A stretch of 32,000 nucleotides of DNA from Sneathiella marina (GTDB lineage: Bacteria > Pseudomonadota > Alphaproteobacteria > Sneathiellales > Sneathiellaceae). The translations under genes and the position numbers were made by a program. Shown piece by piece: positions 1-32,000 of this stretch; position 1 is the first letter of the stretch, and every line of letters starts with the position of its first letter. The notes under the pieces are model-generated. The model worked only from the letters and a program-made list of their open reading frames with translations, did no database searches and had not been told where the DNA came from. Location of the stretch: contig NZ_CP098747.1 in NCBI RefSeq assembly GCF_023746535.1, positions 656,364 through 688,363 of the forward strand. The letters run 5' to 3'.

Positions 1-1
1 A

Positions 2-379
2 GGAAATATGCTGCCGTCTGTATTTTTATCCGGGATAATTGGCGTCGTTGTTATGTCCGTAATCTGTGTCAGCTTGGACCTGCCGTTACAGCTGTCAATC
101 AATGATGCAGGAATTTCAATGGCAATGGGCATGTTTCAGATCGGCGCCGGACTGGTTCTCTATACCTTCGGTTCCCGAACGGTTTCGGCGGCGGAATTGA
201 CATTGCTGTCCATGTCGGAAGGCATTCTTGCACCCGTATGGGTGTGGATAATCCTGGGGGAAACAGCAACAAAATTTACGGTTATTGGTGGTGCAATACT
301 ATTTGGAGCGATTGCCGTAAATGCGCTGTTCGGTGGGCATCGACGGCATTCTCGCATTTTGGAGGGAAAGGCAGATTAG
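2..379 (+). CDS. DMT/EamA-family transporter, C-terminal part (5' end lies outside the window)
   Basis: The reading frame is open from the window edge and the track ORF 8..379 is only its internal Met. The translation is a run of hydrophobic helices. Its tail (GILAPVWVWIILGETATKFTVIGGAILFGAIAV) resembles the second EamA repeat of the complete DMT gene at 13531-14379. Confidence 0.65.
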   Translation, partial: GNMLPSVFLSGIIGVVVMSVICVSLDLPLQLSINDAGISMAMGMFQIGAGLVLYTFGSRTVSAAELTLLSMSEGILAPVWVWIILGETATKFTVIGGAILFGAIAVNALFGGHRRHSRILEGKAD

Positions 380-383
380 GACC

Positions 384-929
384 ATGGATATTCGTAAGAC
401 CATGTTAGTAAAAGAAGTTATCGAAACGGACAGTTTTTTCAAAAGCTGTGAGCCGATCACCAGGGTGGTCATAATGGCTGTGGTCAAAAACCCTTTTGCC
501 GGACGATTTGCCGAGGATCTATCGTTGCTTTTCGATATTGGTGGTGAACTTGGTGAAAAGCTGGCGAGCGAAGCTGTTACGGCGTTATCAAGGCCTGCTG
601 TGAGCTATGGTAAAGCTGCCATCGTCGGTGTTGAAGGTGACCTCGAACAGGGAGGTGCTCTGATCCATCCAAAACTTGGCAAGCCTATGAGAGCGGCTGT
701 TGGAGGTGGTAAAGCCTTAATTCCGTCCAACGTTAAAATTGCATCTGTAGGCGGCTCTATTGATATTCCATTGGGACATAAGGATGAGGCATGGTCCTTC
801 GATCATTTTGACACAATGACGGTAATGGTTGCGGACGCACCGCGTCCGGATGAAATATTATTTTGTGTTGCCGTATCTGATGGCCCGCGGCCGCACCCCC
901 GCGTCGGCAGCGGCCCAATTACAAGTTAG
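384..929 (+). CDS. Amino-acid-synthesis family protein (DUF1185 / PF06684-like), 181 aa
   Basis: ATG at 384 is preceded by TAGGA. The track start at 321 would overlap the upstream transporter gene. The translation MDIRKTMLVKEVIE...GKAAIVGVEGDLEQGGALIHPKLG...IPLGHKDEAWSFDHFDTMTV matches my recollection of this small conserved family. Confidence 0.6.
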   Translation: MDIRKTMLVKEVIETDSFFKSCEPITRVVIMAVVKNPFAGRFAEDLSLLFDIGGELGEKLASEAVTALSRPAVSYGKAAIVGVEGDLEQGGALIHPKLGKPMRAAVGGGKALIPSNVKIASVGGSIDIPLGHKDEAWSFDHFDTMTVMVADAPRPDEILFCVAVSDGPRPHPRVGSGPITS

Positions 930-951
930 GCGTCCAGCATTTGGTTATTTC

Positions 952-2025
952 CTAACTGATCGGCATCTGTTGTGTGGCGCAATGGATACCACCTCCAACC
1001 TCTCCAAGTGCGTCGACATTAAGTGTCCTGATTTCGCGGCCTGGATAGCTTTTTTTCAGGGCTTCCACGGCAAGATAATCTGTCTCTTCGTCGCCAAAAT
1101 GCGCGGCGATGACCGCATCGTTGCAAACATAATAGTTGGCGTAAGAAGCAACGAAATCGATATTGTTGACCCGCCTTGTCCAGGGCTCAGGTATAACCTC
1201 TACGTCAAGTCCGTTGGCGACCAATCTGTCATGGGTCTCCAATGCCGCTGTGTGAAAAGGGTCTTCATTGTCAGGCCGATCCGGCAAATTAATCAAAACG
1301 CGGCCAGGGCCTGTAAATCGGGCAAGGCTGTCAATATGATAGTCGGTGATGTCTTCTCCCCGAACACCGGGAGCCCAGATCATCTTTTCTGCACCATAGG
1401 CGGCCAGTAAACGCCGTTCAATTTCCTTCAGCGATAAACCGGGGTTACGGTTTTTATTGAACCAGGAACTTTCATGCGCCATCAATAGTCCATTGCCATC
1501 GCTTTCCACGCCACCGGATTCACCAACGAGCCCGCTATCTATCACAGGAATGCCGAGTTTCGCGGCAACCATTGGCGCGACATTTCCATCTTTTTCGTGA
1601 ATTTGTTTTCCGCCCCAGCCATTAAATTTTATATGGCTAACAACAAGCTGTCCGTCAGGTAAGTGAGCAAAAAGCGGCCCTGAATCCCGGCACCACAAAT
1701 CCTCTGTCGGAATATCCCAGAGCTCTACGCCAGCAGATAAGAACTTTCGAGCATGGGCTTGCTGACTTTTAGCCGCCAAAAGAACAACCGGCTCAAACTC
1801 CGCAATGGTGTTGGCGATATCGGCAATCGTTTGTTGAAGTAAATCAAGGAATAGGATGTCCGGATGTACCTGGCGGTTGACAGGCCATTGCATAAATGTC
1901 CGTTCGTGCCGATCCTCTTCAGGAGGTACATTGAGTTTTGAAACAATCATGGAACCTGCGGCCCTTGCAATCAGATTGGCTCCCAGAAAGGCGGCGCTTG
2001 ACGCAAGCAAATCTCTTCTGTTCAA
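952..2025 (-). CDS. Agmatine deiminase / PAD_porph-family guanidino-group hydrolase with twin-arginine signal peptide
   Basis: TTG start at 2025 has AGGGA 7 nt upstream. The N-terminus MNRRDLLASSAAFLGANLIARAAG is Tat-like. The C-terminal GGGIHCATQQMP contains the catalytic-Cys motif typical of agmatine deiminases. Confidence 0.8.
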   Translation of the reverse strand: MNRRDLLASSAAFLGANLIARAAGSMIVSKLNVPPEEDRHERTFMQWPVNRQVHPDILFLDLLQQTIADIANTIAEFEPVVLLAAKSQQAHARKFLSAGVELWDIPTEDLWCRDSGPLFAHLPDGQLVVSHIKFNGWGGKQIHEKDGNVAPMVAAKLGIPVIDSGLVGESGGVESDGNGLLMAHESSWFNKNRNPGLSLKEIERRLLAAYGAEKMIWAPGVRGEDITDYHIDSLARFTGPGRVLINLPDRPDNEDPFHTAALETHDRLVANGLDVEVIPEPWTRRVNNIDFVASYANYYVCNDAVIAAHFGDEETDYLAVEALKKSYPGREIRTLNVDALGEVGGGIHCATQQMPIS

Positions 2026-2123
2026 CGAATTTCCCTAACTTGATAGGTCCACCAATGATAAAATGAAACATATTTACCGTGAAGAAAGCTGTTTAATCAA
2101 CTCACTTCACGGCGGTGTCTTTC

Positions 2124-3770
2124 TCAGGCGGCTTCTTTTGATCGATTTCGACAGTAACAAGAGGCATGGATTGGCACTGTTGCACGGGCGACCGCCTGGT
2201 CGAGCATCAGTTTGATATGCTTGGATTCCGTTTCTTCACCCCGACGGTCTAGGCATTCGTGCAATCCATGCAAACTCCAGACATTCCGTGGGTGCTGGCA
2301 AGCTCTTGCCAATGTACCATCGAGCCCTAAATCGGCCCTGTAGATTGCTTCCGCTTCTTCAAATTGCCCAACTTCCATGAGAAGGGCACCTAATGCATGT
2401 CGTGTCGGTTGCATCCATCCCCAGGGCTCGTCGTATAACAACGCGTCATCGAGTTCAACAGAGCGGCGCAAATGATCAAGGCCTTCTTCGATGCGGCCTG
2501 ACTTAAATGCCAGCTCACCATCCATCATTGCCTCACCAATGTTCAATACATCTTCGCAAGTGTTATTGAACACCATGCGTCCTTCCTGTACCGCTTTGCT
2601 GGCGGCAATGGCCAGTTTTCGTTCTTCTTCCGCCGCCTCTATTTTGCCAAGATTGGCGAATGCGATCGTTCGTGCCTGGTGCATTGCGGTTGTTGTGTAG
2701 CTATACAGTTCCCGATCTTCAGGAAATGGTTCATCCAATATCTCCTGCCACTGCCCAAAGCGGACCATGACGTGTATTTTTTTACCGTAAAATGATTCGA
2801 ATAATTCCGGCATAAAACGCACGACAGGCTCGGGAAGCATCCGCATCAACTCCTCAGAGGCCGCGAGTGCCTTTTCCGGCTGTCCCAAAAACATCGCGCC
2901 ATAGGCTTCAAAATGCACATTATGAATGCGGTAAAGCGTGTAGAAATTCTCTCCGCCAGCAATGGCTTCATATTTTTGATCGACCTGCGCCGCCCGGTGG
3001 TTTCTCCAGATCACATTCTGATATTCCCCGCATAAAACATCGATATGCGTGGCCATATGAACCAGATGTCCGCTATCCGGAACGAGATCAACCAGCCGAT
3101 CTCCATGCCGCAATGCTTTTTCCGGCACGGGCGACATTTCCATTAAGTGAATATACATGTGCAAAAGACCCGGATGATCCCAAGCTCCCGGTAATTCGTC
3201 AAAGGCGCGTTCGAGAACGGTTTGGGCTTCCACCGTAGAGGCCCCTTCATTCGGTTCACCCGTTTCGAGGTTCCACAGGAGCCAGGGCGTGCGGTTCATC
3301 AGTGATTCAGCAAAAAGGGAAGATATATCCAAATCATCCCCGTGGCTGGCATAGACTGTTCGCATAGAATCTGAAAATGCATCGTTCCATGGAGAGTAAT
3401 CTTCAATTTCGGGATCGTCCGGGAAACGGTCCGCCAGCGCGTCGATTAGGGCAACTTCAATGGGTGAAAGGCTCTCACGTAAGGCTTGGGCTTTTTCGAT
3501 TGCCACATGGGCGCGTTCCAGAGTGGCAACACGTTCGTCTGCCTCAAAGAATTCCCAAGGCTTGTTGTAATTTGGACCAATAGCGTAGGCGACACCCCAG
3601 TGGGCCATTCCGCAACCTGGATCAGCGGAGATAGCTTTTTCAAAACATTCCGCCGCGGCTTCATGATTATATCCGAATAGCCAAACCAGCCCTTGATCGA
3701 ATTCTGTTTTGGCTGTTGAAGACGATGTTGTGATCTCGCGAGAATACGAGCCAAGATCAAAATTGGTCAT
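2124..3770 (-). CDS. TPR-repeat protein of unknown function (548 aa)
   Basis: ATG at 3770 is preceded by GGGAGGGG. The sequence is helical-repeat-like throughout (AAAECFEKAISADPGCGMAHWGVAYAIGPNYN...; FEEAEAIYRADL). No catalytic motif recognised. Confidence 0.55.
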   Translation of the reverse strand: MTNFDLGSYSREITTSSSTAKTEFDQGLVWLFGYNHEAAAECFEKAISADPGCGMAHWGVAYAIGPNYNKPWEFFEADERVATLERAHVAIEKAQALRESLSPIEVALIDALADRFPDDPEIEDYSPWNDAFSDSMRTVYASHGDDLDISSLFAESLMNRTPWLLWNLETGEPNEGASTVEAQTVLERAFDELPGAWDHPGLLHMYIHLMEMSPVPEKALRHGDRLVDLVPDSGHLVHMATHIDVLCGEYQNVIWRNHRAAQVDQKYEAIAGGENFYTLYRIHNVHFEAYGAMFLGQPEKALAASEELMRMLPEPVVRFMPELFESFYGKKIHVMVRFGQWQEILDEPFPEDRELYSYTTTAMHQARTIAFANLGKIEAAEEERKLAIAASKAVQEGRMVFNNTCEDVLNIGEAMMDGELAFKSGRIEEGLDHLRRSVELDDALLYDEPWGWMQPTRHALGALLMEVGQFEEAEAIYRADLGLDGTLARACQHPRNVWSLHGLHECLDRRGEETESKHIKLMLDQAVARATVPIHASCYCRNRSKEAA

Positions 3771-3845
3771 TGAATTTCCCCTCCCGATTTACAGCGGTTT
3801 CGTTGAGGCATTTTAGGGCATCACGATCGCTATGTAGTTTTTTGT

Positions 3846-3857
3846 AATTGTACAATT
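3846..3857. promoter_or_regulatory. Perfect 12-nt palindrome AATTGTACAATT, candidate operator upstream of the TPR gene
   Basis: Read directly from the sequence, 76 nt upstream of the ATG at 3770. It shares the 10-mer TTGTAATTGT (3842-3851) with 5266-5275. Confidence 0.3.
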
Positions 3858-4031
3858 CTATCACAAATTAAATTAGAAATCTCTGAAGAAAGAAAATGCA
3901 GATTAACATCTCTTGTATTATCGTGATGTCGTCAAGGCACGCATATCAAGTTCCAGACAGGGTAGATTGCATGGATACATCAATAGCTGAGCCGTTCCAA
4001 AATCACTTGGCATGTAGTTAGTTAGCTTGTT

Positions 4032-5057
4032 TTATTCCAGTCGGTAGATCCGGCTGGCGGTATCGTGGAATAAATCGGTTTTTTCCGTGATGCTATAATC
4101 AGTTGTTAGCCGCTTAAAGGAATTCCACAAAATATTATAGCTGCAACTTACTTTGTCGACGGGGAAATTTGATTCAAACATGCATCTTTTTGGGCCAAAC
4201 TGCTCGATTGTATGTTCATAAAATCGCCTCGTAGCTTCCATCAATTCTTTGCTGCTGGGAGGTCGTTTTTGATGATGCCAGTCAAATCCGTTAATTTCCA
4301 TGTTTATGCCTCCAAGCTTTGCGACAACATTGGGGCATGAAGCAAGTTCAGACAGGGCTTGTTTCCAGGCCGGGAAATATTCGTCCTGCGTTCCTTTGTA
4401 AGGGCCAATGCCCAAGGGGCCGCCAAAATGATTTAGGATTATGGTTGTTTCGGGAAAACTCCGCGCAAGGTCAGTCAGTTGGGGTATTTGAGGATGATAA
4501 CACCATCCCTCAAAACTAAGGTTGCGCGATGCAAGATTTGCAAATCCCCGTCGAAATTTTGCATCCAGGTATAAATTCTCTTTGGTCGTTGCTTGAGAAT
4601 TAGGTACTTGATCGCTTGGATCCCAAGATGCGCGATGGCGAATGCCACGAAAGCGACCACCACCGGCTTCAATATGTGCGTCAAGTACAGCTCCAACGGC
4701 ATCGCCCAGTGTAAGATCGGCCGACCCGACAATTCCGGCCGCAACTCGCGCATCACCATAAAGACCCGACGCGCTCATTGCCGCGATGCCATTGACGAAT
4801 TCCGTTTCGCCAACTGGTTTCAGGGAATCCGGGCCAGCTGACCGGTACATAGAACTGCATTCAATAAAGACTGTGGAAACAATGTTGTGCCCGCTATTCA
4901 TATCACTCAGGATTTCATCCAGCAGATAGCGCTGTGCCACTCTCTCTACTCGAAAATCCCATAAGTGATGATGTGCATCGCAAATTGGCAGGTCCGGATC
5001 CAATGTTTCTTCGATTGTCTGGTTAAGCCAGTCTATGTTTGTCGGAACATCGATCAT
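4032..5057 (-). CDS. Amidohydrolase-2 family metal-dependent hydrolase (PF04909-like)
   Basis: ATG at 5057. The N-terminal metal-binding motif ICDAHHHLWD, a length of 341 aa and a TIM-barrel hydrolase-like sequence (ILNHFGGP, FESNFPVDK) support the call. Confidence 0.75.
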   Translation of the reverse strand: MIDVPTNIDWLNQTIEETLDPDLPICDAHHHLWDFRVERVAQRYLLDEILSDMNSGHNIVSTVFIECSSMYRSAGPDSLKPVGETEFVNGIAAMSASGLYGDARVAAGIVGSADLTLGDAVGAVLDAHIEAGGGRFRGIRHRASWDPSDQVPNSQATTKENLYLDAKFRRGFANLASRNLSFEGWCYHPQIPQLTDLARSFPETTIILNHFGGPLGIGPYKGTQDEYFPAWKQALSELASCPNVVAKLGGINMEINGFDWHHQKRPPSSKELMEATRRFYEHTIEQFGPKRCMFESNFPVDKVSCSYNILWNSFKRLTTDYSITEKTDLFHDTASRIYRLE

Positions 5058-5265
5058 TGTTATTTTTTCTTTCGCACTCTTTTTATCAGATTGTAGCCGA
5101 AAGAACCGGGCATTCCCAGTGGTATCAATTTGGGGAAAACGGCGTTCTGAAGCGTGAGAAGCCGTATTTTCGGACTGGGTTGCAATTAAATCCAGTCAAA
5201 TTGATCCTGCGCTGCTTAGTTTTACGGTTAGTCGCTCTTGCGTGATAGTATCTGGCTTAAACGAA

Positions 5266-5275
5266 TTGTAATTGT
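5266..5275. promoter_or_regulatory. Second copy of TTGTAATTGT in the amidohydrolase / TIM::cupin divergent region
   Basis: Exact 10-mer match to 3842-3851. It lies 75 nt upstream of the ATG at 5350. Confidence 0.25.
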
Positions 5276-5349
5276 TGACCCCGCTAACCTTGAATCCGAG
5301 ACGGACAACACCTATCGTTTGGGTCATCAAATCAAAAGGAAAAGGCAAA

Positions 5350-6405
5350 ATGGGACTACGGTTTATTTTCATGCTTACACGGAATGATAAGACTGTGGAG
5401 GATGCAGAACAACATCTTGCAACAGCGCTTGCGGCGGGAGTGCATCACATTGGCTTTAAGGATGTCGGTTTGCCGTTTGACCGGCTGAAGCGGCTAAATG
5501 AAGCCATCAAAGCAGGAGGAGCGACAAGCTATCTAGAAGTGGTTTCTCTCGACAGAGACAGCGAATTGGCGTCAGCGAAGGCGGCGGCGGAAATTGGTGT
5601 TGATATCTTGTTAGGGGGGACAAATGTTGATGCGGTCTTGCCCATATTGAAGGGCACTGAAATTCAGTATTATCCGTTTCCTGGACGTATCGAAGGGCAT
5701 CCGAGCGCCTTGACTGGGTCAATCGACGAGATAGTCGCCAGTGCAGTAGAATTAAATGCTCGGGACGGTGTAGATGGGCTGGATTTGCTGGCTTATCGCT
5801 CTTCCGAAAATGTGACTGGTTTAATGGCGGCTGTCTGCGCAGCTGTTGACAAACCGGTTATCATGGCGGGTTCCATTGGCAGCCGGGAGCGAATTGAGAT
5901 TGTTCGCAGATCCGGCGCAGCTGGATTCACTATTGGCACCGCCGCGCTGGATGGTGACTATCCTGCCGATAGCCCGGAGTTGGAGACCCAATTACGATCC
6001 ATACAAAAAGACGTGGCGGGCGTTAATAACCATCTTTCGCCTTTCGGACCGAAAAACATTGCTCAATCCTTTGCCACATTTGCCGACACATGGAACCCTC
6101 GGATTGCAGGGCAGGTGAATGATATGCACATTAAATTAGTTAAACTCGAAGGTAGTTTTGTTTGGCATCACCACGAGACTGAGGATGAGTTATTTTTTGT
6201 GCATAAAGGCAAACTCATGATGAAATTTCGAGATCGGGATGAATTTATCAATGAAGGAGAATTTATTATCGTGCCACATGGTGTTGAGCACTGTCCTGTT
6301 GCCATAGACGGCATATGCGAGGTGCTGCTTCTAGAACCAACTTCAACACTGAACACCGGTAATGCAGTTGATGATAGAACTCGGGTGAATCTTGAATTTG
6401 TTTAG
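5350..6405 (+). CDS. Two-domain protein: N-terminal TIM-barrel-like domain of unknown function fused to a C-terminal cupin domain
   Basis: ATG at 5350 has AAAGGAAAAGG just upstream. The track start at 5272 is a TTG with no RBS. The C-terminal ~110 aa carry cupin motifs (WHHHETEDELFFVHKGK ... VPHGVEHCP). The N-terminal ~250 aa show alternating beta/alpha patterning (GVDILLGG, VIMAGSIG, FTIGTAA). Confidence 0.55.
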   Translation: MGLRFIFMLTRNDKTVEDAEQHLATALAAGVHHIGFKDVGLPFDRLKRLNEAIKAGGATSYLEVVSLDRDSELASAKAAAEIGVDILLGGTNVDAVLPILKGTEIQYYPFPGRIEGHPSALTGSIDEIVASAVELNARDGVDGLDLLAYRSSENVTGLMAAVCAAVDKPVIMAGSIGSRERIEIVRRSGAAGFTIGTAALDGDYPADSPELETQLRSIQKDVAGVNNHLSPFGPKNIAQSFATFADTWNPRIAGQVNDMHIKLVKLEGSFVWHHHETEDELFFVHKGKLMMKFRDRDEFINEGEFIIVPHGVEHCPVAIDGICEVLLLEPTSTLNTGNAVDDRTRVNLEFV

Positions 6406-6474
6406 GGTCACAAAGGCTTAAGCAAAGCAATATATTGCAAATAAATGCCCGAAATGGGGCCAAAGAACGGCGCC

Positions 6475-6495
6475 AAAGGTCGAATTCGAACCCTT
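6475..6495. repeat. Imperfect palindrome/hairpin between the convergent cupin-fusion and ligase::ACP genes
   Basis: AAAGGTCGAATTCGAACCCTT is centred on TCGAATTCGA and needs one bulge. No adjacent U-tract. Confidence 0.25.
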
Positions 6496-6555
6496 AACAG
6501 TTGGAATTCCAGGTGGCTTGATATGAACTTTCTGGTTTAAAAAAAAGTGTTGCCC

Positions 6556-8370
6556 TTAGTCCGTGGCCTCTTTCACAAAGCTTATAGCGTCTCCTAACGA
6601 GGCAATTTGTGCAATCTGAGATGCGGAAAGCATAATCTCAAACTGGAGTTCGATTTCTTCGATGAGGGTCATATGAGCAAGAGAATCCCACCCTTCTGTA
6701 TTAAAGGGTGTGGAGTCTGAAGACAATTGCTCTTCTGGGACACCAAAGCAAAACGCGGCAATGGACAGGACATCTTTTGCTGATAAATTTTTCTTTTTTT
6801 CAAACTCAGGCGACGCGAGCTCATTCATTCGAACCTTACCAGACGGAGTTCTTGGTAATGATTCCAATATACGAAACTCACTTGGCGTACGTTCTGCGGA
6901 TAAATTTTCTCGGCAATAAGCAGCAGCGTCTGCCGAGGTAATCTTTTCCCCAGGTTTCGGTACCAGAGCAGCAACTAGCCGCTGATTACGAGTGACATCA
7001 GCCACGCCAAATACAACGGCTTCTTCTATTTTAGGCATATTGGCTAGGACACTTGTTACGGCTTCGGGGTAAATTGTGACTCCCGCCATGACAATTGCTG
7101 TTTTTTTCCGGCCTACAAACTTGAAAAGCCCGGCTTCTGTTTGCTGGACATAATCTCCTGTTAGAAATTTTCCATCTCTAAGGACTTGATCCGTTTGAAC
7201 TATATCGTTGAAATATCCCTTCATGACAGTTGGTCCTGAAATAGCTAACTCTCCGACTTCTCCTTGGGTAACCGGTAAGCCCTCCGCATCCAGGATTTGC
7301 ACATTGCACCCAACAGGTCTTCCAAGTGTGCCGATTTGGCGCGTCGTCTCGTCAGGTCCGGCAAATAGAGCATCGCAGACAACCTCGCTGAGGCCGTAGG
7401 CATTCACCACGGGTACGTTGAAAGTCTGCTCAAATCGTGTCCAAAGCTTATCCGTCAGCACATCTGCGCTTGAAAGTACAAATTTGAAATTAGGCTCTTG
7501 AAAGGCATGAACATTTATCTGACCAATGCGTTCTACTATGCTCAGCATTGCCGGGACGGAAATAAAATGCGTAATCTTCAGTTCTGATATAGATGCCAAA
7601 ATTTTCTGGATATTTTGAACAGAGAAAGGAATAGATCGGTGCACAGACCCGCCAAACCATAATGCAGTAAGCGGGCCTCTTATAATTCCATCCACATGGT
7701 GTAGCGGCAGAAAATTAAGTAATTTAATATCGGAATCAAATCCGTAAGCATCTGAAAAAATACCAAGCTGCGCAACTAAATTGGCATATGTTAATTCAAC
7801 TGCTTTTGGTAATGAGGTGGTTCCGGATGTAAAGACTAACATTGCGACTTCAGGTGTGTATTCGAATGTTTTCCGTGTAGGATTAGCCTGGGTATCAATG
7901 AGCTCAGCAATCGTCTGGGTGCCATGAATTGCAGGGGTTCCCTTGACTGTATCAGTCTGTATCCTTCTTGATGCAGGAATTTTTTCTATCACTGTTGGGT
8001 TTGATAATAAATCTGCATCTGCAAAAATGACTGCAGGCTGACACACTTCTAAACAATCTTCGATTTCGCTTCCCCTTACGTCACCATCGCCGATAACAGG
8101 TGTAAAACCTGATCGAAGCAATGACAGAAAAAGAACGATGATGGCACGGTCATTCTTTGAAAAAATAGCGACTCTATCGCCCGTCGAGAGGCCTAGGTTT
8201 TGAAAAGCCGTATCCAGGCTGTTCATTTCACGTAATAATTCATCGTAGGTCACTACGCCTTCAGACAAGTTGGCAAATACCTGACCCTCCCGAGCTTCGA
8301 GAATCCGGTCTACCCGGCTACAAAAATGGTGGAATGGCGCCTCAGGCGCTGAGTTAGTTGAATTGGGCAT
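6556..8370 (-). CDS. Acyl-AMP ligase (ANL adenylating enzyme) fused to a C-terminal phosphopantetheine carrier domain
   Basis: ATG at 8370 has AAGGGGTGG 3-11 nt upstream. The track TTG at 8397 lacks this. ANL core motifs are present: FTSGTTSLPKAV, NAYGLSEV, FLTGDYV, GRKKTAIVMAGVTIYPEAV, PRTPSGKVRMNEL. The carrier-domain motif is EGWDSLAHM, with the Ser codon at 6682-6684. Confidence 0.85.
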   Translation of the reverse strand: MPNSTNSAPEAPFHHFCSRVDRILEAREGQVFANLSEGVVTYDELLREMNSLDTAFQNLGLSTGDRVAIFSKNDRAIIVLFLSLLRSGFTPVIGDGDVRGSEIEDCLEVCQPAVIFADADLLSNPTVIEKIPASRRIQTDTVKGTPAIHGTQTIAELIDTQANPTRKTFEYTPEVAMLVFTSGTTSLPKAVELTYANLVAQLGIFSDAYGFDSDIKLLNFLPLHHVDGIIRGPLTALWFGGSVHRSIPFSVQNIQKILASISELKITHFISVPAMLSIVERIGQINVHAFQEPNFKFVLSSADVLTDKLWTRFEQTFNVPVVNAYGLSEVVCDALFAGPDETTRQIGTLGRPVGCNVQILDAEGLPVTQGEVGELAISGPTVMKGYFNDIVQTDQVLRDGKFLTGDYVQQTEAGLFKFVGRKKTAIVMAGVTIYPEAVTSVLANMPKIEEAVVFGVADVTRNQRLVAALVPKPGEKITSADAAAYCRENLSAERTPSEFRILESLPRTPSGKVRMNELASPEFEKKKNLSAKDVLSIAAFCFGVPEEQLSSDSTPFNTEGWDSLAHMTLIEEIELQFEIMLSASQIAQIASLGDAISFVKEATD

Positions 8371-9187
8371 TTTCCACCCCTTTTCTTTTTGCCCCAATTA
8401 GGTTTCCGAGAATATTCGCTAGAACACTTGCGCAATCCGGATCGCGGAGCATGGATAAATGGTCCCCTGGGACATTATGAGTAGTAACTGATCCGTGTAT
8501 GAATTTATCCCATCCCAGATCTCCATTACCATATCGCCATATTTTATTATTCTGTCCGGCCTTTAACACAATTGCGGATCCCGTTTTCCACTCACGTGGA
8601 TTGTATGTAGACATCATCTTGTACATTTGCCGAATTATATGCCGATAGGATTCGGGGTGTCGGTTCAGATCGAAACCTATTTGACCATATTTGTGCAACA
8701 TCATTGGGTCAATATTTCTCGAAATTAGGCGGCGCCAATTGCTGCCCAGATAGCGAATAGCATAGAGTAATTCCTGCAACGGTGACTGTAGCAATCGAGA
8801 TTGAATATTTTTGGAGCGAATTGTTGTGTCCAGAATAAAAAGTCTACAGAAAATCGCATGGGATTTCGACAGCCAATGCGCTGTCTCAAATGCAAAGTAT
8901 CCAGCGAAGGAAAATCCGCACACATTGATTGGTTCCGGAAGATTAGCCTCTGCAATATCTCTAGCGAAGCGTGCAGCTGCATCTATGAGGGATAGATTCT
9001 CTAAATTTTCTATCATGTCAGGCTTGAGACGAATGCCGTAGCAGTTTACATCGTTAGAAAGTTTTTGAACTATTGGTTTTGCGTAAAGTACGTTTCCGCC
9101 GAAGTCAGGAAAGAAAACCAAGCTACCTCCAGTGGCACACTTACTCATGGTAAAAACAGTTGAGGAATTATTTGACTGTCTGTCCAT
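8354..9187 (-). CDS. Thioesterase-domain alpha/beta hydrolase (type-II-TE-like)
   Basis: ATG at 9187. Motifs are LVFFPDFGGN, the nucleophile elbow GFSFAG and the C-terminal VPGDHLSML. The gene overlaps the downstream ligase::ACP gene by 17 nt. Confidence 0.7.
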   Translation of the reverse strand: MDRQSNNSSTVFTMSKCATGGSLVFFPDFGGNVLYAKPIVQKLSNDVNCYGIRLKPDMIENLENLSLIDAAARFARDIAEANLPEPINVCGFSFAGYFAFETAHWLSKSHAIFCRLFILDTTIRSKNIQSRLLQSPLQELLYAIRYLGSNWRRLISRNIDPMMLHKYGQIGFDLNRHPESYRHIIRQMYKMMSTYNPREWKTGSAIVLKAGQNNKIWRYGNGDLGWDKFIHGSVTTHNVPGDHLSMLRDPDCASVLANILGNLIGAKRKGVENAQFN

Positions 9188-9190
9188 TTA

Positions 9191-10372
9191 CTATGGCTTC
9201 TCGTTTGAGGGGGAGCGTCGGAACGGTAATCTCTCAGCTTCTGAAAGACGTTCTTGAAGGGCGGATTCGCGTTTACGATTTAGGCCCATTTCCGCAATTT
9301 CGTTAAAGTCGGACTCATTAAACCACATGGCGTGGCGTGTCGGTTCCATAGGGATACCTCGTTCAGACTTATGGAGACCAGTTGTACCAAAGTTAATTAT
9401 GTTTTGATTAGTCGCAATCGCTTGTTCAATAGTTTGATATATTCCCATTTCGAAAAGGAGAAACGGAACACTGCCCGTATGCCCCCAATGTTGTGCAAAG
9501 CGTATGTCTGTAGTGAGTACATCCAGTCGGGCGGCAATCCAAGCCTCATCCTTAAGCGCAATAGTCATTTCCAATGAATCTTTCATGCATTCTAATACCA
9601 TCTCGAAATAATTTAAGTTGAGCCAAGGAGCAGTTGTATTTCGAACAAATGTCGATTTATATAATTCGTAAAATTTGGGTGCCAGATCAGGGCCTATCTC
9701 TTTTCCGGAAAATGACCTGAATTTTAGGCCAGATGCAGCCACTTTGCGGCGATCCGACAATAATTTAGACCGTTTTGAGCTTCGCATCTTGCCAATGAAA
9801 TCGTCAAAATTATTTATGCCATCCGCGTTCCAAACATAGGCATTTCCTTCGGTGGTGATAAATTCCGATTGTCTGACGCAATTTTCGTCTTCATTTGACA
9901 TATAGGAAAGTTGAACTGATGCAGCCCGGTATTTCGAAGCCTGCTTCTTGAGACGGTTCAATAGCTCTGCTCGGGCAGTGGTGGCCTCAACACCTTCCTT
10001 TATAAGTAAGCGTGATCCGGATATAGGCGTGAAGGGCACTTCGACTTGTAGTTTGGGGTAATAGGGGCCGATAGATCGTTCATGCGCCATCGCCAGGCCT
10101 ATATCGACGCCTAGCTCGCCGTGAGAATGAGTTTTGAGGTAAGCAGGAGCGGCGGCGACAATGTTGCCGCAATCATCCCTTAAAGCGATATGTCGCGGAC
10201 TGAATCCAGTATCAGGTGATACGACACCGCTTTCTTCTAAGGCACGCAAATGCTGATGTCTAACAAAAGGATCTTTTTTGCCGGCGCAATCATTCCAATC
10301 GGCTTCTGGAATGCCGGCAATGCTGGTATGGCAGGTTGCGCTCCACTTTCCTATGCGATCAGATAAATTCAT
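9191..10372 (-). CDS. FemAB-like / DUF482 (PF04339-like) GNAT-fold acyl/aminoacyl transferase
   Basis: ATG at 10372 overlaps the GGT stop (TGATG). The N-terminal signature IPEADWNDCAGKKDPFVRHQHLRALEESGVVSPDTGFSPRHIAL and the 393-aa length fit the family as I remember it. Confidence 0.65.
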   Translation of the reverse strand: MNLSDRIGKWSATCHTSIAGIPEADWNDCAGKKDPFVRHQHLRALEESGVVSPDTGFSPRHIALRDDCGNIVAAAPAYLKTHSHGELGVDIGLAMAHERSIGPYYPKLQVEVPFTPISGSRLLIKEGVEATTARAELLNRLKKQASKYRAASVQLSYMSNEDENCVRQSEFITTEGNAYVWNADGINNFDDFIGKMRSSKRSKLLSDRRKVAASGLKFRSFSGKEIGPDLAPKFYELYKSTFVRNTTAPWLNLNYFEMVLECMKDSLEMTIALKDEAWIAARLDVLTTDIRFAQHWGHTGSVPFLLFEMGIYQTIEQAIATNQNIINFGTTGLHKSERGIPMEPTRHAMWFNESDFNEIAEMGLNRKRESALQERLSEAERLPFRRSPSNEKP

Positions 10373-12111
10373 CAGCTGATCTTTTGTTGAGAGTTGATTT
10401 TCGTCTTCTGACCGCTATCCCGACGCGGATCCCCTATGGCCTCGTAGTGGCCTTCGCCAGAACCAACAATGCAGACGGATGGCCGATTGATGCCATGTGA
10501 TGTTTCACGAGTGATTTTGTGACCAATCTTTTCCAGATTGACAGCAACGGGTTCGGGAATGCCTTCTTCAATCACTATTTTACCCGCAAAAGAAAGATGA
10601 GGCTCGCTTGATCCAGGGGCAGAATGGGTGAAGACACGTGGTTCGCTTACCGCATCTGCTAAGGGCTGATCAAAGATAAAATGGTTCATCAAAATCTGAA
10701 CTGCGGTTTGTAGCTGCAAGTCTGCGCCAGGCCCCCCGCCCGCAATAAATCGACCTTCGCGGTTCCGGATAATAAACGGACATGCGCTAACGCGTGGCCG
10801 TTTTCCGGGATAAAGGCATGCAGGATGGTCATTTGTAACGTAACTTTGACCGCCTCGTGTCGAAATTACGAACCCAAGATTTGGGACGGCTGGGCCATCG
10901 AACGAACTATCGCTAGGAGTCGATGCAAAGATATTTCCGTGTTTGTCTGCAACTACTGCAATGGAAGTATCCAACGAAGGAGAGAATTCCGTACTCCTTC
11001 GGTTTGCTGAGATTTTTGGTTTTTCAAGCCCTGAGAAGCTTCCCGCCGATGGTAGGGCATCAAATGCATGGTCGGTCTGAATTTGATTGGCGCGTTCAGC
11101 GGCATATGCGGGCGACAGAAGATGATCGCTCGGTACGTTTACAAAATTCGGATCCCCATAATAGGCCTCACGATCCGCCATTGCGAGCTTTATTGCCTCC
11201 AAAAATACATGATGACGAGAGCAGTTGATCTCGGATGGGTTCTCTCGGTAAAAGTGCTCCAAAATCTGAAGCGACTGTGATAGCACCGGCCCTTGTGACC
11301 AAAACCCACAAGTAAAGGCGGTTCCACCAAAAACCGGAGACGCAGTCGCCGGAACAACCGGAGTCTTATGTAAGGCAAGGTCTGTATGTGTCATCAATCC
11401 ATCGTGCTTAACGATATGACGGATCATTTCATCTGCGATTTCACCTTTGTAAAATATGTCGCGAACTGCAGACAATCCTGCAATCCGGTCTTTCTTTGAA
11501 GCGGCCTTTCGATCTGTTTCGATCATGGCACCAAGTGTGTTGGCCAAACTTGGTTGAATAAATGTCTGCCCTAATTGAACTGGTTGTCCATTTGGCAGCC
11601 AAATGTTCGTATTCTCTTCGTAGCGGCGGTAATATCGCTCGAACTGTTTCGTACAATCTACAAGATCCTGATGTGCTGGAAATCCCTCTTTAGCGAGATT
11701 TCTGGCAGGTTCTGCGAGTTCGAAGAAGCTCATGCTCCCGAACTGTTCCAATGCCGTAATCCAGGCATCAGGGCCTGCTGGTGTAACGGTCCTTAAAATA
11801 CCTTGAGGAATTCTTCCGCGATATTTTTCCTCGAAATGCGTCCTTTCGACTGCATGTGGCCAACTTCCGGCCCCCTCAATTGAATAGGTTTGTTGGCTTT
11901 CTGCCAGATACACCAAGATTGGGGAAACACCACCAAGCTGTACTTGCTCGGAATGAAGAACGGTCAAGGCTATAGATGCTGCAACTCCTGCATCGACAGC
12001 ATTTCCACCGGCATCCAGCACATCAGCAGCAATCTCCGCGGCTCTATTATGTCCTACAGAAACAGCATAGGAAGTGCCTCTATCTGCATGTTGTATATTC
12101 ACGACGACCAA
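10372..12111 (-). CDS. Gamma-glutamyltranspeptidase-family Ntn hydrolase, no signal peptide
   Basis: Motifs are AADVLDAGGNAVDAGVAASIALTVLH, the nucleophile region LDTSIAVVADKHGNIF, and GGGPGADLQ near the C-terminus. The start is TTG at 12111 (alternative GTG at 12105). The N-terminus has no hydrophobic leader. Confidence 0.85.
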   Translation of the reverse strand: MVVVNIQHADRGTSYAVSVGHNRAAEIAADVLDAGGNAVDAGVAASIALTVLHSEQVQLGGVSPILVYLAESQQTYSIEGAGSWPHAVERTHFEEKYRGRIPQGILRTVTPAGPDAWITALEQFGSMSFFELAEPARNLAKEGFPAHQDLVDCTKQFERYYRRYEENTNIWLPNGQPVQLGQTFIQPSLANTLGAMIETDRKAASKKDRIAGLSAVRDIFYKGEIADEMIRHIVKHDGLMTHTDLALHKTPVVPATASPVFGGTAFTCGFWSQGPVLSQSLQILEHFYRENPSEINCSRHHVFLEAIKLAMADREAYYGDPNFVNVPSDHLLSPAYAAERANQIQTDHAFDALPSAGSFSGLEKPKISANRRSTEFSPSLDTSIAVVADKHGNIFASTPSDSSFDGPAVPNLGFVISTRGGQSYVTNDHPACLYPGKRPRVSACPFIIRNREGRFIAGGGPGADLQLQTAVQILMNHFIFDQPLADAVSEPRVFTHSAPGSSEPHLSFAGKIVIEEGIPEPVAVNLEKIGHKITRETSHGINRPSVCIVGSGEGHYEAIGDPRRDSGQKTKINSQQKIS

Positions 12112-12326
12112 CTCATTGAACGCGGCGTAAATCCAGCGCTTTATTGAACTAAGATAACAAATTTATATTATATAACTTTATGAGTTAATTTTTTATTTTA
12201 GCCATCAAGCCGCGATCAAAAGGTTTCATTCATTAAGTCCAGCTTTGAGAAGGCCGTCCAGAACAGCCTTGAAATCTGGACCGTGAATATATCCTCCATC
12301 TCGCGATCTTAAGGTTCTTCAAGAAC

Positions 12327-13235
12327 TTAAGGGCGTGAGGCCTGTACCTCCTGAAGCAGCCAGTCGCGAAAAGCCGCGACCTTGGGCTGATTGTCGCTAT
12401 CTTTCGCGCTTAGTAGATAATAGGAGAATTTGAGGGGCGTATTCAGGCTCGGGTTGAAAGGGCGCACGAGGCGACCAGAGGCGATGTCATCTGCCACCAG
12501 AATGTCGCCGATCAACGCCACGCCTTGACCATCTAGTGCGGCTTGCACCGCCATATTTTCCATAGTGAACCGTGGCCCGCGAGCAGGGTCAATGTCGTGC
12601 AAGCCAGCTGCGAGCATCCACATTCGCCAACTCGCCTCGGCATCTTTCCATTCAACATGTAGCAATGTGTGGTGGCGCAGATCGTCGGGCTGGACCAAGG
12701 GATGCTTTCCGCTTAAGAGGGCCGGGCTACAGACCGGCATGTTGACCTGATTGAACAGGTGGTCGATCCGCACTCCATTGTAGCCGCCAGGGCCATAACG
12801 CAGCGCCACGTCGACGTTGTCGCGCGCAAGATCAACCAGACGATCGGTCCCGTCGATGCGGATCTCGATGTCGGGGTGCCGACTACGGAAATGCTCGAGC
12901 CGAGGTACCAGCCACATGGCGCCAAATGAGGGATTGACGCTGATGGTCAACACCCCGCTCTCGCTGTGGGCACGTATTTGCTCGATACCCTGGGCTAGCT
13001 TGTCGAAGCCCTGGCTGAGAATTGGCAGGGCCGCCTGGCCGGCGTCAGTTAGGCGCAGCGCCCGGGTCAGACGTCGGAACAGGGGCACATTTAATAATTC
13101 CTCAAGTGATTTGACCTGATGACTGACTGCTCCTGGCGTGACGTTTAGCTCGGCTGCTGCCTTTGTGAAGCTAAGGTGCCGAGCGGCAGATTCAAAGGCC
13201 TTAATAGCGTTTAAGGGTGGGAGTGATCTGGGCAT
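12327..13235 (-). CDS. LysR-family transcriptional regulator (GcvA/AmpR-like subgroup)
   Basis: The N-terminal wHTH is LPPLNAIKAFESAARHLSFTKAAAELNVTPGAVSHQVKSLEE. Length is 302 aa. The gene is divergent from the DMT gene at 13531. Confidence 0.9.
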   Translation of the reverse strand: MPRSLPPLNAIKAFESAARHLSFTKAAAELNVTPGAVSHQVKSLEELLNVPLFRRLTRALRLTDAGQAALPILSQGFDKLAQGIEQIRAHSESGVLTISVNPSFGAMWLVPRLEHFRSRHPDIEIRIDGTDRLVDLARDNVDVALRYGPGGYNGVRIDHLFNQVNMPVCSPALLSGKHPLVQPDDLRHHTLLHVEWKDAEASWRMWMLAAGLHDIDPARGPRFTMENMAVQAALDGQGVALIGDILVADDIASGRLVRPFNPSLNTPLKFSYYLLSAKDSDNQPKVAAFRDWLLQEVQASRP

Positions 13236-13530
13236 TTCCTACACCTGAGTTTTTCTAATCTATCAGTGGAGATCTATTCGTTTGTCCAAAGCCATAATTC
13301 TGCATACATTTTGTGAAAATGCAAGGCCAGGTAGGTATTGATATCTGCTCTATGTTAGCGCGTATATGGCTTAATTTAATTAATTCATGAGCCAGCACTG
13401 AACGGTCATATCAAAACCTGATGGAAGGCCTGCAACTCTTTGTTATGAAGCTTCCAATCCCGGTGTCAGTTTTGCCGGGCTACAATCGAATGCCAGGGAT
13501 GATGCCCCTGATATCAACCGAAAATGCGAC

Positions 13531-14379
13531 ATGAAACAACATACTCAATCTGAATATTATATTGGTGTTTTCCTGGTTGTGGTTTCGGCCATAACATTTA
13601 GTACGGCGGGCTCATTCACGAAGGGAGTTGAAGCCGGGCCGTGGGAGGTTATATTTTGGAGAGGCTTTTTTGCAGCGGCTTTCACAACAATCTGGATAAT
13701 AAACAAGGGAACGCTGCGGCAGAATTTTTTTGGTATGGGTTACAGTGGGTTAGCGATAGCAGTAGTGGGGGCATTGGGTACGGCGGCATTTATCCAGTCA
13801 TTTAAACTTACATCCATAGCCAATGTTTCAGTTATTTACGCGGCTTCTCCACTTATTGCAGCCCTACTCGCTTGGTTTGTCATGGGAGAAAAAATATCAT
13901 CAAGGACGATGGCGGGGTGTGTTGGCGCGCTGTTGGGTGTTGCGATAATTGTTTCAGGTTCTCTTGGTCAAATTAGCCTCAATGGCGATTTGTTAGCCTT
14001 GTTGATGACCATTGCCATGGCCTTGATAATGGTTATTTATCGGAAATATCCAGGGACACCGGGGGCGGGCCCGGCAGTCCTTTCATCCATTCTCTTGCTG
14101 CCGTTTTCAGTGATATATGGAAATCCATTTGAGATTGAACGCACGGAAGTCTATGTCCTATCCGCATTCGGACTGCTATTTGCCATTGCATCCGTCACCC
14201 TGGCAGAAGGTGCCAAACGGGTACCATCAGGCCAGACGGCTCTTTTAAGTACATTGGAAACCCCTCTAGCTCCGGTTTTCGCATTCATCTTGTTTACGGA
14301 AATTCCAAATACTGCAACATTTCTTGGCGGTTCCGTAGTGCTTTTTGCGGTGCTTATCTCGATAAAAATAGATCCATAA
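13531..14379 (+). CDS. DMT/EamA-family transporter (10-TM type)
   Basis: 282 aa, hydrophobic throughout, with two EamA-like halves. ATG at 13531. Confidence 0.85.
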   Translation: MKQHTQSEYYIGVFLVVVSAITFSTAGSFTKGVEAGPWEVIFWRGFFAAAFTTIWIINKGTLRQNFFGMGYSGLAIAVVGALGTAAFIQSFKLTSIANVSVIYAASPLIAALLAWFVMGEKISSRTMAGCVGALLGVAIIVSGSLGQISLNGDLLALLMTIAMALIMVIYRKYPGTPGAGPAVLSSILLLPFSVIYGNPFEIERTEVYVLSAFGLLFAIASVTLAEGAKRVPSGQTALLSTLETPLAPVFAFILFTEIPNTATFLGGSVVLFAVLISIKIDP

Positions 14380-14520
14380 CGGCGTTTTCGTTACTGAGGC
14401 CATCGCATTGTTCCTGTTTACTGGTCAATTGCACCATTAGATAAAATGCCCGGGATGGACCAAGGTTGGTAATTCATCTTATAGTACAATTTATCAGGTT
14501 AATTATACTGGGAGCACCCC

Positions 14521-15381
14521 ATGGGCCCAACCTCAAACAGCTACATTTCGCAACGTATTAAGCTACATTATGTAGATTGGGGGAACCCGGAGGCACCGCC
14601 GCTATTACTAATACATGGGGGACGGGATCATTGTAGGAATTGGGATTGGATTGCTGAAGAATTACGTCATGACTGGCACGTTATCGCACCTGACTTACGT
14701 GGCCATGGTGACAGTGGGTGGTCTACCGATGGCAATTACAGCATTCAAAGCTATATCTATGACATTGCTCAGCTTATCCATCAAAAGGAATTGAGCCCGG
14801 TAAGCATTGTTTCCCATTCTATGGGTGGAAATATTGCGCTGCGTTATACAGGTCTTTATCCGGAAACTGTAAGAAAACTTGTTGCTATCGAGGGTCTTGG
14901 TGCCTCACCCAAGATGGTGAAAGAAGCTCAAGCCGTTCCTACTGCCCAACGTTGGCGCGACTGGATTGAAAAAAAGCGTGCAGCCAGTGCCCGCTCACAT
15001 CGTCGATATGAAACATTTGAAGATGCTTTGGCGCGCATGAAAGCTGAAAATGGCCATTTGTCGGACATGCAAGCCCTGCATCTTACCACCCATGCTGTGA
15101 ACCAAAATGAAGACGGTACTTTCAGCTGGAAATTTGACAACTATATGCGCGTTTGGGCGCCATTTGATATTGACCATGAAGAAACCCAGAAACTTTGGGG
15201 AGAAATATCCTGCCCAACGATGCTGTGTTACGGCAATGACAGTTGGGCGTCAAATCCGGCGGATGATGGGCGGTCAAAATATTTCAAAAATACTATCGTG
15301 AAGAACTATGAAAACGCTGGCCACTGGTTGCACCATGACCAGTTTGAGAAATTCATGACGGACTTGCGAGAGTTTTTATAA
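14521..15381 (+). CDS. Alpha/beta-fold hydrolase
   Basis: GGGAG RBS upstream. Motifs are the oxyanion HGGRDH, the nucleophile elbow SHSMGG and the C-terminal GHWLHHDQ (catalytic His). Confidence 0.85.
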   Translation: MGPTSNSYISQRIKLHYVDWGNPEAPPLLLIHGGRDHCRNWDWIAEELRHDWHVIAPDLRGHGDSGWSTDGNYSIQSYIYDIAQLIHQKELSPVSIVSHSMGGNIALRYTGLYPETVRKLVAIEGLGASPKMVKEAQAVPTAQRWRDWIEKKRAASARSHRRYETFEDALARMKAENGHLSDMQALHLTTHAVNQNEDGTFSWKFDNYMRVWAPFDIDHEETQKLWGEISCPTMLCYGNDSWASNPADDGRSKYFKNTIVKNYENAGHWLHHDQFEKFMTDLREFL

Positions 15382-15557
15382 TATGTATGAAAACGTGATG
15401 CTCAGGAAAAATAACGAACTACCAGTACACGGAATTTCAGTCTGCGTGGATTCACAAAGCTCCAAATGCAACTTACAGACAGAACAACAATTTTTAAAAT
15501 GCTTGTCGAGGCCGCGAGTCTCTGTATTCGATCTAAAATAAATTTCCGCCTAACTCT

Positions 15558-18320
15558 TCAATTTCGTTTCCAATTGGTGTGTTCAAAAATGCTTTTTTCA
15601 ACTGACCATTGCTCGACCAGATAATCTTTGAAACTTCCATTTTTTGAGACACCTTTCAGATCCAAAATACTATATTTTACTTCGCGATCTTCTGAAAAAA
15701 TTTCATCCAAAGACAAAATTCTTGGACATCCCCCTATCACTTCACATGCCATAGTGGCAACGTCTCCGCTGGTCGTCAAAGCATTTGAAGTATGGAGTTC
15801 TGGTTGATGAGCATCAACATTTTTAACTAAAAACAAGGCGTGGAAAAAGCCCGGCATTCTTCTACCTTCATACCCGATGCCAATTTGATCGACGAATGCC
15901 GGATCAAACATCGGATTGTCTACCCACCAACCATGGTCGGAGACGACTTGTATTTGCGTTGAATTGTATACTTTATCCGCTTTCATTCTTTCGAAAATTT
16001 TAGCTAATTGGAGAAGAGAATATGTTGCTTCAGCTTTGTAATCGCCTTTGCCTTTTTGACTGATGTTTCCTTCCTGATCAATAACGTTAGGACCATGAGG
16101 CACATGTAGATGTATAAAGTTTAGCGTTGGTTTTTCTGAAGTAGCTACTTCTTTTTCAGAGAGACTATCAAGCAATTTGATCATTTTCAGTTTAGAATTC
16201 GTTGATTCATCGTTGTGAGTTTTATCCAAGTAGGTGAAATAGAAATGTTCTCTGAAAAATAGCGGGAACGATTTTAAAATTGAAAACTTAATCAGTGATC
16301 TGATTACAAAATTATCGGCTTCCGGGTTGTTCGAATTTGCGTAGCCATTGCCATCAATCTTGTATATTGACGCGTCCTTATTAGAGATTTTGACATTAAA
16401 TTTTGGTTGTACAATATTGCTATTGTACCCTTTAGGCTTAAAAAGCTCAGGTAATACCAAATAAGAATCCGCTAGAGTATCAAGCATTCTGTCATTGCTT
16501 GAGGGTATTACATTTTCTATGTGAAAGCGATGTCCCCCAAAAATAGAGGGGAGTGAGCCGATTGTTCCTCCTGAATTTGCGACACTATTTTTGTACCAAG
16601 TAAAATCCTTGAACCCATTTCTGATTTTTCTATTTTCCTTCACAAGCTCCGGAAATAGACCACCTGAAAATCCGTCCAGGATAATTACAAGAACATTTTT
16701 TCCTGATTTTGAAAGAGTTAGATTGAAATCTCTGGCTTCTAGGTAAGAGCTTTCTGTTTGGTTATCCGTATTGCCTGCGTTTGCCACCAGTAAAGAAGCT
16801 GCACTTACAGAGATCGTCGCCAATGATGTTATGAACAATAATAGTAACAATGGAACGAAATAGGATTGCAGTTTATTGAAATTCTTCAAAAATAAGAGAA
16901 ACAATCCAACCAAGACGGTGAATTCCAAAATTGAATGAAAGGCACTGACATTGATAAGGTCTGGCTGATTAAATGTAAAATTGTCCAGTAGGCCGTAATT
17001 TAACCCAACAAGTTTAGAGTAGACAAAGAAAATGGTGCTTAAATATACTGAAAGTATCAAAATGGATTTTACGATATTTTCGGATGAAAACCTTAGTAAA
17101 ATATAGCCCAACATTATGGCTAGACAAAAAATTGTTATGTTAGCCAACAAAATAGTGAAATATTCAATTCCATAATACTCGCTGGGGTCAGATAAGTATA
17201 AATTCAAAGGGTTATCGAGAACGATAATAAAGATCAGAAGCGACAGGAACCCAAGAGAAACGAGACGTAATTTTGCTTGGCTATATGAAAGAGACGCCGT
17301 ATTTCCCAAAACACCAAAAAAGAGGGCAGCCTGTACACCTAAGACAAGAAAAGAAATATTTATAAACAGTAGTGAGGGAAGCCGGTATTGGTCGCTGATC
17401 TGACCAAAGGCCATTGCCACCTGAAGTAAGAACAAAACATAGAGAACAAATTTGGAAAGATAAGAAAAATTGTATGAAAATTTAACTGAGAAATAAAAGA
17501 GAATGATTTCTAACGAAATAATTAGAGCTACAATATTGCTGTTTTCATCGGCAATTTGAGTTGGCAAAAAATGGTCAATTAAGCAAAAGCTGATAACAAA
17601 AATACAAAGGGATACTGTGTATTTGTTGATAAGGAAGTCATAGATTTGACGTCTGGAAACAGTGGAGATAAGTAACACGCCCCTTTTATCAGCATTTCTC
17701 ATGATGATAATGTTTCTAAATAGAATAAAGGCGTTGCTTACTGTCCAGTATATTAGCAAAACAGATTTAGCGTTGTATAAAAGAACTAGAAATAGAAGGC
17801 TAACGCCAAAAGCTTGAATTAGATCGTTTTTTGTGAAATTCGGTGTTGTTAATGCAGCTGCCACATTTACAAATGTCATAATAAAAGGAAGTAAATTTCC
17901 TTGGCCTAAAATTAGATTGTCAGGGCCTCCCAGATTTTTAATAAAGATAAATTGTTCACCATTCAAAACATCAAGCTGTTCAAACATAAAATAGGTAAGA
18001 ACTAACAAGGGGAGCTGTATGAAAAGACCAAGCAGCTTTCTTACTGAGTATATTGGATGGTAACTGTAGCGATTATATAGATTATTTAATCTAGTGTGCT
18101 GTTCAGCGCCCTTACTTTCTTTTTTAATTCTTTCAACTTGAGGAGCTAAAACAGTTTGAAAACTGGTTTCTTTGTAAACTATTAAATTGGCCAATTTTGT
18201 TGGCTTTATCAGTAGCAAACTAACAAATAGAGACAGAAGTATGGTAGCGAGGCCATAGCTATGAACAATATTAGAGATGAAAAGAAATAAACTCTCGTAA
18301 TATGAAATAACAATATTCAA
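15558..18320 (-). CDS. 920-aa membrane fusion: YidC/Oxa1-like N-terminal domain + polytopic segment + C-terminal alkaline-phosphatase-superfamily (sulfatase/LtaS/EptA-like) phosphotransferase domain
   Basis: TTG start at 18320 has AAGGT about 10 nt upstream. Residues 1 to ~210 show YidC/Oxa1 hallmarks: GLATILLSLFVSLLLIKP; LNNLYNRYSYHPIYS..LLGLFIQLPLLVLTYF; LLIYWTVSNAFILFRN. By eye there are about 14 hydrophobic segments in total. The C-terminal ~375 aa carry VLVIILDG (Asp codon 16674-16676), SGGTIGSLPS (candidate Thr nucleophile, codon 16563-16565), HLHVPHGP and VVSDHGWW. Confidence 0.7.
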   Translation of the reverse strand: MNIVISYYESLFLFISNIVHSYGLATILLSLFVSLLLIKPTKLANLIVYKETSFQTVLAPQVERIKKESKGAEQHTRLNNLYNRYSYHPIYSVRKLLGLFIQLPLLVLTYFMFEQLDVLNGEQFIFIKNLGGPDNLILGQGNLLPFIMTFVNVAAALTTPNFTKNDLIQAFGVSLLFLVLLYNAKSVLLIYWTVSNAFILFRNIIIMRNADKRGVLLISTVSRRQIYDFLINKYTVSLCIFVISFCLIDHFLPTQIADENSNIVALIISLEIILFYFSVKFSYNFSYLSKFVLYVLFLLQVAMAFGQISDQYRLPSLLFINISFLVLGVQAALFFGVLGNTASLSYSQAKLRLVSLGFLSLLIFIIVLDNPLNLYLSDPSEYYGIEYFTILLANITIFCLAIMLGYILLRFSSENIVKSILILSVYLSTIFFVYSKLVGLNYGLLDNFTFNQPDLINVSAFHSILEFTVLVGLFLLFLKNFNKLQSYFVPLLLLLFITSLATISVSAASLLVANAGNTDNQTESSYLEARDFNLTLSKSGKNVLVIILDGFSGGLFPELVKENRKIRNGFKDFTWYKNSVANSGGTIGSLPSIFGGHRFHIENVIPSSNDRMLDTLADSYLVLPELFKPKGYNSNIVQPKFNVKISNKDASIYKIDGNGYANSNNPEADNFVIRSLIKFSILKSFPLFFREHFYFTYLDKTHNDESTNSKLKMIKLLDSLSEKEVATSEKPTLNFIHLHVPHGPNVIDQEGNISQKGKGDYKAEATYSLLQLAKIFERMKADKVYNSTQIQVVSDHGWWVDNPMFDPAFVDQIGIGYEGRRMPGFFHALFLVKNVDAHQPELHTSNALTTSGDVATMACEVIGGCPRILSLDEIFSEDREVKYSILDLKGVSKNGSFKDYLVEQWSVEKSIFEHTNWKRN

Positions 18321-18351
18321 AGCTAATTACCTTATGAAGGCTAGTAAGTGA

Positions 18352-19632
18352 CTATTTCTGCACCAAATCTGGTAGATACTGAATTATACTTGGAGAGGAG
18401 TTCCCAAAATTTGTGACACAGCGGTCCCTGAAAGACGAGATGTTTTTTGAAGATTGCTGCTCTAGTACAGATTTGATAATTTCTCCTAATTTCCCAATCT
18501 CATTGGGCGCAATTGATACACCAATCTGTGATGCCGCTTCATCATCCCAGAACTCATCCAGATCTTCCGCCTCAAAGCCGACCAGGTCTTTTGCCGAAAT
18601 TTGTAATGAAATTACTGGTTTCTCATAAATAAATGCGAAATCAAAGCGTATAGAGGAAGTGTCTGAAATCAAAATATCAGAAATACTCATTGAGTAATTT
18701 GGAGAGATTTCATCATCCCATTTGAAATTGTCAAAGGTTTCCAGTTCTTTTTTGCATTGATCGATAAATTCGGGTTCAGCTATTCTCGAATGAGGATGAG
18801 GGCGAACGATGACATTATACCCCTGTTCAAGTAGAGCTTTTATAAAAGAAATTCCGTACGCTTTTAGGCAGCCCTTAGGCCCCCAAGAAGAGCCAATGAG
18901 GATCGTTGTTTTATCTTGCTTAAGAACGGAAGGATTGCGGTTTTTATACAGTTCATCCAGGTATGGTAGACCGAGGGATATCAATCTTTTTGGCTTCAGA
19001 TTCCGTCTTTTTTCAATACTTCGAATTGATTTTTCCTGGAAAGGGCCAGCCATGATAACGGTATCATATTTATCTAAAGAGAATTTTTTATATGTCGATA
19101 TATCTCCAACATGGTGAAAAATATGAACCAAATTTCCAACCATATTGGATTTTTTCAAAAAATAATTCTTGGCGCCGATGTTTGGAGAGGTGGAAACCAT
19201 GACAGGCGCTTCTATGTGAGACAATTCCTTTAGCCCGAAAATAGACCTGCTACATCTCTTGGAGTTCATGTAAGGGCTTTCGATTTCTAATGCCGGATCA
19301 AACAGATCCAATGTCCTGTAACGGAAATAAATTTTTCGGCTTATTAGTTCTTCAACAATTGGGCGAAATGTTCCCCAATAAGCGCGCCCTTCGCTAAACA
19401 GAACAAGAGTATTCTTGGGCGAGTGCGTGTCCTGTGCATCATCTTTTAATCCTGCTATGCGGTAAAAGAAGGTCTTAATGGTATACCATACTGCGCCCAA
19501 TGCCGCGAACAGGACTCCAACCAGCGCACTCCCGGAACCTGGGTCCAAATATGCGTAAGCAGGCTTGGAATATAAAACCAAACAACCGATGAAAAAAAGA
19601 TCAACGAGCACCCTTTTAGTCGTACCTAACAT
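18352..19632 (-). CDS. Membrane-anchored TagB/TagF-like (Glyphos_transf-like) phosphotransferase
   Basis: ATG at 19632 overlaps the upstream stop by 7 nt. The N-terminus has hydrophobic anchors (VLVDLFFIGCLVLY; ALVGVLFAALGAVWY). The C-terminal half carries motifs reminiscent of CDP-glycerol glycerophosphotransferases: ILIGSSWGP, VIVRPHPHS, ILISDTSSIRFDFAFIYEKPVI. Confidence 0.55.
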   Translation of the reverse strand: MLGTTKRVLVDLFFIGCLVLYSKPAYAYLDPGSGSALVGVLFAALGAVWYTIKTFFYRIAGLKDDAQDTHSPKNTLVLFSEGRAYWGTFRPIVEELISRKIYFRYRTLDLFDPALEIESPYMNSKRCSRSIFGLKELSHIEAPVMVSTSPNIGAKNYFLKKSNMVGNLVHIFHHVGDISTYKKFSLDKYDTVIMAGPFQEKSIRSIEKRRNLKPKRLISLGLPYLDELYKNRNPSVLKQDKTTILIGSSWGPKGCLKAYGISFIKALLEQGYNVIVRPHPHSRIAEPEFIDQCKKELETFDNFKWDDEISPNYSMSISDILISDTSSIRFDFAFIYEKPVISLQISAKDLVGFEAEDLDEFWDDEAASQIGVSIAPNEIGKLGEIIKSVLEQQSSKNISSFRDRCVTNFGNSSPSIIQYLPDLVQK

Positions 19633-20765
19633 AGAGCCCTCAATGTTTTGCGTATCATTTCAGGTGTTAGCTGAATTGGGTGATTACTCAGACGTTCAAC
19701 ATTAACTTGCTCAATAATTCTATCAATTACTTTGCTCGAATTCACTTTGGTTGTATCTAGCTTGATTGAAAGGCCGCAGGCTTTCATAATTGCATACCAG
19801 CGATCTTTAGCTGCGGTTGCATTTTTTACGTTTAGCAATACGTAAAGGTCTCTCATCGTTTTGGCGAAGCTCGATGGGGTTACATTATGATTATAGCCTT
19901 GGATGTTTTCTTGTGCATGCAGTTCAAAGAACAATCCCAATGTGATAGCGGCAGCATGACCATGGGGTAAGCCAAATTCCTTAGTAATTCCGTATGACAG
20001 AGCATGTGGCGCCGTCGTTTTACTTATGTTAATTGCTTTGCCAGCTAAATGGGCAGCTTGAACCACTGATGTTCTTTTTTCTTTGTGGCCCATTGAAACA
20101 GCTTCTGTCAGGTCCTTTATGAGTATCTTTATGGCTTGCGAGGCGTAAAGTTTACTTTCCGATGTTGCATTGGCTGACCAGTAAGACTCCACGGCCTGGC
20201 ATAAAGCGTCAAACCCGGTACAGGCGGATATGTATTGCGGCAGGTTATCCACGAAGCAGGCATCCACAATAGAAACATCTGGCATCAATTGATCGGATGC
20301 CAAGGAATATTTGACGCCATCAACATATATAACGGCAAAATGTGTAGCCTCGCTCCCTGTACCGCAAGTTGTGGGTATTGCAATAAGAGGGCATAGCTCA
20401 TTGGAAACTTTGTCTTTTCCAGTTGCGATTTCTTTTTCTCGACCAGAATGCGCCTGAATTGCATTTATTGTCTTCGCAATATCAATAGCGCTTCCCCCAC
20501 CAACAGCTATGATCAAATCATACTTCTTAGCCTTAAATTCAACTGCTCCTTTTATAGCCTGGTCGAGAGTGGGGTTTGATGTGTAGTCGTTAAAATAAAA
20601 TACTTTGCGATCTTTAAGTGCGGTATCTAGCAACTGCTTTGCGCCACTGTCGTGGAAAGACTTTTTACCTGTCACCAGAAATATATTTTTGCTGCCTAGC
20701 CGTTCAATTTCTAGTGATAAATTTGCGATGGCTCCTCGGCCTATATGTTCTGTGCTATATTTCAT
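19626..20765 (-). CDS. Iron-containing (group III) alcohol dehydrogenase; by context a phosphonoacetaldehyde reductase making 2-hydroxyethylphosphonate
   Basis: Fe-ADH motifs are AVGGGSAIDIAK and HALSYGIT...PHGHAA. The ATGA overlap with the phosphonopyruvate decarboxylase gene implies translational coupling. The context matches the PhpC/FomC-type step. Confidence 0.7.
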   Translation of the reverse strand: MKYSTEHIGRGAIANLSLEIERLGSKNIFLVTGKKSFHDSGAKQLLDTALKDRKVFYFNDYTSNPTLDQAIKGAVEFKAKKYDLIIAVGGGSAIDIAKTINAIQAHSGREKEIATGKDKVSNELCPLIAIPTTCGTGSEATHFAVIYVDGVKYSLASDQLMPDVSIVDACFVDNLPQYISACTGFDALCQAVESYWSANATSESKLYASQAIKILIKDLTEAVSMGHKEKRTSVVQAAHLAGKAINISKTTAPHALSYGITKEFGLPHGHAAAITLGLFFELHAQENIQGYNHNVTPSSFAKTMRDLYVLLNVKNATAAKDRWYAIMKACGLSIKLDTTKVNSSKVIDRIIEQVNVERLSNHPIQLTPEMIRKTLRALC

Positions 20766-21892
20766 GAGGACTGAATGAACCTCATGAAATTTTCTTTATT
20801 CTGTGTGGGTGAAATTGTCGGGCGGCCAAGATCCTTACGATTGCCGGTTTTGATTTTTACTTCAAGCAAAGCGGGCCCATCTGAACTTAGGAATTCTTTC
20901 AACGACTGTTCAAGGTCCTCGGCATTGTCGACGACATCTGAACGTATATATCCACAGCTTTTTGCAATTTCGCTCAACGAAACGGTAAAGCCAACAGTTG
21001 GCTGGCCCCCCACTGAATCATGCGCGCCATTGTTGAGGATTATATGTTTAAAGTTATGGCATTTACTTGAACCTATAATTGCCATTGAACCTAAATGCAT
21101 TAACGCAGCCCCATCTCCATCCAGGCAAATGACACGACGGTCAGGCTTCTGCATTGAAATGCCAAGTGCTATTTGGGAAGTATGCCCCATTCCCCCTACT
21201 GTCAGAAAATCACGTTGATGTCCTTGATCGCAATGCGCCCTATATTCGAAAAGCTCTCTTGATGCCATGCCAGTTGTCGCGACAATGATATCGTCAGTTG
21301 AAGTGCAATCAATAATTCTTTGTATGCCTTCTTCTCTTGAGAGAGGTAAGCTGCTTGCTTCTTTTTCTGGTTGGAGGTAGGGGGCAAACGATCCTTTTTT
21401 TGCAACCAGTGCGACAGGGAAGTTGTTTTCCCGAGCACTTAAAACCGCTGACTGCAGTGATTGCAGGTCATCTTCTTCCTCGCCAGACAGGACCCAGTAT
21501 GGAATTTCCATAGCGTCAAGCTTTTCTAGCAATACTCGTCCTTGTTTCACATGTTGGGGTTCATCCGGAACTCCTGGCTCTCCTCTCCAGCCTATGAGGA
21601 GTAGCATGGGGATAGAGTAGACATCACTATCAGCAAGTGACATCAAAGGGTTAATCGCATTACCCAGTCCAGAATTTTGAAAATAAACCAGTGGAATTTT
21701 GCCCGTAGATAAATGATATCCGATAGCTAACCCAACCGCAGCACCTTCGTTAGATGCAATGACATGATTTTTTTCGGTTGTATTGTCGGTCACGTAAGCA
21801 CAGAAAGATTTAAGTAAAGAATCTGGAACGCCTGTAAAAAAATCAATATCGGTATCTTTTAACGTTCCGAAAAATACATTTGGTCTAGTCAC
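20762..21892 (-). CDS. ppd: Phosphonopyruvate decarboxylase (ThDP-dependent)
   Basis: GTG start at 21892. The N-terminus FFGTLKDTDIDFFTGVPDSLLKSF is typical of Ppd/AepY. The ThDP motif is LDGDGAALMHLGSMAIIGS...ILNNGAHDSVGGQ. Length is 376 aa and the gene lies directly downstream of pepM. Confidence 0.85.
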   Translation of the reverse strand: MTRPNVFFGTLKDTDIDFFTGVPDSLLKSFCAYVTDNTTEKNHVIASNEGAAVGLAIGYHLSTGKIPLVYFQNSGLGNAINPLMSLADSDVYSIPMLLLIGWRGEPGVPDEPQHVKQGRVLLEKLDAMEIPYWVLSGEEEDDLQSLQSAVLSARENNFPVALVAKKGSFAPYLQPEKEASSLPLSREEGIQRIIDCTSTDDIIVATTGMASRELFEYRAHCDQGHQRDFLTVGGMGHTSQIALGISMQKPDRRVICLDGDGAALMHLGSMAIIGSSKCHNFKHIILNNGAHDSVGGQPTVGFTVSLSEIAKSCGYIRSDVVDNAEDLEQSLKEFLSSDGPALLEVKIKTGNRKDLGRPTISPTQNKENFMRFIQSS

Positions 21893-21925
21893 AACACAAC
21901 CTATCTTAAATTTGGTTTTACGGAA

Positions 21926-23224
21926 TTACCTTGTTCCAGGGATTAGGTCCAAGATATCCTTTATGTTCATGCATTTGTCGGATGTTTCCAAAGAACGTCC
22001 ATGCTTTAAGATGGAATAGGCTACTTCTCTCATGGAAGGGAAGGATGCTCTTAGAAGATGGTTTGCATAAATTACTACATTTACGCCAGCCTCCGCTAAT
22101 TCTGTGTCCGTAATGCTATTGTAACTTGTTGGTACCGCAACCAATGGGACCCGGTTCTCAATTTGATTATATTTATTGCAAAAAGCAAAAACTTCATCGG
22201 GTGTTTTTTGTCTACTATGAATCATAATCCCGTCGGCGCCCGCCTCAATATACGCTTTGGCTCTTGTCAGGGCATCATCCATTCCTTTTTCAAGAATTAA
22301 GCTTTCGATGCGGGCAATGATCATAAATTCATCTGTAACTTGTGAATTTTTGCCAACTTTTATTTTATGGCAGAAATTTTCAATTGAATCTTGGTGCTGA
22401 GCGACTTCGTTTCCAAACAAGGAGTTCTTCTTTAACCCGGTTTTATCTTCAATAATGACAGCTGAAACTCCGACTCTTTCCAGGTTCTTGACGGTAAAAG
22501 AAAAATGTTCGGGTATTCCACCGGTATCAGCATCAAAAATCATTGGTTTTGTGGTTACTTCAAATGTTTCGTTGATGTTTTGTAACCGTGTAGTTAAGTC
22601 CAGTGCTTCAATGTCTGGTTTTCCTTTAATGGTCGAGTCTGTCAAGCTACTAGACCACATGGCATCAAACTCAACCGAGGTGCCATTGTTTTCTGCTTCT
22701 GCATGTTCAATAATAAGGCCGCAAAGTGGAGAATGTGCTTCTAAGACACGTACAATTTGCTTTGCATTTATCAAGCGGCGCAATCGTTTCATACGAACAT
22801 CGGGAGTCGTGCCGATTTCCTTGATACTACCATGTATCTGGGTTGACGAAATTCCCGGTGTGTATGCTACTTCAATTAGTTCACCGCCCCATTCAGAAAT
22901 TGTATTGATAACTTGAGAGCGGGTTTTTGCTTGTACGCCTGTTTTCCAGTCATCACCGTGAACCACAAAATCAGGTCTCAGATTTTTCAGGTTGGGACGG
23001 TAGTCGAGAGTTTCTTGAGGAACAACTTCGGAAACATGTTGTATATTTTCGACGACCGTCTTTCTTTGATCATAAGTCAGGTACGGGAGGCGTTTATAGC
23101 TTGCAATGGCGCTGTCAGTGAGTACTCCTACAATGACCTTTCCATATTTCGAGGCTTCCTGAAGGATGTTTATGTGTCCTGGATGTAATAGGTCTGCGCT
23201 CATTCCTACATATACAGTCTTCAA
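21926..23224 (-). CDS. pepM: Bifunctional cytidylyltransferase::phosphoenolpyruvate mutase (Fom1-like architecture)
   Basis: TTG start at 23224 has AGGGGG 5-6 nt upstream. The N-terminal ~135 aa form a TagD-type nucleotidyltransferase: [16 protein letters not shown] (HPGH at 23174-23185) and [10 protein letters not shown]. The C-terminal ~290 aa form the PEP mutase, with the diagnostic [10 protein letters not shown] at 22421-22450. Confidence 0.9.
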
Positions 23225-23303
23225 CTCAACCCCCTAATTAACCGGTATCATTAATACATTTCATTGAACCACCGGGCACTGGAAGTTTCCGGGTTAATTA
23301 CAG

Positions 23304-23327
23304 ATATACTATGAGAGTTAATATACT
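23304..23327. repeat. ATATACT direct repeat (23304-23310, 23321-23327) flanking a small AGAGT/ACTCT inverted repeat
   Basis: Read directly, 80-100 nt upstream of the pepM TTG at 23224. The stretch is AT-rich and contains -10-like hexamers on the minus strand (TATATT). Confidence 0.25.
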
Positions 23328-23533
23328 CTATACGCTAACCTCTATTCTGGAGAGTCTGTTGTCAAGACTGTTTAACAGCGGAGTTTAAGACATCCAATCC
23401 GCGGAGGGGCCGTTGTCGAATAGATAGGAACGTATGAGCTTATATAAACTCAGAGGCTCTGGCGCGCGTTGTTGTTTTGAGTAAGCCACTTTCTTGAAGT
23501 GTTACAAAGATCGATCAAAACCACAGTAGCAAG

Positions 23534-23555
23534 TGAACATTGAACACTAAGTTCA
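23534..23555. repeat. TGAACAT-TGAACAC tandem plus inverted GTTCA (TGAAC x2 direct, x1 inverted)
   Basis: Read directly as TGAACATTGAACACTAAGTTCA, in the long non-coding region upstream of pepM. Confidence 0.3.
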
Positions 23556-23606
23556 ATTAGCTTTGACTTAGCTCTCCGATCTTGCAGTATTTGCGGAAAA
23601 TTAGTG

Positions 23607-23636
23607 TCCGGGGGTGGTACCGAACCACCGACCGGA
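23607..23636 (-). terminator. Candidate intrinsic terminator downstream of the aldehyde dehydrogenase / ABC operon
   Basis: The minus strand reads TCCGG-TC-GGTGG-TTCGGTA-CCACC-C-CCGGA, a two-tier GC-rich stem. It is followed by CACTAATTTTCC, with the T-run 6 nt after the stem, so it is imperfect. It lies 53 nt downstream of the stop at 23689. Confidence 0.35.
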
Positions 23637-23688
23637 GGGTATTGACCTGACAGTGATTTTGACGATTAAACCTATCCATAATCGGTGG

Positions 23689-25140
23689 TTAAATTGGAAA
23701 GTGCATCGGTCCATCTTGAATAGTCATCCAACGTAATTCGGTAAATTGATCTATTCCGGCTTTCCCGCCAAAGCGACCATACCCAGATTCTTTCATTCCG
23801 CCAAAAGGCATTTGTGCCTCGTCATGGACAGTCGGCCCGTTGATGTGACAAATGCCAGCTTCAATCCGCTTGGCAACATTCATTGCCCGAACCGTATTTT
23901 GGCCAAAAACAGCAGCGGATAACCCATATTCGGTATCGTTGGCTATTCTGACAGCTTCATCAATACTGCCTGCCCGATAGATGCAAGCAACGGGGCCGAA
24001 GGTTTCTTCTTGGTAAATTTTCATCGATGGAGACACGCGATCTAGAAGGGTCGCGCCGATAATTGTACCGTCTATAGCGCCGCCAGCCAAAATAACAGCG
24101 CCTTTTTCAACAGCGTCGGAAATCAGCCTTTCGATCCTTTGTGCTGCCATTTTATCAACGACAGAGCCTAAGGGCGTTTTGCCTTGGCGAGGATCGCCTG
24201 CTTTAAGTGTCTTTACTTTTTCCGTGAGCTTTTCCACAAAACTGTCTGCGACAGATTCGTCCACTATTACCCGTTCCGTGGACATGCAGATTTGCCCCTG
24301 GTTCATGTACGCACCGAAAGCAATTGATGCAACCGCATGATCGAGATCAGCATCATCCAGGATGATTGCAGGAGCTTTGCCGCCAAGTTCAAGAAGTGCT
24401 GGCTTCAAATAACGGCCTGCAGTCTCTGCAATCAGTCGCCCGACCCGCGTTGATCCTGTAAAATTGACTCGCCTTATTGCTCTATGTGAAATCAGGGTTT
24501 CGACAATTTCGCGAGCGGATTCAGGAGCATTGGAGATACCGTTCAAAACTCCATCAGGAATACCGCCATCTTGCATTGCTTGCAGTATCTGCATATGAGT
24601 GTTGGGACAGATTTCTGAGGTTTTCATCACGACAGTATTCCCGCATGCCATGGGCATAGCGATGGATCGAACACCCAGAATTACAGGTGCATTCCAGGGG
24701 GCAATCGACAAAACCACACCTACGGGCTGACGGACGGCCATTGCCATGCAGCCCGTTCGGTTGGATGGAATAAGTTCGCCTGCAATTTGCGTTGTCATTG
24801 AAGCCGCTTCAATCAGCATATCGGCTGCTAGCTCGATATTGAACATCGCCCAAGGTGTCGTCGCGCCAATTTCTTCGGCCATCGCTTCTACAATTTTTTC
24901 AGATCTGGCCTTAAGGGCATCGGCAGCGGATAACAATATCTCCCGACGTTGTTTGGGTGTGGTTTCAGACCATTCAGGAAAAGCTGCTGCAGCGGCATCT
25001 GCAGCTCTCAAAGCATCGTCAATAGTTGCTGCCGCTGCTTTTGTAGCCACGTCATCCGTGATGGGATTTTGCCGTTCGAAATGCCCACCATCAGAGGCTT
25101 CAACCTGGTCTCCGTTTATGAGTAGTTCCACATTGTTCAT
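23689..25140 (-). CDS. NAD(P)-dependent aldehyde dehydrogenase (aromatic/aryl-aldehyde DH-like)
   Basis: ATG at 25140 has AGGAA 7 nt upstream. The track ORF begins one codon earlier, at GTG 25143. Motifs are FTGSTRVG, ELGGKAP (catalytic Glu) and NQGQICMSTERV (catalytic Cys). Confidence 0.9.
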   Translation of the reverse strand: MNNVELLINGDQVEASDGGHFERQNPITDDVATKAAAATIDDALRAADAAAAAFPEWSETTPKQRREILLSAADALKARSEKIVEAMAEEIGATTPWAMFNIELAADMLIEAASMTTQIAGELIPSNRTGCMAMAVRQPVGVVLSIAPWNAPVILGVRSIAMPMACGNTVVMKTSEICPNTHMQILQAMQDGGIPDGVLNGISNAPESAREIVETLISHRAIRRVNFTGSTRVGRLIAETAGRYLKPALLELGGKAPAIILDDADLDHAVASIAFGAYMNQGQICMSTERVIVDESVADSFVEKLTEKVKTLKAGDPRQGKTPLGSVVDKMAAQRIERLISDAVEKGAVILAGGAIDGTIIGATLLDRVSPSMKIYQEETFGPVACIYRAGSIDEAVRIANDTEYGLSAAVFGQNTVRAMNVAKRIEAGICHINGPTVHDEAQMPFGGMKESGYGRFGGKAGIDQFTELRWMTIQDGPMHFPI

Positions 25141-25164
25141 CACTATTTCCTATTTTAACTAGAG

Positions 25165-25878
25165 TTATTTTGCGGCGCCCATATAAGCCCTGTGAAGATC
25201 TTCGTTGTCTGTTAGTTCATTTGCGGTGCCCTGACCTACAATGGATCCTGTTCCCATTACGTAACCTCGATCTGAGATAGCTAGGCTGGCTTTCACATTT
25301 TGTTCGACAATGAGCATCGTCATGCCGGCTACTCTGATTTTCTTCAAGGCTTCAAAAAGTTCTCGGATGACGATAGGAGCTAGCCCTAAACTTGGTTCGT
25401 CGAGCATCAGGAGTTTTGGCTCTGACATTATTGAGCGGCCTACAGCAACCATCTGCTGCTCGCCACCGGACATTGTTCCAACCAGTTGCTTCGATCTGAA
25501 GGCAAGCTTTGGAAATAGGTCATAAACAAACTCTCTGTTTTTCGATTCAGAGGTTCGTGCTCGTTTTGGATTGGCGCCTAACTGCAAGTTCTCTTCTACA
25601 CTCAAATCAGGGAACAAACCCCGCCCTTCTGGTACTAAAGACAACCCGATATCGACTCGCCGATAGGCCGGCATATATCTTAAATTTTGTCCTTCAAAGG
25701 TTAATTCGGAGTTTTCTGACACTGTCTCCAATCCAGCAATGGCTTTTAGAAGTGATGTTTTTCCGGCTCCGTTTGCCCCCAATATAGCGACTGTTTCACC
25801 CTGACGAATATCGATTGAAATTTGTTCAATGGCTATATGTTGACCATAAGAGAGAGAAAGGTTTTGAATACTAAGCAT
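25165..25878 (-). CDS. ABC transporter ATP-binding protein, LivF-type
   Basis: Walker A is GANGAGKTS, the signature is MSGGEQQM and Walker B is LLMLDEPS. There is an 8-nt overlap with the upstream ATPase gene. Confidence 0.9.
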   Translation of the reverse strand: MLSIQNLSLSYGQHIAIEQISIDIRQGETVAILGANGAGKTSLLKAIAGLETVSENSELTFEGQNLRYMPAYRRVDIGLSLVPEGRGLFPDLSVEENLQLGANPKRARTSESKNREFVYDLFPKLAFRSKQLVGTMSGGEQQMVAVGRSIMSEPKLLMLDEPSLGLAPIVIRELFEALKKIRVAGMTMLIVEQNVKASLAISDRGYVMGTGSIVGQGTANELTDNEDLHRAYMGAAK

Positions 25879-26599
25879 CTGCCCCTCCCAGATAAGCTGA
25901 AACTACAGATTCATTTTCCAATACTTCCCCGGTTGGTCCGTCAGCAATTACTTCTCCGCTGTTCATAACTACACAGCGCGGACATAGTTCACGGATGGCA
26001 CTCATGATATGTTCAACAATTAAGATACTAATGCCACTGCTCTGAATAGAATTAATCAATTCTATACCCGTTTCCAGTTCTTGCGGTGTAAGCCCGGAAA
26101 GCCATTCATCCAAAAGCAGCAGTTTGGGCTCTGTGGCCAGTGCACGAGCAAGCTCCAATCGTTTGCAATCGATATAATTAAGTGAACCTGCTAAATCGCG
26201 TGCTTTATCCTGCAGTCCGACGGTGGCCAATTTTTCTTCTGCAATTTCGTGTGCTTCGCGTCCCCAGGCTGATTTTTCCCGAAAAGCAACACTGCATATG
26301 ACGTTGTCTGAAACTGACATCGTCTGGAGGACACGAACTAATTGAAATGTTCGGGCAATGCCGGAATGGGAAATCTGATCTGGCCGAAGTGAACTTATAT
26401 TTTTACCATATAAGCTGATATTTCCCGAGGTTGCCCTATGCGCGCCCGATATCAAATTCAAAAGCGTTGTTTTTCCGGATCCATTCGGACCAAGCAGACC
26501 AACAATTTCTCCGTCCTTCATATCAAATGAGACATTATTAACTGCGGCCAGGCCGCCAAAATTTTTCCCGACAGCTTGTAACCGCAAGAGGACAGTCAT
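25871..26599 (-). CDS. ABC transporter ATP-binding protein, LivG-type
   Basis: Walker A is GPNGSGKTT and Walker B is LLLLDEWLSG. There is an ATGA overlap with the upstream permease gene. Confidence 0.9.
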   Translation of the reverse strand: MTVLLRLQAVGKNFGGLAAVNNVSFDMKDGEIVGLLGPNGSGKTTLLNLISGAHRATSGNISLYGKNISSLRPDQISHSGIARTFQLVRVLQTMSVSDNVICSVAFREKSAWGREAHEIAEEKLATVGLQDKARDLAGSLNYIDCKRLELARALATEPKLLLLDEWLSGLTPQELETGIELINSIQSSGISILIVEHIMSAIRELCPRCVVMNSGEVIADGPTGEVLENESVVSAYLGGADA

Positions 26600-27513
26600 G
26601 ATCTGGTCCTCCCTAGTCTTGCGTTATCGACGAACTCAAGAACGCCTTTTGGTAAGGCAAATACAATTAGGATAAACAGTGCCCCAAGAATAATTGAATA
26701 ATGGTTTGGAAAGCTGGCAGATAGCCATTCGAACAGCAGAAATAGTGGGACGACGCCAAACAGGGGACCATATAATCTGTGAGCACCCCCCAGTAGCGCC
26801 ATAATGACAGTTAAGAAGGAAACGGTCGGGTTGAAAACGATACTGGGTTCAACATAGACCCATCGAGGTGCTTGGATGGCGCCTACCAGAGTAATGAGGC
26901 AAGCACTCAGCGCAAATAACATTAGTTTAATGCGGGTAATATTGATCCCGATATGGGCGGCGACAACTTCATCTTCTCCGATAACCTGAAGTGCCATTCC
27001 AATCCGGCTTCTTCTAACCATCCACGAAACAAGCAATGTCAATGCTGTCGTAGCGAGCAACATCCAGTATATATGCTGCGGCTCCAGAGGTAGGAATATA
27101 TACCTTCCCAACGTGCCGGTAATATTCACCTCGTACCAAGTAATAAGCTGACGCACCAATTCAGCTAATCCGAATGAAAATATAACGAAATACACACCGG
27201 CTAGTCTGAGTGTCGCAATCCCTACCGCCAAAGACATTACTAAACCAATTGCGATGGCGACCAATAAAATTAACGGGTAAGACAAGTCTTCGTTTAATAC
27301 AGCAACCACATAGGCACCAATCCCATAGAAGGCGACGGTCGCGAGCGAAATATATCGGGTTGGTCCTGAAAACATGGACCAGGCTGTTGCCATTGCAGCG
27401 TAACTCATCATCCCGATCATCAGGCCTAGGCCATATGCTTCCAGGTAAAACGGAACAAGCGCTAGAATGCACAAGGCGCCGATAACGCCACCTATTTTCA
27501 TACTGCTATTCAT
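26596..27513 (-). CDS. Branched-chain-amino-acid-type ABC permease, LivM-like
   Basis: 305-aa polytopic protein of the BPD_transp_2 type. Its start abuts the LivH-like stop (TAGATG). Confidence 0.85.
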   Translation of the reverse strand: MNSSMKIGGVIGALCILALVPFYLEAYGLGLMIGMMSYAAMATAWSMFSGPTRYISLATVAFYGIGAYVVAVLNEDLSYPLILLVAIAIGLVMSLAVGIATLRLAGVYFVIFSFGLAELVRQLITWYEVNITGTLGRYIFLPLEPQHIYWMLLATTALTLLVSWMVRRSRIGMALQVIGEDEVVAAHIGINITRIKLMLFALSACLITLVGAIQAPRWVYVEPSIVFNPTVSFLTVIMALLGGAHRLYGPLFGVVPLFLLFEWLSASFPNHYSIILGALFILIVFALPKGVLEFVDNARLGRTRS

Positions 27514-28386
27514 CTATTTTATGACCCGACCGAATAACCCTTGCGGGCGCCATAGAAGTAGAACCAAAAAGATCAGGTATGTAGAAGCCAGGGTTAGCCC
27601 AGGGTCAATATATGTAGAGACAAACGCTTCGGCCAAGCCCAAAATAAGGCCCGCAATAAGTGCTCCCATGAAATTACCAACTCCTCCCATGATCACAACA
27701 ATCAGCGCTTTCATTGTAAAAACAACACCACTTGTAGCCGTAAATGTCTGGAACATGGAAATAACGACGCCGGCAAGAGAGGCAAGCATCCCGCCGATAG
27801 CAAAAGCGATTTGAGCAACGCGATCCACATTGATACCAACAAGAGGGGCATTCTCCGGTTTGGTCGCAACCGCTCTCAGAACGGTTCCCCATCTTGTATA
27901 GGTCACAAAACAATACAGGCTTATTCCCAGAGCAATCGCGATACCAAAGGCAATTAATCTATTGGCGGCAATTGTGGTGCCGAATAATTCAATCGGTATG
28001 TTTAGGTAACTATAGCTGGTGAAATTTGCCCCGAATAAGACGAGTAAAATACCTTGAATAAGAAACAGTAATCCAAACGTCAGCAGGATCGAATCTATTT
28101 CTAAACTGCCGCCTTTCTGCGTCCTCTTGACTAGCGGAGCCATGAGAATGGCGTAAATGAAGAACGAAATAATGAAGGCGGCAGGGGCAACGATGATAAG
28201 GCCTGCTAACGGATCCAGATCAAATGTAGAGAAAAGAACAAAGGTTGCGAAGGAAGCAGCTATCACAAATTCCCCATACGCCAAGTTCATTATTCTGGCG
28301 ACACCATATTGCATACTAAGGCCCAGTGCAGCCAAAGCATAGGTTCCCCCAAGAACCAACCCAATGATGAGAGATGTAGTAAACAT
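27514..28386 (-). CDS. Branched-chain-amino-acid-type ABC permease, LivH-like
   Basis: 290-aa polytopic protein. The N-terminus LVLGGTYALAALGLSMQYGVARIMNLAYGEF is typical of LivH-type permeases. Confidence 0.85.
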   Translation of the reverse strand: MFTTSLIIGLVLGGTYALAALGLSMQYGVARIMNLAYGEFVIAASFATFVLFSTFDLDPLAGLIIVAPAAFIISFFIYAILMAPLVKRTQKGGSLEIDSILLTFGLLFLIQGILLVLFGANFTSYSYLNIPIELFGTTIAANRLIAFGIAIALGISLYCFVTYTRWGTVLRAVATKPENAPLVGINVDRVAQIAFAIGGMLASLAGVVISMFQTFTATSGVVFTMKALIVVIMGGVGNFMGALIAGLILGLAEAFVSTYIDPGLTLASTYLIFLVLLLWRPQGLFGRVIK

Positions 28387-28418
28387 ACCTACCGCCTTCG
28401 CAATCAGAAGTTATTAAA

Positions 28419-29654
28419 TTAGTTCTGCCAGACAGGTTTTGGTATTGTCGCAGTCTCTGCTCCATCGCGGTTTGATGGAGCGATGGCAACAAAATTGCCG
28501 TTTTTCCATTGACCAGTCCACCACAGCTTCCTTAACTGATTATTTTCGAGCTTGATTTTTCCAAGTATAGTATCGAATTCACCATCGGATATTTCTTTGG
28601 AAACCGCATCTTTATCCAACCCCGCACGTTCTATGGCCTGCTGTAAAATCTGCAAGCTGGCATAGGTCACGCTGCTTGCCCAATAATCTGGGGGGGTGCC
28701 TGTTGCTTCTTGGTGGCGCTTTGAATATGCAACAAAATCTGCATTGTTGATGTCGATACCACCGAGACTCATAACACCATCAATATTTATGCCTGCGATC
28801 TTTTTATACACTGGAAATCCAACACCAACACCAAGATAAAATACCTTTGGATTGAAGCTTGAAACGATGGATTGTTTAGTCATGCCAAATGTTCCAGGGG
28901 GGTAGGAGAAAGCAACAAAGCTGTCGGCACCAGACATTTTGGCTTCAGCGACTATCGCGTTAAAGTCTGAAGTGCCCAATGGGTAAGTCTTGTCGTAAAC
29001 TATGTCCATGCCTTCCTTTTCCATCGCTGGGCGAGCAGATTTTAGCAGATCTATACCAAAGCCATCTGCTACTGAAACGATGGCGACTTTGTTGTTTATT
29101 TCTCCAGCCTTGCTTGCGGCGCCCAATACCTTTGCCAACGCTTCGGAATAGTCGCTTCCGCCACCAAGAAACCAAAAACTCTTGGTCCATCTGTTTGCAA
29201 AATCCGGGGCTTTATCTGTAACGGCAGTTACGGCTAATTGAGGATATCCGAAACGATCCATCAATGGTGCAATTGCAAGATTGAAACCTGTACCCCAAGG
29301 CGGTAAAATGAAATCCACTTGATCCTGGGTTGCCAGACGCTCAATCGCCCGAACTACCTCTTCTGAAGATGAACGGTCATCATATTCAACAATTTCAATT
29401 AGCCGCTGACTTCCATCCGGGAGTTTGAGCCCACCTTGTGCATTAACGTCCTTAACCCAAAGTGTGTAATTTGGAATTGTTGTAATACCGGCTCCCGCTG
29501 AATTTGGGCCAGTTTTGGAAACGGCATACCCAATTTTCACTGATTTGGACTCTGAAAATGAAGTCGTCGTGAAGCCAAAAATGATTGCAGGTATCGCAAG
29601 GGCTGCAATCGTAAAATTTGTGATTTTTCGCAAAAATTTTCTTTCGTTTTTCAT
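28419..29654 (-). CDS. Periplasmic substrate-binding protein, type-I PBP (LivJ/Peripla_BP_6-like), ligand unknown
   Basis: The N-terminus has a signal peptide (ITNFTIAALAIPAIIFGFTTTSFS). Length is 411 aa. It is the first gene of the ABC operon. Confidence 0.8.
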   Translation of the reverse strand: MKNERKFLRKITNFTIAALAIPAIIFGFTTTSFSESKSVKIGYAVSKTGPNSAGAGITTIPNYTLWVKDVNAQGGLKLPDGSQRLIEIVEYDDRSSSEEVVRAIERLATQDQVDFILPPWGTGFNLAIAPLMDRFGYPQLAVTAVTDKAPDFANRWTKSFWFLGGGSDYSEALAKVLGAASKAGEINNKVAIVSVADGFGIDLLKSARPAMEKEGMDIVYDKTYPLGTSDFNAIVAEAKMSGADSFVAFSYPPGTFGMTKQSIVSSFNPKVFYLGVGVGFPVYKKIAGINIDGVMSLGGIDINNADFVAYSKRHQEATGTPPDYWASSVTYASLQILQQAIERAGLDKDAVSKEISDGEFDTILGKIKLENNQLRKLWWTGQWKNGNFVAIAPSNRDGAETATIPKPVWQN

Positions 29655-29701
29655 GTTTCACTCCCATGTATGAACGATTTTGATGCCACAGGAATTGGCT
29701 C

Positions 29702-29714
29702 AATTGCGGCATAA
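29702..29714. promoter_or_regulatory. Direct repeat copy 1 (AATTGCGGCATAA) in the AraC / ABC-operon divergent region
   Basis: Matches AATTGCGG-ATAA at 29768-29780 apart from a one-base indel. AraC-family proteins commonly bind direct repeats. Confidence 0.3.
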
Positions 29715-29767
29715 CATTTATTTGTGATATTGACGGTAAAGAAAGAAAGTAGTTCACAAAATAGACT

Positions 29768-29780
29768 AATTGCGGATAAA
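29768..29780. promoter_or_regulatory. Direct repeat copy 2 (AATTGCGGATAAA)
   Basis: See copy 1. The two copies are 66 nt apart and copy 2 lies 51 nt upstream of the AraC ATG. Confidence 0.3.
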
Positions 29781-29830
29781 ATTGTACTTTTGAAGAGTTT
29801 CGTTAGTGAAATGGTGGCAGGCTGGTAAAA

Positions 29831-30697
29831 ATGGCAGTCAAAATATCATCCGTGGTCTGGGAAAATGTTGAAGCTCACGGATTTAAAAGCAGTCTTACAA
29901 ATACAGACTATGTTTTACGAGGAGGACGATCACACCTGTTCCTGCTGACAGCCGGAGCTGGTGCCTTACATATTGAACAGACAATTAATTTTGCTGAGGC
30001 GCCGATTTTGATCTGGGTGCCGCAAGGGACAAGTTCCAAATTTTCCCTAGAAGCCGGTGCGCGCGGCGCGGCCGTCAGTATTCCAGAATTACAACTGGGC
30101 ATATCGTTACCGACTGGAACTTTAGGCGCTGACGTTCGACAAGCGCTGTTGTCCCCTCTGGTTAAGCGATTTCCTGACAACGTTGTCGAAAAGCGTTTGG
30201 TGGCATTGACGGAAACTATTACAGACGAACTGTTTACCAATGCGCCTGCAGCTCAAAATGTTGTCCATTATAACCTGACGCTGCTACTGATCGAAATTTG
30301 GAGGATTACGGCTCCAGATACAACACAATCAAAATCACTGCCCCGTTCAATTTTTCAAAATTTTGTGTCGTTGGTTGAGCTCCACGTTACGGATCATTGG
30401 ACTGTCGCAAACTATGCTGATCACATTGGGGTTTCCAAAGACCGATTGACATCGGCAGTCAGGCGGGCAACCGGTAGATCGCCACTGGCAGAAATACATA
30501 GAAAACTTATGCAAGAAGCGGAGCAGCAACTCCTGACCTCAAGCAGGCAAGTTTCTGAAATTGCCTATAGGTTAGGTTTCAAAGATACAGCCTACTTTAA
30601 CCGCTTCTTTCAAAGAAATGCTAAAATGCCGCCGGGAAAATATAGAGCGGAAAAACAACATCAGTCACCTGCAAGTGAATTTTCGGCCTGGCCATAA
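29831..30697 (+). CDS. AraC/XylS-family transcriptional regulator
   Basis: The C-terminal double HTH is VANYADHIGVSKDRLTSAVRRATGRSP...VSEIAYRLGFKDTAYFNRFFQRNAKMPPGKYR. The gene is divergent from the ABC operon. Confidence 0.9.
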   Translation: MAVKISSVVWENVEAHGFKSSLTNTDYVLRGGRSHLFLLTAGAGALHIEQTINFAEAPILIWVPQGTSSKFSLEAGARGAAVSIPELQLGISLPTGTLGADVRQALLSPLVKRFPDNVVEKRLVALTETITDELFTNAPAAQNVVHYNLTLLLIEIWRITAPDTTQSKSLPRSIFQNFVSLVELHVTDHWTVANYADHIGVSKDRLTSAVRRATGRSPLAEIHRKLMQEAEQQLLTSSRQVSEIAYRLGFKDTAYFNRFFQRNAKMPPGKYRAEKQHQSPASEFSAWP

Positions 30698-30717
30698 CAG
30701 CATGAGCCAAAGGCATA

Positions 30718-30735
30718 ATCGCCCCGGGGGCGGAT
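30718..30735. terminator. GC-rich hairpin between convergent AraC and CoA-transferase genes (possible bidirectional terminator)
   Basis: ATCGCC-CCGGG-GGCGGAT is a near-perfect inverted repeat. There is no clean U-tract on the plus side and only a weakly T-rich stretch (TATGCCTTTGG) on the minus side. Confidence 0.3.
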
Positions 30736-30812
30736 ATACACCGCCGCCAGGCTGATTTTCATTCCGTCGCATGGGCTACTTACTGCGTGAAGAAACCGGA
30801 ATGTAAAAGGGA

Positions 30813-32000
30813 TTAGTTAGCCGGTTTGCTGACACCCTTATCAAAAAGCATATCAATTTCTTCCTTGCTATAGCCAGCCTCTGCCAGGATTTCAGCGCTA
30901 TGTTCTCCGAGCCTGGGTTGCAGTCGTCGGACGGAAGAGGGGGACTCTGAAAACCGTACCGGCGGTTCAGGATACCGTAATGCGCCTTCTGTCGGATGTT
31001 CTACCGTCTTCCAGAAACCAGTTGCTACCAATTGCTCATCTTCGATCAAATCTTCCATTGAATTGACGGCTTGGACCGGTACTGCAGCTTTATCCAACGC
31101 TTCTTGCCATTCGGCCGTGGTTTTAGTCGCGACGATCTCAGCGAGTATTTTGTAAATTTCTCCTGAATGCTTAATGCGCGAGGCATGATCGGCGAAGCGC
31201 AGGTCTTCTTTCAAGTCCTCTCTGCCCGAAACCTTGAACATGGCATCCCAATTAGCATCCGTATAGGGCAGGACAGCCAAAAAACCGTCTTTCGTGGCGT
31301 AGGGGCGGCGCTCTTTATTCAATAACCGGGTGTAACCCATAGGGCCAGCTGCTGGGACAAATCCTTCACCGCTTAAATGTTCAACCATCATGAAGTCCAC
31401 CAGGGATTCAAACATGGGAACTTCGATGGCCTGGCCTTTACCGCTTTGTCCCCGGTAAAACAGTGCCGCCAGGATGGCAGAGACAACATAATGTGACGTT
31501 GTTTTATCTGCGATGATAGTGGGAACGAACCGTGGCTCTCCAGACATGAGCTTCTGTGTGTCGGCAATACCGCAGGCTGCTTGGATGATGTCGTCGTAGG
31601 CGGGTTTCTCTGCCATTGGGCCGTCAGAGCGAAAGCCAAAGGCGGCGCAGTAAATCAATTCAGGATAAGCTTCCGAAAATCTTTCATAGCCCATATTGAG
31701 CTTCTTTGCCACGTTGGGCCGAAAGTTATGCAGGAGTATATCCGCAGTTCCCACCAGTTTGAAGAGCGCTTCCTGACCTTCGGGTTGGGTTAAATCTATT
31801 ACTACCGAGCGTTTATTCCGGTTGGCGCCCATGAAAAATGACGCCATACCTTCGTTCCTTGCAGCGCCTGCTTTGCGGGTTAAATCACCAGCCGGAGTTT
31901 CAACTTTAATAACTTCAGCACCCATATCCCCTAGCTGTTGAGCTGCCCAGGGCCCCAAGATTACAGTGCTCATATCAATTATTCTGATGCCATCCAATGC
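30813..32000 (-). CDS. Family III CoA-transferase (CaiB/BaiF-like), N-terminus probably just beyond the window edge
   Basis: GIRIIDMSTVILGPWAAQQLGDMGAEVIKVETP is the typical N-terminal motif. The frame stays open to position 32000 and the track start at 31997 is a TTG. Confidence 0.85.
   Translation of the reverse strand, partial: ALDGIRIIDMSTVILGPWAAQQLGDMGAEVIKVETPAGDLTRKAGAARNEGMASFFMGANRNKRSVVIDLTQPEGQEALFKLVGTADILLHNFRPNVAKKLNMGYERFSEAYPELIYCAAFGFRSDGPMAEKPAYDDIIQAACGIADTQKLMSGEPRFVPTIIADKTTSHYVVSAILAALFYRGQSGKGQAIEVPMFESLVDFMMVEHLSGEGFVPAAGPMGYTRLLNKERRPYATKDGFLAVLPYTDANWDAMFKVSGREDLKEDLRFADHASRIKHSGEIYKILAEIVATKTTAEWQEALDKAAVPVQAVNSMEDLIEDEQLVATGFWKTVEHPTEGALRYPEPPVRFSESPSSVRRLQPRLGEHSAEILAEAGYSKEEIDMLFDKGVSKPAN

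Follow-up and report, generated by a model that had tools for sequence, protein, structure and literature searches.

Background

A close precedent for the locus analyzed here is livipeptin biosynthesis, in which a tRNA-utilizing transferase is combined with an NRPS that has no condensation domain (PMC10548850). The livipeptin paper cites PacB of the pacidamycin pathway as a further case, which involves a carrier-bound acceptor. In the GGT family, an Asp-Thr cleavage motif was reported for LmbA2991 (PMC5519988), and LmbA and Ant6 are reported to be without gamma-glutamyl activity (PMC6085292).

Here we describe a four-gene operon of Sneathiella marina, located in a 32,000-nt stretch of its genome (contig NZ_CP098747.1, positions 656,364 to 688,363) that is referred to as the window. 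One product of the operon is a member of DUF482 (PF04339, COG3146), a widespread family that includes plant proteins. Our search of the literature on DUF482, PF04339, COG3146 and FemAB-like proteins found no functional study or demonstrated activity, and an earlier "pterin-dependent enzyme" prediction for PF04339/COG3146 gained no support when examined by complementation (PMC3223725). The operon is rare and uncharacterized, yet recurrent in Alpha- and Betaproteobacteria, and its probable function is the carrier-protein-based assembly of a small compound with an amide linkage. Our preferred reading, to which we assign a probability of roughly 0.4, is that of a horizontally mobile, minimal NRPS-like module without a condensation domain, in which the DUF482 protein makes the amide bond.

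Results

Structure of the operon

The four minus-strand genes encode, from 5' to 3', a GGT-like protein, a DUF482/FemAB_like protein, a thioesterase (TE) and an AMP-ligase fused to a carrier protein (Table 1). The first two genes share a TGATG overlap, the second and third are separated by a 3-nt gap (TAG-taa-ATG), and the third and fourth overlap by 17 nt, with a Shine-Dalgarno-like run, GGGGTGGA, preceding the ATG at 8370. These junctions, read from the sequence, are as a preliminary description of the locus had given them in claiming translational coupling, and the overlaps suggest that the four genes are co-transcribed. Profile searches also returned every Pfam family predicted there, namely PF01019 (323 bits), PF04339 (306 bits), PF00975 (45 bits) and, in the ligase, PF00501 (204 bits) with PF13193 and PF00550. 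The condensation domain PF00668 had no match in the four operon proteins or in 24 others among the 31 ORFs that reach 120 aa in the window; the scan covered all but seven of these (8-379, 321-929 and 829-1410 at the window start and four nested or antisense frames). The earlier statement that condensation and KS domains are absent is upheld. Speaking against the preferred reading, the module has no linked gene for a phosphopantetheinyl transferase, a transporter or resistance.

Table 1. Features of the operon and their positions in the window
Feature	Position (nt)	Strand	Remarks
GGT-family Ntn hydrolase homologue	10372-12111	-	ORF; likely start GTG at 12102
DUF482/COG3146 tandem-GNAT transferase	9191-10372	-	PF04339 FemAB_like
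Stand-alone type-I-like thioesterase	8354-9187	-	PF00975
Ligase::carrier ORF	6556-8397	-	ATG at 8370 is the likelier start
ANL adenylating domain of the ligase::carrier fusion	6805-8370	-	PF00501 + PF13193
C-terminal carrier-protein domain	6559-6795	-	PF00550; Ser572 at nt 6682-6684
AT-rich upstream region, presumed promoter/operator of the operon	12103-12326	-	Upstream conservation with locus L081

The ~100 nt immediately preceding the GGT start are also conserved at the orthologous locus L081, although the upstream gene is a different one there; AAAATTAACTCATAAAGTT and a TATAAT-like box lie within this conserved stretch. Promoter and terminator scans gave nothing above shuffled expectation, Rfam had no match in the upstream region, and no riboswitch or tRNA clue was found at the locus. 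A split in composition between the GGT gene and the three downstream genes had been suspected. GC3 is uniform, however, at 0.39-0.43 in all four genes, and the difference in total GC resides in codon positions 1 and 2; a foreign origin of the three genes was rejected on this account. A phosphonate/teichoic-like surface-polymer island begins 3.4 kb from the module and was excluded from it because no orthologous locus has the island. The remark that the window holds no EPS genes is thus only loosely true, given a nearby surface-polymer island that is unlinked in other genomes. Neither an exosortase nor a PLP decarboxylase was found in the window.

Distribution and inheritance of the module

The operon was initially considered an orphan. 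The four-gene set occurs, with its order unchanged and with unrelated flanks, in no fewer than 10 further genomes or metagenome contigs of Alpha- and Betaproteobacteria, including Sneathiella spp., Palleronia, a Rhodobacteraceae genome, a Burkholderiales MAG and several metagenome contigs. Linkage in the same order in so many unrelated contexts is far beyond chance. A three-gene core of DUF482, TE and ligase::carrier protein, without the GGT gene, was found inside polysaccharide/PEP-CTERM loci, where three such relatives (L005, L091 and L096) sit among EPS genes and PEP-CTERM/VPLPA-CTERM-like proteins. No exosortase was seen in the stretches examined around these three, and a regular-expression search for PEP-CTERM tails in module loci yielded nothing beyond two Pfam matches.

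Neighbor-joining trees of DUF482, TE and ligase::carrier protein are congruent. The module DUF482 proteins form a monophyletic clade apart from stand-alone DUF482 proteins, whose genes have a RidA-like neighbor and housekeeping surroundings and offer no functional clue. The TE family is tiny, and every homologue of at least 29% identity lies between DUF482 and ligase::carrier genes. GGT is missing from basal module lineages, and we propose that it joined the module in one sub-lineage.

The flanks are catabolic in several loci (e.g. amidohydrolase, dioxygenase, TRAP/Tct transporters), and non-module relatives of the GGT homologue (~42% identity) adjoin transporters and oxidoreductases in heterogeneous contexts. 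Both observations would fit a catabolic or salvage operon, in which the Ntn hydrolase splits an imported amide and the ligase activates the freed acid for further use. We regard this as very unlikely: a covalent carrier domain and a releasing TE mark biosynthesis rather than catabolism, the GGT-less core occurs in polysaccharide biosynthesis loci, and no transporter is conserved with the module in the orthologous loci compared.

Ligase and carrier domain

The ANL motifs A3, A5, A7, A8 and A10 are intact in the ligase, and neither the core motifs of the ANL fold nor the carrier Ser vary among the homologues. The carrier domain scores 26.1 bits against PF00550 (cut-off 20.8), and its Ser572 lies within the invariant motif STPFNTxGWDS(L/M)AH, as expected of the modifiable Ser assumed beforehand. 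Its pI is 4.05, and that of the partner TE orthologues is ~9-10 in 13 of 17 (9.36 for the TE in the window) and 6.1-6.7 in the other four. The nearest solved relatives of the ligase are oxalate- and malonate-CoA ligases, with a score of 165 bits for oxalate-CoA ligase versus 105 bits for DltA. Against the NRPS adenylation-domain model TIGR01733 it reaches 157 bits (cut-off 317), and by these scores the adenylating domain is closer to acyl-CoA synthetases than to NRPS adenylation domains.

The pocket stretches HHVDG, SAD and CD are invariant in all lineages, and the residues that touch the distal carboxylate in the solved relatives are altered: Asp236 takes the place of His216, Ala311 with the adjoining Asp312 that of Ser289, and Cys341-Asp342 that of His319. 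Asp236 aligns with the Asp of FHIDC in the E. coli carnitine-CoA ligase CaiC. By sequence alignment, the acidic pocket suggests that the substrate is an acid with an amino or ammonium group.

Oxalyl chemistry had come under consideration from the best PDB matches, which are oxalate-CoA ligase for the ligase and, for the GGT homologue, a protein apparently of the oxalate-releasing LmbA type. It was rejected because Ser289 and His319, the oxalate-specific residues of AAE3-type oxalate-CoA ligases (PMC8905533), are not kept in the ligase (Ala311 and Cys341), and acidic residues replace or flank them.

Thioesterase

The catalytic triad of the TE (Ser93 at nt 8909-8911, Asp120 and His243) is invariant in 28 homologues. 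An AF2 model (pLDDT 87) found its best folds among the TE domains of pimaricin, FAS, Vlm2, AB3403, NocB and Pks13. Pks13 TE off-loads onto a sugar. Almost all of the best 50 fold matches listed are chain-terminating TE domains of PKS, NRPS or FAS; the entry at rank 47, 3tej, carries no label beyond that of a peptide-biosynthesis domain fragment, and none of the 50 is labelled a stand-alone type II TE. As modelled, the protein looks like a chain-releasing type I thioesterase rather than a type II editing enzyme. Of the two roles first offered for it, releasing or editing, this favors the former and speaks against the latter.

DUF482 transferase

By sequence, the DUF482 protein has no match to any solved structure. 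Its AF2 model (pLDDT 93.9) has a tandem GNAT fold, and the best folds for it are FemX (Foldseek E = 2e-15, probability 1.0), the aminoacyl-tRNA-dependent peptide synthases Sbb17/Sba18, FemA and aminoacyl-PG synthases. The likeness to these Fem-type folds is moderate (TM ~0.5; identity 9-16% over all of them and 13-16% for the Fem proteins) and does not separate donor types. The pI of the DUF482 proteins, ~6-9, is not notably basic, as a tRNA binder might be, and was set aside as an uninformative hint of tRNA binding. The best reading of the modelled fold is that DUF482 acts as the amide-bond former of the module.

The gene set would look no different if DUF482 drew its acyl group from the carrier. 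In such a Dlt/AlmEFG-like scheme, the ligase would load an amino-acid-like acid on the carrier and DUF482 would use the resulting aminoacyl thioester instead of aminoacyl-tRNA. The acceptor would be soluble or lipid-linked (for example, a nucleotide sugar, a glycan or a small amine), and the TE would only proofread. This logic of ligase, carrier and transferase is established for D-alanylation and lipid A glycylation, and Fem-like folds work on aminoacyl esters. The ligase pocket is identical in all contexts, and the GGT-less modules lie inside polysaccharide loci with an acceptor sugar at hand. We nevertheless consider such a transfer possible but rather doubtful. The TE has the fold of a type I releasing enzyme and is conserved and co-evolving as strictly as the other core genes, beyond what would be expected of a proofreader, and the Dlt and Alm systems work without a TE and through membrane transferases that are absent here.

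GGT homologue

The GGT homologue retains Thr382 (nt 10966-10968), which aligns with Thr391 of E. coli GGT, the nucleophile at the self-cleavage site. It is preceded by Asp instead of Gln, so that a D-T cleavage site is kept within an LDTS motif. Residue 17 aligns with residue 27 of the mature E. coli chain and the conserved core begins at residue ~16, leaving no space for a signal peptide; the protein is indeed leaderless, as had been surmised. Its best PDB match, at only ~154 bits, is 6j3a, a 617-aa leaderless GGT homologue that, judging from its D420-T421, is apparently LmbA2991. A literature search on the PDB codes 6J3A and 6J3I found no paper.

The preliminary description had foreseen true gamma-glutamyl transfer or hydrolysis together with an acyl-carrier-dependent GNAT, yielding an N-acyl or gamma-glutamyl amino-acid/peptide conjugate. 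Membership in PF01019 and the intact Thr nucleophile are compatible with this, and acyl-ACP-using GNAT N-acyl amino-acid synthases linked to PEP-CTERM loci do exist. However, every residue with which E. coli GGT holds the alpha-amino and alpha-carboxylate groups of the gamma-glutamyl moiety is replaced in the eight module orthologues compared (R114 by Ala/Val, N411 by Asp, Q430 by Gly, D433 by Ser and S462 by Val/Ala), and in all eight the lid region is gapped, the Tyr444 lid loop being deleted. Because these residues are lost, even with the nucleophile kept, gamma-glutamyl chemistry is unlikely. The scores against TIGR00066 (247 bits, cut-off 357.85) and NF007187 (140 bits, cut-off 990) fall short, the closest solved relative is apparently of the LmbA type, whose members LmbA and Ant6 reportedly show no gamma-glutamyl activity, the core module can do without GGT, and the acidic ligase pocket speaks against a plain fatty acid. 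The conjugate route as first drawn is for these reasons improbable. The absence of the GGT homologue from basal lineages and its re-modelled pocket point to an accessory, non-canonical enzyme.

Discussion

The broad proposal put forward at the outset, that an amide conjugate is made by a non-canonical route dependent on a carrier protein, holds. In our preferred reading of a module without a condensation domain, the ligase would adenylate a small amino- or ammonium-bearing carboxylic acid and load it as a thioester onto its own carrier domain. DUF482 would stand in for the condensation domain by acylating the tethered amine, most likely with an aminoacyl-tRNA as donor, as for PacB, FemX and Sba18, or possibly with an acyl-CoA. 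The type-I-like TE would then free the product from the carrier, either hydrolytically or by passing it to an acceptor, which in the GGT-less relatives would be a sugar or polysaccharide. The GGT-family protein, a putative cytoplasmic Ntn hydrolase with a non-gamma-glutamyl pocket, may trim or mature the product or a precursor.

A bolder formulation, which we advance with considerable reservation, is that DUF482 represents a new class of condensation catalyst acting on carrier-tethered substrates. With a dedicated releasing TE and a self-loading ligase it would make up a mini assembly line of three proteins, whose product would be either a polysaccharide bearing an aminoacyl or dipeptidyl unit or a small, free metabolite of peptide-like nature. 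In one lineage, an Ntn hydrolase of the LmbA-like, non-gamma-glutamyl kind would have been added to carry out a new trimming step.

If correct, the proposal would provide the first functional lead on PF04339/COG3146 and would bring the types of tRNA-like or GNAT "condensation surrogate" in non-ribosomal peptide logic to three. It would also imply a so far unrecognized acyl or aminoacyl decoration of proteobacterial exopolysaccharides, and would show that the chemistry of GGT-fold Ntn hydrolases reaches past glutathione metabolism. At 5.5 kb, the module is compact and self-contained, and thus directly accessible to heterologous expression.

Comparison with known systems

With canonical NRPSs the module shares an adenylation domain and a carrier with a modifiable Ser, but it is without their condensation domain. 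DltABCD and AlmEFG likewise use an ANL ligase to load a small amino acid on a dedicated carrier, and they decorate an envelope polymer; here, in contrast, a single protein combines ligase and carrier, the role of transferase falls to a soluble tandem GNAT protein, and the set includes a TE but no membrane component.

An echo of the exosortase-A set of ligase, ACP, FemAB-like protein and hydrolase had been pointed out earlier and proved helpful. The parts list is similar and GGT-less modules do lie beside PEP-CTERM-like proteins. Membership in that set is not borne out, since the proteins are non-orthologous: the ligase scores 162 bits against TIGR03098 (cut-off 592), and neither DUF482 nor the TE matches TIGR03019 or TIGR03100/03101.

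LmbA and Ant6, which are C-C hydrolases releasing oxalate, resemble the GGT homologue in being leaderless GGT-family proteins with an Asp-Thr motif and a non-gamma-glutamyl pocket. Their context differs, as there are no L-DOPA (extradiol) dioxygenase or 4-alkyl-L-proline genes in the window or in orthologous loci. FemXAB, Sba18/Sbb17 and the aminoacyl-PG synthases share the tandem-GNAT fold of the DUF482 model and are its best structural matches, whereas DUF482 belongs to another Pfam family and has the low identity to them given above.

Several features set the module apart from the livipeptin and PacB systems. Its transferase is a DUF482/PF04339 protein and not an L/F-transferase or PacB-type Fem protein, a stand-alone TE takes the part of an R domain in release, and the adenylating domain is nearer to acyl-CoA synthetases. 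The hosts are Alpha- and Betaproteobacteria, and tRNA use would apply here by analogy. As in livipeptin Sli0883-85 and PacB, however, an adenylation-carrier protein without a condensation domain lies beside a GNAT-superfamily transferase with aminoacyl-tRNA-using relatives, and a separate terminal activity carries out release.

Recurrence and evolution of the module

The gamma-glutamyltranspeptidase (GGT) homologue, DUF482 protein, thioesterase and AMP-ligase::carrier protein form a module that occurs in the same gene order in other genomes, as found by tblastn and homologue look-ups, and the operon can no longer be called an orphan, as it was in the preliminary description. A genome-collection scan seeded with DUF482 yielded 80 loci. 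By tblastn with the four window proteins, three Sneathiella genomes and one Burkholderiales metagenome-assembled genome (MAG) among these had all four genes in this order, and Paracoccus endophyticus carried a version without GGT; the remaining 75 of the 80 loci had DUF482 alone, at ~35% identity to the window protein. Individual homologue look-ups added a metagenome locus (77% identical), a MAG, Palleronia sp. KMU-117 and a Rhodobacteraceae genome, each with different flanking genes. In a thioesterase-seeded metagenome scan, every thioesterase homologue of at least 29% identity had a DUF482 gene on one side and a ligase::carrier gene on the other, so DUF482-thioesterase-ligase::carrier protein constitutes the invariant core. 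GGT lies upstream of the core in one large sub-group and is absent from loci L005, L091/L092, L094, L096 and L097.

Very few thioesterases belong to this family, which comprised 28 clusters in a word-indexed search of 5.8 billion proteins. The three core proteins gave congruent trees by simple neighbour joining; in them, the DUF482 proteins of modules formed one clade separate from stand-alone DUF482, and the GGT-less lineages were basal branches. Between the window and Sneathiella sp. HT1-7, identity is 78% for the flanking amidohydrolase but only 50-60% for the module proteins, implying either that the module is diverging faster than its surroundings or that a xenologue has replaced it. In locus L086, a GGT-homologue C-terminus is followed directly by a module-type thioesterase and a STAND-NTPase-like gene, with neither DUF482 nor ligase::carrier protein, an apparent module remnant.

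Gene structure of the operon

A Pfam scan matched exactly the families that had been predicted for the four genes. Reading the sequence directly, the GGT/DUF482 junction is ...TGATG..., a 1-nt stop/start overlap, and the DUF482/thioesterase junction is TAG-taa-ATG. The ligase::carrier ATG at 8370, a start backed by orthologue alignment, has GGGGTGGA just before it and gives a 17-nt overlap with the thioesterase stop. The four genes are presumably co-transcribed. Conservation with L081, the closest orthologous locus, covers ~100 nt 5' of the GGT start although the upstream gene differs there, which would fit an operon with its own promoter and GGT first in line. The GGT homologue is indeed leaderless, lacking a signal peptide and having its conserved core from ~residue 16; judging from the database gene call, which is 576 aa long, translation would begin at the GTG at 12102. 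The suspected compositional difference between genes proved to be an amino-acid effect, GC3 being 0.39-0.43 in all four.

Features of the window and of related loci
Feature	Locus	Coordinates	Strand	Families or content
GGT homologue ORF	window	10372-12111	minus	PF01019, 323 bits
DUF482 ORF	window	9191-10372	minus	PF04339, 306 bits
Thioesterase ORF	window	8354-9187	minus	PF00975, 45 bits
Ligase::carrier protein ORF	window	6556-8397	minus	PF00501, PF13193, PF00550 (26 bits; cut-off 20.8 bits)
Flanking amidohydrolase	window	4032-5057
Flanking amidohydrolase	L001 (Sneathiella sp. HT1-7)	3-542
LysR gene	window	12327-13235	minus
Low-GC island	window	15558-23224	minus	PEP mutase-cytidylyltransferase fusion; phosphonopyruvate-decarboxylase-like TPP enzyme; Fe-alcohol dehydrogenase; TagF-like glycerophosphotransferase; 920-aa membrane protein (YidC-like N-terminus, LtaS/sulfatase domain)
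Ligase/ApbA-PanE pair	L002	5581-8081
Ligase/ApbA-PanE pair	L003	5624-8124
Ligase/ApbA-PanE pair	L081	14023-16523
Ligase/ApbA-PanE pair	L087-L089
Aminoacyl-tRNA synthetase	L005 (P. endophyticus)	15411-16733		class I, Glu/Gln-type
MbnB/TglH/ChrH-family gene	L083 (MAG)	2193-3083
Apparent module remnant	L086	1-3593

Predicted properties of the module proteins

All ANL core motifs of the ligase are intact, as is the catalytic Lys, and the acidic carrier domain (pI ~4) has an invariant Ser in its motif STPFNTxGWDS(L/M)AH. Among solved structures, oxalate-CoA ligases of plants and yeast came closest (165 bits), ahead of other acyl-CoA ligases; DltA scored 105 bits. The published oxalate pocket (PMC8905533) was compared by HMMER alignment, in which oxalate-specific Ser289 and His319 correspond to Ala311 (followed by Asp312) and Cys341 (followed by Asp342), and oxalate-ligase His216 to Asp236. 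These pocket residues are invariant in every lineage, with or without a linked GGT. In CaiC, the E. coli carnitine-CoA ligase, the substrates of which are cationic, the residue aligned with Asp236 is the Asp of the FHIDC motif. Judging from these alignments, the ligase substrate would be a small acid bearing an amino or ammonium group, the same in all module versions.

No solved structure is related to DUF482 at the level of sequence. Its predicted structure is a tandem GNAT (pLDDT 93.9), best matched by FemX, Sbb17/Sba18, FemA, aminoacyl-phosphatidylglycerol synthases and a clavulanate-pathway tandem GNAT. A full-text literature search for DUF482/PF04339/COG3146 found no functional work, only a weak match to AlpO of the argolaphos cluster and an invalidated prediction of a pterin-dependent enzyme, which a complementation test failed to bear out (PMC3223725). 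Stand-alone DUF482 proteins of Alphaproteobacteria (L006-L080) share ~35% identity with the module type; in 60 of these 75 loci the gene for a 157-aa, putatively RidA/YjgF-like protein lies just before, and apparent NDUFA12-like and other housekeeping genes are nearby.

The thioesterase has an invariant Ser93-Asp120-His243 triad and is basic in the window (pI 9.4), with a pI of at least 9 in 13 of 17 orthologues and of 6.1-6.7 in four. Its model (pLDDT 87) best matched chain-terminating thioesterase domains (pimaricin, FAS, Vlm2, AB3403, NocB, Pks13 and surfactin), and no stand-alone type II thioesterase was among the top 50 fold matches. This type-I character, together with strict co-evolution with the core, makes the main rival to the pathway proposed below somewhat less likely; in that rival, a Dlt/Alm-like scheme, the carrier would be the acyl donor for DUF482, with the thioesterase acting as proofreader.

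Aligned with E. coli Ggt, the GGT homologue keeps the Thr nucleophile, preceded by Asp. Genuine gamma-glutamyl chemistry, as had been suggested, is nevertheless less likely, given that all module orthologues have other residues in place of Arg114, Asn411, Gln430, Asp433 and Ser462 of E. coli Ggt and have lost its lid loop. The TIGR00066 score was below cut-off. The best PDB match, 6j3a, is a leaderless GGT homologue of 617 aa with D420-T421; because these coordinates coincide with those reported for LmbA2991, a C-C-bond-cleaving GGT homologue (PMC5519988), we take 6j3a to be LmbA2991. Its relatives LmbA and Ant6 are described in PMC6085292 as being without gamma-glutamyl activity. At ~42% identity there are relatives of the window protein outside the module, their contexts being mixed, and those checked at 47% identity or more were all in modules.

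Genomic neighbourhoods

Of the four GGT-less loci that were informative, three sit within polysaccharide biosynthesis loci, and it is on these three that the association is based. L005 has a polysaccharide pyruvyl transferase and a GFO/IDH/MocA oxidoreductase; L091 has UDP-glucose dehydrogenases, ManC, a Wzx-like flippase, a glycosyltransferase and a pyruvyl transferase, with a PEP-CTERM-type protein directly upstream; and L096 has ManC, a GT4 glycosyltransferase, an AAA_22 ATPase and a VPLPA-CTERM-like protein. None of these kinds of gene was found within 10 kb of GGT-type modules. The proposed echo of an exosortase-linked parts list was thus a good lead as to the GGT-less loci, but membership in the curated families fails: TIGR03098 reached 162 bits where the cut-off is 592, and neither the FemAB model nor the hydrolase models had a match.

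Other neighbours were observed. A second AMP-binding ligase (506 aa) is paired with an ApbA/PanE-type 2-ketoacid reductase (~326 aa). In some Sneathiella-type genomes this pair is the immediate upstream neighbour of the module, and in another genome it is the immediate downstream one; the pair, which may supply a substrate for the module, is not in the window. The aminoacyl-tRNA synthetase gene 1.6 kb 3' of the P. endophyticus module may be a coincidence, or relevant if DUF482 uses aminoacyl-tRNA. Just upstream of the window operon is a LysR gene with a GC3 of 0.64, versus ~0.4 in its neighbours, and no counterpart was found beside the module in the other loci searched (tblastn, E below 1e-6), including L081, where a different LysR gene lies upstream and gave no match to it. 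One MAG has an MbnB/TglH/ChrH-family gene ~5 kb upstream of its module, which is probably unrelated. The window also carries a low-GC island (34-44%) that resembles a phosphonate surface-decoration cluster.

Discussion

The favoured reading of the parts is a split, NRPS-like line free of condensation domains. The ligase would self-load an amino-acid-like acid, and DUF482 would stand in place of a condensation domain and acylate the tethered amine, with aminoacyl-tRNA as the putative donor by analogy with its structural relatives, or alternatively acyl-CoA. The type-I-like thioesterase would release the product or transfer it to an acceptor, which in the basal versions without GGT is probably a polysaccharide or a polysaccharide precursor. 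The four-gene operon of the window is a derived form, in which the re-modelled Ntn hydrolase may add a hydrolytic trimming step. Relative to this split line, a catabolic role of the operon is less likely.

A full-text literature search found no description of the GGT/DUF482/thioesterase/ligase::carrier protein combination. The logic of a carrier protein with a GNAT-type condensation surrogate is already known; new here are the choice of protein families and the accessory of GGT fold. Sbb17/Sba18, among the best fold matches of the DUF482 model, are aminoacyl-tRNA-dependent peptide synthases. Livipeptin provides a precedent for a tRNA-utilising transferase working with a C-minus NRPS (PMC10548850), and PacB is cited in that paper as working on carrier-bound peptide.

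Follow-up and report, generated by a model that had tools for sequence, protein, structure and literature searches.

Related systems

Fom1 of the Streptomyces fosfomycin pathway is a fusion of a PF01467 cytidylyltransferase (CyTase) to PEP mutase (PepM). Together with PhpC/FomC-type reductases, enzymes of this kind lead from PEP to phosphonopyruvate, phosphonoacetaldehyde, 2-hydroxyethylphosphonate (HEP), and CMP-HEP. The HEP-cytidylyltransferase activity of Fom1 has been described, and fosfomycin biosynthesis starts with a Fom1-type CyTase::PepM and an Fe-ADH (PMC6697681). CMP-HEP is then methylated, and the product is released as an antibiotic.

In the Lic pathway (LicA-LicC-LicD) and the Pnt pathway (PntC for AEP), a small head group, either phosphoryl or phosphonyl, is cytidylylated and then transferred to a cell-surface molecule. 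Rice et al. in 2019 reportedly described the Pnt transfer steps as enigmatic. Also, Yu et al. in 2014 reportedly found HEP-containing phosphonoglycans in Glycomyces sp. and Stackebrandtia nassauensis. The early genes in these Actinobacteria are pepM, ppd, and an Fe-ADH, and HEP is a surface decoration on an extracellular polysaccharide, which is similar to the role that we propose below for a locus from Sneathiella, which is not an actinobacterium. An earlier, sequence-only reading of that locus had named HEP exopolysaccharides from Stigmatella and Glycomyces; Glycomyces is right, but the title of the paper names Stackebrandtia nassauensis rather than Stigmatella.

Two groups of membrane enzymes are also similar. 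TagF, TagB, TarF, TarL, and TagF-like capsule polymerases have a GT-B fold (PF04464) with CDP-binding motifs and are associated with the cytoplasmic face of the membrane. LtaS, EptA/MCR-1, OpgB, OpgE, BcsG, GacH, and PbgA/YejM begin with a polytopic membrane part and continue into an extracytoplasmic alkaline-phosphatase (AP)-type domain, which has a metal site and uses Thr as the nucleophile. Their head groups come from outer-leaflet lipids. Membrane-anchored transferases of the AP superfamily move phospholipid head groups onto periplasmic acceptors (bioRxiv 10.64898/2026.09.23.753746).

A five-gene cassette in Sneathiella marina

We analyzed a window of 32,000 nucleotides from Sneathiella marina, a marine alphaproteobacterium. 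Positions 15558-23224 contain five intact, closely packed ORFs, all on the minus strand. The ORF listing agrees exactly with the genes and junctions given in the sequence-only reading: from gene 1 to gene 5, the ORF coordinates give a 33-nt gap, a 4-nt overlap, a 7-nt overlap, and a 31-nt gap.

21926-23224, minus strand: gene 1, 432 aa
20762-21892, minus strand: gene 2, 376 aa, phosphonopyruvate decarboxylase (Ppd; GTG start; TIGR03297; NCBI name)
19626-20765, minus strand: gene 3, 379 aa, group III Fe-ADH (PF00465 + PF25137; NCBI name phosphonoacetaldehyde reductase)
18352-19632, minus strand: gene 4, 426 aa
15558-18320, minus strand: gene 5, 920 aa
23225-23688, minus strand: upstream intergenic region, presumed to hold the cassette's promoter (terminator-like hairpin at 23606-23625)

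The domain models that had been forecast were all recovered above their gathering scores: PF01467 and PF13714 in gene 1, PF02775/PF02776 in gene 2, PF00465 in gene 3, PF04464 in gene 4, and PF02096 and PF00884 in gene 5. As had been noted, the ORFs and the domain search reveal no glycosyltransferase, aminotransferase, or lipid-synthesis gene in the operon.

The terminator-like hairpin comes after an unrelated aldehyde dehydrogenase gene, upstream of the cassette. (We considered PhnAcAld_DH for this gene, but the score of 293 bits is below that model's cutoff of 636, and the gene encodes a generic aldehyde dehydrogenase.) Sigma-70-like matches in the intergenic region were no more common than in shuffled sequence.

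A survey of gene neighborhoods, as the sequence-only reading had proposed, found the identical five-gene set at 9 unrelated loci, in several gene orders (Victivallales, Lentisphaerae, Cloacimonadota, Alphaproteobacteria, Akkermansia, Oscillospiraceae, and others). Because the same set recurs in unrelated loci, the grouping is beyond chance. The cassette has an atypical GC content, as an acquired cluster would, and the HEP version of the cassette was probably acquired horizontally by S. marina. We found no conserved acceptor gene in the flanks, which fits the proposal of a self-contained module. We lean towards the view that the five genes work as a self-contained unit, which would make HEP, activate it, and install it on the cell envelope by a relay between the products of genes 4 and 5.

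Probable synthesis of CMP-HEP

Gene 1 begins with TTG, preceded by the ribosome-binding site AGGGGG, and encodes two domains:

22805-23224, minus strand: N-terminal CyTase domain, residues 1-140 (PF01467, E 2e-15; HPGH, GISST)
21926-22792, minus strand: PepM domain, residues 145-432 (TIGR02320; [10 protein letters not shown])

All three motifs that had been pointed out are present in the translation. The resemblance to Fom1 is borne out: phmmer matches the CyTase domain to the crystal structure of the Fom1 CyTase (5X3D) with E 1e-60. The two domains are 67% identical (90/135), which is not proof of specificity for HEP, since AEP-type loci also hold PF01467 CyTase::PepM fusions of similar sequence. 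The second domain scores 423 bits against TIGR02320 (equivalog cutoff 320), and all of the PepM catalytic residues are kept (D58, D85, D87, E114, K120, N122, S123, R159, and H190, by alignment to Mytilus PepM, 1M1B). We rejected phosphonopyruvate hydrolase, whose model scores 160 against a cutoff of 374.

Gene 2 scores 505 bits against the Ppd equivalog TIGR03297 (cutoff 313). Gene 3 keeps the GGGS NAD motif and the ligands D189, H260, and H274, and it has Q193 where a metal-binding His is usual. It scores far below the cutoff of TIGR03405, the sole phosphonate-linked equivalog for Fe-ADHs (170 vs. 424). Homologs of gene 3 adjoin PepM and Ppd in 12 loci that hold genes 4 and 5. Gene 3 is probably a phosphonoacetaldehyde reductase that forms HEP.

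Following the established enzymology of these families, gene 1 would use its PepM domain to convert PEP to phosphonopyruvate, gene 2 would decarboxylate this to phosphonoacetaldehyde, gene 3 would reduce that to HEP, and the Fom1-like domain of gene 1 would combine HEP with CTP to form CMP-HEP. Judging from the sequences, CMP-HEP is very probably the product that is handed to the membrane enzymes; this is well supported because of the identity to the Fom1 CyTase, the full set of PepM catalytic residues, and the lack of an aminotransferase.

CMP-HEP could instead be transient, as in fosfomycin biosynthesis, which opens with the same kinds of enzymes (PMC6697681). The cassette would then yield a soluble phosphonate natural product, with the membrane proteins acting in export or self-resistance. 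The atypical GC content would also fit such a cluster. But the cassette lacks tailoring genes of any kind (methyltransferase, epoxidase, ATP-grasp, NRPS, or others). Instead, it encodes two transferase-type membrane proteins, and these recur with cell-surface-type supply modules (see below), so we consider a soluble product very improbable.

Gene 4 is a TagF-like transferase

19456-19632, minus strand: N-terminal membrane hairpin (signal-peptide-like helix, AYA/YLDPGSGS loop, TM helix at residues 34-55)
18352-19407, minus strand: cytoplasmic TagF-like GT-B phosphotransferase domain (PF04464, AF2 model, Foldseek)

Pfam, sequence matches, and Foldseek agree on the families that had been assigned to genes 4 and 5. 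Gene 4 scores 35.3 bits against PF04464 (gathering score 22.1). Foldseek ranks TagF (3L7K, E 6e-12) as the best match of its AF2 model (pLDDT 88, pTM 0.78) and places two TagF-like capsule polymerases, 8QOY and 8A0C, next. The HP and SDxSS nucleotide-binding motifs of gene 4 align to TarL (8VA1). Unlike TagF, to which it is just 18% identical, gene 4 does not reach the equivalog models. It is also distinguished from the TagF and TarL types by its hairpin, whose helices are present in the AF2 model and in computed hydropathy. In the family alignment, residues A27, Y28, L29, D30, P31, and G34 of the loop are nearly invariant. Its donor is presumably a CMP-phosphonate, instead of the CDP-glycerol of the teichoic-acid enzymes. 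Gene 4 would take the hydroxyethylphosphonyl group of CMP-HEP, with release of CMP, and place it on a carrier or acceptor embedded in the inner leaflet, most likely a lipid.

Gene 5 joins a YidC-like domain to an AP-type domain

17676-18320, minus strand: YidC-like five-helix domain, residues 1-215 (PF02096; groove arginine replaced by Ser34)
16731-17675, minus strand: polytopic middle, about 9 TM helices, residues 216-530 (nine hydrophobic segments)
15558-16730, minus strand: periplasmic AP-superfamily domain, residues 531-920 (PF00884; D549, T586, H742, D795-H796)

The YidC-like domain scores 56.9 bits against PF02096 (gathering score 35), aligns to Bacillus halodurans YidC2 (3WO6/3WO7, E 1e-9), and is modeled with a pLDDT of about 85. 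The groove arginine of YidC (R72 in B. halodurans, R366 in E. coli) aligns to S34, and across 149 family members this column is N, S, T, or Q, never R or K. The structure model of the middle region has low confidence; a profile match to YejM/PbgA spans both the TM and AP regions, and the distribution of K and R over the TM segments predicts that the AP domain is periplasmic. By sequence, that domain matches LtaS (2W5Q, 6e-8) and YejM (7e-8); by Foldseek, it matches PbgA, LtaS, and sulfatases.

The gene 5 family has 3,908 cluster representatives at E<=1e-30; each of the top 150 is a full-length protein. Across 149 relatives of just 22-29% identity, D549, T586, H742, D795, and H796 are 100% conserved. 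A C/S-x-P-x-R motif is lacking. On these residues, gene 5 has a metal site and a Thr nucleophile of the LtaS/EptA type, not the sulfatase type. In some relatives, from Akkermansia, no profile match to the AP domain was detected. Unlike the LtaS/EptA group, which have 5 to 11 TM helices, gene 5 has about 14 and a fused YidC-like domain. Also, a dedicated cytoplasmic partner would make its donor, in place of bulk PE or PG.

Because its AP-type domain is predicted to be periplasmic, gene 5 would act on a downstream intermediate, and CMP-HEP would be usable only by gene 4. The sequence-only reading had CMP-HEP delivered to both membrane proteins; the delivery is supported, but genes 4 and 5 would act in series, not as parallel recipients. 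The arginine-less groove domain of gene 5 would carry the head group to the outer face, as a scramblase might. (In vitro, E. coli YidC has lipid scramblase activity; PMC11047089.) The AP-type domain would then take the group on Thr586 at the metal site and hand it to a putative pre-existing envelope acceptor, by the logic that LtaS, EptA, OpgB, BcsG, and GacH apply to phospholipid head groups. The relay role of the YidC-like domain is conjecture: it could instead dock the hairpin of gene 4 or insert gene 5's own helices.

Alternatively, a phosphonolipid might be the end product: gene 4 would make a hydroxyethylphosphonyl lipid (for instance from diacylglycerol) as a membrane constituent, and gene 5 would remodel it or distribute it between leaflets or membranes. 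Gene 4 is membrane-anchored, there are no glycan genes nearby, gene 5 is similar to PbgA/YejM (an AP-superfamily membrane protein that handles lipids), YidC scrambles lipids (PMC11047089), and sulfatase-rich pepM clusters from Selenomonas were labeled “phosphonolipid” groups in earlier surveys (PMC8942020). However, full conservation of the metal site and Thr nucleophile in such divergent proteins points to catalyzed transfer, as in LtaS and EptA, and not merely transport, so we think a phosphonolipid end product is unlikely. Its first step is the same as in the envelope relay, and only the fate of the lipid differs.

A conserved gene 4/5 pair beside exchangeable supply modules

We found no published description of the gene 4/5 pair in the literature. 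In a scan of GTDB species genomes that was anchored on gene 4, 66 loci have a gene-5-like ORF next to gene 4 in the same orientation, and three more are truncated by the contig start, giving 69 of the 72 determinable loci; gene 4 lacks gene 5 at L056, L057, and L080. The pair spans many phyla, and the stop and start codons of the two genes often overlap. This near-obligate adjacency and frequent overlap suggest that genes 4 and 5 have one coupled function.

That coupling bears on whether the final acceptor (such as an undecaprenyl-linked glycan or lipid A-core) receives its decoration straight from gene 4 at the cytoplasmic face, followed by housekeeping export, with a separate role for gene 5 in second-site transfer, trimming, or stabilizing gene 4. 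There is cytoplasmic precedent: TagB/TarB-type primases and LicD use lipid-linked precursors there. One pair adjoins lptFG, lptB, lptC, and lpxL (L010), one gene 5 relative lies in a glycosyltransferase-rich locus (L003), and OpgB redistributes phosphoglycerol in the periplasm (bioRxiv 10.64898/2026.09.23.753746). Given the evidence for one coupled function and the lack of recurrent glycan or LPS genes in the flanks, we regard direct decoration as improbable.

Besides the HEP set (PepM, Ppd, and Fe-ADH), the supply modules beside the pair include LicC::choline kinase, AEP aminotransferase fusions, and an AEP ABC permease (importer) with a small CyTase. LicC::choline-kinase and PntC-type modules adjoin the pair elsewhere, although the Sneathiella cassette has no LicD-family transferase and has the TagF-like enzyme and the YidC::AP-superfamily protein in that place. 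Another module comprises a Gln-kinase-like protein (PRK05849), a GATase resembling gamma-glutamyl-CDP-amidate hydrolase (129 bits, below the equivalog cutoff of 250), and an NTP transferase. This trio adjoins the pair in Colwellia, Vibrio, Alteromonadaceae, and others, and is absent from the Sneathiella cassette. A similar trio belongs to the O-methyl phosphoramidate pathway of Campylobacter jejuni (Cj1415-Cj1418; transferases Cj1421/Cj1422), a CDP-phosphoramidate pathway (PMC11800397). In a quick neighbor-joining tree of gene 4, without support values, the module types are interspersed and the Sneathiella protein is sister to the phosphoramidate-module clade.

These modules also bear on the suggestion that HEP is polymerized. 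Gene 4 would then be a TagF-type polymerase that builds a teichoic-acid-like poly(hydroxyethylphosphonate) chain from CMP-HEP, with the hydroxyl of HEP as the next acceptor, and gene 5 would export or anchor the polymer. In structure, gene 4 is indeed closest to polymerases (TagF 3L7K and Cps3D-type capsule polymerases), HEP has a free hydroxyl, and the operon lacks a glycosyltransferase. But pairs whose gene 4 is 40-59% identical serve modules that are expected to supply donors of the CDP-choline and CDP-amidate types, whose head groups have no extendable hydroxyl. Because the pair is common to modules with such non-polymerizable head groups, transfer of a single head group is favored. The placement of the Sneathiella protein in the quick tree and the size of gene 4 (merely 426 aa, without an extra polymer-binding domain) also argue against a polymer. 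Of the two fates for HEP in the sequence-only reading, attachment to an envelope acceptor is supported, while polymerization is doubtful here and unlikely as the general chemistry of the family. Gene 4 is probably a single-transfer enzyme, and genes 4 and 5 likely attach the head group to the cell envelope.

We infer that genes 4 and 5 are a conserved and widespread general “chassis” that works with several different supply modules of the CDP-X or CMP-X kind. The pair may also install phosphoramidate from a CDP-amidate donor.

Genes 1 to 3: predicted synthesis and activation of 2-hydroxyethylphosphonate

The sequence-only reading described a compact cassette of five genes on the minus strand, and intact open reading frames match its coordinates exactly:

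21926-23224, minus strand: gene 1, cytidylyltransferase fused to PEP mutase (CyTase::PepM), intact
20762-21892, minus strand: gene 2, phosphonopyruvate decarboxylase (Ppd), intact
19626-20765, minus strand: gene 3, Fe-ADH-type reductase, intact
18352-19632, minus strand: gene 4, TagF-like transferase, intact
15558-18320, minus strand: gene 5, YidC-like::polytopic::alkaline phosphatase (AP)-superfamily protein, intact

Genes 1 and 2 are separated by 33 nt, genes 2 and 3 overlap by 4 nt, genes 3 and 4 overlap by 7 nt, and genes 4 and 5 are 31 nt apart. The window is part of the chromosome of Sneathiella marina (Alphaproteobacteria, Sneathiellales). NCBI records are 100% identical to each of the five proteins, each of which is a singleton at 90% identity. 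The family models predicted for the five proteins were each matched in profile searches.

Gene 1 matches PF01467 and PF13714. It scores 423 bits against the PEP mutase model TIGR02320, above the equivalog cutoff of 319.55, and it fails the model for phosphonopyruvate hydrolase (TIGR02321; 160 vs. 374 bits). The protein carries the EDKxxxxxNS motif region, [10 protein letters not shown], and alignment to the Mytilus enzyme shows the mutase-type N-S instead of the hydrolase-type T-S. A gene 1 without PepM catalytic residues would have undermined the initial reading. In an alignment to 1M1B, all of these residues are kept: D58, D85, D87, E114, K120, N122, S123, R159, and H190 (Mytilus numbering).

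The N-terminal PF01467 domain of gene 1 spans residues 9-130, has HxGH and ISST motifs, and is fused to PepM. This domain is 67% identical to the cytidylyltransferase crystal structure of Fom1 (5X3D; E = 1e-60), which is the enzyme shown to make CMP-2-hydroxyethylphosphonate (CMP-HEP) (PMC6697681). Similar CyTase::PepM fusions are also present in loci that appear to make the aminoethyl counterpart (AEP), so sequence alone does not settle the substrate of the CyTase domain. Such fusions account for ~24% of PepM proteins, and HEP-type neighborhoods for ~8.5% (PMC6697681, PMC8942020).

Gene 2 has both TPP domains (PF02776 and PF02775) and scores 505 bits against phosphonopyruvate decarboxylase (TIGR03297; equivalog cutoff 312.5). 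Gene 3 matches PF00465 and PF25137 and is named phosphonoacetaldehyde reductase by the NCBI pipeline; its score against TIGR03405 (170 bits) is below the cutoff of 424. It keeps the GGGS NAD motif and the metal ligands D189, H260, and H274, with Q193 (window 20187-20189, in a DALxQ motif) in place of the usual metal-binding histidine of group III Fe-ADHs. Glutamine is found at this position in 9 of 12 counterparts from other HEP-type loci, and the other three have histidine.

Because there is no aminotransferase in the cassette, pathway logic predicts the route PEP to phosphonopyruvate to phosphonoacetaldehyde to HEP to CMP-HEP, with CMP-HEP as the predicted choice of activated product. There is strong support that the cassette encodes the HEP enzymes and a Fom1-like activating domain. 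Genes 1-3 are already correctly named in public annotation, and the early pathway is known from Fom1 and from PhpC/FomC.

Gene 4 is a TagF-like membrane-anchored protein

Gene 4 scores 35.3 bits against PF04464 (gathering score 22.1). Its predicted structure is confident (pLDDT 88, pTM 0.78) and has a GT-B fold. The best match from Foldseek is TagF (3L7K; E = 6e-12), followed by TagF-like capsule polymerases, and TarL has counterparts of its HP and SDxSS motifs at the aligned positions. Against the characterized TarF equivalog NF041712, gene 4 is below the cutoff (19.5 vs. 550 bits). The protein starts with a helix resembling a signal peptide, followed by an AYA/YLDPGSGS loop that is nearly invariant and then a single transmembrane helix. 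The evidence strongly supports a TagF-fold, CDP-binding enzyme that is anchored to the membrane and faces the cytoplasm.

Gene 5 joins a YidC-like domain to a predicted periplasmic phosphotransferase

Public databases label gene 5 merely as a “YidC/Oxa1 insertase.” It has three parts: a YidC-like domain of five helices, about nine further transmembrane helices, and an AP-superfamily domain. The first part scores 56.9 bits against PF02096 (threshold 35) and aligns to YidC2 (3WO6/3WO7; E = 1e-9) and to E. coli YidC; against TIGR03592, gene 5 is below the cutoff (54.9 vs. 84.3 bits). The groove arginine of YidC (R72 in Bh, R366 in Ec) is aligned to Ser34. We aligned gene 5 with 148 full-length relatives (22-29% identical to gene 5), and across these 149 members the groove column is N, S, T, or Q and never R or K. 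Judging from this column, the N-terminal domain is not an ordinary YidC. We also rejected a role for gene 5 as the housekeeping YidC, given that the domain is part of a fusion, lacks the groove arginine, and is encoded within this operon.

The C-terminal domain matches PF00884 and is related, by sequence and structure matches, to LtaS and YejM/PbgA. D549, T586, H742, D795, and H796 are 100% conserved in the family alignment, and in the predicted model, T586 precedes a helix (586-595). We considered whether gene 5 might be a type I sulfatase and rejected this: the C/S-x-P-x-R formylglycine motif is absent (the sequence is GGT586-IGS-LPSI), and the column of Ser589 is G, A, or S across the family, without a following arginine. 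Since the invariant site residues are kept and the formylglycine position is not conserved, this domain is of the Thr-nucleophile phosphotransferase type, not a sulfatase, and is predicted to be active.

Hydropathy and charge distribution predict a topology of 5 + 9 transmembrane helices with the AP domain outside. The AP domain is thus predicted to be periplasmic, in which case it would have no direct access to CMP-HEP. As in LtaS- and EptA-type enzymes, a polytopic part is followed by a (predicted) extracytoplasmic domain that holds the metal ligands and the threonine nucleophile. By analogy, we infer that the donor for gene 5 may be a lipid-linked head group. Overall, a catalytically intact AP-type domain that is predicted to face the periplasm is strongly supported.

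Genes 4 and 5 form a widespread pair

We first saw the pattern in the neighborhoods of gene 5 relatives. One distant metagenomic locus (L005) contains the same five genes in a different order, and at other loci the gene 4/gene 5 pair lies beside different genes. An exhaustive profile search found 3,908 representatives of the gene 5 family (E ≤ 1e-30), and the best 150 of these are all full length. A word-indexed protein search gave 20 relatives, which is a large undercount.

We also scanned for gene 4, using one genome per GTDB species. From the 153 relatives found, we retained 78 loci and assigned their neighbors with profiles built from our own alignments. A gene 5-like ORF is adjacent and on the same strand in 66 of the 78 loci. 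In three more, the adjacent ORF is truncated by the contig start; in six, the contig end hides the position; and gene 5 is truly absent from just three (two Treponemataceae and one Holosporales). These results strongly support functional coupling of genes 4 and 5. The pair is found in Gammaproteobacteria, Alphaproteobacteria, Bdellovibrionota, Verrucomicrobiota (Akkermansia), Lentisphaerota, Cloacimonadota, Negativicutes, Desulfovibrio (including D. piger ATCC 29098), Elusimicrobiota, Planctomycetota, Synergistota, and some Clostridia.

Split and duplicated forms of gene 5 also occur (L029 11203-20625; L083 11185-14022; L037, L048, and L054). L029 has a stand-alone YidC-like ORF of 254 amino acids after gene 4, with two AP-domain proteins 4.5 kb away; L083 has an in-frame stop between the two parts; and in three loci, two paralogs of gene 5 flank a single gene 4. 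In MAGs of Akkermansia sp. (L028, L036, L041, and L066), the gene 5 relatives have ~800 amino acids and a clear YidC-like domain, and the AP-domain profile had no match in their C-terminal part, which may be highly diverged or replaced.

The pair adjoins at least five kinds of supply module

Supply modules (adjoining genes for an activated head group) found beside the gene 4/gene 5 pair
Module 1: CyTase::PepM, Ppd, and Fe-ADH, as in the window; full five-gene set in 9 loci
Module 2: PepM and Ppd with AEP-aminotransferase fusions
Module 3: LicC::choline-kinase fusions
Module 4: PRK05849 PPDK-like kinase, GATase (best match gamma-glutamyl-CDP-amidate hydrolase), and NTP transferase
Module 5: AEP-type ABC permease and small TagD-like cytidylyltransferase

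The neighborhood survey suggested by the sequence-only reading thus found the five-gene set in nine loci, and the Fe-ADH module has one gene missing or cut off in three further loci (L015, L041, and L080). All five types converge on a donor of the cytidine-diphospho-X type. In a neighbor-joining tree of gene 4 (without support values), the module types are interspersed, and gene 4 from the window is sister to a clade with the phosphoramidate module. The AP domains of gene 5 do not group by head-group type either: the closest to the window's are from AEP-type loci, and those of other HEP-type loci are distant.

The sequence-only reading had called the module self-contained. Among 123 flanking ORFs, which gave 180 Pfam families, no family was in more than 5 loci, and there was no recurrent acceptor-related family. 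The flanks thus lack a conserved acceptor-related gene, and the unit behaves as self-contained.

In Campylobacter, a trio like module 4 leads to a CDP-phosphoramidate donor (PMC11800397). Phosphoramidate surface decoration was said to be unique to that genus. The trio lies by the pair in Colwellia psychrerythraea (L001/L042, 4261-12415) and also in L011, L012, L013 (Vibrio sp. HN007), L019, L029, and L076, which hints at phosphoramidate decoration outside of Campylobacter.

In Desulfovibrio from the gut, and in other gut bacteria, LicC::choline-kinase fusions are immediate neighbors of the pair (L082, D. piger ATCC 29098, 8331-13849; also L007, L009, L059, L062, L065, and L088). This gene content suggests a LicD-independent route to phosphocholine-type decoration. 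In the strict sense, the Lic/Pnt pathway uses a LicD-family phosphotransferase; in contrast, none of the five Sneathiella proteins has a LicD-type Pfam match.

Four loci, L044 (3031-11239), L052, L064, and L067, combine the pair with a small TagD-like cytidylyltransferase and an AEP-type ABC permease in fused form (TIGR03262, PhnU2). These look like scavenging versions, with the head group imported rather than made. Three loci from Cloacimonadota (L033, L034, and L084) have a four-gene version (CyTase::PepM, Ppd, gene 4, and gene 5), with no reductase or aminotransferase nearby.

A proposed relay to the cell envelope

We propose that gene 4, working from the cytoplasmic side, would take the hydroxyethylphosphonyl group of CMP-HEP and load it onto a carrier in the membrane. 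Gene 5 would then move the carrier-borne group to the outer leaflet, form a phosphonyl intermediate on Thr586, and pass the group to an envelope acceptor. Membrane-anchored AP-superfamily enzymes carry phospholipid head groups to periplasmic acceptors (bioRxiv 10.64898/2026.09.23.753746), and YidC scrambles lipids in vitro (PMC11047089). Alternatively, the YidC-like domain might instead dock the procoat-like hairpin of gene 4. We lean slightly towards the relay as a whole, with far greater confidence in its CMP-HEP steps than in those assigned to gene 5. The earlier idea that CMP-HEP is delivered to membrane transferases is supported, but the two proteins would act in series, not in parallel, with the AP domain in the periplasm.

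The earlier reading also allowed for polymerization of HEP. The modules beside the pair include those for choline-type and phosphoramidate head groups, which cannot be extended; this argues for a single transfer as the family's general chemistry and makes polymerization unlikely.

A broader proposal, which we offer tentatively and consider rather doubtful as a whole, is that genes 4 and 5 are an unrecognized and very widespread two-protein machine that could use any CDP-X or CMP-X donor to fix small phosphoryl, phosphonyl, or phosphoramidyl head groups to bacterial envelopes. The arginine-less YidC-like domain would carry the lipid-linked group, or dock the hairpin, in the service of the periplasmic Thr-nucleophile transferase, and the Sneathiella version would make HEP esters on envelope polymers.

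The step that follows cytidylyl activation, in which a phosphonate is joined to the cell surface, has been described as enigmatic (Rice et al. 2019), and the cassette offers concrete candidates for the attachment enzymes. It belongs to nucleotide-activated head-group decoration, with transfer machinery that is potentially of a new type. A full-text literature search found no description of the TagF-like and YidC::AP pair or of its link to phosphonates, though most subscription journals were outside its reach and a prior description is possible. The supplements of the Horsman papers contain no Pfam tables naming PF04464, PF02096, or PF00884. A paper on Shewanella vesicles that matched the search concerns an ordinary OpgE.

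The pair is not an oddity of one genome: it spans many phyla, including gut Desulfovibrio, Akkermansia, Negativicutes, and marine Gammaproteobacteria. Given at least five supply routes beside it, one solved system should explain many, and the five-gene unit is small, portable, and within reach of heterologous expression. If the proposal is correct, the fused YidC-like domain would be the first insertase fold recruited to a small-molecule transfer pathway. The phosphonates in marine dissolved organic phosphorus are mainly esters of HEP and methylphosphonate, and these fuel aerobic methane production. A marine bacterium with a predicted dedicated unit for installing HEP bears directly on the origin of these HEP esters; if the proposal holds, the Sneathiella version is a candidate biological source of those that dominate the high-molecular-weight fraction.

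Genomic setting of the cassette

The G+C content of the cassette (window 15000-23000) is 34-43%, as compared to 45-50% in the flanks, and the nearest sequences to gene 4 are gammaproteobacterial (59% identity). Together, these suggest that the cassette was acquired horizontally. Within the window, no tRNA gene, flanking repeat, or integrase marks its edges.

A promoter scan of the window gave matches no better than those in shuffled sequence. The TTG start of gene 1 is preceded by a good ribosome-binding site, and a terminator-like hairpin lies between the cassette and the upstream aldehyde dehydrogenase gene. (We considered whether this aldehyde dehydrogenase is of the PhnY type, but it is a generic enzyme.) The window also contains a second tight run of four minus-strand genes with lower G+C (6556-12111; 43-45%), which encode a gamma-glutamyltranspeptidase, a FemAB-like protein, a thioesterase, and an AMP-binding enzyme.

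What the first reader, a model, noticed from the sequence alone, without database searches (positions are those of the whole stretch)
15558..18320. Unusual fusion: YidC/Oxa1-like insertase domain + ~9 extra TM segments + LtaS/EptA-like catalytic domain
The first ~210 aa carry the conserved helix pattern of the YidC/Oxa1 core: GLATILLSLFVSLLLIKP, a charged coiled region followed by NNLYNRYSYHP, LLGLFIQLPLLVLTYF, and LLIYWTVSNAFILF. The last ~375 aa carry the full metal/nucleophile set of alkaline-phosphatase-superfamily phosphotransferases. These are Asp in ILDG, Thr in GGTIGSLPS, HxPH, and DHG. A Thr nucleophile, rather than the Cys/Ser-FGly motif of true sulfatases, points to a phospho(no)transferase like LtaS, OpgB or EptA, which use lipid-linked donors outside the cytoplasm. 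I do not know a described example of an insertase-fold domain covalently joined to such an enzyme. The YidC-like hydrophilic groove could have been recruited as a flippase/scramblase or substrate channel for a lipid-linked phosphonate.
Basis: partly seen in the sequence, partly recalled or inferred. Interest (0 to 1): 0.75.

Follow-up and report, generated by a model that had tools for sequence, protein, structure and literature searches.

The report
YidC domain fused to phosphotransferase enzyme
A membrane protein of Sneathiella marina joins a domain that normally inserts proteins into membranes (YidC) to an outward-facing phosphate-group-transferring enzyme, and the same fusion occurs in hundreds of bacteria next to genes that make activated phosphonate or phosphate head groups, so it is probably an undescribed machine for decorating the cell surface.

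Summary
ORF 15558-18320(-) encodes 920 aa with three parts:
- A YidC/Oxa1-fold domain at aa 1-215. Pfam PF02096 covers its whole profile. The AF2 model has pLDDT 94 and TM-score 0.7 to the YidC crystal structure 3WO6.
- Nine further TM segments.
- A periplasmic alkaline-phosphatase-superfamily domain. D549, T586, H742, D795 and H796 are invariant in 60 homologues, and there is no sulfatase C/SxPxR motif.

It is not an artefact and not rare. At least 252 loci in GTDB species genomes encode relatives, mostly Treponema, Clostridia and Bacteroidota. NCBI names it only "YidC/Oxa1 family insertase", and I found no paper on it.

The gene ends a low-GC five-gene cassette: cytidylyltransferase::PEP mutase, phosphonopyruvate decarboxylase, Fe-ADH, a TagF-like transferase, then the fusion. 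The TagF-like partner lies next to the fusion in most loci, while the head-group pathway varies (HEP, AEP, CDP-amidate, choline-kinase type). One locus encodes the YidC-like part as a separate 219-aa protein.

The "strictly conserved" YidC groove arginine is never present in this family (N/S/T instead).

Best reading, largely inferred: the TagF-like enzyme loads the head group onto a lipid carrier, the YidC-like groove lets it cross the membrane, and the Thr-nucleophile domain transfers it to a surface acceptor. Interest 0.7.

The parts
15558..18320 (-). Whole gene, 920 aa: YidC-like domain + 9 TM + periplasmic alkaline-phosphatase-superfamily domain
   Evidence: ORF. Identical NCBI protein of Sneathiella marina. 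Full-length AF2 model with pLDDT 85.3 and pTM 0.76.
17676..18320 (-). aa 1-215: YidC/Oxa1-fold domain. Five TM helices (aa 22-36, 89-115, 144-157, 164-180, 186-213) with a cytoplasmic coiled-coil hairpin at aa 38-84.
   Evidence: PF02096 at 56.9 bits, full profile. Domain model with pLDDT 94.1. Foldseek finds only YidC hits, TM-score ~0.7.
18219..18221 (-). Codon of S34, the position of the canonical YidC groove arginine (E. coli R366, B. halodurans R72)
   Evidence: HMMER alignments to 3wo7 and 3wvf place S34 opposite the Arg. Across the family the column is N33/S17/T7/Y2/A1 of 60, never R or K.
17301..17675 (-). aa 216-340: variable linker with four hydrophobic segments (230-252, 263-281, 288-309, 317-335)
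   Evidence: Hydropathy. pLDDT is 45-63 here. The region is largely absent or gapped in the Colwellia-type subgroup.
16761..17300 (-). aa 341-520: five-TM membrane module directly preceding the catalytic domain (351-369, 390-408, 416-438, 460-479, 488-506)
   Evidence: Hydropathy. pLDDT 80-97. Foldseek alignments to full-length PbgA 6xlp_A (672 columns) and MCR-1 9nww_B (608 columns) are longer than the ~400-aa soluble domain. That they run on into the TM helices is inferred from this length, because the aligned residue ranges were not shown.
15561..16760 (-). aa 521-920: periplasmic alkaline-phosphatase-superfamily (PF00884) domain
   Evidence: PF00884 at 35.5 bits, above the gathering score of 25. 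Foldseek hits to PbgA, MCR-1, sulfatases and phosphonate monoester hydrolases. Family profile hits to LtaS and MCR-1 sequences.
16563..16565 (-). Codon of T586, the predicted catalytic nucleophile
   Evidence: T in 60 of 60 homologues. No [CS]xPxR motif in aa 520-920.
16674..16676 (-). Codon of D549, predicted metal ligand (ILDG)
   Evidence: Invariant in A1 and A2.
16095..16097 (-). Codon of H742 (HVPH)
   Evidence: Invariant. It lies in the region that aligns with LtaS and MCR-1 sequences.
15933..15938 (-). Codons of D795-H796 (DHG), predicted metal ligands
   Evidence: Invariant.
18352..19632 (-). Partner gene: TagF-like (CDP-glycerol glycerophosphotransferase family) protein, 426 aa, with an N-terminal membrane anchor containing AYLDPGSGSA
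   Evidence: PF04464 at 35.3 bits, above the gathering score of 22.1. 53% identical to the gene upstream of the Colwellia fusion. Within 300 bp of a fusion gene in 42 of 79 loci.
19626..20765 (-). Fe-dependent alcohol dehydrogenase, a candidate phosphonoacetaldehyde reductase (PhpC/FomC-like) giving 2-hydroxyethylphosphonate
   Evidence: PF00465 at 145 bits. TIGR03405 Phn_Fe-ADH at 169.7 bits, below its cut-off of 423.7. The same gene sits in the same cassette in L003, L014, L047, L050 and L077.
20762..21892 (-). Phosphonopyruvate decarboxylase
   Evidence: TIGR03297 at 505.4 bits, above its cut-off of 312.5.
21926..23224 (-). Cytidylyltransferase (PF01467) fused to PEP mutase
   Evidence: PF01467 at 57.4 bits plus PF13714 at 191.9 bits. 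TIGR02320 at 423.4 bits, above its cut-off of 319.55.

Best explanation
The gene encodes a real, conserved, three-part inner-membrane enzyme. It is the last component of a self-contained, horizontally acquired five-gene cassette that makes an activated phosphonate and attaches it to something outside the cytoplasm.

Proposed steps:
1. PEP mutase, phosphonopyruvate decarboxylase and the Fe-ADH make 2-hydroxyethylphosphonate (HEP). The cytidylyltransferase domain makes CMP-HEP. The enzyme identities are shown; the product is inferred.
2. The membrane-anchored, cytoplasm-facing TagF-like partner transfers HEP from CMP-HEP to a membrane lipid carrier (inferred).
3. The hydrophilic groove of the YidC-like domain lets the polar head of that carrier cross the bilayer and hands it to the adjacent enzyme (inferred; this is the weakest step).
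4. The periplasmic alkaline-phosphatase-superfamily domain sits on an LtaS/EptA/PbgA-type five-TM base. It takes the phosphonyl group onto Thr586 at a metal site formed by D549, D795, H796 and H742, then passes it to a periplasmic acceptor such as a glycan or lipid. The residues and topology are shown; the chemistry is inferred.

The layout parallels three-component periplasmic modification systems: a synthase of a lipid-linked donor, a flippase, and a periplasmic transferase.
For: Architecture:
- PF02096 and PF00884 both score above their gathering scores.
- The YidC fold is confirmed.
- The catalytic domain plus its TM base superposes best on PbgA and MCR-1.
- D549, T586, H742, D795 and H796 are invariant in 60 homologues of 20-34% identity, and there is no FGly motif.

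Topology:
- There are 5 + 9 TM segments.
- The loops at aa 37-89 and 207-229 are rich in K/R. This places the YidC hairpin in the cytoplasm and the catalytic domain outside.

Pathway:
- TIGR02320 PEP mutase and TIGR03297 Ppd score above their cut-offs. PF01467 cytidylyltransferase and Fe-ADH are present. The cassette has no aminotransferase.

Linkage:
- The same five genes occur together in L003, L014, L047, L050 and L077, spanning Gammaproteobacteria and Bacteroidota.
- A TagF-like gene lies within 300 bp of a fusion gene in 42 of 79 loci, and in 25 of the 40 loci that have at least 1.5 kb of flank on both sides.
- Glyphos_transf is the commonest Pfam family among 122 sampled neighbours (21), followed by glycosyltransferases and nucleotidyltransferases.
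- The head-group pathway varies while the TagF-like + YidC-AP pair stays. Examples are CDP-amidate-type genes in Colwellia and a Spirochaetaceae MAG, and NTP_transf_3 fused to Aminotran_5, Aminotran_1_2 or choline kinase.
- The window's cassette has no other transporter or flippase gene.
- In L019 the YidC-like part is a separate 219-aa protein encoded between the TagF-like gene and the head-group genes. So it is a discrete component of the system.

Precedent: purified E. coli YidC scrambles phospholipids in vitro (PMC11047089).
Against: - No step has been tested experimentally here, and the donor lipid and the acceptor are unknown.
- A TagF-type enzyme that loads a lipid carrier has no precedent I know of. 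Known TagF-like enzymes modify glycans or polymers.
- In tandem arrays nearly every paralogue keeps its own YidC domain (97 YTA against 6 TA ORFs). A freely acting scramblase would not require this. It fits a cis function, either substrate hand-off or self-insertion.
- The cytoplasmic coiled-coil hairpin, which is used for protein-substrate handling in canonical YidC, is strongly conserved.
- Asn or Ser in place of the groove Arg, combined with Trp at the E. coli Y517 position, is a combination that still supports insertase activity in E. coli (PMC8920935). Loss of the Arg therefore does not argue against protein insertion.
- About a quarter of the loci with at least 1.5 kb of flank on both sides have no TagF-like gene within reach.
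Confidence: 0.4

Rival explanations
1. The YidC-like domain is a dedicated protein insertase or chaperone, acting in cis or in trans. It inserts and folds the long polytopic enzyme, or a partner, in whatever host receives the cassette, and it does not move lipids. The rest of the protein is still an outward-facing phospho(no)transferase.
For: - The full YidC core, including the cytoplasmic coiled-coil hairpin, is conserved.
- Almost every tandem paralogue keeps its own copy.
- N/S at the Arg position together with an aromatic residue at the Y517 position supports insertase function in E. coli (PMC8920935).
- The cassette looks horizontally mobile. It has low GC and the same gene order occurs in distant phyla.
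Against: - Characterised LtaS/EptA/PbgA-type proteins with similar TM bases need no private insertase (established knowledge).
- YidC-less homologues exist. 59 of 149 representative hits lack the domain, and TA-type ORFs occur in the loci.
- This reading leaves the tight linkage to a cytoplasmic TagF-like enzyme and a periplasmic catalytic domain without a transbilayer step.
Confidence: 0.25
2. The YidC-like domain is a structural or docking module that has lost transport function. For example it may thin the membrane next to the active site, or its cytoplasmic hairpin may anchor the TagF-like partner. Translocation of the intermediate is done by the other nine TM helices or by host flippases.
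For: - The strict groove Arg is lost.
- TIGR03592 scores below its cut-off (54.9 against 84.3).
- The YidC domain is tethered by a variable, low-confidence TM linker.
- Stop/start overlaps between the TagF-like gene and the fusion gene are common.
Against: - The polar groove residues are almost invariant: S30, Q102, T149, N152, Q169, T193, N195, N196 and W192. This suggests selection on the groove itself and not only on the fold.
Confidence: 0.15
3. The catalytic domain is a hydrolase (phosphodiesterase or phosphonate-ester hydrolase) that trims or releases a phospho(no)-decorated polymer outside the cell. It is not a transferase.
For: - Thr-nucleophile members of the superfamily include phosphodiesterases, and weak PF01663 matches occur.
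- Foldseek also hits phosphonate monoester hydrolases at similar E-values.
Against: - The best structural matches are membrane-anchored lipid-handling members of the superfamily. Their alignment lengths (672 and 608 columns) suggest that the TM base is included.
- The gene context is biosynthetic, not catabolic.
- Tandem paralogues fit transferases with different acceptors.
Confidence: 0.1
4. The fusion is an artefact: a frameshift, a mis-assembly, or a chance resemblance of generic TM helices to YidC.
For: None found.
Against: - The NCBI protein is identical and comes from a 4.07-Mb contig.
- 97 ORFs with the same architecture occur in independent assemblies.
- 90 of 149 hits found with the C-terminal 706 aa alone carry the YidC-like domain.
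- The fold search is specific for YidC.
Confidence: 0.01

Closest known systems
YidC/Oxa1/Alb3 membrane protein insertases (PF02096), e.g. B. halodurans YidC2 (3WO6) and E. coli YidC (6AL2)
   Same: The same five-TM core with a cytoplasmic coiled-coil hairpin. TM-score 0.69-0.71 and rmsd 3.4-4.1 A. The Pfam profile is fully covered. The conserved IQxP (TM2) and LYWxxNN (TM5) motifs and the aromatic residue at the E. coli Y517 position (W192) are kept.
   Different: No positively charged groove residue (S34; N/S/T across the family). It scores below NCBI's YidC domain cut-off. It is followed in the same polypeptide by 9 TM helices and an enzyme domain. It is encoded in surface-decoration cassettes.
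Membrane-anchored alkaline-phosphatase-superfamily phosphotransferases and relatives: EptA/MCR-1, LtaS, PbgA/YejM. From my own knowledge, also OpgB, BcsG and GacH.
   Same: A TM base followed by an outward-facing PF00884 domain. There is a Thr nucleophile and an Asp/His metal site. The best Foldseek hits are PbgA 6xlp_A and MCR-1 9nww_B. The family profile aligns with LtaS and MCR-1 across the H...DH region.
   Different: Sequence similarity is marginal. A single-sequence PDB search found only iduronate sulfatase at E 0.03. The first metal ligand is Asp, where LtaS and EptA have Glu (from memory, not tested). There are 9 TM helices rather than 5, plus the YidC domain. The protein is paired with a TagF-like enzyme and CMP/CDP-activated head groups, which implies a dedicated donor rather than bulk PE or PG (inferred). 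GacH was not compared directly.
Three-component periplasmic modification systems (GtrA/GtrB/GtrC; ArnC/ArnEF/ArnT), from established knowledge
   Same: The same logic: a cytoplasmic-face enzyme makes a lipid-linked donor from a nucleotide-activated precursor, a small membrane protein flips it, and a polytopic periplasm-facing transferase installs it. The split locus L019 has three separate genes in this role.
   Different: All three components belong to other protein families: TagF-like instead of GT2, YidC-like instead of GtrA/ArnEF, and an alkaline-phosphatase-superfamily domain instead of GT-C. The group transferred is a phospho(no) head group, not a sugar. This is an analogy only, and no step has been demonstrated.
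Fom1/Fom2/FomC early fosfomycin steps and PntC-type phosphonate tailoring (PMC6697681, PMC8942020)
   Same: PF01467 cytidylyltransferase fused to PEP mutase, Ppd, and an Fe-ADH of PhpC/FomC type. Rice et al. report that 23.6% of Ppm enzymes are fused to PF01467, and they link nucleotidyl activation to cell-surface tailoring.
   Different: Those papers name LicD-like phosphotransferases and glycosyltransferases as downstream partners. They do not mention a YidC-like or insertase protein, and only Selenomonas clusters 'encoding multiple sulfatases' are noted.
TagF / TarF CDP-glycerol glycerophosphotransferases (PF04464), as the family of the partner gene
   Same: PF04464 scores above its gathering score. 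The predicted catalytic domain faces the cytoplasm and uses CMP-leaving-group donors (inferred).
   Different: The match to the TarF equivalog is very weak (19.5 bits against 550). It has an N-terminal membrane anchor with a conserved AYLDPGSGSA motif. The acceptor is unknown.

Membership tests
YidC/Oxa1 family (PF02096) | Sequence match to the family profile above the curated threshold | tested here: met
   PF02096 at 56.9 bits against a gathering score of 35, profile 1-163/163. The family profile against PDB YidC chains gives E 3.6e-18.
YidC/Oxa1 family (PF02096) | Five-TM core fold with a cytoplasmic coiled-coil hairpin between TM1 and TM2 | tested here: met
   AF2 domain model with pLDDT 94.1, helices 22-36, 38-68/71-84, 89-115, 144-157, 164-180 and 186-212. 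Foldseek to 3wo6 gives TM-score 0.69/0.70 and rmsd 3.4 A. Only YidC/OXA1L chains score E<0.01.
YidC/Oxa1 family (PF02096) | Positively charged residue in the centre of the hydrophilic groove (E. coli R366), described as strictly conserved in all homologues (PMC8920935) | tested here: not met
   S34 aligns with the Arg of 3wo7 and 3wvf. The column is N33/S17/T7/Y2/A1 in 60 family members.
YidC/Oxa1 family (PF02096) | Score above NCBI's YidC C-terminal domain model TIGR03592 cut-off (housekeeping-type YidC) | tested here: not met
   54.9 bits against a cut-off of 84.3. The YidC equivalog models score 17-44 bits against cut-offs of 365-891.
YidC/Oxa1 family (PF02096) | Protein insertase activity | not testable with these tools
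   It needs complementation of a YidC-depletion strain or in vitro insertion assays.
Alkaline-phosphatase superfamily, PF00884 branch | Profile match above threshold and the alpha/beta core fold | tested here: met
   PF00884 at 35.5 bits against 25. pLDDT is mostly above 90 for aa 530-920. 228 PDB matches at E<=0.001, and all of the 50 listed are superfamily members.
Alkaline-phosphatase superfamily, PF00884 branch | Conserved metal-binding Asp/His set and a nucleophile after the first beta-strand/helix | tested here: met
   D549, T586, H742, D795 and H796 are invariant in 60 sequences. That T586 sits at the nucleophile position rests on its offset in the PF00884 match, since residue-level structural alignments were not available. 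A short-profile test gave only an insignificant MCR-1 match (E 1.3).
Type I (formylglycine) sulfatases | C/S-x-P-x-R motif that is converted to formylglycine | tested here: not met
   No [CS]x[PA]xR in aa 520-920. The nucleophile column is Thr in 60 of 60.
LtaS/EptA/PbgA-type membrane-anchored enzymes | Multi-TM base directly before the catalytic domain, with the catalytic domain outside the cytoplasm | tested here: met
   Five hydrophobic segments at aa 351-506 immediately precede the domain. An odd number (9) of TM segments follows the cytoplasmic K/R-rich loop at 207-229. The alignments to full-length PbgA and MCR-1 cover 672 and 608 columns, longer than the soluble domain alone, which suggests that the TM base is included. 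The topology is predicted, not measured.
LtaS/EptA/PbgA-type membrane-anchored enzymes | Transfer of a phospho head group from a membrane lipid donor to an extracytoplasmic acceptor | not testable with these tools
   Inferred only from fold, topology and gene context.
Phosphonate (HEP) tailoring cassette | PEP mutase, phosphonopyruvate decarboxylase, phosphonoacetaldehyde reductase and a cytidylyltransferase encoded together | tested here: met
   TIGR02320 at 423 bits (cut-off 320) and TIGR03297 at 505 bits (cut-off 313). PF01467 is present. The Fe-ADH reaches only 170 bits against 424 for TIGR03405, so its substrate is inferred from context.

The most novel reading that the evidence does not exclude
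The YidC-like module is a natural case of an Oxa1-superfamily domain recruited to move a lipid-linked small molecule rather than a protein. Together with the TagF-like synthase and the Thr-nucleophile transferase it forms a previously unrecognised, widespread three-component system. This system installs diverse CMP/CDP-activated phospho- and phosphono-head groups (HEP, AEP, phosphoramidate, amino-alcohol phosphates) on bacterial surfaces from the periplasmic side.
Probability: 0.3. Interest if true: 0.85.

Novelty: new variant of a known kind. Interest (0 to 1): 0.7.

Why it matters
Three reasons, if the reading holds.

1. It offers a natural experiment on YidC. Whether YidC-type grooves move lipids in cells is an open question that so far rests on in vitro and in silico work (PMC11047089). 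Here a YidC domain is genetically wired to lipid and head-group chemistry, lacks the "strictly conserved" arginine, and exists in both fused and split forms. That makes the question testable by genetics.

2. It would supply the missing "installation" step for many bacterial phosphonate and phospho-head-group surface decorations. The downstream enzymes of these pathways are called enigmatic in the field (PMC6697681). The carriers include abundant gut, rumen and oral Treponema, Clostridia and Bacteroidota.

3. It matters for annotation. Hundreds of genomes label this protein as a YidC insertase, which hides an enzyme and could mislead counts of YidC paralogues.

Tried and rejected
- **Single-sequence PDB search with the catalytic domain.** Only iduronate-2-sulfatase appeared at E 0.03, so it gave no subfamily placement.
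- **Short profile around the nucleophile (A5) against the PDB.** Only insignificant matches came back (alkaline phosphatase E 0.09 in the wrong region, MCR-1 E 1.3). It cannot confirm residue-level equivalence of T586.
- **Contexts of YidC-less representatives P0038 and P0031.** The contigs are only 2.6-2.7 kb. They show that the genes are complete, but they give no neighbours.
- **Plasmid collection tblastn.** No match.
- **Promoter and terminator scan of the cassette.** Counts were at the shuffled expectation, so it is uninformative. No tRNA marks the island borders.
- **Literature.** Four searches combined YidC or insertase with sulfatase, LtaS, phosphonate or PEP mutase. None found a paper on the fusion.
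- **Readings considered and rejected.** A true sulfatase (no FGly motif, biosynthetic context). A housekeeping YidC (below the NCBI cut-offs, no Arg, sits in a low-GC island). The neighbouring aldehyde dehydrogenase as PhnY (293 bits against a 636 cut-off, with better matches to other ALDHs).

Full report
**1. The observation**

The ORF is at 15558..18320 on the minus strand and encodes 920 aa from a TTG start. An AAGG lies 10 nt upstream of the start. The protein is identical over its full length to an NCBI protein of Sneathiella marina, encoded on a 4.07-Mb contig and named "YidC/Oxa1 family membrane protein insertase".

Pfam gives two matches above their gathering scores:
- PF02096 (60KD_IMP), aa 22-208, covering profile 1-163/163, E 3.4e-15, 56.9 bits against 35.
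- PF00884 (Sulfatase), aa 541-797, 35.5 bits against 25.

The Thr codon is at 16563-16565. A hydropathy scan finds nine hydrophobic segments between the two domains.

**2. Is the N-terminal part really YidC?**

Yes.
- A sequence search of the PDB with aa 1-229 returns only YidC chains (3wo7_A at E 5.7e-10, E. coli YidC at 2.4e-5).
- A 60-member family profile raises this to E 3.6e-18.
- An AF2 model of aa 1-215 has pLDDT 94.1. It shows five TM helices plus a coiled-coil hairpin at aa 38-84.
- Foldseek against the PDB returns B. halodurans YidC2 (TM-score 0.69-0.71, rmsd 3.4 A over ~210 columns), E. coli and other YidC chains, and human OXA1L. All further hits have E>1.

There are two departures from canonical YidC:
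- NCBI's YidC domain model TIGR03592 scores 54.9 bits, below its cut-off of 84.3.
- The groove arginine (E. coli R366), called strictly conserved in all homologues (PMC8920935), aligns with S34. Across 60 family members that column is N33/S17/T7/Y2/A1 and never R or K.

The groove stays polar. S30, Q102, T149, N152, Q169, T193, N195 and N196 are each kept in at least 90% of members, and W192 (the E. coli Y517 position) is kept in 59 of 60. The same paper shows that E. coli R366N is functional when residue 517 is aromatic. Loss of the Arg therefore marks divergence but does not exclude protein insertion.

**3. The C-terminal part**

The full-length AF2 model, built from a 60-sequence alignment, has pLDDT 85.3 and pTM 0.76. 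Confidence is low only in aa 211-340.

The best Foldseek matches are full-length PbgA/YejM (6xlp_A, 672 aligned columns) and full-length MCR-1 (9nww_B, 608 columns). These are longer than the ~400-aa soluble domain, which suggests that the alignment extends into the TM helices. The aligned residue ranges were not shown. Soluble sulfatases and phosphonate monoester hydrolases follow. The family profile also aligns with LtaS and MCR-1 sequences across the H742...D795-H796 region.

D549, T586, H742, D795 and H796, plus N542 and K833, are invariant in 60 homologues that share only 20-34% identity with the query. No C/SxPxR formylglycine motif is present. This is a Thr-nucleophile metallo-phosphotransferase-type domain, not a sulfatase. 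I could not confirm at residue level that T586 superposes on the nucleophile of a solved enzyme.

**4. Topology**

The YidC core is N-out/C-in in known structures (established knowledge). The loops at aa 37-89 and 207-229 are K/R-rich (9 and 5 positive residues) and so are predicted to be cytoplasmic. Nine further TM segments, an odd number, then place the catalytic domain outside.

These nine divide into two groups:
- Four poorly conserved linker helices at aa 230-335, with pLDDT ~50, which are shortened in the Colwellia-type subgroup.
- Five well-predicted helices at aa 351-506, which form the LtaS/EptA/PbgA-like base.

**5. The fusion is conserved and common**

A full HMMER pass over 1.84 billion representatives used only aa 215-920, without the YidC part. 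It found 2609 proteins at E<=1e-3 and 40 at E<=1e-30. Among the 149 best non-self hits:
- 90 carry the family's YidC-like domain at the N-terminus.
- 59 do not. They are 246-887 aa long and mix fragments with genuine shorter forms.

A scan of one genome per GTDB species confirmed at least 252 loci. Most are in Treponema and other Spirochaetia. Others are in Lachnospiraceae, Oscillospiraceae and other Clostridia, Bacteroidaceae, Draconibacterium, Desulfovibrionaceae, Verrucomicrobiota, Neptunomonas and Ramlibacter.

Domain HMMs run on the ORFs of 79 loci gave 97 full YidC+TM+AP ORFs, 6 without the YidC part, and 10 that matched only the YidC HMM. These 10 are mostly long Colwellia-type proteins with a divergent C-terminus and ORFs cut by a contig end. 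They also include the stand-alone 219-aa protein of L019 and the 229-aa ORF of L029. 27 loci hold two to four tandem paralogues.

The "artefact" explanation is excluded, and "unusual" should not be read as "rare".

**6. Context in the window**

The gene ends a minus-strand run of five genes with short gaps or overlaps:
- 21926-23224: PF01467 cytidylyltransferase fused to PEP mutase (TIGR02320, 423 bits, above its cut-off).
- 20762-21892: phosphonopyruvate decarboxylase (TIGR03297, 505 bits, above its cut-off).
- 19626-20765: Fe-ADH.
- 18352-19632: a TagF-like PF04464 protein with an N-terminal membrane anchor.
- 15558-18320: the fusion.

GC is 34-44% across 15-23 kb and about 47-53% on both sides. 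The flanking genes are unrelated metabolism. The cassette has no aminotransferase, glycosyltransferase or transporter.

By analogy with Fom1/Fom2/FomC and PhpC, the first three genes should give CMP-2-hydroxyethylphosphonate. This rests on established knowledge and on PMC8942020 and PMC6697681. The product is inferred.

**7. Context elsewhere**

The same five genes occur together in several places:
- A metagenome contig (L003), in a different gene order.
- Neptunomonas qingdaonensis (L047), in the same order.
- Bacteroidaceae (L014) and Draconibacterium (L050, L077), there with two or three fusion paralogues.

A homologue of the TagF-like gene lies within 300 bp of a fusion gene in 42 of 79 loci. 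Among the 40 loci with at least 1.5 kb of sequence on both sides, 25 have it adjacent and 30 have one somewhere in the locus. The window's partner is 53% identical to the one next to the Colwellia fusion and shares the N-terminal AYLDPGSGSA motif.

In a random sample of 122 neighbouring ORFs from 37 loci, the commonest Pfam families were Glyphos_transf (21), GT1/GT4 (10), NTP_transferase (9) and aminotransferases (6+6).

The head-group genes differ between loci:
- PEP mutase/Ppd in 12 loci.
- A Cj1418/Cj1417/Cj1416-like set that should make CDP-amidate, in Colwellia (L001) and a Spirochaetaceae MAG (L019).
- NTP_transf_3 fused to Aminotran_1_2 in many Treponema and Clostridia loci.
- NTP_transf_3 fused to Aminotran_5 in L008 and to choline kinase in L034.

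The constant core is therefore a nucleotidyltransferase, a TagF-like enzyme and a YidC-AP protein.

In L019 the YidC-like part is a separate 219-aa protein (PF02096, 87 bits). It is encoded between the TagF-like gene and the head-group genes, and the neighbouring AP-type protein lacks that domain. L029 shows a similar split. This fused-versus-split pattern shows that the YidC-like module is a discrete component of the system.

**8. Mechanism**

Shown:
- The fold of both domains.
- The invariant catalytic set.
- The predicted outward orientation of the catalytic domain.
- The cytoplasmic activation chemistry encoded next door.
- The conserved pairing with a TagF-like enzyme.

Inferred:
- CMP-activated donors exist only in the cytoplasm, and the Thr-nucleophile domain is outside. 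The head group must therefore cross the membrane on a carrier.
- All characterised membrane-anchored relatives (LtaS, EptA/MCR-1, OpgB, BcsG, GacH) take their group from a membrane lipid (established knowledge).
- The simplest scheme is that the TagF-like enzyme loads a lipid, the lipid's head crosses, and the AP domain transfers the group to a glycan or lipid acceptor encoded elsewhere.
- The window's cassette contains no other candidate for the crossing step. E. coli YidC scrambles phospholipids in vitro (PMC11047089). The family preserves a polar groove. On this basis I assign that step to the YidC-like domain, with modest confidence.

Against this assignment: nearly every tandem paralogue keeps its own YidC domain, and the cytoplasmic hairpin is strongly conserved. 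Both observations fit a cis-acting role, which could be substrate hand-off but equally a private insertase or chaperone.

I put the full chain at 0.4, the insertase rival at 0.25, a structural or docking role at 0.15 and a hydrolase reading at 0.1.

**9. Comparison and novelty**

- The N-terminal domain is a member of the YidC/Oxa1 fold family by sequence and structure. It fails two features of canonical insertases: the groove Arg and the NCBI cut-off.
- The C-terminal part works like an LtaS/EptA-type enzyme and is a divergent member of PF00884. It fails the sulfatase FGly test.
- The system as a whole resembles the three-component periplasmic modification systems (GtrABC, ArnC/EF/T) in logic only.

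Searches of the paper library found nothing that joins YidC or insertase with sulfatase, LtaS, phosphonate or PEP mutase. The phosphonate-tailoring papers name LicD-like enzymes and glycosyltransferases as downstream partners and do not mention this protein. Subscription-only literature could not be searched.

I classify it as a new variant of a known kind: known domains and known logic, in an undescribed and widespread combination.

**10. Verdict**

Interest is 0.7. A YidC specialist would be surprised by a large YidC clade without the arginine that is fused to an enzyme. The fused and split forms give a direct genetic handle on whether YidC-type grooves move lipids in vivo.

Noticed in passing
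window 15000-23300: The five-gene cassette is a low-GC island, 34-44% against about 47-53% on both sides. Neither a tRNA nor an integrase marks its borders. The same gene order occurs in Neptunomonas (L047) and Bacteroidota (L014, L050, L077), which suggests horizontal transfer of the whole cassette.
   Followed up: partly
window 18352-19632 (aa 1-60 of the TagF-like protein); L001:8726-9997: The TagF-like partner starts with a hydrophobic segment, then the conserved motif AYLDPGSGSA, then a second hydrophobic segment. 'AYA|Y' looks like a signal-peptidase site, so the anchor could be a hairpin or a cleaved N-out TM. In either case the catalytic domain should be cytoplasmic. The role of the motif is unknown.
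   Followed up: partly
L001:4261-8647 (Colwellia psychrerythraea) and L019:11666-16070 (Spirochaetaceae MAG): Genes resembling the Campylobacter MeOPN pathway sit directly beside the TagF-like + YidC-AP pair. They are a PRK05849/PEP-utilizer protein, a gamma-glutamyl-CDP-amidate hydrolase-like GATase (128 bits, below its cut-off) and an NTP transferase. This suggests phosphoramidate surface decoration outside Campylobacter.
   Followed up: partly
L023:12003-13829, L044:11838-13664, L064:4879-6681, L081:12453-14258, L073:10631-12652, L056:14608-16590: Proteins of about 600-670 aa that fuse NTP_transf_3 to a class I/II aminotransferase-fold domain recur next to the module in Treponema and Clostridia. 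Their head group is unknown. It could be an amino-alcohol phosphate made by a CobD-like decarboxylase.
   Followed up: no
L012:1289-13868; L077:7941-17392; L031; L052: Tandem arrays of three or four full-length fusion paralogues occur, sometimes with two TagF-like genes, in Treponema (including T. putidum ATCC 700334), Draconibacterium and Clostridia. This suggests several acceptor or donor specificities per genome.
   Followed up: partly
L019:11010-11669; L029:3510-4199 and 4165-6465: In L019 the YidC-like domain is a stand-alone 219-aa protein next to an AP-type protein that lacks it. In L029 a 229-aa YidC-like ORF overlaps the start of a TM+AP ORF by 35 nt in another frame. That could be a natural split or a frameshift.
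   Followed up: partly
window 23689-25143 (-) and intergenic 23225-23688: An aldehyde dehydrogenase lies 465 bp upstream of the PEP mutase gene on the same strand. Its match to phosphonoacetaldehyde dehydrogenase (293 bits against a 636 cut-off) is weaker than its matches to several other ALDH families. It is probably not part of the cassette. The 465-bp gap presumably holds the cassette's promoter.
   Followed up: partly
P0002-P0010; L016, L018, L047, L067: A Colwellia-type subgroup of about 800 aa has a much shorter TM linker and a more divergent C-terminal domain. It keeps the D, H and DH columns but was not matched by the main-group AP HMM. Its nucleophile residue was not determined.
   Followed up: no
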